Shown here: in pieces, positions 1 through 50,472 of the stretch
How the letters are laid out: each line of letters opens with the position of its first letter
Numbering within the stretch: the stretch's first letter is position 1
Assembly: GCA_005222965.1 (NCBI GenBank)
Contig: NJBG01000001.1
Coordinates: 499,061 to 549,532, forward strand
Origin: Candidatus Woesearchaeota archaeon B3_Woes
GTDB lineage: Archaea; Nanobdellota; Nanobdellia; Woesearchaeales; B3-WOES
Length of the DNA stretch: 50,472 nt
Direction of reading: 5' to 3'
Notes under the pieces: model-generated
Seen by the model: the letters and a program-made list of their open reading frames with translations, nothing else
What the model was told of the DNA's origin: nothing
Database searches by the model: none
Made by a program: the position numbers and the translations under genes

Positions 1-37
1 TTTATTGAAGAACTTAAATCTAAATATAAATTTATGT

Positions 38-547
38 TTAGTTAGGTGTTTTTAATTCTTTTTCAATTGCCCCTATTTCTTTCTGAATTTCCAATATAAT
101 CTTTGTGTTATCCTCTTGATCTAATACAGTACCACACTCAGGGCATTTAAAATTAAAATTTGTAGCATGATCAAAATTAAGTCTTATACATCGGTTTTTA
201 CAACCAAAAAAATGAGATCCTTTCTCTCTTTCAACCCTTTCTTTTAATTTTTCTAACTTCTTCTTCTTCAAATCCATCACTAAATATTTTACCCTTTTTT
301 GATTAAATGTCCAATAATAAATATACCACCCTTTTTGCTTGTCTTTTTTCCTCATAAAAGACACTAAATTATTCTCATACAACCTATATAATATGTTTCT
401 GGTAGCATTTACCTCTTTCTTAATAACATCAGCTATCTTAAATTCCGAAACATTCTTATTCTTCTTTAGAAATTTAACTAAGGGAAGCGCATCTTCTCCT
501 ACAACTTCCTTAACTACAACATCTATAACATTATTTGAGAGCCTCAT
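38..547 (-). CDS. tfe: Transcription initiation factor E (TFE/TFIIE-alpha)
   Basis: N-terminal wHTH with RNILYRLYENNLV and GWYIYYW motifs; Zn ribbon C-x3-C...FKCPECG. Confidence 0.93.
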   Translation of the reverse strand: MRLSNNVIDVVVKEVVGEDALPLVKFLKKNKNVSEFKIADVIKKEVNATRNILYRLYENNLVSFMRKKDKQKGWYIYYWTFNQKRVKYLVMDLKKKKLEKLKERVEREKGSHFFGCKNRCIRLNFDHATNFNFKCPECGTVLDQEDNTKIILEIQKEIGAIEKELKTPN

Positions 548-680
548 TTCTACTCCTAAAGTTACTAAGTCTATCCTTAATACCCCCTTTCAAAAACCAA
601 GCATCTTGATTCTTGCGTAAAACCAGAAATTTAACTTATCTCTGACCCTTCTTATGAGGGAATGCCCTTTATAAATCTTT
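548..680 (-). promoter_or_regulatory. TATA box and ~95-nt structured 5' leader of tfe
   Basis: TTTATAAA at 668-675 with purine-rich BRE-like upstream sequence; minus-strand hairpins 624-644 and 592-614 containing G.U pairs; GGAG SD before the ATG. Confidence 0.55.
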
Positions 681-735
681 CGTTTTTTCTGCACATAATT
701 AATGTTTAACTCATTCACCACTAAAGAATAAGAAA

Positions 736-1119
736 TTAGATAAAACTCTCAAACAAAACACCAGATTTCTTAGCCAAATCTAAATCAATCATAAAAGATT
801 TGCCCTTCTCTTTTAATCTATCAATATTCAAAAAAAACCACCCCCTTCCTTTGAATTTAACAGCAACATAAGGCTCTGCATTAAAAAACTTTGAAAATTC
901 TTTTAAATCATGGATCTCCTTCTTTTCAAAATATTTATATATATTTTGAGTAACCTTGCACTCTATTGCAATTACCCTCCCTTTTTTGGCTACAAGGATA
1001 TCTGGAGAAGGATATTTCATAGAACCAGATCCTGCAGATCTTATAGCACCAAAACCATTAGCCCAGAATTTATGAACAAGCTCCCTTTCAGCATTGCTCC
1101 CTTTTGTTTTTTGAGACAT
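736..1119 (-). CDS. hjc: Archaeal Holliday junction resolvase Hjc
   Basis: KGSNAEREL, RSAGSG, PDIL, IECK: PD-(D/E)XK motifs typical of Hjc. Confidence 0.95.
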   Translation of the reverse strand: MSQKTKGSNAERELVHKFWANGFGAIRSAGSGSMKYPSPDILVAKKGRVIAIECKVTQNIYKYFEKKEIHDLKEFSKFFNAEPYVAVKFKGRGWFFLNIDRLKEKGKSFMIDLDLAKKSGVLFESFI

Positions 1120-2015
1120 TATATTTTAACCTTCATAAAATCATAAGAACACTTCACATCTTCAAAAATATCTTTTGCATCATTCTCAACTTCTTTTGCA
1201 TCTTTATATCTTGCACTTATATGAGTTAAAATAAGTTGTTTTACATCAGATTTGTTTGCTATACTTGCTGCCTGTTTAGCAGTCATATGGAAATATTCTT
1301 CACTTTTTTCTTCTAAATCAGAACAATACGTAGATTCACAAATCAATAAATCAGCACCTTTAGCCAAAGTATAGGCATTTTTACAAACTAAAGTATCCGA
1401 AACAAAACTTACTTTCCCCCCTTTAACAACATAACTAACGTCATCTGGTTTTATCTTTTTCCCATTAAATGTAATTGTTTTCCCGCTTTGTAATTTACCA
1501 AGCAAAGGGCCTTCTTTTAACCCTATTTTCTTTGCTTTTTTTAGATTTATTCTTCTCCTATCTTTTTCAATAAAATTATAACCCAAACAAGGTACACTAT
1601 GTTCTAAAGGTAAAACTTCTAAAACAAAATCATTATTCTCAAAAAACCTCCCTTTATTTATCTCTTTTATTTCCAAATTAATTTTGTTCTGATCAAACTC
1701 AAAAGCCTTAAACATATGTTTAAATTTCTCTTTTGTTCCTTTTGGTCCATAAATCTCTAAAACCCCTTCATAATCACTTGTTGCTAAGGTCTGTATTAAA
1801 CCAGGCAACCCCAAAACATGATCACCATGCCAATGACTAATCAAAATTTTATTTATTTTAGAAATACCCACCCCAGCGAATTTTAATTGTCTTTGCGTCC
1901 CTTCACCACAATCAACAAGAATATTATTACCTTTAAAACTAATCAAAACAGAACTATGGTTCCTTTCCTTGGTTGGTACCATACTCGATGTACCTAAAAA
2001 TACTAATTCTATCAT
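1119..2015 (-). CDS. rnz: Ribonuclease Z (tRNA 3' processing)
   Basis: FLGTSS, DCGEGTQRQ, HWHGDH metallo-beta-lactamase motif, GP-rich exosite, HMT and THIS motifs; start taken at ATG 2015. Confidence 0.95.
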   Translation of the reverse strand: MIELVFLGTSSMVPTKERNHSSVLISFKGNNILVDCGEGTQRQLKFAGVGISKINKILISHWHGDHVLGLPGLIQTLATSDYEGVLEIYGPKGTKEKFKHMFKAFEFDQNKINLEIKEINKGRFFENNDFVLEVLPLEHSVPCLGYNFIEKDRRRINLKKAKKIGLKEGPLLGKLQSGKTITFNGKKIKPDDVSYVVKGGKVSFVSDTLVCKNAYTLAKGADLLICESTYCSDLEEKSEEYFHMTAKQAASIANKSDVKQLILTHISARYKDAKEVENDAKDIFEDVKCSYDFMKVKI

Positions 2016-2056
2016 AGTTTTAATTAATAACACAAGGTATTTAAATTTTTGTCTAA

Positions 2057-3169
2057 TTAACCATCAAGAAAACAAACTTCATCACTAATAGCAGTTATAT
2101 TATTAGATTTACAAAAATCCAATGTTTTTTGCAACATCTCTCTTTTAACTCTATTATCTATCCTCCCTTCTAATTTATATGCCGCGGTGCCTTCTCTAAG
2201 AGTATAAACATATACAATAACCATATCAAACCCTATTTGTTTAATCACATTTAATGTATCTTCTAAATCTTCCTCTGTTTCCGAAGGAAACCCAACCAAG
2301 ACATGCGTTGAAAGATATAAATTAGAATTGGCTTTTTTCAATTCTAATAAGGTTTTTACAATATCTTCACTTTTATCATAACGATTCATTAACTTTAATA
2401 TCCTATCACTTCCAGACTGAATAGTGCATCCTAGACATTTTATCTTCCCTTTTTTAACCCATTTAATAAGATCAGATTTATATTCAATAACCCATTTAGG
2501 ATGTATTTCGTGAATATTCCAATAAACCTTTTGTTTGCCTTCAACACCTTCCATTTTTTCTAATAATACCTGAAGAGAACTTTTTATATCCACCCCATAA
2601 GAACCTACATTTTCTGCACATATATTAAATTCTTTATAACCTCTCTCCAAAAGCATTCTATATTCTTCTAAACAAACACCCAAAGGTTTACTCTTTAATG
2701 TCCCTGTTGCCTTAGGTATAGCGCAATAAGAACAATTAGATATACACCCCCACCCAATACGCAAAAGACAATCTTTATTTTCTTCCTGAGATAAACCAAA
2801 CTCTTTATTGCCGTCTGGTAATTCAGAAAATTTAATTTTAAAATCCTTAAAAAAAATATCAATTTCCTCCAATTTCTGAGGAATAATATATTTTCCATTA
2901 AATTTTTCCCTAAACTTTGTAGGGGATATTGCTGGCAAACATCCCAAAATAACCAATTCACCCCCATAATTCTGCAATTGTTTAATCAACTTAAAACATT
3001 CATCTTCTTTAGATTGTTTATATGCACAAGTAAGCAAAATTATATAATCAGCTTCTTGCGCTTTTTTTACAATATTACATTTATTTAATCTGAAATAATT
3101 AACCAATTTTGTAGCATCAAGAGATCTTCTCCTACAACACCCAACAATCTGGACAAATACCTTTTTCAT
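2057..3169 (-). CDS. Methylthiotransferase-like radical SAM protein (MiaB/MtaB/RimO-like) without TRAM domain
   Basis: N-terminal UPF0004-type Cys residues (GC, TC, GC), CxxxCxxC (CISNCSYC), QSGSDRILKLMNR, VGFPSETEED; protein ends right after the radical SAM core. Confidence 0.85.
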   Translation of the reverse strand: MKKVFVQIVGCCRRRSLDATKLVNYFRLNKCNIVKKAQEADYIILLTCAYKQSKEDECFKLIKQLQNYGGELVILGCLPAISPTKFREKFNGKYIIPQKLEEIDIFFKDFKIKFSELPDGNKEFGLSQEENKDCLLRIGWGCISNCSYCAIPKATGTLKSKPLGVCLEEYRMLLERGYKEFNICAENVGSYGVDIKSSLQVLLEKMEGVEGKQKVYWNIHEIHPKWVIEYKSDLIKWVKKGKIKCLGCTIQSGSDRILKLMNRYDKSEDIVKTLLELKKANSNLYLSTHVLVGFPSETEEDLEDTLNVIKQIGFDMVIVYVYTLREGTAAYKLEGRIDNRVKREMLQKTLDFCKSNNITAISDEVCFLDG

Positions 3170-3248
3170 AAGTTTAATAAAACAACCACAACTTAATAAA
3201 TTTTATTAAAAAGAAAACTTTTTAAGCTTGAACTATTTGATATAGACT

Positions 3249-3833
3249 ATGACAACAAAAAAAAAGAAAACAACAAAAAAACAAGAAACAAACACAATTA
3301 AACCAAAAGAACCCATAAAAGCAGTTCTATCCGGAGAAAGAGTTACAACGGAAAATTCTGATCAATCTCGTGAATTATATAATCAAAGCAGATATGGAAT
3401 ACTTCTTAATAACGGGAGGGTCCAATTATCATTAATAGAATCAGCATACCTTCTAGAGAAAGGAGTATTAGAAACAGTATCTGCCTCAAACAGAAAAATA
3501 GATTTTGAAAAATTTATAAAAAAAGCAATCAAATTAGAACCAAACTTTTGGACAAGATATTGTGTCTTTAAAGATATAAGAAATAGGGGATATATTATAA
3601 AAACCGCGTTAAAATTTGGTGCAGATTTCAGAGTTTATGATAGGGGAGTTAAACCAGGAGAAGATCATGCAAAATGGATAGTCTATCCTGTACAAGAAGC
3701 ATCTGCTTTAACATGGTATGAATTTTCTGCAAAAAACAGAGTAGCACATTCAACAAAAAAGAAACTTTTAATGGCTGTTTTGGACGCAGAAAACGATGTA
3801 ACATATTGGGAAATAAAGTGGACAAGACCGTAG
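3249..3833 (+). CDS. endA: tRNA-splicing endonuclease (single-unit type)
   Basis: LSLIESAYL, KFGADFRVY, EDHAKW, RVAHSTKKK containing the catalytic Tyr/His/Lys. Confidence 0.95.
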   Translation: MTTKKKKTTKKQETNTIKPKEPIKAVLSGERVTTENSDQSRELYNQSRYGILLNNGRVQLSLIESAYLLEKGVLETVSASNRKIDFEKFIKKAIKLEPNFWTRYCVFKDIRNRGYIIKTALKFGADFRVYDRGVKPGEDHAKWIVYPVQEASALTWYEFSAKNRVAHSTKKKLLMAVLDAENDVTYWEIKWTRP

Positions 3834-3884
3834 TAACATTTCTCTATAATAAACTATATAAACCACAATATTTTCTTTATTAAC

Positions 3885-4730
3885 ATGCAAAATGATAAAG
3901 ACAAAATCATTGATTTAATCAGACAAAAAGGCCCTTGTTTGCCTTCTGATATCTATAGAGACTTAAACACAAACATGTTGTTTGCTTCTGCCATGCTTGG
4001 GGAATTAGTATCTAATAATATATTAAAAGTGACATACTTAAAAAGAGCATCCTCTCCTTATTATTACCTTGAAGAACAAAAAGAAAAACTACAAAACATA
4101 TCCAATTTCCTAAACGAAAAAGACAAAGCATCATACGATTTAATCAAAGAAAAAAAAATTCTAAAAGACACAGAACAATCCCCTTTAACACAAGTGGCCT
4201 TAAGAGCAATCAAAGATTATGCTGTCCCTTTACAGATTAATCACCAAAATCAACAAATTCTATTTTGGAAGTGGTATATGTTATCCAACCAAGAGGCAGA
4301 GGAACAAATAAAATTAAAAATAGGCATTAAAAAACAAGAATCAAAGAAAAAAGAAATAAAAAAACCAACACAAATTAAAGAAACAAAACCAAAACAACAA
4401 ATACATTCAACATCACAAACTTCTTTTTTAGAACAAACCGTCAGATATTTTAAAAAAAACAATATCACAATTATCAACCAAGAAATGAAGAACACCAAAA
4501 AAACAGAAATTGATTTTGTAATTGAATTACCATCTGCTGTGGGCACATTACAATACTATTGCAAAGCCAAAAACAAGAAAAAGATAAATGATGCAGACAT
4601 TGCTTCCGCATTTGTCCAAGGCCAACAAAAAAAACTACCAGTTATCTTGTTAATAACAGGAGAAATGACAAAAAAATCAAAAGAAATGTTAAACAAAGAG
4701 TTTAAAGGACTTAAAATACACCAAATATAA
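3885..4730 (+). CDS. Hypothetical protein: N-terminal wHTH-like, C-terminal PD-(D/E)XK/Mrr-like fold
   Basis: KGPCLPSDIYRDL...SAMLGELV (wHTH-like); EIDFVI...YYCKAKNKKKIND...ILLITGEMT (restriction-endonuclease-like); Lys/Glu/Gln linker. Confidence 0.55.
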   Translation: MQNDKDKIIDLIRQKGPCLPSDIYRDLNTNMLFASAMLGELVSNNILKVTYLKRASSPYYYLEEQKEKLQNISNFLNEKDKASYDLIKEKKILKDTEQSPLTQVALRAIKDYAVPLQINHQNQQILFWKWYMLSNQEAEEQIKLKIGIKKQESKKKEIKKPTQIKETKPKQQIHSTSQTSFLEQTVRYFKKNNITIINQEMKNTKKTEIDFVIELPSAVGTLQYYCKAKNKKKINDADIASAFVQGQQKKLPVILLITGEMTKKSKEMLNKEFKGLKIHQI

Positions 4731-4731
4731 G

Positions 4732-5757
4732 ATGGGAATAGCATTTAAGGACATCATTCTAGGAAAAGAGATAGACATTAAAACCTTAAAAGGAAAAACC
4801 CTGATCATAGATACATTTAATCTATTATACCAATTTCTCAGTAGCATAAGATCAAGAGATGGGTCTTTGCTTACAGATTCTCAGGGAAACGTCACAAGCC
4901 ACCTAATTGGATTATTTTCTAGAATAACAAATTTACTCCAATATGATTTAAAATTAGTATTTGTTTTTGATGGAGAACCCCCTTCTTTAAAACAAAAAGA
5001 AAGAGAAAGAAGAAAACAATCCAAAATACAAGCCCAAAAAAAATACGAAACAGCAAAAGCAAAAGAAGACATAGAATCAATGAAAAAATATGCATCAAGA
5101 ACAACAGCACTTTCACAAGAAATGATAGAAGACGCCAAAAAATTAATACAATATTTAGGATTGCCAATAGTACAGGCCCCATCAGAAGGAGAAGCCCAGG
5201 CAGTTTATATTGCTAAAAAAGAAAACTGTTTTGTAGTAAGTCAAGATTATGATTCCTTGCTGTACGGCATACCCCAACTTATAAGAAATTTATCAATACT
5301 AGGCAAAAGAAAACAAACAAATAAACTAAGTTATACAACTGTTAAACCAGAGATAATTGACTTAGCAGATGTTCTTAATAATTTAACAATAGATTTAGAC
5401 CAGCTAATAGCAATGGCCATGTTAATAGGCACAGACTATAATCCTGGCGGGATTAAAGGGATTGGCCCTAAAAATGCATTAACCTTAGTCAAAAAATACA
5501 AAAAAGATTTTGATAGTTTATTTAAAGAAGTGAAATGGAACGAGTTTTTTGATTTTGAATGGAAAGAAGTATATGATTTATTTAAAAAAATGCCGGTTAC
5601 AGATGATTATGAACTAAAATGGAAAAGTATTAATACAAAAGAAATAAAAGAATTTTTATTAAAGCACGATTTTTCAGAGGAAAGAATAAATTCAACCTTA
5701 GAAAAACTTGAAAAAAAAGAAAATTCAAAAAAACAAAAATCACTTTTTGAATTTTAA
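4732..5757 (+). CDS. fen: Flap endonuclease 1
   Basis: LYQFLSSIR, VFDG, APSEGEAQ, SQDYDSLL, GTDYNPGGIKGIGPK; C-terminal PIP box QKSLFEF. Confidence 0.97.
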   Translation: MGIAFKDIILGKEIDIKTLKGKTLIIDTFNLLYQFLSSIRSRDGSLLTDSQGNVTSHLIGLFSRITNLLQYDLKLVFVFDGEPPSLKQKERERRKQSKIQAQKKYETAKAKEDIESMKKYASRTTALSQEMIEDAKKLIQYLGLPIVQAPSEGEAQAVYIAKKENCFVVSQDYDSLLYGIPQLIRNLSILGKRKQTNKLSYTTVKPEIIDLADVLNNLTIDLDQLIAMAMLIGTDYNPGGIKGIGPKNALTLVKKYKKDFDSLFKEVKWNEFFDFEWKEVYDLFKKMPVTDDYELKWKSINTKEIKEFLLKHDFSEERINSTLEKLEKKENSKKQKSLFEF

Positions 5758-5776
5758 GACAAAAGAGGAATAAAAA

Positions 5777-6643
5777 ATGTTACCTTGGTGGGTTTTTGCC
5801 TTCGCATCTGCAATATTTGCTACGTTTTTTACAATATTTAGAAAAAAAGGAACACGCAAAGAAAACGCACTAGAATTTGAACTCACAAGAACAACCTTTA
5901 ACGCACTTTTTGGGCTGCTGCTTCTGCCTTTTCTGACATTTAAATATACACTTACTTCAATTCTAATAATCTATTTTACATCTATTCTTGCTTCTATAGG
6001 GATTTTATTGGCATCAAAATCTTTAAGACATTCAGAAATATCACAAGTTATCCCATTACATAATCTGACCCCTGGTTTTTTGGCTGTTTTGGCTTTCTTA
6101 TTTTTAGGAGAAACATTAACTAGAAACCAAATAATTGGATTGGTTTTTTTAATAATTGGAGCATATGTATTAGAAACAGAACACCATAATCCTCTCAAAT
6201 CTTTTTTAAAACATCTAAAATCTAGATACGTAGATTACGCAATTATCTCAGCTTTTATATTTAGTATTACAGCACTACTAGATAAATATATTATTAATCT
6301 TTATACAACCCCTTTTGATTTTTTATTTTTAATCTGGATTTTTATAGCAATTAATTTTATGATAATCTCCTTTATATCACACAATGGAATAAAATCAATA
6401 AAAAATTGCATAAAAACAACAAAACACAACGTTGTTTTGACAGCTTTCTTTAGTTTCTTAGCAAACGCTTCTTATTTATATGCACTGTCTCTCACTTATG
6501 TCTCTTTAGTAATGCCAATAAGCAAATTATCTATTTTGATGAGTACACTAATCGGAGGAGAAATTTTTCATGAAAAAGGAATTTTAAAAGGAGCAATTTC
6601 TTCAGTTATTATGATTATAGGAACCCTCCTTATAATTATTTAA
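5777..6643 (+). CDS. EamA/DMT family transporter
   Basis: About 10 hydrophobic segments in two repeats with LFLGE and IFHEK motifs. Confidence 0.85.
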   Translation: MLPWWVFAFASAIFATFFTIFRKKGTRKENALEFELTRTTFNALFGLLLLPFLTFKYTLTSILIIYFTSILASIGILLASKSLRHSEISQVIPLHNLTPGFLAVLAFLFLGETLTRNQIIGLVFLIIGAYVLETEHHNPLKSFLKHLKSRYVDYAIISAFIFSITALLDKYIINLYTTPFDFLFLIWIFIAINFMIISFISHNGIKSIKNCIKTTKHNVVLTAFFSFLANASYLYALSLTYVSLVMPISKLSILMSTLIGGEIFHEKGILKGAISSVIMIIGTLLIII

Positions 6644-6654
6644 GTTAATCTAAA

Positions 6655-8256
6655 ATGCCCACACTAAAACAAACACTAAAAGGAAAATTAACAAGACAAG
6701 AACTGCAGCTAGTCCCCTCATCATTCGATGTAGTTGGTTCTATCCTGATTTTCTCAGAGTTTCCTAAAGAATTAGAAAGAAAAGAAAAAATAATTGCTCA
6801 ATCTTTAATCAAAGAATTAAAAAACGTAAAAACAATTTGTAAAAAAACAAGAAAATACTCTGGTAAACACAGAACACCAAAACTAAAAATTATGGCTGGA
6901 GAAAAAACAAAAGAAACAATACATAAAGAAAACAATATAACACTAAAACTAGATGTTGAAAAGGTTTATTTCTCCTCCCGACTCTCTAACGAAAGATTAA
7001 GAATTTCTAAATTAATAAAACCAAAAGAAAATGTTCTTGTTATGTTTTCGGGTTGTGCACCTTATCCTTGTGTAATAGCTAAAAACACTAAAGCGAACTC
7101 AATCATAGGAATTGAAATAAATCCTGTTGCTCACAAATATGCCCTTGAAAATATCAAACTAAACAAAATAACCAACACAACATTACATAAAGGCGATGTA
7201 AACAACATTTTACCAAAAATAGATTTTGAAGGAATAGCATTAAAATCAAGATGGCATAAAAAATATATTGGACCAAAACTAAAACAAAACCCCCCTTTAA
7301 TAGAATTTTATCTTCCAGAAGGAGATCTTGAATCTGATAAAAAACGAAAACAGATGGACAAAACAATAAAAAAACTTGCAAAAAAACAAATTAAAGTTAT
7401 GATCCATTCACCTCACGTTTATAACAAATCTAGGGAAATGTATTTAGCACAACACCCAGCAAAAATAAAGAACATAATAGAATGCATCAAAAAATTAGAT
7501 TCTGTCCAAAAAAATAATAAAAATGTTGTAGGACACATCTTTCACTCATCAGACGATAGATTAAAAAAAGACCACAAAGAAGAATGGTTGATTAAAAACA
7601 TAAAAACACTAAAAAAACTAGATTTATTAAAATACCTCTATCTTGAAAATGGAACAACAAAACCATTTGGTACAAAAAAAAGCATATTAAATGTTATTAA
7701 AAAAACACAACTAAAAAACATGTGCTTTGATTTTGCCCATTTTATGTATCTAAACAAAAAACTAACACTTGATGATTTCAAACAAATAAATTCTAAAACA
7801 AAACTATATAATCATGCAGTTAATCATAAATACAACAGTGGAGAACACTGTTGCAGATTAAGAGAAGGGGATCTTGATTTTAGAAAATTTGCAAAATACA
7901 TAGATTTCGGTTGTGTAGAAGTATATAGCAAAAGCGAAATAACAGCAAAAGAACAAATCGAAGACTATAAATATTTTTTATCAATAAAACCAACCAAAAA
8001 ATTTGACAGAATTCTAATGCCCCTCCCAAAATCAGCAGAAGATTATCTTGATTTAGCATTAACAAGAACAAAAAAAGGAACAATAATACATTTTTATGAT
8101 TTCCTAAATGAAAAAGAATTTGATTTAGCCAAACAAAAAGTGGAAAAAGCATGCAAAAAGGCAGAAAAGAAATTTAAAGTACTGAACCTTGTTAAATGCG
8201 GCCAATTCGCACCAAAAACATACAGAATCTGTTTAGATTTCAAGATATTATCATAA
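6655..8256 (+). CDS. Trm5/Tyw2-family SAM-dependent tRNA methyltransferase with inserted TIM-barrel domain
   Basis: SFDVVGSI, HKEN, VYFSSRLSNER, MFSGCAPY, GIEINP, GDV, then after a ~258-aa insert FDRILMPLP and IIHFY; insert carries AP-endonuclease-2/xylose-isomerase-like motifs. Confidence 0.85.
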   Translation: MPTLKQTLKGKLTRQELQLVPSSFDVVGSILIFSEFPKELERKEKIIAQSLIKELKNVKTICKKTRKYSGKHRTPKLKIMAGEKTKETIHKENNITLKLDVEKVYFSSRLSNERLRISKLIKPKENVLVMFSGCAPYPCVIAKNTKANSIIGIEINPVAHKYALENIKLNKITNTTLHKGDVNNILPKIDFEGIALKSRWHKKYIGPKLKQNPPLIEFYLPEGDLESDKKRKQMDKTIKKLAKKQIKVMIHSPHVYNKSREMYLAQHPAKIKNIIECIKKLDSVQKNNKNVVGHIFHSSDDRLKKDHKEEWLIKNIKTLKKLDLLKYLYLENGTTKPFGTKKSILNVIKKTQLKNMCFDFAHFMYLNKKLTLDDFKQINSKTKLYNHAVNHKYNSGEHCCRLREGDLDFRKFAKYIDFGCVEVYSKSEITAKEQIEDYKYFLSIKPTKKFDRILMPLPKSAEDYLDLALTRTKKGTIIHFYDFLNEKEFDLAKQKVEKACKKAEKKFKVLNLVKCGQFAPKTYRICLDFKILS

Positions 8257-8367
8257 AATATTTAAAAACAAAAACATTATTCTATTACGCATGCAATGAT
8301 GATGTGAACACCAATAGCAAATTGTGCTATACGGAAGTAACTGCTGAGCATGCTTTTTTTAGAAATC

Positions 8368-10152
8368 TTAAACAACAAACTTCCCTTTCTTTATTATCCA
8401 ATGGTTTTTGTGTTTACTATCTACTCCATAGACATCCATCTTTTGTCGTGGAGAATTGATTACCATATCCCAATGATACAACGTTTTTCTGTCCGGCTCA
8501 AACCCCATCCCCATTGCAACGTGCATCATCCTTGCTATTTTTTCATTAACAATCAAATAATCACATAATTTTGCTTTAGGATTTAGATTTACAGCAAATT
8601 CCCCAATATAATTAAAACACCTTCTGTACATTTTAGTCATAGAAACAGGCAAGGCCTTTTTATCCTCTATGTTCCTTATCTTTTCCATAGCATCGTCCTT
8701 TGTTGTTTTCATTTTATCTAATATTTTCTTTGGACCACTAACTACTGTATATTTGTTATCTTTTACTTTTATCACCAAAGGCTGTTTTGGATTTAATCTA
8801 TAGCTTTGGTCAATACTAATTACAACATCTCCAACAATTAATCCTTCTAATTTTTCAGGTGTTACAAAAGCCTCACCAGAAGGAAAATTAGCATACAATC
8901 CAGATTTTATTCCGGTTGCTTTATAATACTCTTGATCAATTTTAGTTGTAACATCAGAATCAGAAGCAATAAAATACCTTCTAATTTTTTTATCATCACT
9001 AACAAGACAAACAGTAAAATCTGTTTTCAAACCATTTTTTTCTTCACCAATCACCCTTATCCTATCACACTTATCTAAAATTGATTTTATTTTTTTGCTC
9101 CTCTTTCTAATTTTTTCATAATCAACATCACAAGTTTCAATAAAAATGTCTATAGGCAAGGTTTCAGTCATTGCATACCTCATTATTGGGTCCCTTGTTT
9201 CATATTTTGTTTGAGCTTCATACCTATCTTTTAACATCATCTGACCAGGACTCGTCCATCTTGATTTTTTGTTCAGAGTAGGATACCCAATACTTTCTCC
9301 AAAAAACATTTTTCCAGTATATCCTTTCCCATGTATACCAAAACCAGCATCGTTTAACTCAATTTTTTCCGCACCGAGTATAGGGGACAAAATCTTAAAT
9401 TTCTTAAAGACTTCTTCATCAACTTCTTTATCTAACTCGCATCCAATCAAAGTAGACATTAAATCAATAGTCCTTACACTATTCGCCAAAACAGAAAACT
9501 TATTTGTTGATGAACCCAACCCAACATTAGCTTTTAATCTCCTAGCTTCTAACGCCATAGCCATAGCCATACTATAAGAATCCAAATAATCTTTTAAAGG
9601 GAGCTCTAAATCTTCTTTTTTTGGGATTGTCTCAAAACTTATTCCTAATCTTTCATTCTTTTTAATATCATAACCTTTTTTTAATAGGGTATTAACAGTA
9701 CCTACTAATTCATTCCATCTATATTTTTTATACCATGAAAATTTATATTCCAAATCAAGTGTTCCTGTGAATCCTTTTTCTGTAGAATACAATAATAATT
9801 CTGGTTTTTTGAAAATATTCTTAAAAACTTTTGTTTTTGTTCTTTTGTTCACTTCATTAATAAAACTTTTTAGTGCTTTGGTTTTCTCAGTCTCTAACCC
9901 CTTTCTCATATCATGATAAATATTCCATACTTTCTTTAAAACCAAAAAATTTTCAGATTCTTTATGTTTAACAAGAACATGTAGTTCTCCATCTAAGTTA
10001 TGAACAGCTCTACTTAAGGGAGCAATTGAAAAAAAGGCCTTTTTATTAGTCAGATCACACACCAAAAACAACAATTTATTATTAACTTTACCTCTCAAAG
10101 AATTCTCATAATATTTAACATCGCTCTCAAATTTTTTACTACTATACTTCAT
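8368..10152 (-). CDS. M29 (AmpS/AmpT)-like metallo-aminopeptidase with extended N-terminus
   Basis: NFPSGEAF, IGEFAVNLNP, NEKIARMMHVAMG and HWD supply the Glu/Glu/Glu/His/His/Asp ligands expected in M29. Confidence 0.75.
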   Translation of the reverse strand: MKYSSKKFESDVKYYENSLRGKVNNKLLFLVCDLTNKKAFFSIAPLSRAVHNLDGELHVLVKHKESENFLVLKKVWNIYHDMRKGLETEKTKALKSFINEVNKRTKTKVFKNIFKKPELLLYSTEKGFTGTLDLEYKFSWYKKYRWNELVGTVNTLLKKGYDIKKNERLGISFETIPKKEDLELPLKDYLDSYSMAMAMALEARRLKANVGLGSSTNKFSVLANSVRTIDLMSTLIGCELDKEVDEEVFKKFKILSPILGAEKIELNDAGFGIHGKGYTGKMFFGESIGYPTLNKKSRWTSPGQMMLKDRYEAQTKYETRDPIMRYAMTETLPIDIFIETCDVDYEKIRKRSKKIKSILDKCDRIRVIGEEKNGLKTDFTVCLVSDDKKIRRYFIASDSDVTTKIDQEYYKATGIKSGLYANFPSGEAFVTPEKLEGLIVGDVVISIDQSYRLNPKQPLVIKVKDNKYTVVSGPKKILDKMKTTKDDAMEKIRNIEDKKALPVSMTKMYRRCFNYIGEFAVNLNPKAKLCDYLIVNEKIARMMHVAMGMGFEPDRKTLYHWDMVINSPRQKMDVYGVDSKHKNHWIIKKGKFVV

Positions 10153-10823
10153 ATTACCACCATCTCCTTTTTTGTTTTTGTCAAAACATAAGCTTTATCT
10201 TTTACCAAAACACTATCTTCAATTCTTATACCTAATTTATTTTTAAAATATAAACCCGGTTCTATTGTGATAATTTGGCCCTCTCTTAATATAGACCTGC
10301 TTCTTGGACTCAAAATAGGGGCCTGGTGAACCTTTTTTCCAACCCCATGACCTGTTCCATGAACAAAATTTCTAAAATACACCCATAAAACAGCTCTTGT
10401 AATCGCATCAATATCAGCAGAATATACTCCTGGCCGAATATGATTTAAAGCTGTTAACTGAGATTCAAGAACCATATTATATAAATCTTTATCTTTTTTT
10501 GATGGTTTTCCAAGATAAAATGTTCTTGAACAATCTGAACAATAATCTTTATACTTCACCCCAAAATCAACAACAAGAAAACCCTTTTTTAGTTTTGTAT
10601 TATTTGATTTATGATGAATTTCAGAAGCATTTTCCTGCATAGCCACAATTGGTTTAAATGCTAATCTACAATTATTAAGGTGTGTTTCTTTTTTTAAAAA
10701 ATTATAAACATCCAATTCTGTAAAAAATACTTTTTGTTTAAGTTTTTTAACCAATTTCCTAAAAATTTTATCAGTAATCTCACAAGCTTTCGTTATATTC
10801 CTAATTTTGACAAGATCTAACAT
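10149..10823 (-). CDS. M24 Xaa-Pro peptidase, catalytic domain only
   Basis: VDFG, SDCSRT, HGTGHGVG, TIEPG, RIED; no creatinase N-domain; ATGA overlap with the downstream gene. Confidence 0.9.
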   Translation of the reverse strand: MLDLVKIRNITKACEITDKIFRKLVKKLKQKVFFTELDVYNFLKKETHLNNCRLAFKPIVAMQENASEIHHKSNNTKLKKGFLVVDFGVKYKDYCSDCSRTFYLGKPSKKDKDLYNMVLESQLTALNHIRPGVYSADIDAITRAVLWVYFRNFVHGTGHGVGKKVHQAPILSPRSRSILREGQIITIEPGLYFKNKLGIRIEDSVLVKDKAYVLTKTKKEMVVI

Positions 10824-10869
10824 GGTTTCAGTAACAAATATATACTATTAAAACTTTTCTTTTAAGCAG

Positions 10870-12069
10870 ATGAACAAATTTAAATTAAAAAACAAACTAA
10901 AAATAATAGAACTAAAAAGAAAATCAGATATTGTAACAATTCAAATAACAATTTGTGTTGGTTCTAATAACGAAACAAGAAAAATAGAGGGAATTTCTCA
11001 TTTTGTTGAACATATGGTTTTTGAAGGTACAAAAAAAAGAACATCAGAAGAAATAGCAAATTCTATTGAAAGTTTAGGAGGAGAGATTTCTGCATATACA
11101 TCAAACGAAACAACATGTTTTTTTATTAAAATAATTAAAAAACATTTTGAAAAGGCCTTAGACACATTATCTGATATTATCATAAATCCAACATTTGATT
11201 CAAACCTAATGAAAAAAGAAAGAAAAATTGTACTAAGCGAAATCAAACTTGTAACAGACCAACCAAGAAACTATCAATGGATTTTATTCTTAAAAACATT
11301 ATTTGAAAAATTTCCAGCAAAAAACCCAATTTACGGAACTGTCAAATCTATCAAATCTTTAACCAATAAAGATTTGAAAAAATATCATAAAAAGTATTAT
11401 ACAGCCCCAAACACAATAGTTACAGTTGTAGGGGATATTCCAAATCTCAAAACAAAAATTAAAAAATATTTTTCAAAAATGAATAATTCCCCTGTAAAAA
11501 CTTCTTTTAAAGAAGAAAAACAAAACAAAAAAATTAAAAAAATTGAGAAAAGAAAAACAAACCAAAGTTACGCCATACTAGGGTATAAAACTCCAAAAAG
11601 AAAAGAATATGATTCATATGTATTAGATGTTATAAAGGCAATCTTGGGAAGAGGATTATCAGGAAAACTATTCAGGGAAATAAGAGTTAAACATGGTTTA
11701 GCATATGAAGTAGGAATAAATCATGATCCAAACATAAACTATGGAATCTTTACAGCCTATTTCTCTACAAACAAAAACAACATTCCTAAATGTATAAAAA
11801 TAACACTTAACGAATTCCAAAAACTCAAAAAAACAACATCTAAAGAACTTTTAGAAGCAAAACAATTTCTTGAAGGCGAAATAATCTTAGAGAACGAAGA
11901 CAGCCAAACATTAGCAAGCTCAGTTGGAAACTGGGAATTGGCTTCCAAAGCAGAAGATTGCTTAAACTATACTAAAAAAACAAAAAAAGTAACTAAAAAA
12001 GACATAATAAGAGTAATAAATCAATACTTAAATGATAAATATACTCTGGCCATTATTGAACAATCTTAA
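10870..12069 (+). CDS. M16 (pitrilysin/insulinase) family zinc peptidase
   Basis: HXXEH (HFVEH), AYTS, ERKIVLSE, LFREIRVKHGLAY. Confidence 0.93.
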   Translation: MNKFKLKNKLKIIELKRKSDIVTIQITICVGSNNETRKIEGISHFVEHMVFEGTKKRTSEEIANSIESLGGEISAYTSNETTCFFIKIIKKHFEKALDTLSDIIINPTFDSNLMKKERKIVLSEIKLVTDQPRNYQWILFLKTLFEKFPAKNPIYGTVKSIKSLTNKDLKKYHKKYYTAPNTIVTVVGDIPNLKTKIKKYFSKMNNSPVKTSFKEEKQNKKIKKIEKRKTNQSYAILGYKTPKRKEYDSYVLDVIKAILGRGLSGKLFREIRVKHGLAYEVGINHDPNINYGIFTAYFSTNKNNIPKCIKITLNEFQKLKKTTSKELLEAKQFLEGEIILENEDSQTLASSVGNWELASKAEDCLNYTKKTKKVTKKDIIRVINQYLNDKYTLAIIEQS

Positions 12070-13091
12070 GGATAAGCTTTTTTGACTAATTCTTTCTCTT
12101 TTACCAAAGTTTTTCTTATTGGATCTATTAATTTTATAATTTCATCACTAATTCCTTGTTTTAAATCAACACTCGCTAACTCTTTTTTTACAAAAGCTGC
12201 TTCTAGCTCTTTATAATTCTTAAAAACAATCTCCCCTCCCCATTTTTCTGGCCTATCAATCACAAAATCCCTCTTTTCGTGCTCTAATGTCTTAAAAATA
12301 ATAAATCTTGCTATTGCCAACAACCCATTGCCTTCAACCTTTCCATCAACACAAAATGCCTTATTTACCTTCTTCTGAATTTCTTTATCTGTTTCATCAA
12401 AATCTATTTTCGAGTTTGGTTCAGAACTTGACATTTTGCCAGATTGAGTTAAACCAGGGATCAAATAATTCATCAGATGAATTCTTTTCTCATATCCTAT
12501 CTTTGGTAAAAATTCTCGTGCAAACATAAATAATTTTCTTTGATCAACCCCTCCAAACTGAGCATCTACAACCAAATACTGCTCATCTAAGGCCTGTAAA
12601 ATAGGGTACAACAGCCCAGACATTTTAGGAGTTTCTAACTGCTTTACAACATCAGCTCCTGCTCTTTTAGTATCCCTTGTCGAAGATAGAGCAGATAACC
12701 TATACATATCTAAAGAATATTCTTTTTTTAATTGAAAATCAGTTCCTGTAACAAATTTTAATTTATCTAACGAAACCCCGACAGATTTCAAAATTTCCTT
12801 TATTAACAATTGATAATATTTTGTTCTGTACTCTAATAAATCCCAGTCTGTTTTCATGTTATCAAGATAAGCATGCATATTCGCAAACAGAATAGTTACC
12901 TCACAACCAGCTTTTAGAAAATCAGCTATCTTTAACATCGGAACAAAATAACCCAAATTAGGTTTACCAGTTGGAGCAGTACCCCAATATACTTTTAAAT
13001 CTCTTTTTTTAAGAATATCTTTTAATTCATTCTCCCCAACAACCTCTTGCAATTCCCTTGCGATTAACTTAAACTTTTCCTCTCCATTCAT
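12066..13091 (-). CDS. tyrS: Tyrosine--tRNA ligase (eukaryote-like type)
   Basis: YWGTAPTGKP, HAYLDNMK, YPILQALDEQYL, QFGGVDQRK, KMSSS. Confidence 0.95.
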   Translation of the reverse strand: MNGEEKFKLIARELQEVVGENELKDILKKRDLKVYWGTAPTGKPNLGYFVPMLKIADFLKAGCEVTILFANMHAYLDNMKTDWDLLEYRTKYYQLLIKEILKSVGVSLDKLKFVTGTDFQLKKEYSLDMYRLSALSSTRDTKRAGADVVKQLETPKMSGLLYPILQALDEQYLVVDAQFGGVDQRKLFMFAREFLPKIGYEKRIHLMNYLIPGLTQSGKMSSSEPNSKIDFDETDKEIQKKVNKAFCVDGKVEGNGLLAIARFIIFKTLEHEKRDFVIDRPEKWGGEIVFKNYKELEAAFVKKELASVDLKQGISDEIIKLIDPIRKTLVKEKELVKKAYP

Positions 13092-13171
13092 ATAACAAGT
13101 ATTAATCTTTGTGTTTAAAAATTTTGGGTTTTTTAAATAAATATTTAAACAAACAAAGATATTATTATTTC

Positions 13172-14134
13172 ATGTATAAGATAGGAAACCTAAAACTAAA
13201 AAACCAATTAATTTTAGCACCAATGGCCGGTGTTAATTGTGCTGCTTTTAGATTATTATGCAAGGAATATGGGGCAGGACTCGTATCTACTCAAATGTTT
13301 CATTGCGATTTAATCTCAACATTATACAAAGAAGACAAAAACAAACTAGAAACATTATTAGGGGTTTCAAAACAAGAACACCCCCTTTCAATCCAAATAG
13401 TGGGTTCTAATCCAGAAAACATCAAAAAATCAACCATAATATTAAACAAATACGCAGACATTATTGATTTTAACCTAGGATGTCCGGATAAAAACATTTT
13501 AGCAAACAAAGCAGGAGCCTTTTTCTCAAAACATCCAGAACAAATATCAAAAGTTATAAAACCCATAATTGAAAATTCAAAAAAACCAGTTACAGTAAAA
13601 ATAAGGCTGGGGTGGAATAAAGACAACATAACTATAGAAAAACAATGCAAAATCCTAGAAGATTTTGGGGTTGATGCTATAACGATTCACGCAAGAACAA
13701 CAAAACAAAAATATCAAGGCACAGCAGATTGGAGTTATATAAAAAAAATAAAAGAAAAATTTAACACAAAAATTATTGGAAACGGAGACATATTTAAACC
13801 AGGAACAGCAAAATCAAAACTAGAACAATCTAAAGCAGATTTTTTAATGATAGGTCGAGGAGCTTTAGGAAACCCTTTTATTTTTGAAAGAACAAATTAC
13901 TTATTAAAACACAACAAAAATAAACCAGAAACAACAAAAAAAGAAAAACAAGAGGCTTTCTTGAAATTTGCAAAATTATACAAACAGCACAAGGAACAAT
14001 TTAAACTATCAGAATTTAGGCAGCACGCAATGTGGTTTACAAAAAACATAAAAAACGCAAAACAAACAAGAAACCAAATAATGAACATAGAAGATTTTGA
14101 TGAAATTGTTGAATTAGTCAAAAATAGTTATTAA
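13172..14134 (+). CDS. dus: tRNA-dihydrouridine synthase (DusB-like)
   Basis: LAPMAG, NLGCP catalytic Cys, VKIRLGW, IHART, GNGDI, MIGRGALGNP; start taken at ATG 13172 downstream of a TATA-like box. Confidence 0.93.
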   Translation: MYKIGNLKLKNQLILAPMAGVNCAAFRLLCKEYGAGLVSTQMFHCDLISTLYKEDKNKLETLLGVSKQEHPLSIQIVGSNPENIKKSTIILNKYADIIDFNLGCPDKNILANKAGAFFSKHPEQISKVIKPIIENSKKPVTVKIRLGWNKDNITIEKQCKILEDFGVDAITIHARTTKQKYQGTADWSYIKKIKEKFNTKIIGNGDIFKPGTAKSKLEQSKADFLMIGRGALGNPFIFERTNYLLKHNKNKPETTKKEKQEAFLKFAKLYKQHKEQFKLSEFRQHAMWFTKNIKNAKQTRNQIMNIEDFDEIVELVKNSY

Positions 14135-14229
14135 ACACCATTTATAAGACAGAACAAAAAACAAAAACTTTAAATACTAAATAGCTTATTACATCTATAT
14201 AAATTTTAGAATGAAAAAGGTGCAATAAT

Positions 14230-14493
14230 ATGGCCGAAGACGATAAAAAATTCTCAAAACAATTGATTGGAAAGACAGTAGTTTCTAAAACAGGAAAAAG
14301 ATTTGGAGAAGTAGGAGATATAATCTTTGAAACACGATCAGGAGAATTAATCCATCTTATCCTTAAAAATCCAACACCCTATACAGAAAAACTAGAATTA
14401 GAAAAAGACAAGGATAATAACATTCTAATACCTTTTTCCGCAGTTATAGCCATAGGAGATTTTATGGTAATTTCAGAGGAAGACATAATCTAA
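14230..14493 (+). CDS. PRC-barrel domain protein (CdpB-like, possible cell-division role)
   Basis: LIGKTVVSKTGKRFGEVGDIIFE...IPFSAVIAIGDFMVI PRC-barrel pattern; AGGTG SD. Confidence 0.88.
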   Translation: MAEDDKKFSKQLIGKTVVSKTGKRFGEVGDIIFETRSGELIHLILKNPTPYTEKLELEKDKDNNILIPFSAVIAIGDFMVISEEDII

Positions 14494-14549
14494 CTCTGAA
14501 ATTTTGAAAATTTTAATTTTCATTAATATCTGAAGAAGATATAATTTAA
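14470..14549 (+). repeat. Imperfect 24-nt direct repeat (both copies encode ISEEDII*) plus 10-bp inverted repeat
   Basis: 14470-14493 vs 14526-14549: 5 mismatches, all at synonymous third positions; AATTTCAGAG 14469-14478 / CTCTGAAATT 14494-14503. Confidence 0.8.
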
Positions 14550-14603
14550 AACTTATATTCTATAATGTAAAACCTTTTAAATTAGTGATATTTCTTTACG
14601 ACA

Positions 14604-15566
14604 ATGGAAGAAGATAAAGCAATATGGACTGAAAAATATAGACCAAGCGAGTTCTCAGACATAAAAGGCCAGGAAGAGATAGTAAAACGTGTAAAATCTT
14701 TTATTGAACAAAAAAATATGCCCCACCTTTTATTTGCAGGTCCTGCAGGAGTAGGAAAAACATCATTATCATTGGTTGTTGCAAAAAAATTATTCGGAGA
14801 AGAATGGCACCACAACTTCTTAGAACTCAATGCATCAGACGAACGCGGAATAGACGTTGTAAGGGTAAAGGTAAAAAATTTTGCAAGAACAAGATCAATC
14901 GGAAATGTTCCTTTTAAAATAATCTATTTGGATGAATGCGACGCCCTAACAAAAGAAGCCCAGCAAGCATTAAGAAGAACAATGGAAAATTACACACAAA
15001 CATGCAGATTCATACTAAGCTGCAACTATAGTAGCAAAATAATAGACCCAATCCAATCAAGATGCGCTATTTTTAGATTTAAACCAATTCATAAGAAAGA
15101 TTTGAAAATAATAATAGATAAAATAGCAAAACAAGAAAACCTAAAAATAGATGAAAAAGCAAAAGAAACACTAATAGAAATATCAGAAGGAGATTGTAGA
15201 AGATTAGAAAACATTCTTCAAAGTTCAGCTGCTATGAGCAAAAACATCACAGAGGACTTGTTATATGACTTAATTTCCATAGCAAAACCAAAAGAAGTAA
15301 CAGAAGTACTCAAATTAGCATTAGACAATAAATTTAAGGAATCAAGAGACAAACTATTAGATGTTATGCTTAACCACGGGTTATCAGGTATAGATATTAT
15401 CAAACAAATTCAAAAAGAACTATTAAATTTAGAATTAGACAATAGAAAGAAAATGGAGTTAATTGATAAATGCGGCGAAACAGAATTTAGAATAACAGAA
15501 GGTTCTGACGAATTCCTACAATTAGAAGCATTTCTAGCAAAAGTAAATCTAATAAATTTAAAATAA
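14604..15566 (+). CDS. rfcS: Replication factor C small subunit
   Basis: WTEKYRP, GPAGVGKT, ELNASDERG, DECD, SRC; no intein. Confidence 0.97.
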   Translation: MEEDKAIWTEKYRPSEFSDIKGQEEIVKRVKSFIEQKNMPHLLFAGPAGVGKTSLSLVVAKKLFGEEWHHNFLELNASDERGIDVVRVKVKNFARTRSIGNVPFKIIYLDECDALTKEAQQALRRTMENYTQTCRFILSCNYSSKIIDPIQSRCAIFRFKPIHKKDLKIIIDKIAKQENLKIDEKAKETLIEISEGDCRRLENILQSSAAMSKNITEDLLYDLISIAKPKEVTEVLKLALDNKFKESRDKLLDVMLNHGLSGIDIIKQIQKELLNLELDNRKKMELIDKCGETEFRITEGSDEFLQLEAFLAKVNLINLK

Positions 15567-15582
15567 ATAAAAAAAGAAAAAG

Positions 15583-16518
15583 TTATCCGCTTACAATATG
15601 TTTAACCAAAACTTCCCTTTCTTTATGCTGCTTATAATCATATGTTAACAGCACATTGGCCTTTTTCTCAAAGTTTCCTTCCACTCCTGTTAAATCTTGT
15701 GTACAGATAATCTTTGATTTTCCATTATATAAGGTTGTATATCCTGTAGTTGGGCTTCCTCCTGTTAAACCAGTACAAGTTACACTTCCTATTCCTGTTT
15801 CAACCTCAACCCAAACTTTATTCTTTTTATCCAAACCAGAATCACAACTGCTTCCTAATTCAGATATTAAACCATTACTTCTGTGCACAACATCAAACGA
15901 AAGTCTAACTTTCCTTGTACCAGCAACCTCTTCCACCAAATTTTCAACCTGAACAGGCGCGCTTGAAACAGAACCAGTTTTTGGGCCAGATACATCACAA
16001 ACTTGATCTCCTCCTAAGGGTGTTAAATCTTCCAAAACACAGATATCGACTTGTGCCTTTGTTCCATACTTATAACACACATCTGCTCTTATGATATGTC
16101 TGTCAACTCCTGTTGCAGCACCTTCAAAATTAAATCCAGGAAAATTAACATAAGTAATAGTTCCTTTTCGTGCCTCTCCATCTGAATCAACATAAGCTCC
16201 TCTCAAATCTTCATCAGGATTTTTTTCAGTAGTTGGATTTGCAAAATCACCAGGATAAAAACCAGATAATTTAATTTTAATATCTTCTTTAGCAACATCA
16301 TACTCTCCTGCATTCTCAACATTTAATGTTACTTCAAAAGGTTGTTGTCCACCATCAAAAACCTCTGCTGGTGGAGTCTCTTCCATAAAATCAAACTTAA
16401 TAGAATCTGTTCCTCCTATAAATGCCCTTCCTCCAACCGTTTCTCCATCAGAACCACCTCCTGTACATCCTATTAAAAAAACCATTATTCCAATTAAAGC
16501 AAAAATTATTTTTTTCAT
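15583..16518 (-). CDS. Uncharacterised lipoprotein, paralog 3
   Basis: Lipobox FLIGC; shared motifs F-x4-PP-x-x-V-F, NAGEY, CYKYGT...IC, APVQV, LTYDY; GGAGG SD and own TATA-like box. Confidence 0.8.
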   Translation of the reverse strand: MKKIIFALIGIMVFLIGCTGGGSDGETVGGRAFIGGTDSIKFDFMEETPPAEVFDGGQQPFEVTLNVENAGEYDVAKEDIKIKLSGFYPGDFANPTTEKNPDEDLRGAYVDSDGEARKGTITYVNFPGFNFEGAATGVDRHIIRADVCYKYGTKAQVDICVLEDLTPLGGDQVCDVSGPKTGSVSSAPVQVENLVEEVAGTRKVRLSFDVVHRSNGLISELGSSCDSGLDKKNKVWVEVETGIGSVTCTGLTGGSPTTGYTTLYNGKSKIICTQDLTGVEGNFEKKANVLLTYDYKQHKEREVLVKHIVSG

Positions 16519-16580
16519 TGCACTAACCTCCTTATTTACCTATAATATCACTTATATATTTAACTTTTTCTATTAAATAC

Positions 16581-17507
16581 CTATTTAATATTAATTATTT
16601 TTATCTGTTTTTCTATTGAATTTGAATAAACATAATCCAGCTCAATATTTAAGTTTGTTGTATATGCAGAATCTGTTGCTGGTTTACTAAACTTACAAAA
16701 CATATATCCATTACCATTTGTTAATCTTATTGGATCAGAAGCAGTACCTTTTGGGCTGCACTCTGGGCTTGCATCATGAGGTAATTTTACTTTTGCAGTT
16801 ACTTTATCTAATTCACCAATTTCAACATCAAATGGGCAGTCATTATACGCTCTTGGCAGCATTACACTACCTCCCCCATTATTAGAAACATAAATTCTAA
16901 AATATATTTGATCAGAACCAACCTCTTCTTCAACATTTGTAACTGAAATAGGGGCACCTTGTCCCCCGCCTATTTGCACATTGTTAACATTACAAACCTT
17001 TCTTTCTTCAACTAAAGCATGCGGATCAGGGTCAATACAAACAACAGGATCAGCCACTGTTGTATATTTATAACACGAATGAACTATTATTCTTGGTTCA
17101 TAATAATCAGCATCAAAAGGAACATGGACGCCATTTCTATCTCTATAACTCATAACAGCATAACCGCCTTCAATATTATACTGGCTTCTCCCCTCTAAAT
17201 TGGTAGGGATTCGGTTTCCTCCTTCCCATGTACCAGTTATAGAAGAAGGATCAAAACCACTTATCTCTAATTTTCCCTGAAATGTTTTATCCTGTGGAAA
17301 AGCCCCTCTATTCCAGACTTCAACACTTATATCTAAATTATCTCCTTCATAAATCCTATAAGGTGGCGCATTGTTTATAAAATTCATCTCCAAACCCCTA
17401 GATCCTTTATGATAATCATCTTCAACCATCTGTTCGCTAGGACCTCTGCCACATCCAACTAAAACTAATAAAAGAATAATCAATACAGATAAAACAATTT
17501 TCTTCAT
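16581..17507 (-). CDS. Uncharacterised lipoprotein, paralog 2
   Basis: Lipobox VLVGC; GLEMNFINNAPP, NRGAF, CYKYTT...VCID, APISV, NNGGG, LDYVY; start taken at ATG 17507. Confidence 0.8.
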   Translation of the reverse strand: MKKIVLSVLIILLLVLVGCGRGPSEQMVEDDYHKGSRGLEMNFINNAPPYRIYEGDNLDISVEVWNRGAFPQDKTFQGKLEISGFDPSSITGTWEGGNRIPTNLEGRSQYNIEGGYAVMSYRDRNGVHVPFDADYYEPRIIVHSCYKYTTVADPVVCIDPDPHALVEERKVCNVNNVQIGGGQGAPISVTNVEEEVGSDQIYFRIYVSNNGGGSVMLPRAYNDCPFDVEIGELDKVTAKVKLPHDASPECSPKGTASDPIRLTNGNGYMFCKFSKPATDSAYTTNLNIELDYVYSNSIEKQIKIINIK

Positions 17508-17581
17508 TACACTTGCCTCTTTTATCACTTGATAATTAAAATAATTAATATTGCCTTATATAAAGTTTTCTAAAAATAATT

Positions 17582-18493
17582 TTATATTATTTTCCTTATC
17601 TCCACCCTTTTAGATATTGTATCAGTATAACCATAATCTAAATTAACAGTTAATATAGTAGAATAAGATGGAACATCTTTACTAATCCCTTCTTCTAAAA
17701 CGCATCTCACCACCTTTTCGCGCTCTTGTAATTTTATAGGAGAAGGCCTGCAAACCAAAGGCGTTTCAGACAAAAAAGCCTCAACTTCAATATAATTTAA
17801 GTCTTCAGGATTAATTTGTTCATCAGAACAGATTTTTTTAATACTATTTGGATTAGTCACTTCTCCCTGCCCTTTATTTTCTATATATATAACAAACATT
17901 GGTTTTATAATCCCATCATCTTCCATCATGTTTGGTTCTATTCTTACTATTGGAACATAAGATCCTTGTCCAGAACCAAAAACCATATCTTGTGCACTAC
18001 AGGCCTTTTTAGCTTTTTTAAGATTGTAAAAATCAGTATCTACACAAACAGTTTTACTAAAAAAAGTTTTATATCTATAACAAGATGTAGCAATAATATT
18101 AGAAGTAATTGTTTCTGTTTCTTTTCCAAGTTCTTTTGCTTTTACAAAAAAACTCACAATCTCCATATCCCCTTTAGGGTTACCAAGTGATTTGCCTTTT
18201 AATTTTAAATTTTTAATAATATCTCCTTTTTCTAATTCCATATTGTCTTCTTCTAAATTCAAAAGCAAATATCCCTCTATTATATCAAATGCGCCTTTAT
18301 TGCTTAATTCAATCCCAACAGGAAAAATATCATTTTCATAAACTTTTACAGGAGGCATATTTTGTCCAAAATTCGCCACTAAACCAATATTACCTTTATA
18401 CAAATCTTCATTAGTTATAGTTGCAGAAGGGCCTTCACTCTGACTACATCCAACAACAAACAATAAAACCATTATTAATAAAATCTTTTTCAT
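17582..18493 (-). CDS. Uncharacterised lipoprotein, paralog 1
   Basis: Lipobox FVVGC; GLVANFGQNMPP, NKGAF, CYRYKT...VCVD, NKGQG, LDYGY; ATGA overlap with the upstream membrane protein. Confidence 0.8.
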   Translation of the reverse strand: MKKILLIMVLLFVVGCSQSEGPSATITNEDLYKGNIGLVANFGQNMPPVKVYENDIFPVGIELSNKGAFDIIEGYLLLNLEEDNMELEKGDIIKNLKLKGKSLGNPKGDMEIVSFFVKAKELGKETETITSNIIATSCYRYKTFFSKTVCVDTDFYNLKKAKKACSAQDMVFGSGQGSYVPIVRIEPNMMEDDGIIKPMFVIYIENKGQGEVTNPNSIKKICSDEQINPEDLNYIEVEAFLSETPLVCRPSPIKLQEREKVVRCVLEEGISKDVPSYSTILTVNLDYGYTDTISKRVEIRKII

Positions 18494-20781
18494 GTTATAT
18501 CTCCCCACTCTCCTGGTTTACACAACGCTAAAGGATAATATAGATTTTCATCTTCATTGGCATCTGTAGTACATGTCCATTTTTTTTCGAAACAAAAAAT
18601 CCCATCATGTTGACTAGGGTTACACGCTAATTTACATTCTGTTGTCCAGTCTTCATTTCCCCCGCATCCTTCTACTGCAAACAAATCCTCTTGGACATCT
18701 TCTATTTCACCACCATCAACATCTACAGGAGGAGTTGTTGCGACATCCACCTCTCCTCCTTCAATTCCACCACAAGTCATATCTTTATAGATGTGCTGGC
18801 CTTTTAATATTTCGCATCCATCAGGACACAAACACCCATCATCATCAATACATACCCTAGTACATTCTCTTTCAGCGAAAACAGTTCTAACCCCATCTCC
18901 ACCTTTAACTTGTATACCAATTTCTTCATGAATATTATAATCATATTTTGCTACAACTTTTAAATATTTGGTAACTAATGGAACCTCTCCTAACAAATCA
19001 CTCTGATCTTGTACATATAATCTACACAAAATTGTTTCATAATTTTCAATCTCTCTTATTTCAATAGCATCTGATTCTATTTTAAACACATTATGTATCT
19101 TATCATCACATCCTTTTTCTTCCTCACCTATTTCTGAACAAGAAGAACTATCAAATATATAATTTCTTTTTCCTCTACAAGAATAAACTCCTTCTGCATT
19201 TTTTTCTAATTCCATTTCGTTTGGTGTAACTATGTAAAAATCTGTAACTTTTTGTATTTCTCCATCCCACCAATTTGTCAAAGTAGTACCTAATCTAAAA
19301 TCTTTATCAGCACTTAAAGGCGGCTTCCCTACATCTAAACCAATCATTATTGGGCCGTTTGTATATACAGCACGAGGATCTCTATCCACAATCCCATAAT
19401 TTTCTAGAGGATCTATTCCTTCTCTCATTAAGGCCCTTCTTCGTTCTGGATCCATAAAATAAGTCTTAATATAAGCCATCGTTAAAAAATTAAATTTAGC
19501 ATTCATACTAATCTCATGATAACCTTCTATTAATAACCCTGGCTCAAAACTACATTCAATACCTTCTTCTTCAAAACTTTCAACATCAAAAACTTCTTTA
19601 GGATATATCTCCACACCTTCAATCACTTCTCCATCTACAGTACATCCTATCTCCACCTCAATCGGCTCATCAAGAGTTTTAGCAACTAATGTGGCCCATA
19701 TATTTACTGGTTGATCTTCATAAAATTCTGTATCTGCTCCCTGAAGGTCTTCAATATAAACACCAAGCCTTTCTCTGGCTTTTCTATCGATATCTCCTGT
19801 ATAATATTCCCCCAAAGTAGCATTAGCTTGTCCCTCAGCAAAAGAAGTTACAGATGAGGTTACAGACTCTTTTAGATTTTCCCAAGCTTCCGTTACAACT
19901 TTTAGTGCTGATGTTTTATCTTCTCCAGTAATTGTGTCCATCTTAACACCACTAATTTCAGCACCACCCAAGGTAAAGTAAGACAAAACATAAAACATAA
20001 TAACTACAAACCACAAAAAAGATTTCCAACCAGAGTCTCTAGCAAAAAGAAGAGCCACTAAAAACCAAACAGGAACAAGCAATTTAATAGAACTAATAAA
20101 AGGAATATTAGAAAACCAGATTTCTAATGCTGAGAAAAGAAAAAAATCACAAAAAAGAAAGAAAACAAACAAATAATTTACATGCACCCGATCTTCTATA
20201 GAATAATAAAGAACCCATATTAAGACACAAACCCCAAACACAAGATGCAAAACAGCACCTATATTAAACTCCCTATTCATAGCTAAAATCAACCACATGC
20301 CCTCTACAAGAACAAAAAAAGAAAACGCTTCTCGTATATTCCTCTTTTTTAAAAGTATATAACCCAAAATAATTCCTATCACAAAAATATTAGTAAAAAA
20401 TCCAACATAAGGGGCAAAACCCTCTCTTGAAAAATAGAAAGTGTTTACAAAACTACTATACTCAAAACCCTTGAACCCCGTCACAAAAATATCAATAAAA
20501 TACAATGCAACAGCCGCAATCACCCACCAAAAACTTCCACCCTGCCTTCTATTAGAAAAAGAATCATAAAAATTTGTGCCTCTTGATGCTTTTGAGGAGG
20601 GGTTTTCTTTTTCAGCTTTCTTCCTTTCTTCCGCTTCTTTCTTTGCTTGTGCTCTAGCGTTCTTTCTTCCTTTCTTTGAAGCTTCTAATCTTGCTTTTTG
20701 TTCAGCAAGTACAGCTGGATCAACAGGTTCTGGTTCTTCTGCCTTGTTTTTTTTGAAGAATGTAGGTAGCTTAAATTTCAT
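18490..20781 (-). CDS. Large polytopic membrane protein with acidic extracellular domain and Cys-rich tail
   Basis: Charged N-terminus, about 7 hydrophobic segments, acidic beta-rich domain (GPIMIGL, AKYDY), C-terminal Cys clusters; GAGGT SD. Confidence 0.75.
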   Translation of the reverse strand: MKFKLPTFFKKNKAEEPEPVDPAVLAEQKARLEASKKGRKNARAQAKKEAEERKKAEKENPSSKASRGTNFYDSFSNRRQGGSFWWVIAAVALYFIDIFVTGFKGFEYSSFVNTFYFSREGFAPYVGFFTNIFVIGIILGYILLKKRNIREAFSFFVLVEGMWLILAMNREFNIGAVLHLVFGVCVLIWVLYYSIEDRVHVNYLFVFFLFCDFFLFSALEIWFSNIPFISSIKLLVPVWFLVALLFARDSGWKSFLWFVVIMFYVLSYFTLGGAEISGVKMDTITGEDKTSALKVVTEAWENLKESVTSSVTSFAEGQANATLGEYYTGDIDRKARERLGVYIEDLQGADTEFYEDQPVNIWATLVAKTLDEPIEVEIGCTVDGEVIEGVEIYPKEVFDVESFEEEGIECSFEPGLLIEGYHEISMNAKFNFLTMAYIKTYFMDPERRRALMREGIDPLENYGIVDRDPRAVYTNGPIMIGLDVGKPPLSADKDFRLGTTLTNWWDGEIQKVTDFYIVTPNEMELEKNAEGVYSCRGKRNYIFDSSSCSEIGEEEKGCDDKIHNVFKIESDAIEIREIENYETILCRLYVQDQSDLLGEVPLVTKYLKVVAKYDYNIHEEIGIQVKGGDGVRTVFAERECTRVCIDDDGCLCPDGCEILKGQHIYKDMTCGGIEGGEVDVATTPPVDVDGGEIEDVQEDLFAVEGCGGNEDWTTECKLACNPSQHDGIFCFEKKWTCTTDANEDENLYYPLALCKPGEWGDIT

Positions 20782-20807
20782 CCTAACCTCGTAAAGAAAT
20801 AAAAAAA

Positions 20808-22010
20808 TTAATCTTCATCATCATCCTTTTCAATCAATTCAATTTGTATACTAACAATATCAACTGTAGTCTTTGGTATTAATTTAACATAATTCCTACC
20901 TTCCTCAACCCAACTATTAATTTGTTTTTCATAAAAAGGCTCTTCTTGATCAACTCTTCTCATATGACCATTTACATTTATATCAAGCTCTTTGTTTTCA
21001 TCATCATCAACAAATTCTAAAGTTAAATTTGCATCAGATACCCCTCCCATGATGTTCTCCATTTGTTCTTCACTTATCTCAAACCAATATAAAGGAGAAC
21101 TTAGTTCTTCTAATTCTAAATCAATTTCTATAAGATCAATCAGATAACTACCCTCATTAGTCATAAAGATTACATTATTTATTCCAGCATCTAAAGCTCC
21201 AACAGGAACTTCATATCTGTTTAGCATCCCGCAATCAGGAACACCAGAAAATACATTTATATTGTTAACCATAACATCTAATGTTCCAACTTCATTTTGT
21301 TTACAATCTGGATGGAATTTTAAAGTTGCTTTTTCTAAATTATTATATTTCCATGGTTCTAATGTGAATATATTCTTTGTTTTTTGTCTGCTAATGTCTG
21401 TTACATCCCCTATAATCTTCACACCCTCAAAATTATATTCATTTGTACTCCAAAAAGCAAGACCTACTCCAGAAACACTAAACTTTAAAGTATTGCCCTC
21501 ATCATTAAAATATTGTTTTCTTAACTTAATAGGTTCAACATTTTGGGTTGTAATTAAACTTTCATAAATATTGTTTCCATTAAGGTCTACTGACAAAACA
21601 CCAGAATGTTTTCTAACAGAAAAACTTAGAATTATATTATCGCTATTATCTAAATTATCTATAAAAAAACTCTTTTCAACAATTTTTTCATCAAACCAGC
21701 CCTTCCTAATAGAAAAGTCATTAAACACTTCAAGCTCTTTAGCATTAGTGGTTTTGTAAAGCTTAAACGATGGAATATCAATCTCAAATTCGTCACCCTT
21801 TAGATAATCCAATCTTCCAGGCTCTTCATCCAATAAAACACTTACTTCCTCATCCTCACTATCTACATTCCCATTATTATCTCCTTCCTCACCCAATAAA
21901 TCTGCCCTTTCAGCAGGCTCTAAAAATAGAATATAAAGAATAATCAAACCAGCAATTATAGCAACTAATCCTGCAGCTCCTCCACCACTTTGCCCTCTTT
22001 TTTTAACCAT
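20808..22010 (-). CDS. Acidic exported protein with class III (pilin-like) signal peptide
   Basis: MVKKRG/QS followed by hydrophobic AAGLVAIIAGLIILYILFL; acidic beta-rich body; start taken at ATG 22010 after AGGTGA SD. Confidence 0.65.
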   Translation of the reverse strand: MVKKRGQSGGGAAGLVAIIAGLIILYILFLEPAERADLLGEEGDNNGNVDSEDEEVSVLLDEEPGRLDYLKGDEFEIDIPSFKLYKTTNAKELEVFNDFSIRKGWFDEKIVEKSFFIDNLDNSDNIILSFSVRKHSGVLSVDLNGNNIYESLITTQNVEPIKLRKQYFNDEGNTLKFSVSGVGLAFWSTNEYNFEGVKIIGDVTDISRQKTKNIFTLEPWKYNNLEKATLKFHPDCKQNEVGTLDVMVNNINVFSGVPDCGMLNRYEVPVGALDAGINNVIFMTNEGSYLIDLIEIDLELEELSSPLYWFEISEEQMENIMGGVSDANLTLEFVDDDENKELDINVNGHMRRVDQEEPFYEKQINSWVEEGRNYVKLIPKTTVDIVSIQIELIEKDDDED

Positions 22011-22071
22011 AAACGTCACCTACTCTCAAATAATAAATAACTTTATATATAAATCTTTTTATTTTAACAAT

Positions 22072-23127
22072 ATGAAAATAATTAACCAAAATCTCAAAAA
22101 AGGAGAAATAAAATTAAAAATAGAAAATCTAGATGATATATGGTATCTAAGCCATATAATAGATAAAAATGATATTATTAAAGGAAAAACCACAAGAAAA
22201 GTAAAGATAGGAGAACAGGAACAAAGAAATCAAAAAATAGTAAAAAAACAAGTTTTCATAAAACTTCAAACAGAAAAAACAGAATTTACAAACAATTCCT
22301 TAAGAGTTTCTGGAAAAATCATTGAAGCGCCAGAAGACATCCCCTTAGCATCATACCACACATTTAATCTAGAAGAAAACACAACCATAAACATAATAAA
22401 AGAAAAATGGTTAAAATTTCAGCTTGATAAATTAAAAGAAGCATCTCAAGAAACAAAATCAAAAATACTTATTGTAGTTTTAGATAGGGAAGAATCAATA
22501 TTTGCATTAATGAAAAAAAGTGGATATAAATTATTAACAAAGATTAAAGGAAACGTAACCAAAAAAGCAGCCGAAGAAAAAATAAAATCAAATTTTTATT
22601 CTGAAATAATCAATAAAGTTAAAGAATATGACAAAAGATACAATTTTAGCAAAATAATAATAGCTTCTCCAATTTTCTGGAAAGAAGAATTAATGAAAGA
22701 ATTAAAAGATAAAGATTTAAAACAAAAAATAATCCAAGCAACATGTTCTTCTGCAAATGTAGACGGAATTACAGAAGTTCTAAAAAGACCAGAAACCCAG
22801 GAAGCACTAAAACAAGATAGAATAACAAAAGAAATAAATCTAGTTGAAGAATTATTAAAAGAAATTTCTAAAAATAATTTAGCAGCATATGGTATAAACC
22901 AAACAGAAAAAGCGATCGAAGCAGGAGCAGTAAAAACATTAATTCTAACAGACTCTTTTATTCAAAAACAAAGAGAAAAAGAAAATTATGAAAAGATAGA
23001 TTTAATGTTAAAAAACACAGAAGAAATAAAAGGCTCAGTCAATATAATTTCTGCAGAACATGAAGGAGGAAAAAAATTAAACGGCTTAGGCGGAATTGGC
23101 GCACTACTAAGATACAAATTAATATAA
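22072..23127 (+). CDS. pelA: mRNA surveillance protein Pelota
   Basis: ENLDDIWYL, LRVSGKI, YHTFN, AAYG, HEGGKKLNGLGGIGALLRY. Confidence 0.96.
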   Translation: MKIINQNLKKGEIKLKIENLDDIWYLSHIIDKNDIIKGKTTRKVKIGEQEQRNQKIVKKQVFIKLQTEKTEFTNNSLRVSGKIIEAPEDIPLASYHTFNLEENTTINIIKEKWLKFQLDKLKEASQETKSKILIVVLDREESIFALMKKSGYKLLTKIKGNVTKKAAEEKIKSNFYSEIINKVKEYDKRYNFSKIIIASPIFWKEELMKELKDKDLKQKIIQATCSSANVDGITEVLKRPETQEALKQDRITKEINLVEELLKEISKNNLAAYGINQTEKAIEAGAVKTLILTDSFIQKQREKENYEKIDLMLKNTEEIKGSVNIISAEHEGGKKLNGLGGIGALLRYKLI

Positions 23128-23237
23128 TCTTTTCAAATTACTTTAATTCTAAACAAAACTTTTATATATTAAACCAAATGTTCCATCCACATAACTTAAA
23201 AAATAAAATTATTATTAAAATTTAAAGGGGAGATAAA

Positions 23238-25244
23238 ATGGACACAACACTAATAACTGTAATCATAATTTCTATTTTGGCATTGGTTTTTGCCTTGGTA
23301 AAATATATATCAATATCTCGGAAAGATCAAGGAGACGAAAAAACAAAAGAAATCGCAAAACTTATTCATGACGGCGCAATGGCTTTTTTAAAAAAAGAAT
23401 ACAAACTTCTTTCTATATTTATAATGGTTTTTGGAGTTATTCTCTATTTTATTGATACAACTCCTGTCAACTTCCAAGGAGAAATGACAGTATGCTTCTT
23501 AATTGGTGCATTGTTTTCTGCAGCAGCAGGAAACATTGGTATGAGGATAGCAACAAAAGCGAATGTAAGAACTGCAATCGCTTCAAAAAAATCACTTAAC
23601 GACGGATTAAATATAGCTTTTTCATCTGGAACAGTTATGGGTATGAGTGTTGTAGGATTAGGTCTTCTAGGAGTAACAGGATTATATATGTGGCTTGGAA
23701 ACCCAAACATAATATTTAGTTTTGGTTTTGGAGCATCTTCAATAGCCCTTTTTGCTAGAGTTGGTGGGGGAATTTACACAAAAGCAGCAGATGTTGGAGC
23801 AGATCTTGTTGGAAAAGTTGAAAAAAACATTCCAGAAGATGACCCAAGAAATCCAGCAACAATTGCTGATAATGTAGGGGATAATGTAGGAGATGTAGCT
23901 GGAATGGGTGCAGATCTTTTTGAAAGTTATGTTGACTCGATTATTGCAGCAATGGTTCTTGGTATTCTTATCACATCATCAATAAAAAACGCAGTTATAC
24001 TCCCTCTTGTATTAGCAGGAGTAGGAATAATTTGTTCATTAATTGGGGTTTCATTTGTAAAAACCAAGAGAAAAAGCGGTGCAGCATCAGCTTTAAACAA
24101 AGGAATATTTGGTGCAGCAGGACTTATGGCCATATTATCTCCTTTGATTATATTAAAAATGACAGGAAGTCTTAACTTTTATCTAGCAACAATATCTGGC
24201 TTAGGCGCAGGTATTGCAATAGGCCTTTCAACAGAATACTATACATCTAATGAAAGAAAACCAGCAAAAACAATTGCAAACGCATCAAAAACAGGACCAG
24301 CAACAAATATAATAACTGGAATTTCTACAGGTATGATATCAACAATAATACCTGTTTTAGCAGTTTGTGTTGCAATGGGCCTTGCATTTTATTTTGGGAT
24401 GGGAGTAACAAATTCAGCAATAGGAGGAATGTATGGTATTGCAATAGCAGCAGTAGGGATGCTTTCTACACTTGGAATAACTTTAGCAACAGATAGTTAT
24501 GGCCCTGTTGCAGATAATGCAGCAGGAATTGCAGAAATGGCAGGACTAGGAAAAGATGTAAGAAAAAGAACAGAAAGCCTAGACGCAGTAGGAAACACAA
24601 CAGCAGCAATTGGAAAAGGATTTGCAATAGGATCAGCAGCTTTAACAGCATTAGCTTTATTTGTTACGTTTTCACAAGTTACAGGAATGGAAGTAATAAA
24701 TTTAATGAACCATAAAGTTGTTATTGGATTATTTATTGGAGGATTACTTCCTTTTGTGTTTTCAGCACTTACTATGAATGCTGTTGGAAAAGCAGCAGAA
24801 GACATGGTTATTGAAGTAAGAAGACAGTTTAAAACAATAAAAGGACTTATGCAAGGAAAAGCAAAACCAAACTACAAAAAGTGCATAGACATATCAACAG
24901 ACGCAGCATTAAAACAAATGATGCTACCTAGTCTAATAGCTATAATAACTCCAATTTTAATAGGGTTATGGAGTCCTGAAGCTGTTGGTGGTCTTATTGC
25001 AGGGACTCTTGTTACTGGATTCCTTTTAGCAGTTTTCATGGCAAATGCAGGTGGAGCATGGGACAATGCTAAGAAATATGTAGAAGAAGGAAATTTGGGT
25101 GGGAAAGGATCTGAAGTTCACAAAGCAGCAGTTGTTGGAGATACTGTGGGAGATCCATTCAAAGACACAAGTGGTCCATCTCTGAATATATTGATAAAAC
25201 TTATATCAATAGTTGCTTTAGTATTCCTTCCTTTATTCTTATAA
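23238..25244 (+). CDS. hppA: Membrane-bound ion-translocating pyrophosphatase, K+-dependent (probably Na+-PPase)
   Basis: [35 protein letters not shown] (Ala marks the K+-dependent class), [14 protein letters not shown]. Confidence 0.96.
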
Positions 25245-25312
25245 TTAAAGCAACTTTTATTTTTATATTTTTAAATCGAAACATTTTTATCTATTAAAAA
25301 ATAGAGAAGACT

Positions 25313-27268
25313 ATGCCTAAAAATTCTAATACAAAAAATAAATTTTACCCACCAAAGGAATTTCAAAAAAAAGCCCACATAAATAATCTCAAAGAATATC
25401 AAAAAATCTACAAAGAATCTATTTCTAATCCTGAAAAATTCTGGGCAGAAAAAGCAGAACAATTAGATTGGTTTAAAAAATGGAACATAATATTCAAATA
25501 TACTAAAAAACCATTTATGAAATGGTTTGAGGGTGGAAAACTTAATGTTTCTTATAACTGTCTTGATAGACACCTAACAACCAAAAGAAAAAATAAACCA
25601 GCAATAATTTGGCAAGGCGAGTCAGAAAAAGACAAAAGAATTATCACTTATCAACAACTCCACAAGGAAGTCTGTAAATTTGCTAATGTTCTCAAGAAAA
25701 AAGGAATCAAAAAAGGAGATAGGATAATAATGTATATGCCTATGATTCCAGAACTTGCAATATCTATGTTGGCTTGTACACGTATAGGGGCAATACACAG
25801 CGTTGTGTTTTGTGGTTTTAGTGCATCAGCATTACAAAGCAGAATAAAAGATTGTAAAGCAAAAATGCTAATCACTTCTGACGGAAACATAAGAAAAGGC
25901 AAAGCCCTAAATGTGAAAGAAACAGTTGATGAAGCTCTCAAAGGAATCAAAACAATTAAATCAGTAATAATATGCAAAAGGGCCAAAAACAAAATAAAAA
26001 TTAAAAAAGGAAGAGATTTCTGGTGGCATGATGAAATAAATGCTAAAGATATTTCTAATAAATGTGAACCAAGACCAATGAACGCCGAAGATCCTTTGTT
26101 TATTTTATACACTTCAGGAACAACAGGAAAACCAAAAGGATTAATCCACACAACAGCAGGATATCTATTATACACTTATCAAACATTTAAATGGATTTTT
26201 GATATTAAAGAAAAAGACGTATATTGGTGCACCGCCGACATAGGATGGATAACGGGCCATAGTTATATTGTATATGGGCCATTGGCTAATGGAGCAACAA
26301 CCGTAATGTATGAAGGGGTTATAACTTATCCAGATCCAGGAAGAGCATGGAAAATTGTTGAAAAATTCAAAGTTAATATTTTCTATACAGCACCAACACT
26401 AATCAGATCCTTAACAAGAGAAGGCGACAAATGGCCTAAAAAATATAACCTAAACAGTTTAAGATTATTGGGTTCAGTAGGAGAACCAATAAATCCAGAT
26501 TCCTGGCTTTGGTATTATAATGTTATTGGAAAGAAAAAATGTCCTATTGTAGATACGTGGTGGCAAACAGAAACAGGCGGAATTTTAATATCCCCTTTAC
26601 CAGGATTAAATCCATTAAAACCAGGCTCAGCAACAAAACCATTCCCAGGAATACAAGCAGAAATCTACAAAGAAAATGGAAAAAAAGCAAAACCAAACAA
26701 AAGCGGGTACTTAATTATAAAAAAACCATGGCCAGGTTTAGCAAGAACAATATGGGGGGATTCTAAAAGATATAAAGAAACTTACTTTTCTAAATTTAAA
26801 GAGATATATCTCACAGGAGACGAAGCAAAAAAAGACAAAGAAGGATATTTCTGGATAATGGGTAGGTTAGACGACGTAATAAATGTATCAGGCCATAGAC
26901 TTGGAACAGCAGAAATTGAAAGCGCAATAGTGACTCATAATAAAGTAGCAGAATCAGCAGTTGTTCCTTTTCCTTGCCCAATAAAAGGACAAGGCATCTA
27001 TGCTTTTGTAACTCTAAAAAAAGGAGTTAAAAAAAGCAAAGATCTTAAAAAAGAAATAATACAACAAGTTAGAAAAGAAATAGGACCAATAGCAAAACCA
27101 GACAAAATTCAATTTGCAGACGCCTTACCAAAAACAAGAAGCGGGAAAATAATGAGAAGAATTCTAAAAGCAATTGCAGAAGGAAAGGAAGATGTCGGAA
27201 ACACCACGACTTTAGCAGACCCCTCTGTTGTTGAGATTCTAAAACAAGAGAAACAAAACACCCATTAA
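25313..27268 (+). CDS. acs: AMP-forming acetyl-CoA synthetase
   Basis: [56 protein letters not shown]. Confidence 0.96.
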
Positions 27269-27284
27269 AGATATTTTACACTAT

Positions 27285-27352
27285 ACAAATACTTAAATAC
27301 TAGTATGTTCTCATAAAATTATTATAAACTCCCGAGTGAAAAGAGTTTGTTG
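27285..27352 (+). promoter_or_regulatory. Putative trmB promoter/operator with downstream hairpin
   Basis: TATA-like TTAAATA inside TACT-N8-AGTA (27290-27305); palindrome ATACTAGTAT 27297-27306; AAACTC/GAGTTT stem. Confidence 0.35.
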
Positions 27353-27466
27353 TTATTGTAAAGTAAAATAGAAAAGATTATGTCAAAATAGTAACATTTT
27401 AATAGTAGTTCCTTTTATTTACTAACTAGCAACAAAATTTTTTTTAAATAAAAGGGGTGTAATAAC

Positions 27467-28282
27467 ATGATAGTAAAAGACGATTTTTTAAGTAAGCTAA
27501 GAAGGTATTTTGCACTAAATCTTTATGAGGTTAAAATTTGGACTGCTTTGTTGTCTAGAGGGGTTTCAACAGCAGGAGAACTATCAGATATAGCAAATGT
27601 ACCAAGATCTAGAAGTTATGATGTACTAGAAAGCCTAGAAAAAAAAGGGTTTGTAGTAATGAAAATAGGCAAACCAATAAAATATCTTGCAGTTGCACCT
27701 ACAGAAGTAGTAGAAAGAGTAAAGAAAAATATGAGGTCAGATGCAGACCAGAAAATTAATAAATTAGATAGCCTAAAAAAAGGAGACGTTCTCAAAGAAT
27801 TATCTACCCTCCATACACAAGGCGTAGAATTAATTGAACCAGGAGATCTTGGAGGAAGTTTGCGCGGTAGACATAACCTATATAATCATTTAGAACTAAC
27901 CATGAAAAACGCCAAAGAATCTGTTGTACTACAAACAACAACACAAGGCCTAATAAGAAAAGTTGATGGTCTAAAACCAGTATTTGAAAAACTAAAAAAA
28001 CGTGGCGTCAATATAAGAGTAGCAGCACCTTTAACCAAAGAAACAAAAGCAGCTGTGAAAGAACTAAACGGTCTTGCAGAAGTAAGACACACAACAGAAA
28101 GAGGAAGATTTTGTATTGTGGATGCTAATGAACTTGTATTTATGTTATTAGATGATGATAAAGTTCATCCAACATATGATACAGGAATATGGGTAAACAC
28201 CCCTTTCTTTGCTTCAACAATGAATAGCATGTTTAATCAAACCTGGAAATCAATGAAACCAGCCGAAGCAGCTTTAAAATAA
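27467..28282 (+). CDS. TrmB-family transcriptional regulator
   Basis: LNLYEVKIWTALL, ANVPRSRSYDVLESLEKKG wHTH; C-terminal effector-like domain. Confidence 0.92.
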   Translation: MIVKDDFLSKLRRYFALNLYEVKIWTALLSRGVSTAGELSDIANVPRSRSYDVLESLEKKGFVVMKIGKPIKYLAVAPTEVVERVKKNMRSDADQKINKLDSLKKGDVLKELSTLHTQGVELIEPGDLGGSLRGRHNLYNHLELTMKNAKESVVLQTTTQGLIRKVDGLKPVFEKLKKRGVNIRVAAPLTKETKAAVKELNGLAEVRHTTERGRFCIVDANELVFMLLDDDKVHPTYDTGIWVNTPFFASTMNSMFNQTWKSMKPAEAALK

Positions 28283-28316
28283 TTTTCTTTTTTATTCACT
28301 TTATTTTAGTTTTTAG
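28283..28316 (+). terminator. T-rich archaeal terminator-like tract after the TrmB gene
   Basis: Consecutive oligo-T runs immediately after the stop codon. Confidence 0.4.
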
Positions 28317-28388
28317 TTGAAAAACTCTAAATTTGCCTTTTTTCAAATTAAAAAAATTTATATAAACACTTAGTTTCCCTTTTAAAAT

Positions 28389-29915
28389 ATGGACCTAAAT
28401 AAGACAATAAACAACTTACATCGCTTAGAAAGAGCAGTACTGCCTGTTTTAACTAAATATAAAGATATAAAGGGCATAGAACAAGCCACAGGCCTAAAAG
28501 AGGTAGAAATAGTTCGTGCTTTACAATGGCTTCAAAATAAAGATATTGTTAGCTTAAAAGAAGAATTAAGAGAGGTTATTGAGCTGGATAAAAACGGCCA
28601 AAAATACATAAAAGAAGAATTACCAGAAAAAAAATTACTAAAAGCCCTTAAAAAAGGTCCAATGACAATGGATCAAATAAAGGAAAAAGCAGGTCTAACA
28701 AAAGAAGAACAAAACATCGCATTAGGAATTCTAAGGAAAAAAGCAGCTGTTTTTATAACAAAAGAAGGTAAAAATATTATTCTTAAGATAATGGAACAAG
28801 GTAAAAAATTAGTTGAAAAAGGATTAACAGAAGAAAATTTTCTTAAAAAAGAATTTCCAATTTATGTAGATGAGTTATCTCAACAAGAGAAATTTGCTTT
28901 TGATGAACTCAAAAAAAGAAAAAACATACTCAAAACAAATATAGAGAAAACAAAGAGAGCAGAATTAACAGAATTAGGAAAAGAAATATCAGAAAGCGAT
29001 ATAGAAATATCAGATACTTTTGACAGATTAACACCAGAAATGCTAAAAAACGGGTCATGGAGACAAAAAAAATTCAGAGGTTATGATATAAAAATAAATG
29101 TCCCCAAAATACACGCAGCAAAAAAACAACCATATAGAAGGTTTTTAGATGAATTAAGAAACAAATTCTTGGCATTGGGTTTTGAAGAAATGTTTGGCCC
29201 TCTTGTTGAGACAGACTTTTGGGATATGGATGCCTTGTTCATGCCACAATTCCATTCAGCAAGAGATATTCATTCTGCCTTTTACATAAAAGAACCAAGA
29301 TACGGAAAACTAGACGAAAAACTAGTCAAAAAAGTAAAACAAGCCCATGAAAATGGATTCAACACAACATCAAAAGGATGGAACTATAAATTTGATGAAA
29401 AACAAAGCCACAAATTATTATTAAGAACCCAAACAACAGCCTGTTCTGCAAGAAAAATAGCTTCTAAAGACCTAAAAATTCCTGGAAAATACTTTGCAAT
29501 TGGAAGGTGTTTTAGACCAGATGTCATTGACGCAACACACTCAGCGGATTTTAATCAAGTGGAAGGAATAGTAATCGAGGAAAACCTTAACTTTAGACAT
29601 CTTAAAGGATTATTAAAAATGTTTGCAGAAGAATTTTGCAATACAAATCAAATAAAAATTGTTCCTGCATATTTTCCTTTTACAGAACCATCTGCAGAAC
29701 TATTTGCAAAACATCCACAGATGGGCTGGATAGAATTAGGGGGTGCAGGAATACTTAGACCAGAAGTCGTCAAACCTCTATTAGGAAAAGAAATGCCGGT
29801 TTTGGCGTGGGGAATAGGTATAGATAGAATTGCAATGTTTAATCTAGAAATAAATGATATAAGAAAATTATTTGCTCATGATTTAAATTTTTTAAGAAAC
29901 CAAAAGGTAATATAA
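28389..29915 (+). CDS. pheS: Phenylalanine--tRNA ligase alpha subunit
   Basis: Archaeal N-terminal wHTH extension; ALFMPQFHSARD, LLRTQTT, FRPDVIDATH, YFPFTEPS, GIGIDR. Confidence 0.97.
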   Translation: MDLNKTINNLHRLERAVLPVLTKYKDIKGIEQATGLKEVEIVRALQWLQNKDIVSLKEELREVIELDKNGQKYIKEELPEKKLLKALKKGPMTMDQIKEKAGLTKEEQNIALGILRKKAAVFITKEGKNIILKIMEQGKKLVEKGLTEENFLKKEFPIYVDELSQQEKFAFDELKKRKNILKTNIEKTKRAELTELGKEISESDIEISDTFDRLTPEMLKNGSWRQKKFRGYDIKINVPKIHAAKKQPYRRFLDELRNKFLALGFEEMFGPLVETDFWDMDALFMPQFHSARDIHSAFYIKEPRYGKLDEKLVKKVKQAHENGFNTTSKGWNYKFDEKQSHKLLLRTQTTACSARKIASKDLKIPGKYFAIGRCFRPDVIDATHSADFNQVEGIVIEENLNFRHLKGLLKMFAEEFCNTNQIKIVPAYFPFTEPSAELFAKHPQMGWIELGGAGILRPEVVKPLLGKEMPVLAWGIGIDRIAMFNLEINDIRKLFAHDLNFLRNQKVI

Positions 29916-29916
29916 A

Positions 29917-30168
29917 ATGAATTTAATAGAAATTAATAGGGAAGAAATAGTCAAAAGAGTTAGAGAATTGGCCGATGCAAAGAAAAAATGGCACTTTCAT
30001 TTTTTAACACCAAATTGTATATTTAACAATAAAGAAAAATTTGCATTAATATTAGAAGATGAAGAAAAAAAAGAGTCGTATGTTTGTTATTTTAACGAAC
30101 AACCTGAAGAATTGAAGATATTTGAAAATTTACTATATAAAAGACCAGAGGATTTTGATTCATATTAA
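29917..30168 (+). CDS. Small hypothetical protein with WHFH-x4-C motif
   Basis: 83-aa ORF exactly filling the pheS-pheT gap with TAAaATG junctions on both sides. Confidence 0.75.
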   Translation: MNLIEINREEIVKRVRELADAKKKWHFHFLTPNCIFNNKEKFALILEDEEKKESYVCYFNEQPEELKIFENLLYKRPEDFDSY

Positions 30169-30169
30169 A

Positions 30170-31822
30170 ATGCCAACAATAAATTTTAGTCTAAAGGATT
30201 TGCAAAAACTAATAGGAAAAAAGATTACATTAGATGAATTACAAGACCTATTATCCTACGCTAAAGCAGAACTTGAAGATTACGACAAATCAACAGATGA
30301 AGCAACAGCAGATTTTGGAGATACAAATCTCCCTTATTTATGGTCAACCGAAGGAATTGCAAGATTAATAAAAGGGATTTTAGGCAAGGAAAAAGGAATA
30401 CCAAAACTAACCCTCAATAAATCCCCCAATCATACAATAATTGTTGAAAACTCTGTAACTAAAATAAGACCATATATTGCTACTTTTGTTGCAAAAGGAT
30501 GTAAGGTTGATGATTATCTTATAAAACAAATAATTCAATTACAGGAAAAATTATGTGAAACTTATGGCAGAAAAAGAAAAAAGATAGCTATAGGTGTTTT
30601 CAATTATTCAAAAATAAAATTCCCACTACACTACAAAGCAGTTCAACCAAACAAAATAAAATTTATTCCTTTAGGATATAAAAAAGAGATGGATTTGAAC
30701 GAAATATTAGAAGAACACCCGAAAGGCCAGGAATATTCATGGATATTAGAAGGGTTTGAGAGATATCCAATATTAATAGACGACGAAAACAAAGTTTTAA
30801 GTTTTCCACCAATAATCAATTCAAACGAAACAGGCAAAATAGAAGAAAAAGATTCTGATTTGTTTTTTGATATTACTGGAACAGACCTGGAATCTGTTTT
30901 AGTAGTATGCAATATATTTGCACAAGCAATGCATGACAGAGGATTCAAAATTTTCTCAGTAGATACAAAATATCCGAACAAAAAAATTACAACACCTTTT
31001 ATGTTTAACGATTCTATTAAATTAAAGATAGAGACAGCAAAAGAAGTCCTTGGCTTGGATTTAAAAGAAGCAGAAATTAAAACATTATTAGAAAAACAAA
31101 GATATGATTATAAGGCAGGAAAAGTTCTAATACCCAGTTATAGAAAGGATATTTTACATATAAGGGACGTTATAGAGGATATAGGTATTGCTTATGGATA
31201 TAATAAAATAGAAGAATTGCCTTTAACAAGTTACACCCCTGGATCAACCAGCCAGCATATTACCTTTTTAGATAAAATAAGAGAAATGATAGTTGGATTA
31301 GGATTCCAAGAAGTAATGAGCCAAATATTATCTAACAAAAATTTATTATATAACAAAATGGAAATAGAGGATTTTGGAACAGTTGAATTACAAAATCCAA
31401 CTTCTGAAAATTATTCTGTTCTACGTACATGGATTGTACCAATCTTAATGGAATTTCTATCTAAAAATAAACATGTAGAATATCCTCAGAATATATTCGA
31501 ACAAGGCACTGTTACAATAAAAAAAGAAGGAAAAATAATAGATTATGAAAGAATAGCTGCTCTTTCTATATCCGAAAAAGCAGATTATACAAAAATTAAA
31601 CAAACATTAGATTGTTTAATGAGGATGTTGGATATAGAATATAAAATAGAAGAAACAAAACATGATAGTTTTATAGAAGGAAGGGTTGGTAGGATAATTG
31701 TTAATGATAAAAAAGTTGGTTATATTGGAGAAATAAACCCAAAAGTAATTTATAATTTTAATCTAGAAATGCCTGTTATAGGTTTTGAAATAAATATTTC
31801 TGAATTATTTTCAACTCTATAA
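30170..31822 (+). CDS. pheT: Phenylalanine--tRNA ligase beta subunit
   Basis: MPTI start, IRPYI, QLQEKL, SFPPIINS, YRKDILH..DVIEDIGIAYGY; start taken at ATG 30170. Confidence 0.97.
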   Translation: MPTINFSLKDLQKLIGKKITLDELQDLLSYAKAELEDYDKSTDEATADFGDTNLPYLWSTEGIARLIKGILGKEKGIPKLTLNKSPNHTIIVENSVTKIRPYIATFVAKGCKVDDYLIKQIIQLQEKLCETYGRKRKKIAIGVFNYSKIKFPLHYKAVQPNKIKFIPLGYKKEMDLNEILEEHPKGQEYSWILEGFERYPILIDDENKVLSFPPIINSNETGKIEEKDSDLFFDITGTDLESVLVVCNIFAQAMHDRGFKIFSVDTKYPNKKITTPFMFNDSIKLKIETAKEVLGLDLKEAEIKTLLEKQRYDYKAGKVLIPSYRKDILHIRDVIEDIGIAYGYNKIEELPLTSYTPGSTSQHITFLDKIREMIVGLGFQEVMSQILSNKNLLYNKMEIEDFGTVELQNPTSENYSVLRTWIVPILMEFLSKNKHVEYPQNIFEQGTVTIKKEGKIIDYERIAALSISEKADYTKIKQTLDCLMRMLDIEYKIEETKHDSFIEGRVGRIIVNDKKVGYIGEINPKVIYNFNLEMPVIGFEINISELFSTL

Positions 31823-31828
31823 ATTAAG

Positions 31829-32191
31829 TTATTTTTTCTGCTTCTTTTCTTTTACTTCCTTTTTAGGTTTAACTTCTTTTTTCTCAGCAGCAGGTTTTTC
31901 TTTCTCTCTCCTAACTTTTCTTGGCTTATCTGCTTTCTCTTTACTTTTCTTCTTTTTCTCTTTTACTTCAATTCCTTCTGCTTTTAAGGCCTTAACAACT
32001 TCTTCATGGCTGGCCTTTTTAGGAAGTTTAATAACTTTATCTAATGGCTCAATATGAAGAATATTACACTTCCTTCTTCTAACTTGTCCATCAATTAAGA
32101 TATGACCTTTCTCAAGAATTTCAACAATAACTCCTTTTAAACCAGCATCTCTTCCAGCCAATTTCACAATCAATCTTCCAACTTCAATCAT
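31829..32191 (-). CDS. rpl14e: Ribosomal protein eL14
   Basis: IEVGRLIVKLAGRDAG, VRRRKCNILHIEP; Lys-rich tail. Confidence 0.95.
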   Translation of the reverse strand: MIEVGRLIVKLAGRDAGLKGVIVEILEKGHILIDGQVRRRKCNILHIEPLDKVIKLPKKASHEEVVKALKAEGIEVKEKKKKSKEKADKPRKVRREKEKPAAEKKEVKPKKEVKEKKQKK

Positions 32192-32246
32192 TTTATCTCT
32201 CCAATCTCATTTTTTTATAAATGATGTTACCAACCATTTTATGAGA

Positions 32247-32513
32247 TTATTCTTTTATTTTCGCTTTAATAGTTTCCCTCATACATCTGCTGCAAAGATT
32301 CCCACCATAGGGTCTTGAAACAGTTTTTTGACTTTTAGGAATATTTTGCATTTTTTTAGGACGTTCCCTGCTTATACCTTTAAGAACATCACCACACTTA
32401 GCACATTTAGCCTTTTTTGGTTTTCTAGTTAAATAATGTAATTTTGTTTTTCCACCAGGAGTTTTCTTAAATATTCTCCTAAATGTTCGTGATTTTAACC
32501 TTCCTGATACCAT
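32247..32513 (-). CDS. rpl34e: Ribosomal protein eL34
   Basis: KTPGG, CAKCG, RPYGGNLCSRC. Confidence 0.96.
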   Translation of the reverse strand: MVSGRLKSRTFRRIFKKTPGGKTKLHYLTRKPKKAKCAKCGDVLKGISRERPKKMQNIPKSQKTVSRPYGGNLCSRCMRETIKAKIKE

Positions 32514-32598
32514 AATTAATGTGATTTTGGGGGGCTTTAAAAATCTTTCTTTTTACATCTTTCAGAAATTTTATAAACTCCAAAATTTGACAAATAAC

Positions 32599-33336
32599 AT
32601 GGAACACATATATTTAATCCTCATTATTAGTGTAATTGGACCAGTTTTAGGATCTTTTATAGGGGTTATTAGAAAACCTTCTAAACTTTTTATGTATAAC
32701 ATGCTTGCTTTTGCAGCAGGAGTAATGATTACAATATCCATCATAGAATTAATACCCAAAAGCATAGAGTTCTCTTCAGTATGGTTGGCTTGTTTAGGTA
32801 TTATCATAGGAACAGCATCCATGTACCTCCTTGATAAATTAATACCACACATACATCCTGAGTTATGCGAACCAGAACAAGGCCGTAAACTAAAAAGAAC
32901 ATCAGTATACCTTCTTATAGGCATATTCATGCACAATTTTCCAGAAGGAATAGCAATCGCTTCAGGAATTGTAACTAATTTTAAAACAGCTCTAACAATA
33001 TCATTAGCAATTGCAATACAAAATATCCCAGAAGGAATTTGTACAAGCGCCCCATACTATTATTGCACAAAGAAAAAACTCAAATCATTTTTATTATCAT
33101 CTTCGACAGCAATACCCATCCTCTTGGGGTTTTATCTAGGGTACCTTGTTTTCCCAAATATACCCCTATATATTGTGGGAATAATTATTGCTGCAACCGC
33201 AGGAATAATGATATACATTTCTGCTGATGAATTAATTCCAACTTCTTGCAACAAATGCAATAACTCCTGGAACCATAGCGTTATCTTCTCATTAATAATT
33301 GGCGTTTTATTTGTTATAATTCTTACTTCAATCTGA
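32599..33336 (+). CDS. ZIP (ZupT/GufA) family metal transporter
   Basis: AFAAGVM, HNFPEG, QNIPEG, AGIMIYISADELIP; start taken at ATG 32599. Confidence 0.93.
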   Translation: MEHIYLILIISVIGPVLGSFIGVIRKPSKLFMYNMLAFAAGVMITISIIELIPKSIEFSSVWLACLGIIIGTASMYLLDKLIPHIHPELCEPEQGRKLKRTSVYLLIGIFMHNFPEGIAIASGIVTNFKTALTISLAIAIQNIPEGICTSAPYYYCTKKKLKSFLLSSSTAIPILLGFYLGYLVFPNIPLYIVGIIIAATAGIMIYISADELIPTSCNKCNNSWNHSVIFSLIIGVLFVIILTSI

Positions 33337-33591
33337 ACCAGAAACAGCAGCATAATCAGAATTGAGTTTTAAATCAGGCCTACCAAGCAACCTACGCAAA
33401 TGTTCATCTATTAATGCATCATTATTTGTTGCCCTTCTTTGTTGATCTTGTAAGGTTTTTTCTAACCCTTGGTTAATCAACCTCTCAGATTCCCTTTTAT
33501 TTTCAGGCCTATAATAAGGGGGATGAATTGGGTGATGTTTATAAGGAACCCTGTGATTTCTTTTTATTAGTTCAACCATTTGGATATTCAT
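33328..33591 (-). CDS. Orphan hypothetical protein
   Basis: 87-aa ORF filling the gap, with TTTATATA box upstream; His/Pro-rich N-terminus; no recognised family. Confidence 0.5.
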   Translation of the reverse strand: MNIQMVELIKRNHRVPYKHHPIHPPYYRPENKRESERLINQGLEKTLQDQQRRATNNDALIDEHLRRLLGRPDLKLNSDYAAVSGSD

Positions 33592-33669
33592 CTAAATAAT
33601 TAAAATACTATATAAATTTTTTTAATAATCTTCAAAAATTATTTAAACAAAAGACCGTTTTATATCACT

Positions 33670-33993
33670 ATGGGCTTTATAATAATCTACATAACTCATC
33701 AAAACATCAAAGAAGCAAAAAAAGTAGTTTCTCATCTACTTAAAAAGAAACTTATTACATGCGCTAATTTCTTACCAATTAAAAGCTCTTACTGGTGGAA
33801 AGGGAAGATAAAAAATGATAGTGAAATGGTTACTATAGTTAAAACCAAAAAAGAAAACTGGAAAAAAGTTAAGTCAGAAGTAAAAAAAATACATCCTTAT
33901 GAAATCCCATGTATTATGAAATTTAACGTAGAATCAAATAAAGAATACGAATCCTGGATTAATTCAAAAATAAAATCAATAAACTTTCAATAA
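33670..33993 (+). CDS. cutA: Divalent-cation tolerance protein CutA
   Basis: LITCAN, SSYWWKGKI, HPYEIPCI, YESW. Confidence 0.95.
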   Translation: MGFIIIYITHQNIKEAKKVVSHLLKKKLITCANFLPIKSSYWWKGKIKNDSEMVTIVKTKKENWKKVKSEVKKIHPYEIPCIMKFNVESNKEYESWINSKIKSINFQ

Positions 33994-34737
33994 TTTTCTT
34001 ATCAAAATACTAAACATTATTGAAAATAGAATATAAGTTCCTAACCAACCAAAATTATTAATCCAAGGTATTGGGAGGACAGTAAGAGGTTGAACCTTCT
34101 TATTACTAACTGTAATTGATTTAACACCATCTTTCTTAATTTTTGTAACTGGAAGTTTATAATTCTTCTCATCACTAATCAAAACAACATTAGAATAAAT
34201 ATCATCATTAAATTTATAATTAAGCTGATACTCTCCCACTTCGCCTTCCAAAACCCATTTTACTTGACCAGCCTGAATAGTTTGTGTTAACCCATTCATA
34301 ACTTCTAAATCAGGAAGCACTAATTCAACCTCTCCATTAACTCCTTCATTAAAATCCATTGTAACAGAAAATTCTTCTCCAGGCAATAAAGGATAATATC
34401 CAAGATGAGCACTCATCCATCCAAAAAATATGATAATAGGCAAAAAAGTAAACAACATCGGTTTAAAACTATGCATCATATATTTGCTATTTGTCTGCAT
34501 CATCTTTTTCTGAACACCCATGGCCTTTTCTGGTTGATCCTTTAATTCTTTTATCTGTTTTTGAAAAGCCTTTAATTCTGCTTTCAAATCTTTCATCAAA
34601 CTTTGATTAGTTGTGTATTTATAGATAAGAGTAATAATCATTGTAATAACAAAAACTAAAATCATCAATGTCCAGAAATAGCCTAAAAATTCTAATAAGG
34701 GATTTAATACAGGATTCAATAAAGATTCAAAAGCCAT
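33976..34737 (-). CDS. DUF106 / EMC3-TMCO1 (Oxa1 superfamily) membrane protein
   Basis: TM, coiled coil, FKPMLFTFLPII, GWLGTYIL; conserved position downstream of secY. Confidence 0.9.
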   Translation of the reverse strand: MAFESLLNPVLNPLLEFLGYFWTLMILVFVITMIITLIYKYTTNQSLMKDLKAELKAFQKQIKELKDQPEKAMGVQKKMMQTNSKYMMHSFKPMLFTFLPIIIFFGWMSAHLGYYPLLPGEEFSVTMDFNEGVNGEVELVLPDLEVMNGLTQTIQAGQVKWVLEGEVGEYQLNYKFNDDIYSNVVLISDEKNYKLPVTKIKKDGVKSITVSNKKVQPLTVLPIPWINNFGWLGTYILFSIMFSILIRKLLKVY

Positions 34738-34754
34738 TTATACACCTCTTAAAT

Positions 34755-36143
34755 TTATTCCATAAACTTTCGCATCATTGGATGCATATCCATCATATGT
34801 TGTTTAGCAATCTCTTCATACAATTTGTAAATAATCATAACAGCCAACAATATCCCGGTTCCACTTGATAAAGCACCAGTTAAATCAGCTAAAGCAGCCA
34901 AAAGCCCGATAGTAATGGCCCCCATTATTGTTAAAGACCAAATATATCTATTTAATAATCTTTCTAAAATTCTTTGATCTTTTCTAAATCCAGGAATCTG
35001 TAATCCAGAAGACATCATATTCTTTGCCTGACTTCGGGCATCCATCCCAGCAGTCTGCATCCAAAAAACAGAGAAAACCACACAACCCAAAACCATAAAA
35101 ATCACATAAACCAAAGAATGACCAACATCAGCAAAAGTTAGACTACCTTTGATAACTTTTCCTACAATATTAGGTGAAGATATCCATGACACTAATCCTG
35201 TTGCAGGAGAGTTTCCAATAAAGGTTCCTAAAAAAGGATGTCCCCAATTTTGCAATAACCTTGCCCAAAGCTGCATATTAGCAATCAAAGCAGATACAAG
35301 TATAACTGGAATAACTCCTGTGTATATAAAAGACAAAGGCCATCTAATTCCGTGACCTCTCACCCTGCCCATACTCAAAGGAATCTCAACCTTCATGGCC
35401 TGAGCATAAACTACAATAACAAAAACCAATAAAGTAGAAATAACAGCCGCCAACATTAAACCAGCTGTTATAGGATCTCCAGCAGCTAAACTCTGAAATA
35501 AAGCAGGAATAGCACCAGTTGCTATACTGGGATTAGTTGGAGAAGGCAAAGGACTCAATGCTCTTATAAAAATTGTCTGACTAACTCCTGCAGCAATAAA
35601 CAAACCAGTACCTGAACCAAAACCCCATTTAGAAACAACCTCATCCATAAATAAAATCATCATTCCACCTAAAAATATTTGGAAAACAAGCAAAACCTGC
35701 AATTGCGAATATAATATTGTTCCAATTAAATCAGGAGAAGGTGACAACCCACCCATATAAACGTAAATAATAGATTCAAATATTATGAAGAATATTGCTA
35801 ATAATTTCTGAGTACCTTGAAAATTCCTCTTACCTTCGTGAGAATGTAAATCAAACTTTAAAATACCAGATCCATTTAATAATTGTAATACAATCGAAGA
35901 GGTTACAATAGGACCGATTCCAAGACTAATTATACTTCCAAACTTAGCTCCTAATATAATACTTAAGTACTCAAATCTTTGCAAAGCATTTAAACCAAGA
36001 CCAAACAAAGGAATCATACCCAAAACAAAAAATAATATGAGAATAACACCCGTCCATTTTAATTTCTCTTTAAAAGAAAGTTTTTTCTGAGTAGGTCCAG
36101 CCACTTCAGGCAAATTTAATAATATTGTTTTAAAAAAACCCAT
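34755..36143 (-). CDS. secY: Protein translocase subunit SecY
   Basis: LGIGPIVTSSIVLQLL, DEVVSKWGFGSG, QIPGFR, GTGILL; start taken at ATG 36143. Confidence 0.98.
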   Translation of the reverse strand: MGFFKTILLNLPEVAGPTQKKLSFKEKLKWTGVILILFFVLGMIPLFGLGLNALQRFEYLSIILGAKFGSIISLGIGPIVTSSIVLQLLNGSGILKFDLHSHEGKRNFQGTQKLLAIFFIIFESIIYVYMGGLSPSPDLIGTILYSQLQVLLVFQIFLGGMMILFMDEVVSKWGFGSGTGLFIAAGVSQTIFIRALSPLPSPTNPSIATGAIPALFQSLAAGDPITAGLMLAAVISTLLVFVIVVYAQAMKVEIPLSMGRVRGHGIRWPLSFIYTGVIPVILVSALIANMQLWARLLQNWGHPFLGTFIGNSPATGLVSWISSPNIVGKVIKGSLTFADVGHSLVYVIFMVLGCVVFSVFWMQTAGMDARSQAKNMMSSGLQIPGFRKDQRILERLLNRYIWSLTIMGAITIGLLAALADLTGALSSGTGILLAVMIIYKLYEEIAKQHMMDMHPMMRKFME

Positions 36144-36144
36144 T

Positions 36145-36585
36145 TTATTCTTTTGTTGTGTTCTCCACAACCTCTAAAATAACCTCTCCACCCTCTTTTT
36201 TAATAGCATCCACAACTTTTTTTGAAGCCTTTGAAACTTTAATCTTCATACCTTTCATAACTTTTCCTTTTCCTAATAATTTATTATACCCCAATTTATC
36301 TAAATCATAAATCCCTTTTTCTTCTTTTAGTAAACCAGACGAAATTAATTTCTGAACTTTTGTAGTATTAATAGCTTTAATTTTTATCTTAACTCCTTGT
36401 GGTTTAAAACCAACATTACCTGTTTTTTTCTTCCAAACACTCGGCTTTTTCTGATCAGCCCTCTTACCAGTACCAGCATTACCACTCCCTCCTTTATTTC
36501 CCTTACCTCGCCTCTTCTTCATACTACCGCAACCATGGGTTTTTGATCCCCTATACCTTCCAGATTTCTTTCTTTTGTTTATCAT
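36145..36585 (-). CDS. rpl15: Ribosomal protein uL15
   Basis: RGSKTHGCG, GGSGNAG, KLLGKG. Confidence 0.96.
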   Translation of the reverse strand: MINKRKKSGRYRGSKTHGCGSMKKRRGKGNKGGSGNAGTGKRADQKKPSVWKKKTGNVGFKPQGVKIKIKAINTTKVQKLISSGLLKEEKGIYDLDKLGYNKLLGKGKVMKGMKIKVSKASKKVVDAIKKEGGEVILEVVENTTKE

Positions 36586-36983
36586 CCTAACATCCTTTTT
36601 AATAAATCATTAATCTTGTCTCCTCTATACCCTAATCCACCACTTTTTGAAAAAGCAACTTTGATACCTTTTCTCCCAAACCCTTTTCTAGGAGGATTTA
36701 ATCTAAAAAACTTTTTAATAACTTCCTTTCCTTCTTTATTTTTTGTTTTTTCTCCTCTTTTCTTAACAACCAAATCTTCAGTTTCTTTATCTATTTCTCC
36801 ATAAGTAACATAATCTTTTACCTTCTTAATCATTCCAAAATCTTTTTTATCTATCAAAACACAATAATTTTTACGATAAAGCCCCATCAACTCCATAGTG
36901 TGATTTATTTCTTTTTTTACTCTAACTAAACCCCTTATTCTTATTACAGCATATTTAACATTGGGTTTTGATTCTTCACTCAT
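36582..36983 (-). CDS. rpl30: Ribosomal protein uL30
   Basis: AVIRIRG, KVKDYVTYGE, FRLNPPRKG, INDLLKRM. Confidence 0.96.
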   Translation of the reverse strand: MSEESKPNVKYAVIRIRGLVRVKKEINHTMELMGLYRKNYCVLIDKKDFGMIKKVKDYVTYGEIDKETEDLVVKKRGEKTKNKEGKEVIKKFFRLNPPRKGFGRKGIKVAFSKSGGLGYRGDKINDLLKRMLG

Positions 36984-37770
36984 CTTTTTTATCCTCTTCT
37001 TCTACTTTTTCTGTCGTTTTCTTAATAGAACCTTCCATCACACCAACATTCTCGCTTCCTTTTTGATTAACTCTTGTATCCATTAATTTTCTTAAAGCCA
37101 TATCGCAAGCATATATAAGATTGTTCTTACTTTTTGTCTGACCAGATGTCCTTGACCACACATCTTTGATTCCAGCCAAACTTAAAATTTTCTGACTTTC
37201 TTTTTCAACCTTTAATCCAGTTCCTTTTGGAGCAGGCATCAACACAACCTTTACAGAACCACACTTCCCTTCTACTCTAAAAGGAATACTATGGGGCTCT
37301 TTACACCCGCATTGCCACGATCCACAACCCCTCCTTATTTTTATTAAGTTTAATCTTGCATTTCTAAAGGCCTTTTCTCTAGCAGGCACAGTCTCCTTAC
37401 TTTTCCCAAAACCAATCCCAACATATCCATCTCTATTACCAACTATAGCACAAGTAGAAAAATGAGGTTTATTGCCTTCTCTTGTTTTCTTTTGGGTTTG
37501 TTTAAATACTCTTCTTTGACCCCCGCCAAACTTACCTTTTGCTTGTCCAACCAACAATAATTCTGATTCAATATTAGGTATTAAAACATCTACAATTTCT
37601 GATTCTAGAATTCTAATTCCATTATCAAGTACAAAATCAATATTATTTACTTCACCACTCTTAACCTGTTTCCCTAATTTTGTTTTTGGTTTCCAACTCT
37701 CTTTATCAAATTCCTTAACAAAACCTTCTTTACGTCTTTCTTTTGGTTTATATTTAGTTTTTTCTTTCAT
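36976..37770 (-). CDS. rps5: Ribosomal protein uS5
   Basis: WKPKTKLG, RRGCGSW, PAPKGTGL; start taken at ATG 37770. Confidence 0.96.
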   Translation of the reverse strand: MKEKTKYKPKERRKEGFVKEFDKESWKPKTKLGKQVKSGEVNNIDFVLDNGIRILESEIVDVLIPNIESELLLVGQAKGKFGGGQRRVFKQTQKKTREGNKPHFSTCAIVGNRDGYVGIGFGKSKETVPAREKAFRNARLNLIKIRRGCGSWQCGCKEPHSIPFRVEGKCGSVKVVLMPAPKGTGLKVEKESQKILSLAGIKDVWSRTSGQTKSKNNLIYACDMALRKLMDTRVNQKGSENVGVMEGSIKKTTEKVEEEDKKDE

Positions 37771-37771
37771 A

Positions 37772-38332
37772 TTAATCAATCTTCTTTTTAGTTTCTTCAA
37801 AATATTTAGGTATATCTTCAGCTTTAATACCTTTTTTTACATAAGATGAAAAAATCTTCTCATATTTTCCCTCTTTTATTAATTTTTGAGCATAATTTGC
37901 TATATGAACCCCTTTTACCGCATCTTCACTGGGAAATATGTCTTCTGAACATGGAACATTTAATCCAGCATCCAAAACACCTTTTAATGAGGCATACAAT
38001 CTACCCCCTTTTATACTCTTTCCTAATCCAATATCTAAAATAGCGCATTTAATGCCTTTTTTTGCTGCCTTTTTCCCAACCAAATAACCTGTTAAATATG
38101 CTGCTGGTAAATTTGTTCTTCCTGCTTTCCATTCAAACTTTTTTTCAAGTTCTTTAGAATCAGCAGAAACCAATATTTTATCCCCTTTCTCATTGTATTC
38201 TATAAGTTGTATAGTCATGTTTTTCAAAGATTTTCTTATTATTAATCTAGGTTTTTCATTTAACAATAAGTTCAACCTTTTTTTATAATCAGTTTTCCCT
38301 TCTCTCTTCCTTCTAAATTCAACACGTTTCAT
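37772..38332 (-). CDS. rpl18: Ribosomal protein uL18
   Basis: RRKREGKTDY, NLPAAYLTG, LDIGL. Confidence 0.97.
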   Translation of the reverse strand: MKRVEFRRKREGKTDYKKRLNLLLNEKPRLIIRKSLKNMTIQLIEYNEKGDKILVSADSKELEKKFEWKAGRTNLPAAYLTGYLVGKKAAKKGIKCAILDIGLGKSIKGGRLYASLKGVLDAGLNVPCSEDIFPSEDAVKGVHIANYAQKLIKEGKYEKIFSSYVKKGIKAEDIPKYFEETKKKID

Positions 38333-38784
38333 TTTTTATTTTTAGCCAAACCATGCTCCTCGATATATAGTTTAATATGCCTTCTACTTCTAAAAAATCC
38401 ACCTTGAGCTTTTTTATAAAGTTCTCTATAAATTTTTTGATCAACGATCTCTCCATCTTTCAAGTTTCTTAATAATTCTCTTTGAGTTCTTATCTTAATC
38501 ATCCATTTTTCTTTTTTAGGAAATCTTGCAGTTTTCTTACCTTTTCTAGATCCTTTACCACGCATCTGACCTTTACTCTTTTGTTTTTGGATTTTCCTAG
38601 CTCTAACTCTTGAAACTCCCCTTTTAGGAATACAATAGATAGCACTATCTTTTATCAAAGATTTAATATCAGCTTTAGTTATGCTTTCTTTTATCTCATC
38701 TAACCTTTCAGTATCAAACCTAACATGTTTTTCTGAACATCCAAAAACATCCGCGGCTAATCTTTTCTGAATTTTTAATTTCAT
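38329..38784 (-). CDS. rpl19e: Ribosomal protein eL19
   Basis: QKRLAA, GSRKGKKTAR, YKKAQGGFF. Confidence 0.97.
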   Translation of the reverse strand: MKLKIQKRLAADVFGCSEKHVRFDTERLDEIKESITKADIKSLIKDSAIYCIPKRGVSRVRARKIQKQKSKGQMRGKGSRKGKKTARFPKKEKWMIKIRTQRELLRNLKDGEIVDQKIYRELYKKAQGGFFRSRRHIKLYIEEHGLAKNKK

Positions 38785-39356
38785 ACTTCCCTCTTAGTCA
38801 ATAACTTATCCTTTTCTTTCTTCTCTTTTTTCTTATCTTCATCATCAACTTTGGCTTCGATACCGTCTTTTTTATCTTCGTCTTTACTCTTCTTTTCGGC
38901 AATTTTTTTGCTCTTTTCTTCCTGTTTCTTCTTTTTGCTCTCTTTTTGCTCTTTCAGATTTGTTTCTGAATCACTCAAAAATTTTGCAGGATCTTTTAAA
39001 GACATAATCTTTAAATTAAGTTTTAAACACTCTTTTACAATCTCTATTTTCTTTTTAATACCGAAATTTGATAAACAAACAACATCATCTTTATTTAATC
39101 CTTTAATATCATTCATATTTTTTATTAAAACTATATTTTGGCCATCTCTGCTCATTCCTCTTGCTTCTACAGGCCCCCTAAATCCAACCTTCACCTTTCT
39201 TGGATATCCCTTGCGCCCTATTTTTATCTTTGAATCAGATCCACGAGGTTTTCTCCATTTATTGGCCAGCCTTTTCTTTTTATGACTGCTTTGTTTATTA
39301 AAATCTGGTTTCTTTTTCTTCTTCATATTCCTTAAATTAACAATATTATCAACCAT
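38781..39356 (-). CDS. rpl32e: Ribosomal protein eL32 with charged C-terminal extension
   Basis: KPDF, KWRKPRGSDSK, VGFRGP; start taken at ATG 39356. Confidence 0.94.
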   Translation of the reverse strand: MVDNIVNLRNMKKKKKPDFNKQSSHKKKRLANKWRKPRGSDSKIKIGRKGYPRKVKVGFRGPVEARGMSRDGQNIVLIKNMNDIKGLNKDDVVCLSNFGIKKKIEIVKECLKLNLKIMSLKDPAKFLSDSETNLKEQKESKKKKQEEKSKKIAEKKSKDEDKKDGIEAKVDDEDKKKEKKEKDKLLTKREV

Positions 39357-39361
39357 CTTAA

Positions 39362-39907
39362 TCAAACCATCTTACCATCTTTTTCTGTAATATAAATACC
39401 ATCCTGGAAAATTCTTAAATCCTTGCCTTTTATTTTTGTTAAAATTTCAATATCAGCAGCAGTTTGTGCAGCAAGTTCTTTATCAATACCACTAATAGTT
39501 ACAATATCCCCTTCAATTTTTACATCAGCACCATCCTTTAAATTCAACTCTCTAGGTGTTTTTTCACCTAAAAAATTATTTACAATAAATTTATTCTCTT
39601 TCATTGTAACATTCATAGGAAAATGCCCTGAACAAATTTTTAATTTGTAAATATGACCTTCTGTAACACCCTTAAACATATTTTTTATATGCGCTTTAAA
39701 AGTCCCGCTCATTGTTTTTTCTCTTTTTGTTCCATTTTTAAAACTTATAACAACATTTTTGTCAACAACACTTAAACTTACTTTTTTATGTTTTAATTGT
39801 CTTGACAATTCCTTATCTTTATTTGAAACTGTAATAATACCCTCCTCTATCTTAACTTCTATTCCTTCTGGAATTTCAATTTTCCCTTCATATTCTTTTA
39901 TTTTCAT
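39362..39907 (-). CDS. rpl6: Ribosomal protein uL6
   Basis: HIKNMFKGV, HFPM, NFLGEK, DLRIFQDGIYI. Confidence 0.97.
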   Translation of the reverse strand: MKIKEYEGKIEIPEGIEVKIEEGIITVSNKDKELSRQLKHKKVSLSVVDKNVVISFKNGTKREKTMSGTFKAHIKNMFKGVTEGHIYKLKICSGHFPMNVTMKENKFIVNNFLGEKTPRELNLKDGADVKIEGDIVTISGIDKELAAQTAADIEILTKIKGKDLRIFQDGIYITEKDGKMV

Positions 39908-39913
39908 TCGAAC

Positions 39914-40303
39914 CTAATAACAATATGCTATTAATTTTCCACCAATCTTTTTCTTTCTCGCTTCTTCAATAGTCATAATTCCTTGATTTGTTGAAATAAT
40001 AATTATACCAAAACCCTTTGCAGGTAAAAATCTTTTCTCAAATTTTTCAAACATATCAATCTTTACAGCATGTCTAGGTTTAATAACACAACAATTATTT
40101 ATTTTGCCAATTAGATTTACTTTTAGAACATTCCCTCTATTATCTTTTATTTCTACATAATTACCAATATAAAGATTATCTTTCATAACTTCTAACACTT
40201 TTTTAACTACTTTTGAGCTAGGTTTTATCAAACATTCAGTCTTTTGTCTCTTTTCAGCATTCAATAATTTTGACAAAGTGTTTGCTAGTATATCATTTAA
40301 CAT
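39914..40303 (-). CDS. rps8: Ribosomal protein uS8
   Basis: IKPSSK, EKRFLPA, STNQG, GGKLIAY. Confidence 0.97.
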   Translation of the reverse strand: MLNDILANTLSKLLNAEKRQKTECLIKPSSKVVKKVLEVMKDNLYIGNYVEIKDNRGNVLKVNLIGKINNCCVIKPRHAVKIDMFEKFEKRFLPAKGFGIIIISTNQGIMTIEEARKKKIGGKLIAYCY

Positions 40304-40312
40304 TTTTTAACC

Positions 40313-40543
40313 TCAATTGAACTTTTTAAAACCAATATCGCTTGCGATTTCCCTAAAACATTGCCTACATAAATTAAGCCCATATTTACTTATATGCCCT
40401 CTAATCCTTCCACATCTCTTGCATCTTTTTAGACTAACTCCACAATTTCTTTTCTTTGGACTATTGTGCTTAATATATTTCTTAAGTTTCGCAGGCTTCG
40501 CTTTCAATTGTTTAAATTCCTTTTTATAATCACTATAACTCAT
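40313..40543 (-). CDS. rps14: Ribosomal protein uS14 (Zn-binding)
   Basis: CKRCG...[13 protein letters not shown]. Confidence 0.96.
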
Positions 40544-41055
40544 TCTTCTTCACCTACCTTGACATTGAATTCTTTTTTCATGAAATTAACCGCATCCTCT
40601 TTTGTTATACTGTGTTTTTTAGGTATCTTCTTTTTCGCTCTTTTTCTCTTTTTTATTCTAAATCCCGGCCTATCCAAAGTTAAACATGCCTCCAAACCCA
40701 TGATTCCAATTTCAGGATCATATTTAACATCAGGAATGTCAATATATTCTTCTAAACCAAAAGAAATATTACCAGAATCATTAAAACAACTCTCTTCTAA
40801 TATATCATCTTTTGCTTTTAACAATCTTATAAGCAATTCTTTTGCTTCTTTTTTCCTTAAAGTAATTTTACAACCAACAGCCAAACCAGGCCTTAATCCC
40901 CATTCTGGTATTCTTTTTTTAGTATGGGTTTTTACAGGTTCTACTCCTGCAATATGTTTCAAAAGTTTAACAGCCTTGTCCAATTTAGCTTGGTCTTTAC
41001 CACAACCTATATTTAATGTTAATTTCTCTATCCTTATATTTTGCATAACATTCAT
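40540..41055 (-). CDS. rpl5: Ribosomal protein uL5
   Basis: [31 protein letters not shown]. Confidence 0.97.
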
Positions 41056-41738
41056 TCTTCAACCTTAATAAGGGGCTTTTCTTTACCAATTGTAAAAGCA
41101 TATTTCTTTAATGTTTCAAAATCCCCTTCTTTAGTACTACATTTCATGACACTATTTTTTATCTCAACAACATTAGCTATCTTTCCAGTGTGTTTTCCAC
41201 CAATTAAAAAAACCAAAGAACCCCTATCAAGTTTTATAACATCTTTTATGTTTTGTTTTGGAAATTCTATTAATACACCATCTCCCACTTTACAATCTTT
41301 TTTATCTGTTAAGATGTTTCTTCCATCTGAAAGATTTATTTGTAAACCTTTATACATTCTTTTACCTTTTATTTTACAGATCTTTAATTTAGATTCCTTT
41401 TCATCAATTTTTATATAATCCAATTTTCCCTTTTTATTAAACACAACTCTAAAATATTCTTTTGTAGATGGAATAGAAATTGTATCCATAAAACCAACAA
41501 CAAATTTATCATCTCTTCTCCTGATTCCATCAATCAATACTTCATTATTATTCATAATATATTTTGCTTCTTTGTTAGTATTCGCAATCTTTAATACATC
41601 TCTTAGAAATACTGATAAAGCCACACCATACTTAAAACTATGAGGACCAGGAAGTGGTCTTTTAATATACTTTATTCCTTTCTTTTTAACATCCCATGTT
41701 TTTGGAATGTTTAATCTTTTCAAATGTTTTTTAGTCAT
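41052..41738 (-). CDS. rps4e: Ribosomal protein eS4
   Basis: HLKRL, PGPH, VGFMD, DGRN, GGKHTG; start taken at ATG 41738. Confidence 0.96.
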   Translation of the reverse strand: MTKKHLKRLNIPKTWDVKKKGIKYIKRPLPGPHSFKYGVALSVFLRDVLKIANTNKEAKYIMNNNEVLIDGIRRRDDKFVVGFMDTISIPSTKEYFRVVFNKKGKLDYIKIDEKESKLKICKIKGKRMYKGLQINLSDGRNILTDKKDCKVGDGVLIEFPKQNIKDVIKLDRGSLVFLIGGKHTGKIANVVEIKNSVMKCSTKEGDFETLKKYAFTIGKEKPLIKVEE

Positions 41739-42117
41739 TCTTTTTCCTCTCAAATATTTTCTTTCTCTTTTTATCTTCAATATCTAATTCAGTTATAATC
41801 AAGTTTGAAACAGTAATTGGATAGATAACTTTTGAACCGTCCTTTTTTATTAGTTCTACACCTGTGATTATTGCCTTGCCTTTTTTCAAATCAATTTTAT
41901 CTACTTTGCCGGTCTTTCCTTTGAATTGGCCTCTTAAAACTTTAACACTATCTCCTTTTTTCAAACCAACATTCCTTTTATTGTGTTTTTCTCTTAATTC
42001 TTTTGAAAGATGAACATGAACAAACTTCTGTCTTATATGGAGGGGAGCATTATACTGATACCTCCTTTGTTTTCTTGGCTGTTTGCTTTTTTTCAGTTTT
42101 GTTGAAAATTTTTTCAT
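41731..42117 (-). CDS. rpl24: Ribosomal protein uL24
   Basis: SKQPRKQR, NAPLH, KGDSVKVLRG KOW motif; start taken at ATG 42117. Confidence 0.96.
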   Translation of the reverse strand: MKKFSTKLKKSKQPRKQRRYQYNAPLHIRQKFVHVHLSKELREKHNKRNVGLKKGDSVKVLRGQFKGKTGKVDKIDLKKGKAIITGVELIKKDGSKVIYPITVSNLIITELDIEDKKRKKIFERKKND

Positions 42118-42127
42118 TTTAATTACC

Positions 42128-42529
42128 TTAAACAATTATCTTAGCTAATTTTGAAATTCCAGGCCACCTTTCACAAGCCTCTTTTGCAATAGCACCTTTA
42201 AACAAAGTGCCTTTTGGATTGCCTTTGTCATCTTTCAAAACAACAGCAGCATTGTCCTCGAACTTTATTCTTGTTCCATCCGGTCTTCTGTACTCTTTCC
42301 GTTGTCTCACAATAACTGCAAAAACAACCTGTTTTCTTATATCAGGTCTTCCTTTGACTACAGAAGCCAGACATATATCGCCTATTCCTGCAGCAGGAGA
42401 TCTCCCTTTTCTTGTTTTCAAACCCTTTACTGAAAATATCCTTATAACTTTAGCACCTGAATTATCACAAGTTTCAACTAAACTTCCAACATTCAATCCT
42501 CTAGTTACTCTAGCACTAATCGCCTTCAT
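42128..42529 (-). CDS. rpl14: Ribosomal protein uL14
   Basis: DNSGAK, RQRKEYRRPDG, FEDNAAV. Confidence 0.98.
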   Translation of the reverse strand: MKAISARVTRGLNVGSLVETCDNSGAKVIRIFSVKGLKTRKGRSPAAGIGDICLASVVKGRPDIRKQVVFAVIVRQRKEYRRPDGTRIKFEDNAAVVLKDDKGNPKGTLFKGAIAKEACERWPGISKLAKIIV

Positions 42530-42971
42530 TAGATATTTCCCCCTTAGCTTTTTCAGGAACCTTTTCTTCTATGTTTTTCTTTTTATGAACTTGTTTTGAT
42601 TCTTGTAATCCTTCTTCAATTTGTTCAAAACCAAATTGTTTTCCTAAATTTTCAATTATAACGAAATTCTTTGTTTTACTTAAAGGCCTGCACTCCATTA
42701 TATTTACATTATCCCCTTGTTTTGCGTCTATACAAGGCGGATTATGTGCATGTATTTTGGTCTTCTTCTTCTCAAATCTCTCGTATTTTGGAATTTTTAT
42801 ACGTCTACCCCATTCAACAGTCGCACTTCTATGAACATCTCTTGCAACAACTATTCCTGTAAAGATTTTACCCCTAAGGCTTATATCGCCATGAAATGGA
42901 CATTTCTTATCATTACATTCCTTACTAGGTAATTTTACTTTTACACCTATGTCTCTTGCTTTTTTTACCAT
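42516..42971 (-). CDS. rps17: Ribosomal protein uS17
   Basis: CPFHG, KYERFEK, AHNPPC, ECRPLSKTK. Confidence 0.97.
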   Translation of the reverse strand: MVKKARDIGVKVKLPSKECNDKKCPFHGDISLRGKIFTGIVVARDVHRSATVEWGRRIKIPKYERFEKKKTKIHAHNPPCIDAKQGDNVNIMECRPLSKTKNFVIIENLGKQFGFEQIEEGLQESKQVHKKKNIEEKVPEKAKGEISNEGD

Positions 42972-43007
42972 TTTTTCTTTCCTTTAACTTTAAGATACAA
43001 ACAATTG

Positions 43008-43325
43008 TTAGTATCTTTTTTTGATTTCGATTGTGTTTGATGCAAATCCCATTTGAATTAAAAATTCTTTAACCTTTTTTGTGTGTTCTCCTTGTAACTC
43101 AATTTTCCCTTTTTTCACTGTGCCTCCACAAGCGAATTTTGACTTTAGTTGTTTTGTCAAATCCTTAAGGTCTATCTCTTTGTTATCAATACCATCTATT
43201 GTTGTTTCTAATTTGCCAAATTTTCTTTTTTCTATGCCAATAACAATTGTTTGGCTTTCTTTGGCTATTGTTTCACAAACACAAAGGTCTTTAGGTAATC
43301 CACATCGTGAACAAATTTCACTCAT
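43008..43325 (-). CDS. sui1: Translation initiation factor aIF1 (SUI1)
   Basis: CSRCGLPKDLCVC, LKSKFACGGT, IELQGEH; start taken at ATG 43325. Confidence 0.96.
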   Translation of the reverse strand: MSEICSRCGLPKDLCVCETIAKESQTIVIGIEKRKFGKLETTIDGIDNKEIDLKDLTKQLKSKFACGGTVKKGKIELQGEHTKKVKEFLIQMGFASNTIEIKKRY

Positions 43326-43533
43326 TAGTTTTTTCACCCTCCTTATTATTCAATAATTGAATTATTCTTGCTATTGTTTTTTTCATTTGTTTTATCTGAC
43401 CAGGGCTTTTTGGAGTTGTTCCAACAGCTATCTGGGCATTTTCTTTAATTAATTCTTTTCTAAGCTCCAAAAGCTTAGCGTTTAAATCTCCTTTATTCAT
43501 ATTCTTCAATTCTTTTTTATTTATAATTGCCAT
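43318..43533 (-). CDS. rpl29: Ribosomal protein uL29
   Basis: LRKEL, PGQIKQMKKTIARI. Confidence 0.95.
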   Translation of the reverse strand: MAIINKKELKNMNKGDLNAKLLELRKELIKENAQIAVGTTPKSPGQIKQMKKTIARIIQLLNNKEGEKTNE

Positions 43534-43535
43534 AT

Positions 43536-44792
43536 TTAATTTTTACCTTCTTCGATTTTTACTAAATCAACGTCAGCAGCAATACCTTTAATAGCCTCAA
43601 TTGCTAATTCAAAAAAATCATTTAATTCTAATCCTAACTTTTCACACTCTTTTATTATATCCCTATTGATGGAAGCCACAAAAGCCTTATCCTTAAATTT
43701 CTTTTTCAATCCCTTAACTTCCATCCCTTCCATCGATCCCCTCATCAAAGCATAAGCATGGATTAAACCAGTAATTGTTTCAGAACACGCAAGAGCATGT
43801 TCAACCTTTTTAGTCCTTTTTTTATCTTTTAACTCTGCACAATCAAACCCATAACCATGTGAAATAATAGTATTAATAAAATCGTCACTAAATCCTGCTT
43901 CTTTTAAAATTTCAGGGGCTTTAGTTAAATGCTCTTTAGTATTATTTTTTGTTAAACCCCAGTCAACATCATGCAATAAACCAAGCATACCCCATTCTTC
44001 TTCATTTTTCTCTAATTTTTTAGCCAAAGCCTTCATAATAGCTTCACTCTCAAGATAGTGATTAAGGTCTGATTTTTCCTTGTTATGCTTTTTCAAAAGT
44101 TTTAGCGCAGCATCTCGTGTTAATGGAAGACCAGATTTAGATTCTTTTTCCTCTTTCTTTTCTTCGTCTTTTACTTCAGGTTCTTTTGCTTCCTCCTCTC
44201 CTTCAAACGTAATCTTATCAGGCAATTCAATATCAGGAGGCATAATCCTAACCTGAATACCAATCACACCTTTCTTAAGATTAGCAGTTTTATAAGCAGT
44301 TCTTATACCTGTTATTGAAATGTCTCCACATTTTTTCAGATAACCTTCATAAAATCTCCATCTTTTTGCTCTTGAACCAGGAATCTTTCCTGATATTATA
44401 ATTTCAACACCTAAAGCACCGGCAGCCATAACATTCTCTATTGTCTTATGACCTACTCCTTTGAATTTAGAAGACCCAAACCTTTCCAAAGATGTTGCAA
44501 TTCTTTCTGCAACAATATTAGCATCAAGATTTATATCTTCAACCTCATTTATCTCTATTTGGGGATTTTCCAATCCAAAATCTTCTTTCAATAATCTTGT
44601 TAACTTTCTTATATTCTCTCCTCCTCTCCCTACAACCAATCCGGGTCTAGACGCAAAAACAATTATTTTCTCACCAAGAGGGGTTTTTTGAAGTTTTATA
44701 TGACTTTGACCAACATCACCTAACAAATTACCTACATACTCTTGAATTTGAAATTCTTTCAATCTTTCAGCGACAAATTTTCTTTCAATCAT
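43536..44792 (-). CDS. rps3: Ribosomal protein uS3 fused to C-terminal HD-domain hydrolase
   Basis: KH domain (RPGLVVGRGG), GVEIIISGK, GIQVRIMPP; acidic/Lys linker; then TRDAA...NH...GLLHDVD...EH...SHG...KKKFKDKAF HD module. Confidence 0.93.
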   Translation of the reverse strand: MIERKFVAERLKEFQIQEYVGNLLGDVGQSHIKLQKTPLGEKIIVFASRPGLVVGRGGENIRKLTRLLKEDFGLENPQIEINEVEDINLDANIVAERIATSLERFGSSKFKGVGHKTIENVMAAGALGVEIIISGKIPGSRAKRWRFYEGYLKKCGDISITGIRTAYKTANLKKGVIGIQVRIMPPDIELPDKITFEGEEEAKEPEVKDEEKKEEKESKSGLPLTRDAALKLLKKHNKEKSDLNHYLESEAIMKALAKKLEKNEEEWGMLGLLHDVDWGLTKNNTKEHLTKAPEILKEAGFSDDFINTIISHGYGFDCAELKDKKRTKKVEHALACSETITGLIHAYALMRGSMEGMEVKGLKKKFKDKAFVASINRDIIKECEKLGLELNDFFELAIEAIKGIAADVDLVKIEEGKN

Positions 44793-45303
44793 TTTTCTTT
44801 TTACCTTCTTCTACTTTTTTATTATCTTCTTTTTTTATTTCAATTTTAGGTTTTTCTTCAGAAGGTTTTCTCTTTTCCTGAGTTTTTTCAACCAATATAA
44901 TATCCATATTAGTTCTTTTCATCTTCCTTCTTCTTTGTCTCCCATAATGCCAAGTATTGCTTCCTTGGTTAGCATTGATATGCCCTATAATCAAATTTGC
45001 AGTATTTAATGCCTTAAACTGAGCATTTGCTTCAGCAGATTTTAATAAGCTTAAAATCTCTGTTGAAGCCTTTAAAGGATATCTTCCAGGGCCCATACCT
45101 TTTTTGTGCCCCACTCCTTTATTGAATCGAGTAAATGGAACAACTTTTTCCTTTTTAATGACTCCTTCTAAAAAAGTTTTCATTTTCTGAACGTTTTTGC
45201 CCCTAATATAATTACTAATTTCAATAGCATGCCTTGTTGAAATAGGTAAAGCTCTTCCAACCGTTCTTGCCATTGTTTCCTTGTTATATTCTTTTACAAT
45301 CAT
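44785..45303 (-). CDS. rpl22: Ribosomal protein uL22
   Basis: VPFTRF, GRYPLKAS, SAEANA. Confidence 0.96.
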   Translation of the reverse strand: MIVKEYNKETMARTVGRALPISTRHAIEISNYIRGKNVQKMKTFLEGVIKKEKVVPFTRFNKGVGHKKGMGPGRYPLKASTEILSLLKSAEANAQFKALNTANLIIGHINANQGSNTWHYGRQRRRKMKRTNMDIILVEKTQEKRKPSEEKPKIEIKKEDNKKVEEGKKKND

Positions 45304-45680
45304 TTTACTGATATATTAGAGCTTGATTTAGTAGCACCCACTCCTGGTGCACTATGACTAATATTTTTTCTTGTTAAAACAAAATCTCCTAACCTAAACC
45401 CAATCATTTCTGGTTCAATCATAACCATGACAAACTCCTTTCCACTATGAACTCTTACTTTTTTACCTATTATTTCTGGTAATATTATTAAGTCCCTGCA
45501 ATGGGTTTTAACATTATCCTTTTTCTTTAATTCTTCCATCAATTTTTTTTCCTGTTCTGTAAATCCCCTTTTTAAACTTCTCCTCTCTCTAGCAGGTAAT
45601 AATTTGATAAATTCCTTTAGTTCCATACCCTTTAACTCTTCCAATGATTTTCCCCTATATGCAAATTCTTTTTTTACCAT
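45300..45680 (-). CDS. rps19: Ribosomal protein uS19
   Basis: YRGK, KTHCRD, PEMIG, PGVGATKSS. Confidence 0.97.
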   Translation of the reverse strand: MVKKEFAYRGKSLEELKGMELKEFIKLLPARERRSLKRGFTEQEKKLMEELKKKDNVKTHCRDLIILPEIIGKKVRVHSGKEFVMVMIEPEMIGFRLGDFVLTRKNISHSAPGVGATKSSSNISVK

Positions 45681-45682
45681 TT

Positions 45683-46396
45683 TTACCTCTTCTTACCTGT
45701 TTTTCTAGGAGCCAAACTTCCTACCTTCCTTCCAGGAGGAGCGTGTCTTGATGATTGAAGCGGCATTTTATTCCTATTGCTTGAACTTCCACCAAATGGA
45801 TGATCTACAGCATTCATTGAGTTTCCAGACACAGAAGGCCACAATTTGTTTCTTGCCCTCTTTGCCATATATACCTTTCCTGCTTTTACAAAAGGCTTTT
45901 CTTTTCTTCCAGCACCAGCTATTACTCCAATATTAGCTCTACAATCTGAACAAAACTTCTTTTCTTTTTTTGATGGTAATATAATTGTAACGTTTTTACC
46001 TGTTCTTGTTAATAATCTTCCAAAAGTACCAGATGTTCTACAGAATTTTCCACCATCTCCTGGTTGGGATTCTATATTATATATTAAAGTACCTTCTGGA
46101 ATATTCTTTAATTTAACAACATCTCCTTGCCCAATATTCTCTTTATTCCCTGCTGTTATCTTGTCTCCTACTTTTATTCCTTCTGGAGCAAAAATTAAAC
46201 TATCTTCACCATTATCATATTTTACTTTAGCAATAGGAGCATAATGTCCAGCACAATTTACAATATCTATAACATTTCCTTCTACTCTATCTTTTGAATT
46301 TTTCAAGTGAATAACTCTACCTACATACCTCTTTGATCTCGCTTTATATCTTGCAGATCCTTTTCCACGTCTTTGCTGAATTAATGGTTTTCCCAT
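45683..46396 (-). CDS. rpl2: Ribosomal protein uL2
   Basis: QRRGKG, PGDGGK, MNAVDHPFGG, PPGRKVG. Confidence 0.98.
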   Translation of the reverse strand: MGKPLIQQRRGKGSARYKARSKRYVGRVIHLKNSKDRVEGNVIDIVNCAGHYAPIAKVKYDNGEDSLIFAPEGIKVGDKITAGNKENIGQGDVVKLKNIPEGTLIYNIESQPGDGGKFCRTSGTFGRLLTRTGKNVTIILPSKKEKKFCSDCRANIGVIAGAGRKEKPFVKAGKVYMAKRARNKLWPSVSGNSMNAVDHPFGGSSSNRNKMPLQSSRHAPPGRKVGSLAPRKTGKKR

Positions 46397-46458
46397 AAAC
46401 TTTTAAGAAAAGTTTAATCAAAACTTAGGTGACATTCCTCGTTTCGCTCGGAAGTCAC
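46396..46458. repeat. REP-like palindromic element in the rpl23-rpl2 spacer
   Basis: TAAACTTTT/AAAAGTTTA (46396-46416) and GTGAC-A-TTCC...GGAAGTCAC (46429-46458) with GAGCGAAACGA loop on the minus strand. Confidence 0.6.
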
Positions 46459-46508
46459 ATCAACTTTTCCACATCCTCCTTGAACTTTTATAATCATCTT
46501 ACTTAAAA

Positions 46509-46811
46509 TTACATTAACCCCATATTAGTTGCTATATCAATAGCAGGTGTTTCGTTTGAAAATTTAACATAAGCTCTTTTATATCCATCCTGTGTAATAA
46601 GAGTATTAATCTTTATAACTTTAGCTTTGAAGATATCTTCAATGGCCTTTTTTATATCATGTTTGTTTGCTTTTTTATCAACAACAAAAATTAATTTATT
46701 TTCTGATTCCATCAATCTTAATGATTTTTCAGTTGATAAAGGATGTTTAATAATACCATAACTGTCTTTCTCGATTTTCTTCTCTTTCCCTTTTTTAACT
46801 TCTTTTTTCAT
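46509..46811 (-). CDS. rpl23: Ribosomal protein uL23
   Basis: PLSTEK, ENKLIFVVD, KRAYVK. Confidence 0.97.
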   Translation of the reverse strand: MKKEVKKGKEKKIEKDSYGIIKHPLSTEKSLRLMESENKLIFVVDKKANKHDIKKAIEDIFKAKVIKINTLITQDGYKRAYVKFSNETPAIDIATNMGLM

Positions 46812-47608
46812 ATGAATAACTTCTTTTCTCCTAATTCTTTGATTGATGATTCTGTAAACAAAGTTAATCTTCCAGGCATTGCTCCAGGAGCCAGTAACTC
46901 ACAATTTATATTATTTATTTTTACTATTTCAACTCCTAAAATATTAACAGCAGATTTTAATAATTTACAATCTTTACCAACAATAATTAAAGGTCCTTTT
47001 TTAACTCTATACTTCCTTCCTCTTAATTTACCTTTGCCAGATCTAATGGTTTTTTTTGAAGTTCTCCCTAATTCTTCTTTAAATCCTAATGTTTCTAAAA
47101 CCTTTTTAACATCTTTTGTCTTATCTATCTTTTCTATATCATTATTCACAATAAAAGGATACGCACCAGGTATGATGTGTCCTCTTACTTCTACTAACTT
47201 TTTGTCTAACGAAGCAGATAAAGCGCATCTTAATGCCTTTTTTCTTTCTTTTGTATTGATAGATTTTGTAAAAATTTTATCTGATTTAGGAGGATGTGCT
47301 CTTCTCCCACCAACAGTTCCAGGAGCAATTGCTCCAATCCAATTCATTCTGGTACCTCTTCTTGATACAATCTTTCTTGGAACACGGCTTATACCGTGGC
47401 CATAACTGGTTCTGTAATCATGTCTTCTTTTCGATATTCTTCCAGAAGCCCTCATTCCTGCTCCTTCTTTAGCACCATATGGCTGTCTTTTATTAGCTTG
47501 AATAACTTCAACAGCCCTTTTTATCAAATCTTTTCTAACTGTTTCTTTGAACTGCGAAGGTAAATCAATATTTCCTTTCTCTTTCCCTTGAATATCTAAT
47601 ATTATCAT
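46808..47608 (-). CDS. rpl4: Ribosomal protein uL4
   Basis: RQPYG, SRVPR, VGGRRAHPP, LAPGAMPGRLT. Confidence 0.97.
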   Translation of the reverse strand: MIILDIQGKEKGNIDLPSQFKETVRKDLIKRAVEVIQANKRQPYGAKEGAGMRASGRISKRRHDYRTSYGHGISRVPRKIVSRRGTRMNWIGAIAPGTVGGRRAHPPKSDKIFTKSINTKERKKALRCALSASLDKKLVEVRGHIIPGAYPFIVNNDIEKIDKTKDVKKVLETLGFKEELGRTSKKTIRSGKGKLRGRKYRVKKGPLIIVGKDCKLLKSAVNILGVEIVKINNINCELLAPGAMPGRLTLFTESSIKELGEKKLFI

Positions 47609-47651
47609 TGGTTTAATCTCCGATTAACACCTTGAAAAAATTTTATTTTTT

Positions 47652-50472: not shown

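Follow-up and report, generated by a model that had tools for sequence, protein, structure and literature searches.

The near-essential tRNA modification m1G37, which protects the reading frame, is made by the methyltransferase Trm5, an enzyme with a textbook structure and mechanism. The closest described forms are Trm5b (P. abyssi 5YAC; M. jannaschii aTrm5, 2YX1/2ZZN) and the bifunctional (m1G37/imG2) P. abyssi enzyme Trm5a/Taw22 (5WT1, 5HJI). In a passage of Wang et al. (2017, PMC5714064) the NPPY-type motif is given as NLPK for Trm5b and PTPK for Trm5a, and the first proline of PTPK is held to admit the tricyclic imG-14 in Trm5a.

Also relevant here are barrel enzymes of the PF01261 superfamily. 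Endonuclease IV (Nfo; E. coli 1QTW, M. tuberculosis 5ZHZ, S. aureus 8AXY) carries the motifs HxP, HPG, EN, CxDTCH and HxND, and its metal ligands we take to be H69, H109, E145, D179, H182, H216, D229, H231 and E261 (E. coli numbering). CbiR, a cobamide-remodelling PF01261 phosphodiesterase, provides a precedent for a non-DNA substrate. MJ1311 of M. jannaschii is a stand-alone protein whose structure (3WQO) was deposited as 'D-tagatose 3-epimerase-like protein'. A passage of Kiyonari et al. (2009, PMC2770678) mentions nine catalytic residues for endonuclease IV and lists MJ1311 only as a predicted EndoIV homologue.

In the literature searched we found no description of a barrel nested in Trm5. 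Such a nested two-enzyme protein is genuine. It is encoded in the window, by which we mean the whole analysed stretch of 50,472 nucleotides from Candidatus Woesearchaeota archaeon B3_Woes (contig NJBG01000001.1, positions 499,061 to 549,532). A second, predicted metallo-enzyme is nested here in the Trm5 catalytic domain, an arrangement that many families of Woesearchaeota-type archaea have kept.

Architecture of the gene and its Trm5 host

The gene and its upstream neighbours comprise the following features:

4732..5757, plus strand: FEN1 flap endonuclease (XPG_N/XPG_I; Pfam), upstream of trm5
5777..6643, plus strand: EamA-family membrane transporter between fen1 and trm5 (Pfam)
6655..8256, plus strand: whole gene, trm5 with the nested barrel; 533 aa plus stop, one unbroken ORF
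6664..6909, plus strand: TYW2_N_2 / Trm5 D2 domain, residues 4-85 (Pfam, 63.2 bits)
6916..7221, plus strand: N-part of the Rossmann methyltransferase, residues 88-189, with motif I FSGCAP, E154, motif III GD181V and helix 182-189
7222..7995, plus strand: insert, residues 190-447 (phmmer gap and AF2 models)
7234-7986, plus strand: (beta/alpha)8 barrel proper, residues 194-444, with 4- and 5-residue linkers at its ends
7243..7920, plus strand: putative metal/catalytic residues of the barrel (alignments with endonuclease IV), conserved, namely
K197 7243-7245; E217 7303-7305; H251 7405-7407; H297 7543-7545
E331-N332 7645-7650; D359 7729-7731; H362 7738-7740; Y385/H387 7807-7815
N390 (D in 54/64); H398 7846-7848; E422 7918-7920
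7996..8253, plus strand: C-part of the methyltransferase, residues 448-533, with strand beta4 FDRILM and PLPK at 8020-8031

The gaps between fen1 and the EamA gene and between the latter and trm5 measure 19 and 11 bases, and the three genes probably form an operon.

The sequence-only reading had proposed a Trm5-like methyltransferase with an in-frame insert at 7222..7995 that separates the motifs GDVNNILPKI and KKFDRILMPLP. This holds: the motifs lie at residues 180-189 and 448-458 of the 533-aa frame, and the match to PF02475 (143.7 bits against a cut-off of 28, which places the host in the Trm5/TYW2 family) is split into two stretches. The insert breaks the methyltransferase between motif III and DRILMPLPK, with the junctions KI/DFEG and PTKK/FDR. 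A phmmer search against PDB sequences aligned query residues 15-188 with residues 90-261 of P. abyssi Trm5b (5yac) and query residues 449-531 with residues 261-344. Since the two halves abut at residue 261 of 5yac, the ~259 intervening residues represent a clean insertion at one point. The G+C content (0.25-0.29) and the skews across 7222-7995 are like those of the flanks. The insert had been claimed not to be an intein; no Hint/intein Pfam match was obtained at E <= 1 and the splice-junction residues (C/S/T at +1, terminal HN) are absent.

The host gene is the only one above the PF02475 cut-off in the 96%-complete genome. Its top PDB sequence matches were Trm5b 5yac (E 3.9e-46), followed by Trm5a (E 7.5e-39) and aTrm5. 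Foldseek with the AF2 model returned 5yac (E 2e-21, TMt 0.73) as well as 5wt1, 2zzn and 3a25, matching the D2 domain and the class-I Rossmann domain D3. The best NCBIfam model was the Trm5b equivalog NF047730, with a score of 204.5 far below its cut-off of 600, and the Taw22 equivalog NF047728 likewise scored below its own (168.6 against 550), for which reason we assign the host to neither subtype. The core residues of the host are invariant in 64 insert-bearing and likewise in 19 insert-less proteins. Trm5b, with which the host shares D2, D3 and the core motifs, is thus its closest match by sequence, structure and NCBIfam model. Unlike Trm5b, the host carries a 258-residue barrel before beta4, lacks the D1 domain (PF18093, Pfam) and has PLPK in place of NLPK. 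Its NPPY-type motif is M455-P456-L457-P458-K459, in which M455, P456 and P458 are invariant (64/64). The leading proline recalls Trm5a, the second-best match, which however has PTPK and no insert. The host is best read as an intact, Trm5b/Taw22-like SAM-dependent tRNA G37 methyltransferase.

Fold and putative metal ligands of the barrel

A TIM barrel of the AP-endonuclease-2/xylose-isomerase-like superfamily with metal ligands had been anticipated from the letters, and structure prediction bears this out. AF2 models of the whole protein (pLDDT 95.1, pTM 0.88) and of the insert alone (pLDDT 95.8, pTM 0.92) were obtained, the latter being a complete (beta/alpha)8 barrel. The termini of a TIM barrel are close together, such that a loop can gain or lose a whole barrel. 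In VIA-align the barrel superposed on 50 PF01261 superfamily members with Z of 14-21 and 212-250 of 254 residues aligned. The highest values were found for MJ1311 (3wqo; Z 20.9, rmsd 2.8 A over 232 residues, 12% identity in the structural alignment) and M. tuberculosis endonuclease IV (5zhz; 20.6), and the endonucleases IV of T. thermophilus, T. maritima and E. coli gave 19.1, 19.0 and 18.2. Sugar enzymes were level with endonuclease IV (Art22 20.3, TM0416 19.8), and the modelled fold by itself cannot tell nucleases from sugar epimerases.

Sequence profiles were more discriminating. Against PDB sequences, profile A2 matched MJ1311 (2e-13) and then endonucleases IV (7e-10 to 1e-4). Profile A3, built from stand-alone proteins only, gave MJ1311 (9e-12), six endonuclease IV/APN1 sequences (1e-7 to 6e-5) and a top sugar isomerase at only E 0.009. 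No sugar epimerase was matched by the family profiles at E <= 1e-3. These profiles place the barrel on the branch of endonuclease IV and MJ1311 and not with the sugar isomerases, MJ1311 being the closest solved relative here as in the structural comparison. The insert alone reached 16.4 bits with PF01261, below the cut-off of 31.1, and matched no NCBIfam model, the nfo models (TIGR00587 / PRK01060) included. PF01261 is precomputed on more than half of the best 120 homologues listed, and 9 of 20 short relatives scanned pass its cut-off (e.g. P0156 with 68.7 and P0131 with 50.9 bits). These two were also the only scanned relatives matching nfo models, albeit weakly. The CbiR model (NF041277), which the insert itself does not match, was matched weakly by stand-alone relatives (E 1e-6 to 4e-6) and by the genome's short endonuclease-IV-like gene, with 26-36 bits against a cut-off of 105. 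PADLOC gave no matches and PHROGs one of no consequence (E 0.008).

The motifs noted earlier in the insert were all recovered: MIHSP (249-253), IFH (295-297), LEN (330-332), CFDFAH (357-362), YNH (385-387), H398 followed by GDLDF, and VEV (421-423). For the proposed IEF-x4-DL, IEF is present at 216-218 but is followed by five residues before DL. In profile alignments the barrel motifs HxP, HP, EN, CxDxxH and YxHxxD line up with the ligand motifs of endonuclease IV. K197, E217, H251, E331, D359, H362, Y385, H387 and E422 are invariant in all 64 insert-bearing proteins, H297 is kept in 62, and position 398 is H in 43 and D/E in 15. Ligand-type residues are therefore found at eight of the nine endonuclease IV metal positions, seven of them (H251, H297, E331, D359, H362, H387 and E422) invariant or nearly so and the eighth (398) being H, D or E in 58/64. 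The nine-ligand set of endonuclease IV is incomplete, as the residue matching D229 varies and the one matching H231 is conserved only in part and absent from most stand-alone copies. The family differs from endonuclease IV further in its own invariant K197, E217 and Y385 and in being nested in another enzyme. Inserts of the fused family average 33% identity compared to 51% for the cores, with the ligands still kept; the barrel has evidently been maintained over long evolutionary time.

Stand-alone copies and possible functions

Homologues with the insert, without it and with the barrel alone were all found, as the sequence-only reading had suggested looking for. Fused-form length (513-611 aa) was seen for 117 of the best 120 homologues listed (39-80% identity), many of which, the 575-611 aa forms, also keep D1 (PF18093); the insert, with its invariant ligands, is hence not unique to this genome. 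Within the order 17 of 151 genomes carry it, and most have no barrel copy at all. Among the 50%-identity representatives of the family 31 of 60 are short (<=364 aa), and in three genomes the barrel is a separate gene distant from an insert-less trm5. The barrel thus need not be covalently bound to Trm5. The catalytic-type residues that are invariant in fused copies are also invariant in the stand-alone proteins.

Around six stand-alone loci (G377, its near-repeat L106, G562, G540, G013 and L107; five distinct contexts) we found no conserved partner gene. Neighbours included a P-type ATPase (G377/L106 and G562), an amidohydrolase (beside the G377/L106 gene), an FAD oxidase and PheRS (near G540), a HerA-like gene (G013) and an AIG2-like gene (L107). 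A related-locus search with the narrow alignment A6 gave 2 loci. When the insert-less G562 Trm5 (residues 75-343) was modelled in complex with the stand-alone barrel of that genome, the score was 0.00, which carries no weight either way. In related genomes fen1 lies near trm5 whether or not the insert is present, and despite shorter flanks it was found beside insert-less trm5 at 9 of 22 loci. The fen1-trm5 synteny is thus older than the insert and not specific to it.

We favour, with a probability of roughly 0.4, a reading in which an intact Trm5 carries an active metallo-phosphoesterase of the endonuclease IV branch that would act on a nucleic-acid phosphate ester, most probably in tRNA. The ~255-residue barrel is predicted to follow the short helix behind motif III and to precede the Rossmann strand beta4, joined by linkers of 4-5 residues. 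Because it keeps a predicted multi-metal site (H251, H297, E331, D359, H362, H387, mostly H398, and E422), it is most likely an active metal-dependent phosphoesterase. Its substrate would most probably be a tRNA held by the Trm5 part, in repair or end-processing, with DNA as the main alternative. From strand topology, the insert should exit at that edge of the Rossmann sheet which is remote from the SAM pocket, and the mouth of the barrel should face away from the ends of the barrel. Both active sites would then probably work side by side and not on the same nucleotide. If the barrel does act on tRNA, the endonuclease IV clade would gain a new branch directed at RNA, and tRNA modification would be coupled in a new way to repair or processing in minimal-genome organisms.

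Several observations count against a tRNA substrate: the short proteins and the three genomes with separate genes, the many genomes without a copy, the distance between the active sites expected from topology, and the absence of Taw1 enrichment. Taw1 is present in 14 of 17 insert-bearing genomes and in 125 of the 151 genomes of the order, among which we found no link between the two; being near-universal there, Taw1 gives this comparison no power. Against a phosphoesterase count the structural tie with epimerases and isomerases, the quartet-like E-D-H-E set, the variable D229 position, the H231 equivalent that most stand-alone copies lack, and the insert's low PF01261 score and lack of an NCBIfam match. 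In a narrower version of the favoured reading, the barrel would be the first endonuclease-IV-type enzyme on RNA, tethered to a binder of the anticodon arm and cutting or trimming damaged tRNA; we regard this as quite improbable. Wyosine-type bases at position 37 are acid-labile, and candidate targets would be the abasic site left by such a lost base or a 3'-phosphate or 2',3'-cyclic phosphate end. Modification and repair would in that case be combined in Trm5, and the stand-alone copies would be free forms of the same activity.

That the barrel is instead a DNA-repair enzyme (an AP endonuclease or 3'-phosphodiesterase) carried as a passenger in a permissive Trm5 loop, with no link to tRNA, appears somewhat unlikely. 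It would agree with the DNA endonucleases IV as nearest characterised sequence relatives, with stand-alone copies that function without Trm5 and with an insert that is dispensable in most relatives. However, fen1 equally adjoins insert-less trm5, one of the nine endonuclease IV ligand positions is lost, and the genome already contains a more endonuclease-IV-like stand-alone gene (L005, 255 aa; nfo model E 1.5e-10) as well as a third PF01261 locus. Moreover, all 26 fused copies found by the stand-alone profile in a 401-genome sample sit in long ORFs (521-642 aa), and the insert occupies the identical trm5 point in all 27 aligned copies, which is odd for a pure passenger. For these searches profiles were used instead of a single-sequence genome search with the insert, which was insensitive (10 of 201 genomes).

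A small-molecule enzyme, i.e. a sugar or keto-acid isomerase, epimerase, dehydratase or other PF01261-type activity fused for co-expression or metabolite handling, is a less probable reading still. Structural neighbours of the barrel include D-psicose/D-tagatose 3-epimerases, AsbF, UlaE and the Art22 isomerase (Z 18-20), and the spacing of E331/D359/H387/E422 presumably fits the metal quartet of ketose 3-epimerases. Protein-atlas neighbours fall into generic PF01261 clusters named sugar phosphate isomerase/epimerase, and an amidohydrolase adjoins one stand-alone gene (G377/L106). Yet at E <= 1e-3 the profiles reach seven endonuclease IV-type sequences and no sugar epimerase, and none of the five stand-alone contexts revealed a conserved metabolic neighbour. 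Endonuclease IV has further metal sites that epimerases are not known to have, and H251, H297 and H362 match these. Should the substrate be DNA or a metabolite, the locus would still offer a clean natural case of a whole domain entering and leaving one loop, with fused, decayed and free forms on hand for comparison.

We consider it very unlikely that the barrel is a non-catalytic module, i.e. a structural or tRNA-binding platform that for example replaces the variable D1 and keeps its ligands for stability only. While the 533-aa protein lacks D1 and the pTM of 0.88 suggests that the barrel is rigidly attached to the methyltransferase, D1 is retained in many insert-bearing homologues. Nine catalytic-type positions are invariant in the 64 proteins although the inserts are only ~33% identical, and in the stand-alone proteins they do not vary either.

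Evolution of the insert

The state of the insert has changed repeatedly. On the tree of methyltransferase cores it requires 14 changes, compared to a shuffled mean of 15.3. A single clade of insert-bearing cores was rejected (AU p = 0.000115), and both states occur inside single families (f1, f8, f16 and f108). Pairs of equal core identity (~63%) have inserts that are 25-63% identical, and among pairs for which DNA is available even the closest share only ~60% insert identity. For the ~165-residue insert in the Trm5 of G377, decay from the barrel could not be demonstrated (hhalign E 0.39). Contigs of relatives from two DNA metagenome runs of one study, in which relatives make up a small share, span both junctions, as the sequence-only reading required of a real insert, and in one metagenome an insert-less junction is seen in relatives.

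This scattered distribution, together with a domain related to DNA-cleaving enzymes, would suit a laterally exchanged and possibly nuclease-driven cassette that enters and leaves one trm5 site and whose patchiness would stem from transfer rather than function, an idea that is compatible with the other readings but highly improbable. The core tree is poorly resolved, and its well-supported branches force only 2 changes. For one strongly supported insert clade, monophyly of the hosts was not rejected by the core data (AU p = 0.385), such that incongruence of insert and core trees is not demonstrated for this clade. Core and insert identities correlate positively (Pearson 0.48), no splicing element is present, and we know of no homing endonuclease with the fold of the barrel. 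Repeated clean loss fits the pattern equally well. An artefact, be it a chimeric assembly, a frameshifted gene pair or an intein, is practically impossible and refuted by recurrence: besides the absence of any intein/Hint match, the frame is open throughout, the insert recurs in 117 of the best 120 homologues from several data sources and in 17/151 genomes of the order, contigs of relatives bridge both junctions, and AF2 packs both domains confidently.

A barrel nested within a Trm5-like methyltransferase

The nested Trm5-barrel protein is real. Its gene lies in the following setting:

4732-5757, + strand, fen1, upstream of an EamA transporter gene
5777-6643, + strand, EamA transporter gene, between fen1 and trm5
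6655-8256, + strand, trm5 with the nested barrel, a single open frame of 533 codons
8368-10152, - strand, 594-aa open reading frame, convergent with trm5

The genes for fen1, the EamA transporter and trm5 are arranged head to tail (4732-8256), separated by 19 and 11 bases, and probably form one operon. The convergent 594-aa frame matches peptidase M29 weakly at its C-terminus (E 0.007, 35 residues) and otherwise belongs to no family; a comparable gene lies after trm5 in another locus (L023).

In Pfam searches the TYW2_N_2 domain was found at residues 4-85, while the TRM5/TYW2 methyltransferase domain (143.7 bits) was split over two stretches. Aligned with phmmer to PDB sequences, residues 15-188 and 449-531 matched residues 90-261 and 261-344 of P. 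abyssi Trm5b. Since this two-part alignment is contiguous on Trm5b, residues 190-447 constitute a clean insertion at a single point of the Rossmann fold. The sequence-only reading had placed a 258-residue insert at exactly this position (7222-7995), and every motif it had listed was found in the frame. Base composition was unchanged across the insert, and the two fused-form junctions assumed by that reading were both bridged by metagenome contigs of relatives.

The AlphaFold2 models bear out the TIM barrel that had been proposed from the sequence. For the whole protein we obtained a mean pLDDT of 95.1 and a pTM of 0.88 (64-row alignment), and for the isolated insert a pLDDT of 95.8 and a pTM of 0.92 (27-row alignment). 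In the whole-protein model residues 194-444 form a regular eight-fold beta/alpha repeat, set between helix 182-189 and strand 450-455 by linkers of 4 and 5 residues. In an all-against-representatives structural search the insert model matched MJ1311 best (3wqo, Z 20.9), followed by M. tuberculosis endonuclease IV (Z 20.6), Art22 isomerase (Z 20.3), TM0416 (Z 19.8) and the endonucleases IV of T. thermophilus (Z 19.1), T. maritima (19.0) and E. coli (18.2), and all structural alignments spanned the entire model. On the basis of these models we consider the barrel fold certain. Fold alone does not tell nucleases and sugar epimerases apart.

Predicted metal site and activity of the barrel

Judged by sequence profiles, unlike by fold, the nucleases are set apart from the sugar epimerases. 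The insert alone scored 16.4 bits against PF01261, below the Pfam cut-off of 31.1, and matched no NCBIfam model. Two profile alignments were used: A2, which combines the genome's own short endonuclease-IV-like gene with 10 inserts and 16 stand-alone relatives, and A3, built from the stand-alone relatives only. Among PDB sequences A2 found MJ1311 (2e-13) and then endonucleases IV (7e-10 to 1e-4). With A3, MJ1311 (9e-12) was followed by six endonuclease IV/APN1 sequences (1e-7 to 6e-5), and the top sugar isomerase reached only 0.009.

In the profile alignments the ligand motifs of endonuclease IV coincide with the HxP, HP, EN, CxDxxH and YxHxxD motifs of the barrel family. Nine residues (K197, E217, H251, E331, D359, H362, Y385, H387 and E422) were invariant in all 64 full-length homologues, and H297 was conserved in 62 of them. 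Position 390 was occupied by D (54 homologues) or N (10), position 398 by H in 43/64 and by D or E in 15/64. Of the nine ligand positions of endonuclease IV, eight thus carry ligand-type residues, and seven of these are invariant or almost so; at the ninth, D229 of endonuclease IV, the equivalent residue in the barrel family is unconserved. That the ligands are invariant in both fused and free barrels, although the rest of the sequence diverges fast, argues for an active metal site. The closest relatives of the barrel are three-metal phosphodiesterases acting on DNA. From the invariant ligands and these relatives, in agreement with weak matches of relatives to the CbiR phosphodiesterase and nfo models of NCBIfam, we predict that the barrel is a metal-dependent phosphoesterase acting on nucleic acid.

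As substrate we favour tRNA, although the case is weak. In its favour, all 26 fused copies from the profile search lie in long frames (521-642 aa), and the 27 aligned fused copies all carry the barrel at one and the same position in trm5. Against it, free copies of the barrel exist and most relatives lack it; Taw1 is not enriched (14/17 insert-bearing genomes compared to 125/151 overall), and the five distinct stand-alone contexts share no conserved neighbour. Moreover, the topology suggests that the insert exits the Rossmann sheet opposite the SAM pocket and that the barrel mouth points away from its own termini.

Both Trm5 and the barrel come from known superfamilies. In the searchable literature, which excludes subscription journals, we found no description of the nested architecture or of the barrel subfamily.

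The window's genome also holds a separate, more endonuclease-IV-like gene of 255 aa (nfo model, E 1.5e-10), which is only 31% identical to the insert over 65 residues. A third PF01261 match (G000:C1:948715-949017, locus L006; 37.5 bits) lies inside a 707-aa frame and covers profile positions 149-232 only.

The methyltransferase host

The genome (1.02 Mb, 4 contigs, 96% complete) contains no further PF02475 gene above cut-off. Conserved core residues were identical between the 64 insert-bearing proteins and 19 insert-less orthologues, by which measure the Trm5 host is intact. Its NPPY-type motif reads PLPK (P456-K459, window 8020-8031), with Pro replacing the Asn of NLPK. M455, P456 and P458 were invariant in 64/64 homologues, and MP(L/A)P occurred in 45 of the 47 order loci examined, insert-bearing or insert-less; the variant is not specific to the insert. 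P. abyssi Trm5a is described as also methylating the tricyclic imG-14, an activity credited to the replacement of Asn by Pro (PTPK versus NLPK; Wang et al. 2017, PMC5714064). Because Taw1 is present in the window's genome, Taw3 is not detectable there, a single Trm5 gene exists and PLPK resembles PTPK, this sole Trm5 may be a Taw22-like, bifunctional m1G37/imG2 enzyme.

The N-terminal domain D1 (PF18093) is variable: among the homologues and in loci L086-L105, fused and insert-less Trm5 each occur in short and approximately 65 residues longer forms, so that D1 and the barrel vary independently within the order. The window's Trm5 is a short form without D1.

Distribution and history of the fused and free forms

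Homologues of the fused protein, as well as insert-less and stand-alone forms, whose existence the sequence-only reading had left to be searched, were all found. Of 625 homologues, 117 of the best 120 were 513-611 aa long with 39-80% identity and near-full coverage; PF01261 was precomputed for over half of these 120. Where named, the sources were Woesearchaeota, Nanoarchaeota or Nanoarchaeia MAGs. Trm5 was present in 145 of 151 genomes sampled from the order. A single match across the whole fused profile was obtained in 17 of the 145 (frames of 524-647 aa), and four more (G229, G308, G298 and G235) were ambiguous. The rest were insert-less, with frames of 175-405 aa including a few cut fragments, among them G283 from the window's own family. 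These counts and those for Taw1 include two genomes flagged unpublished, G296 and G313, both insert-less.

The stand-alone profile matched 29 of 401 sampled phylum genomes at E <= 1e-25, all labelled as the same order; this count and the trees include G578, flagged unpublished, with the insert-bearing locus L057. Twenty-six matches were inside long frames (521-642 aa), and three were separate genes of 263-275 aa (G562, G377 and G540). Both G562 and G540 encode, at a different locus, an ordinary Trm5 without the insert. A 227-aa stand-alone member was also found in a second order of the class (G013/G029). In a representative library of 1.8 billion proteins the insert found 60 proteins, 29 of at least 444 aa with an internal match and 31 of at most 364 aa. 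Sixteen short proteins (244-293 aa), starting with M-x-IGLKS and ending just past DY.K, matched the insert end to end; the insert therefore corresponds to one entire stand-alone protein.

We built a core-only tree (273 columns) from 27 rows with the insert and 20 without it, omitting the duplicates L056 and L059 as well as L093, L079-L081, L051 and L052 (missed by the ORF filter). The two states were scattered over it, with 14 changes versus a shuffled mean of 15.3; only 2 changes were forced by well-supported branches. Uniting all insert-bearing rows in one clade cost 123.6 log-likelihood units and was rejected (AU p = 0.000115). For one insert clade, the core data did not reject that its hosts are monophyletic (AU p 0.385). 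By its core the window's protein was nearest to that of G283, which lacks the insert (71% identity); by its insert it grouped with family f74 at 100% support. The barrel tree placed 15 of its 19 stand-alone proteins in one well-supported clade among the inserts; its root, which lies on a very long outgroup branch, is unreliable. Mean identity was 33% for inserts and 51% for cores, with a loose correlation (Pearson 0.48): pairs at 63% core identity had insert identities from 25% to 63%. Three contigs of relatives in a metagenome joined a DVKKILPKI-type motif III end directly to the KKFDR segment (position 7995), i.e. the insert-less form occurs in the same sample set as the fused forms. We conclude that the insert state changed several times, through clean loss or recombinational exchange.

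In the G377 genus, Trm5 (L080:781-2262, - strand; likewise in G298, L081; 493-503 aa) carries at the same site another insert, roughly 165 residues long, which lacks the metal ligands. Profile comparison of this insert with the barrel was not significant (E 0.39); it may be a decayed barrel. G377 also encodes an intact stand-alone barrel (L031:1495-2304).

Motifs of fen1 were found near trm5 in 15 of the 27 insert-bearing loci; for the insert-less loci, whose flanks were mostly shorter, the count was 9 of 22. Given this common neighbourhood, the fused and insert-less genes are probably orthologues. The pairing of fen1, which encodes a DNA flap endonuclease, with the tRNA methyltransferase gene is conserved in the order.

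Follow-up and report, generated by a model that had tools for sequence, protein, structure and literature searches.

Natural fusions of ribosomal proteins are known in eukaryotes, where ubiquitin-eS31 and ubiquitin-eL40 are made, like the protein described here, as one polypeptide consisting of a ribosomal protein and an unrelated folded domain. The ubiquitin is cleaved off, however, and is not an enzyme, whereas the uS3 fusion described here gives no sign of processing and adds a putative hydrolase. To our knowledge, enzyme fusions to core ribosomal proteins almost never occur, and neither a uS3-HD fusion nor the LysRS-HD family was found described in the literature outside subscription journals. 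The ordinary archaeal uS3 with a charged tail shares with our protein the KH and S3_C core and the operon slot; the Lys/Glu-rich tails of the relatives reach about 140 aa, whereas in our protein a folded enzyme domain follows after about 26 tail residues. Among enzymes, a close comparison is offered by YqeK of Gram-positive bacteria, an HD-domain enzyme that hydrolyses Ap4A symmetrically, to two ADP. YqeK and our HD domain are both about 190 aa in length, with an all-helical HD fold and ligand motifs in the order H, HD, H, D, and YqeK structures score Z 11.0-11.4 in a fold search against the model of our domain. YqeK is also found fused to an adenylyl-transferring enzyme, in the NadD-YqeK of mycoplasmas; according to PMC9426524, the YqeK fused to NadD, an adenylyltransferase, clears the by-products of NadD. 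The family of our domain differs from YqeK in its hallmarks (D277 and the motif KKKFKxKxF, to which the DPANN/CPR subgroup adds a GYGFDC...KDKKRT insert), as well as in its partners (LysRS, FtsY, uS3 and NYN) and its taxa (DPANN and CPR).

The window, i.e. the whole stretch of 50,472 nt that was analysed, comes from a Woesearchaeota-like (DPANN) archaeon and contains a ribosomal operon of the canonical archaeal order uL22-uS3-uL29. In the uS3 slot lies an uninterrupted ORF on the minus strand (43536..44792) encoding 418 aa and a stop codon. Its start overlaps by 8 nt the stop of the uL22 gene (44785..45303, minus strand; named from operon order and sequence), and its own stop lies 2 nt ahead of the ATG of the uL29 gene (43318..43533, minus strand). 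Ahead of the uL29 start, within the final codons of the fusion gene, lies GAAGAAGGTAAAAA, and the same 14-mer is found ahead of the uS3 start. An initial annotation, made from the DNA letters, had claimed a single 418-aa ORF in this slot, comprising uS3, a Glu/Lys linker and an HD part; the frame and the gene order confirm the former, and both halves were recovered by profile scan. Residues 1-195 (44208..44792, minus strand) match the curated models TIGR01008 (220.5 bits, cut-off 150.25, residues 2-196) and NF003219 (245.8 bits, cut-off 147, residues 1-219), and Pfam locates KH_2 at 16-84 and Ribosomal_S3_C at 107-183. Judged by these models and domains, by the operon slot and by its single copy, the N-terminal half is uS3 of the archaeal/eukaryotic type. 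The Glu/Lys-rich linker follows (residues 196-221, FEGEEEAKEPEVKDEEKKEEKESKSG; 44130..44207, minus strand) and is predicted, from composition only, to be flexible; it stands where the variable charged tail begins in the unfused uS3 of relatives. The remainder, residues 222-418 (43539..44129, minus strand), begins at L222 (nt 44129) and consists of an HDIG-type HD domain (222-410) and a short tail, as identified by the HD and HDIG models and an AlphaFold2 model. The GC3 of the HD segment is 0.24, compared with 0.17-0.25 in the neighbouring genes; its composition matches that of the host, and a recent transfer was rejected on this ground. A search of the window's genome with full-length uS3 gave a single match (E<=1e-10), so the ribosomes must use the fusion polypeptide unless it is cleaved, and the uS3-HD polypeptide is probably carried on ribosomes.

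The claim that no internal Met precedes the HD part had to be given up. An internal ATG (M184; 44241..44243, minus strand) has AGGT 7 nt upstream, there is no further Met from residue 184 to the HD domain, and the public gene call starts at this codon. The resulting 235-aa protein (P0001, on a 1.0-Mb contig) is the only form of the window's gene recorded in the protein collection; anyone relying on it would take uS3 to be absent from a genome that is 96% complete, which is an annotation trap. The same codon bears on whether the ORF may give two products, with initiation at M184 or proteolysis of the linker freeing an HD protein beside the full-length uS3-HD; the ribosome would then carry a uS3 of ordinary size, and the fusion would be a co-expression device only. 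The AGGT resembles the GAAGGT before the uS3 and uL29 starts, M184 was picked as a start by a gene caller, and the linker, long and charged, evolves fast. On the other hand, M184 is a conserved uS3 residue and the codons upstream of it are conserved uS3 coding sequence present in unfused relatives, one of which (G001) also has GIQVR[IV]MPPD; this region was thus not acquired along with the HD domain. Moreover, initiation at M184 cannot terminate uS3, and since uS3 is single-copy, the full-length fusion must still be made. We give the release of a separate HD protein rather little credence.

That a misassembly or a sequencing error erased the stop codon between two separate genes would be consistent with the absence of the exact 418-aa protein from the protein collection, but three other contigs, of 12, 14 and 82 kb, carry 419-aa fusions that are 88% identical to the window protein. 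In the alignment with the sister protein P0002, 369 of 419 positions are identical, and the frame of this sister lineage stays open despite 50 differences and two in-frame indels in the linker. The composition is uniform along the ORF, and in a further relative (L018) the uS3 frame is open for 40 codons into a charged tail, up to the contig end. Because the frame is open in three further contigs and the linker indels are in-frame, the fusion is not to be taken for an assembly artefact, an explanation that we consider extremely improbable. A one-off stop loss, which the initial annotation had raised against its own reading, does not agree with a fusion whose frame stays open in two diverged lineages, represented by four assemblies. 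The identities to the sister lineage are 181/195 in uS3, 169-170/189 in the HD domain and 15/28 in the linker; none of the four fusion proteins has lost any of the 7 putative ligand residues. The HD half is, to judge from these identities, under constraint similar to that on uS3; against this, the 1-6 differences that separate the three near-identical sister proteins all sit in the HD half. In the tree, the four uS3-fused HD domains form one clade (support 100) inside a larger one (66 rows, support 98) that mixes LysRS-, FtsY- and NYN-fused with stand-alone copies. We concluded that the uS3-HD fusion, as far as alignment and tree can tell, is genuine and arose once in its lineage. Scans of metagenome and of genome contigs with the junction-spanning sequence (80 kept loci each) gave no best segment across both halves. 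The L018 gene may be a further fusion, cut off by the contig end.

The full-length protein scores 26.4 bits with the Pfam HD model (cut-off 22) and 35.2 bits with TIGR00277 (HDIG; cut-off 27.6), over residues 243-317; for the HD half alone, the scores are 28.9 and 37.6 bits, respectively. The HDIG model is also matched by 62 of the 68 HD-family members. The motifs listed in the initial annotation are all present, with the putative ligands H245 (in LNHY), H274, D275 and D277 (in LLHDVD), H288, H312 (in SHG) and E338 (in ACSE), followed by the basic motif KKKFKDKAF at 363-371. In the 68-sequence alignment, H245, H274, D275 and D277 are invariant, H288 and H312 are conserved in at least 90%, and the E338 column has, by eye, an acidic residue. 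The C-terminal half is thus classed, by models and alignment, as an HDIG-type HD domain with a full ligand set, apparently active.

The AlphaFold2 model of the HD half (pLDDT 95.7, pTM 0.92) was used for a fold search, which returned 36 chains at Z>=8, the top 20 listed being all HD-domain proteins. The best scores (Z 11-12.4, a range that is not discriminating for helical folds) were shared by YqeK, the GlyRS-beta HD domain, HD-GYP and PgpH; with these subfamilies tied, the fold cannot assign the substrate. A Foldseek search of PDB with the model gave nothing at E<=1e-3, and phmmer with the HD half alone against PDB gave chance-level rows only (E>=0.085). The protein atlas returned generic 'HD hydrolase' clusters only, and a full-text literature search for 'COG2316', the group to which the initial annotation had likened the HD part, found no paper. 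The window protein matched no PADLOC (E<=0.01) or PHROGs family, and the absence of a PADLOC match at this threshold led us to reject an anti-phage defence HD nuclease. Identity with RNase Y was also rejected, as the score with TIGR03319 (KH + HD, about 514 aa; cut-off 454) is 17.5-19.8 bits, in the HD region only.

The fusion is a rarity, occurring in 1 of the 301 genomes of the order, and an HD domain is present in 1 of the 49 clusters of long uS3 in the protein collection, in keeping with the initial annotation, which had stated that uS3 is normally not fused to enzymes and had suggested a survey of uS3 lengths. The other 48 clusters comprise 43 with uS3 domains only and 5 with a match to uL22, uL29, PF12949 (two) or PF01916. 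Over the loci of 30 relatives the length of uS3 ranges from 209 to 338 aa, the variation lying wholly in the tails; in the unfused uS3 of G001, for example, the charged tail runs to about 80 aa. From this comparison of sequences, the C-terminal tail of uS3 is a permissive site for domain capture.

The HD module itself is far more widespread than the fusion, the family comprising 610 representative clusters (E<=1e-10). In the order, it occurs patchily and in single copy in 29 of the 301 genomes, stand-alone in 23 of these carriers and fused to uS3 in one; the other 272 gave no match at E<=1e-5, so any function must be dispensable or replaceable. The best 120 matches of 229-732 aa include 90 LysRS-type proteins, 9 FtsY, 3 NYN (P0026, P0027 and P0044), 1 uS3 and 1 PF19269 protein. 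By Pfam, the LysRS fusions have the order OB-fold, class II core and C-terminal HD, and in the FtsY fusions the module lies in the N-terminal region of FtsY. Such fusions recur in DPANN archaea and CPR bacteria, with class II LysRS as the commonest partner, which answers in the affirmative whether the module is also joined to other translation proteins. On these counts the HD family is large, uncharacterised and mostly stand-alone in the order, and its host protein has, on the sequence record, been swapped repeatedly in small genomes. The repeated joining to class II LysRS, FtsY and uS3 in CPR and DPANN would assign the family to translation (a Rosetta-stone link). The ribosome-tethered activity proposed in the initial annotation, in contrast, is not borne out as a property of the module, which is not ribosome-specific, 23 of the 29 carriers in the order having it stand-alone and its hosts elsewhere being mainly class II LysRS, and also FtsY and NYN.

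When the profile of the 68-member family was compared with PDB, the YqeK symmetric Ap4A hydrolases matched best (8jja at 5e-7, 2ogi at 8.7e-7, then 8wmy, 2o08 and 3ccg, ranging to 2e-4), the strong part of the match being confined to the first ~50 residues. The curated YqeK model (TIGR00488 / COG1713) did not match the window domain at E<=0.1 and matched 6 of the 68 relatives weakly (E<=1e-3). Archaea contain Ap4A, which according to PMC10249747 is mostly made by aaRSs and goes up on heat shock. We tentatively propose, at somewhat less than even confidence, that the likeliest substrate class is dinucleoside polyphosphates (Ap4A) or other by-products of adenylyl transfer by aaRSs. In the window's genome class I LysRS is present and class II LysRS absent, a bacterial-type AspRS being all that matches tRNA-synt_2 strongly; reasoning from LysRS is therefore not directly applicable there. 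The genome also harbours 8 Nudix, 4 HIT and, besides the fusion, 7 HD loci (8 in all) that could degrade Ap4A, and these numbers rule out the argument that the HD module is the sole available Ap4A enzyme.

The LysRS, NYN and uS3 fusions could instead all reflect closeness to RNA substrates, the HD domain being a ribosome-specific RNA enzyme that takes 2',3'-cyclic or 3'-phosphates off mRNA or tRNA after cleavage, or processes tRNA 3' ends. The top fold match is indeed the GlyRS-beta HD domain (7yse_C, Z 12.4, rmsd 3.7, 163 residues), which, like the HD domain of the LysRS-HD relatives, lies within an aaRS polypeptide and, in PMC8464048, is described as approaching the tRNA acceptor arm. The same paper reports that this domain is catalytically dead, its His-Asp being replaced by Ser-Lys in E. 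coli, and that it serves acceptor-arm binding or allostery; the resemblance to the window domain is thus one of fold only. The window domain differs in keeping every ligand, with only 10-14% identity, and a non-catalytic domain of the GlyRS-beta type is ruled out by the presence and invariance of the H274-D275 doublet. The HD part of RNase Y is matched weakly and partially by 40 of the 68 family members, and the aTrm56-HD fusion model PRK12703 by 39, which also points towards RNA, but the scores are about 20 bits against cut-offs of 434-454. The NYN nuclease fusions and the family-wide conservation of the basic KKKFKxKxF are consistent with such an enzyme, as is the Ski2-type helicase beside one stand-alone copy (L182). 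The Z scores, however, tie with those of nucleotide-directed HD enzymes, uS3 is the host in just one of the 29 carriers, and most carriers have the module stand-alone, beside nucleotide- or metabolite-type genes (HAD, nucleoside phosphorylase (PNP), Nudix and RuBisCO). We regard a ribosome-specific RNA enzyme as unlikely, if well worth consideration.

A phosphodiesterase of signal nucleotides (c-di-AMP, pApA, 2',3'-cNMP or a (p)ppGpp-like compound) acting near translation GTPases or the ribosome was also weighed. Foldseek ranks PgpH, a c-di-AMP phosphodiesterase, first (4s1c, E 5.8e-3, TM 0.53), although short of the E<=1e-3 threshold, and in the fold search Z is 11.5 for both HD-GYP (4mcw) and PgpH (4s1b) and 9-10 for Mesh1 and small alarmone hydrolases. 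One family representative is a GGDEF-PAS-HD protein (P0155), the partner FtsY is a GTPase, and some archaea contain 2',3'-cNMPs and c-di-AMP; PMC10249747, from which the latter is taken, states that (p)ppGpp and c-di-GMP are not described in archaea. Since the HD-GYP family models gave no match and the module is joined mostly to LysRS rather than to signalling proteins, a role in nucleotide signalling seems to us quite improbable.

As the module is mostly stand-alone, is fused to LysRS, FtsY or NYN elsewhere and has the YqeK Ap4A hydrolases as its nearest solved sequence relatives, sequence comparison favours a nucleotide hydrolase that is linked to translation in general and was captured by uS3, rather than one whose activity evolved for the mRNA entry site. 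The captured piece would be an HD phosphohydrolase module present in single copy, and the place of capture the C-terminal tail of uS3, which is long, variable and charged. It is reasonably probable that the uS3 part sits in the 30S head and that the ~26-residue Glu/Lys linker keeps an active metal-dependent hydrolase tethered close to the mRNA entry, on the solvent side. The job of the enzyme would not be ribosome-specific, consisting in housekeeping hydrolysis of a nucleotide-type substrate tied to translation, and fusion to abundant translation proteins would bring co-expression and co-localisation. The exact substrate apart, we think it on balance slightly probable that the whole picture, a translation-associated hydrolase module captured by the uS3 tail in a single event, is correct.

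If borne on the ribosome, a conserved uS3-hydrolase would be a natural ribosome-tethered catalyst. That the HD domain works as a resident catalyst at the mRNA entry channel, healing RNA ends on stalled ribosomes or stripping Np4N-type caps or bound inhibitory nucleotides, is improbable in our estimate; were it true, the LysRS-, FtsY- and NYN-fused relatives would catalyse the same reaction elsewhere in the translation apparatus. The Rosetta-stone link gives a testable choice between hydrolysis of Ap4A, NpnN or adenylyl by-products and RNA-end healing.

The neighbourhoods of the stand-alone copies are heterogeneous. At two loci (L004 and L195) the copy lies directly downstream of an aaRS gene, and at two others (L183 and L003) it is part of a dnaK-HAD-HD-dnaJ or HAD-HAD-HD-dnaJ array.

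The uS3-HD gene was found as a single open frame of 418 aa at 43536..44792 on the minus strand, with both halves matched by profiles, in agreement with the initial annotation, which had read it as one fused ORF. Archaeal uS3 occupies residues 1-195 (TIGR01008, 220.5 bits, cut-off 150.25; NF003219, 245.8 bits, cut-off 147), with the Pfam domains KH_2 at 16-84 and S3_C at 107-183. The HD half begins at L222 (nt 44129); over residues 243-317 it scores 26.4 bits against Pfam HD (cut-off 22) and 35.2 bits against TIGR00277, the HDIG model (cut-off 27.6). The HD motifs that had been quoted from the sequence were all recovered, at H245, H274-D275-x-D277, H288, H312 and E338, as was KKKFKDKAF at residues 363-371. 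The GC content (0.327) and GC3 (0.239) of the HD segment lie within the range of the neighbouring genes. The setting is an ordinary archaeal ribosomal super-operon, in the order uL3, uL4, uL23, uL2, uS19, uL22, fusion ORF, uL29, SUI1, uS17, uL14, uL24 and eS4 and continuing to uL15, SecY and a YidC/EMC3-like gene, in which several of the smaller genes were named solely by translation and gene order. The 14-mer GAAGAAGGTAAAAA occurs in the final codons of the fusion ORF (within 43536-43560), 11 nt ahead of the uL29 ATG, and again ahead of the uS3 start inside the 3' end of uL22 (within 44793-44817). Lying within coding sequence in both places, it probably serves as a shared initiation region of Shine-Dalgarno type.

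Three uS3-HD proteins of 419 aa from a sister lineage (P0002, P0270 and P0271) are encoded on separate contigs of 12, 82 and 14 kb. The window's protein and P0002 are identical at 369 of 419 positions, the sole gaps being two in-frame linker indels; by region, the identities to the sister proteins are 181/195 in uS3, 169-170/189 in HD and 15/28 in the linker. The sister proteins are identical to each other in uS3 and linker and show 1-6 differences, all within the HD half, and the seven putative ligand residues are all retained in the four fusion proteins. Since independent assemblies keep the fusion open, misassembly, or a stop codon lost in one assembly, is effectively excluded. A further locus (L018; 91% identity across the uS3 end), with a frame that is open for 40 codons into a charged tail at the end of its 1.5-kb contig, is a possible additional fusion.

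The initial annotation had seen no internal Met ahead of the HD part, which is not correct: a Met is present at residue 184 (codon 44241-44243, minus strand), with AGGT 7 nt upstream. The window's gene is represented in the protein collection solely by a 235-aa entry starting at M184 (P0001, from a 1.0-Mb contig), and the exact 418-aa sequence is absent from that collection. M184 is part of the conserved uS3 motif GIQVR[IV]MPPD, found also in the unfused uS3 of a same-family genome (G001), and is therefore not a start gained with the HD domain. We concluded that the fusion led to a miscalled start codon in P0001; as a consequence of this record, the annotation of a 96%-complete genome would seem to lack uS3.

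That genome (G000; 1.02 Mb, 4 contigs) holds one uS3 and one HD module. Of the 301 genomes of the order, 288, G000 included, have a uS3 match (E<=1e-10), and among the 150 matches listed (of 317) only that of G000 covers both halves. With the HD half as query, the module was found in 29 of the 301 genomes, with one match each throughout; seven unpublished genomes (G205, G132, G183, G209, G207, G121 and G112) were used in the counts only. Sorted by open-frame length and Pfam, the 29 carriers comprise one uS3 fusion (G000), one FtsY fusion (G028), three class II LysRS with a C-terminal HD (G223, G170, G069), one 99-aa fragment (G071) and 23 frames of 185-230 aa, which have no room for uS3. G001 (78% complete), the only other genome in the window's family, has no HD match, and its uS3 of 275 aa is unfused. 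In a collection of 5.8 billion proteins there are 49 clusters of long uS3 (343-2000 aa), and HD occurs only in the cluster of P0002; 43 of the other 48 contain uS3 domains only and two have a PF12949 match. A 401-aa uS3 with a PF01916 match (P0301), a 506-aa uL22-uS3 fusion (P0275) and a 346-aa uS3-uL29 fusion (P0298), of one cluster each, could be genuine fusions or products of read-through or misassembly. Scanning of metagenome and genome contigs for junction-spanning loci gave no additional certain fusion, and the relatives are labelled Candidatus Woesearchaeota or Nanoarchaeota. The uS3-HD fusion is confined to one uncultured lineage.

An exhaustive search for the HD module in 1.84 billion representatives gave 1991 relatives (E<=1e-3), of which 610 reach E<=1e-10 and 33 reach E<=1e-30, the best 150 being mostly stand-alone proteins of 180-200 aa. 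Fusion to other translation proteins, which the initial annotation had raised as a question, proved to be recurrent: among the 120 best matches of 229-732 aa, a range that excludes the stand-alone form, precomputed Pfam assignments gave class II LysRS domains as the partner in 90, FtsY in 9, NYN in 3 and uS3 (P0002), PF19269 and the window's own 235-aa call in one each, with HD only or no Pfam domain in 15. These 120 matches, 46-73% identical to the window's HD half, come from the archaeal Woesearchaeota, Pacearchaeota and Nanoarchaeota and the CPR bacterial Magasanikbacteria, Peregrinibacteria and Parcubacteria. By Pfam, 16 of 37 long or extended representatives, some truncated, have the order OB-fold, class II core, HD; DUF2000 lies between class II core and HD in two (P0136, P0257) and HAD in one (P0208, LysRS-HAD-HD), and FtsY with HD preceding the N and G domains, PAS-GGDEF-HD and beta-propeller-HD occur once each, while uS3 is found in none of the 37. 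We take DUF2000 to have a peptidyl-tRNA-hydrolase-2-like fold, which in LysRS-HD proteins would hint at tRNA chemistry. Downstream of each of two LysRS-HD genes (L192 in G223, L199 in G069) lie an ORF matched by PF05618 ('putative ATP-dependent zinc protease') and a RimK-like ATP-grasp gene.

In a FastTree phylogeny of 161 HD domains, the four uS3-fused domains form one clade (support 100), with the FtsY-fused P0004 and the N-terminally extended P0003 as nearest neighbours, inside a 66-row clade (support 98) that includes 26 LysRS-, 9 FtsY- and 2 NYN-fused, 14 N-extended and 11 stand-alone domains. Well-supported branches force at least six label changes for LysRS and at least two for FtsY. 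These changes and the single uS3-fused clade indicate that the module has changed its host protein repeatedly and was captured by uS3 once. Within genus g29, HD lies in FtsY in G028 (L002; 70% identical to the window's copy) and stands alone in G151 (L182; 61%), which suggests rapid relocation or two separate acquisitions. In the loci of 30 relatives, uS3 is 209-338 aa long (two ORFs with doubtful starts), and the variation lies entirely in low-complexity Lys/Glu/Pro/Ala-rich C-terminal tails, about 80 aa in G001; the HD domain was placed after about 26 residues of such charged tail. The module occupies the variable N-terminal region of FtsY and the C-terminus of LysRS, and we infer that the insertion sites in uS3, FtsY and LysRS are all terminal and permissive, in abundant translation proteins.

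When the family profile was compared with PDB, the top matches were all YqeK-type symmetric Ap4A hydrolases (8jja, 5e-7; 2ogi, 8.7e-7; 8wmy, 1.6e-5; 2o08, 2.8e-5; 3ccg, 2.1e-4), with a strong stretch limited to the first ~50 residues, followed by the uncharacterised 2pq7 (7.5e-3). According to PMC9426524, YqeK forms fusions or clusters with the adenylyltransferase NadD and hydrolyses Ap4A and the erroneous dinucleotide products of NadD, and PMC10249747 states that archaea contain Ap4A, made chiefly by aminoacyl-tRNA synthetases (aaRS) and raised under heat shock. An AlphaFold2 model of the HD domain built on a 68-member alignment is all-helical and confident (pLDDT 95.7, pTM 0.92). With this model Foldseek returned nothing at E<=1e-3 (best, PgpH, 5.8e-3), and a wide VIA search tied several HD subfamilies, namely GlyRS-beta HD (7yse, 8ie2, 7xjy; Z 11.5-12.4), HD-GYP (4mcw; Z 11.5), PgpH (4s1b; Z 11.5), YqeK (2o08, 8wmy; Z 11.0-11.4) and 2pq7 (Z 10.9), within a Z range that is non-discriminating for helical proteins according to the tool. 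The GlyRS-beta HD domain, as described in PMC8464048, approaches the tRNA acceptor arm and has lost its His-Asp doublet, whereas the fusion's HD has an intact ligand set and so cannot be a dead domain of that type.

Among the stand-alone HD genes, one overlaps and lies directly downstream of a class I aaRS gene of the Ile/Leu/Val/Met group (L004), and another follows a class IIb aaRS core (L195). Same-strand arrays of dnaK-HAD-HD-dnaJ (L183, G149) and HAD-HAD-HD-dnaJ (L003, G002) occur in different families; the heat-shock operon context and the HAD pairing recur for the HD family, the latter also within P0208. Others adjoin HAD and RuBisCO (L197, L005), nucleoside phosphorylase (L179, L180), Nudix (L189), uL16 (L185), AMMECR1 (L178) or NAD kinase (L006), or overlap a Ski2-type helicase gene at its 3' end (L182), and the further loci of the order have other or unannotated neighbours. 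Because of the YqeK profile matches, the gene context and the literature taken together, our best single guess, held tentatively, is a nucleotide-type substrate, likeliest dinucleoside polyphosphates or other adenylyl-transfer by-products of aaRS. Against an Ap4A reading, the LysRS of G000 is class I (PF01921, E 3e-100), the only strong class II tRNA-synt_2 enzyme of this genome is its AspRS, of bacterial type, it has 8 Nudix, 4 HIT and 8 HD loci in total, and the HD module has no match in 272 of the 301 genomes of the order (E<=1e-5). The combination of a bacterial-type AspRS (582 aa; NF001750, 809.7 bits) and an archaeal LysRS of class I was seen at G000:C1:574957-576246 (L201) and G000:C1:842717-843793 (L223), outside the window.

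H245, H274, D275 and D277 never vary across the 68 aligned members, conservation is at least 90% at H288 and H312, and the consensus includes KSVKKKFKxKxFAAGVxR. The generic HDIG model is matched by 62 of the 68, and none of the curated specific families fits them. The HD part of RNase Y is matched weakly by 40 members and the aTrm56-HD fusion model by 39; TIGR00295 is matched by 27, the NTP-transferase-HD model by 25, NadD-YqeK by 11 and YqeK by 6, with scores to specific-family models far under the curated cut-offs wherever seen. Membership tests placed the family in neither YqeK nor RNase Y. Next after a nucleotide-type substrate ranks activity as an RNA or tRNA-end phosphoesterase, which we regard as rather unlikely, and then activity as a signal-nucleotide phosphodiesterase, which is very doubtful.

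Judging from its single copy and intact core, the uS3 part would join the 30S head in the usual way. The C-terminus of uS3 faces the solvent close to the mRNA entry, where the linker would tether one HD enzyme per ribosome. On current evidence, such tethering is better explained as a way to co-express and co-localise a housekeeping hydrolase associated with translation than as an activity that evolved for the entry channel, because sister lineages have the module stand-alone or attached to LysRS or FtsY, and the uS3 version is only one of the 29 carriers of the order; a ribosome-specific role of the HD domain on mRNA or tRNA is improbable. The uS3 and HD halves are each known, and their fusion is a new architecture; no description of the uS3-HD fusion or the LysRS-HD family was found in the full-text literature outside subscription journals. 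This real, conserved and unusual fusion ties a large uncharacterised HD family to translation.

Elsewhere in the window, no Pfam match (E<=1e-6) was obtained for five consecutive ORFs at 15583-22019 on the minus strand (311, 315, 308, 763 and 403 aa) or for a separate 594-aa ORF at 8368-10152 (minus strand). The uS5 of 274 aa (36976-37800, minus strand) has a long N-terminal extension, its Pfam domains starting from residue 99; eL32 (38781-39365, minus strand) is 194 aa long, and a TRM5/TYW2 methyltransferase ORF of 533 aa (6655-8256, plus strand) is matched in two stretches. In this genome, translation proteins that are extended or duplicated seem to be common.
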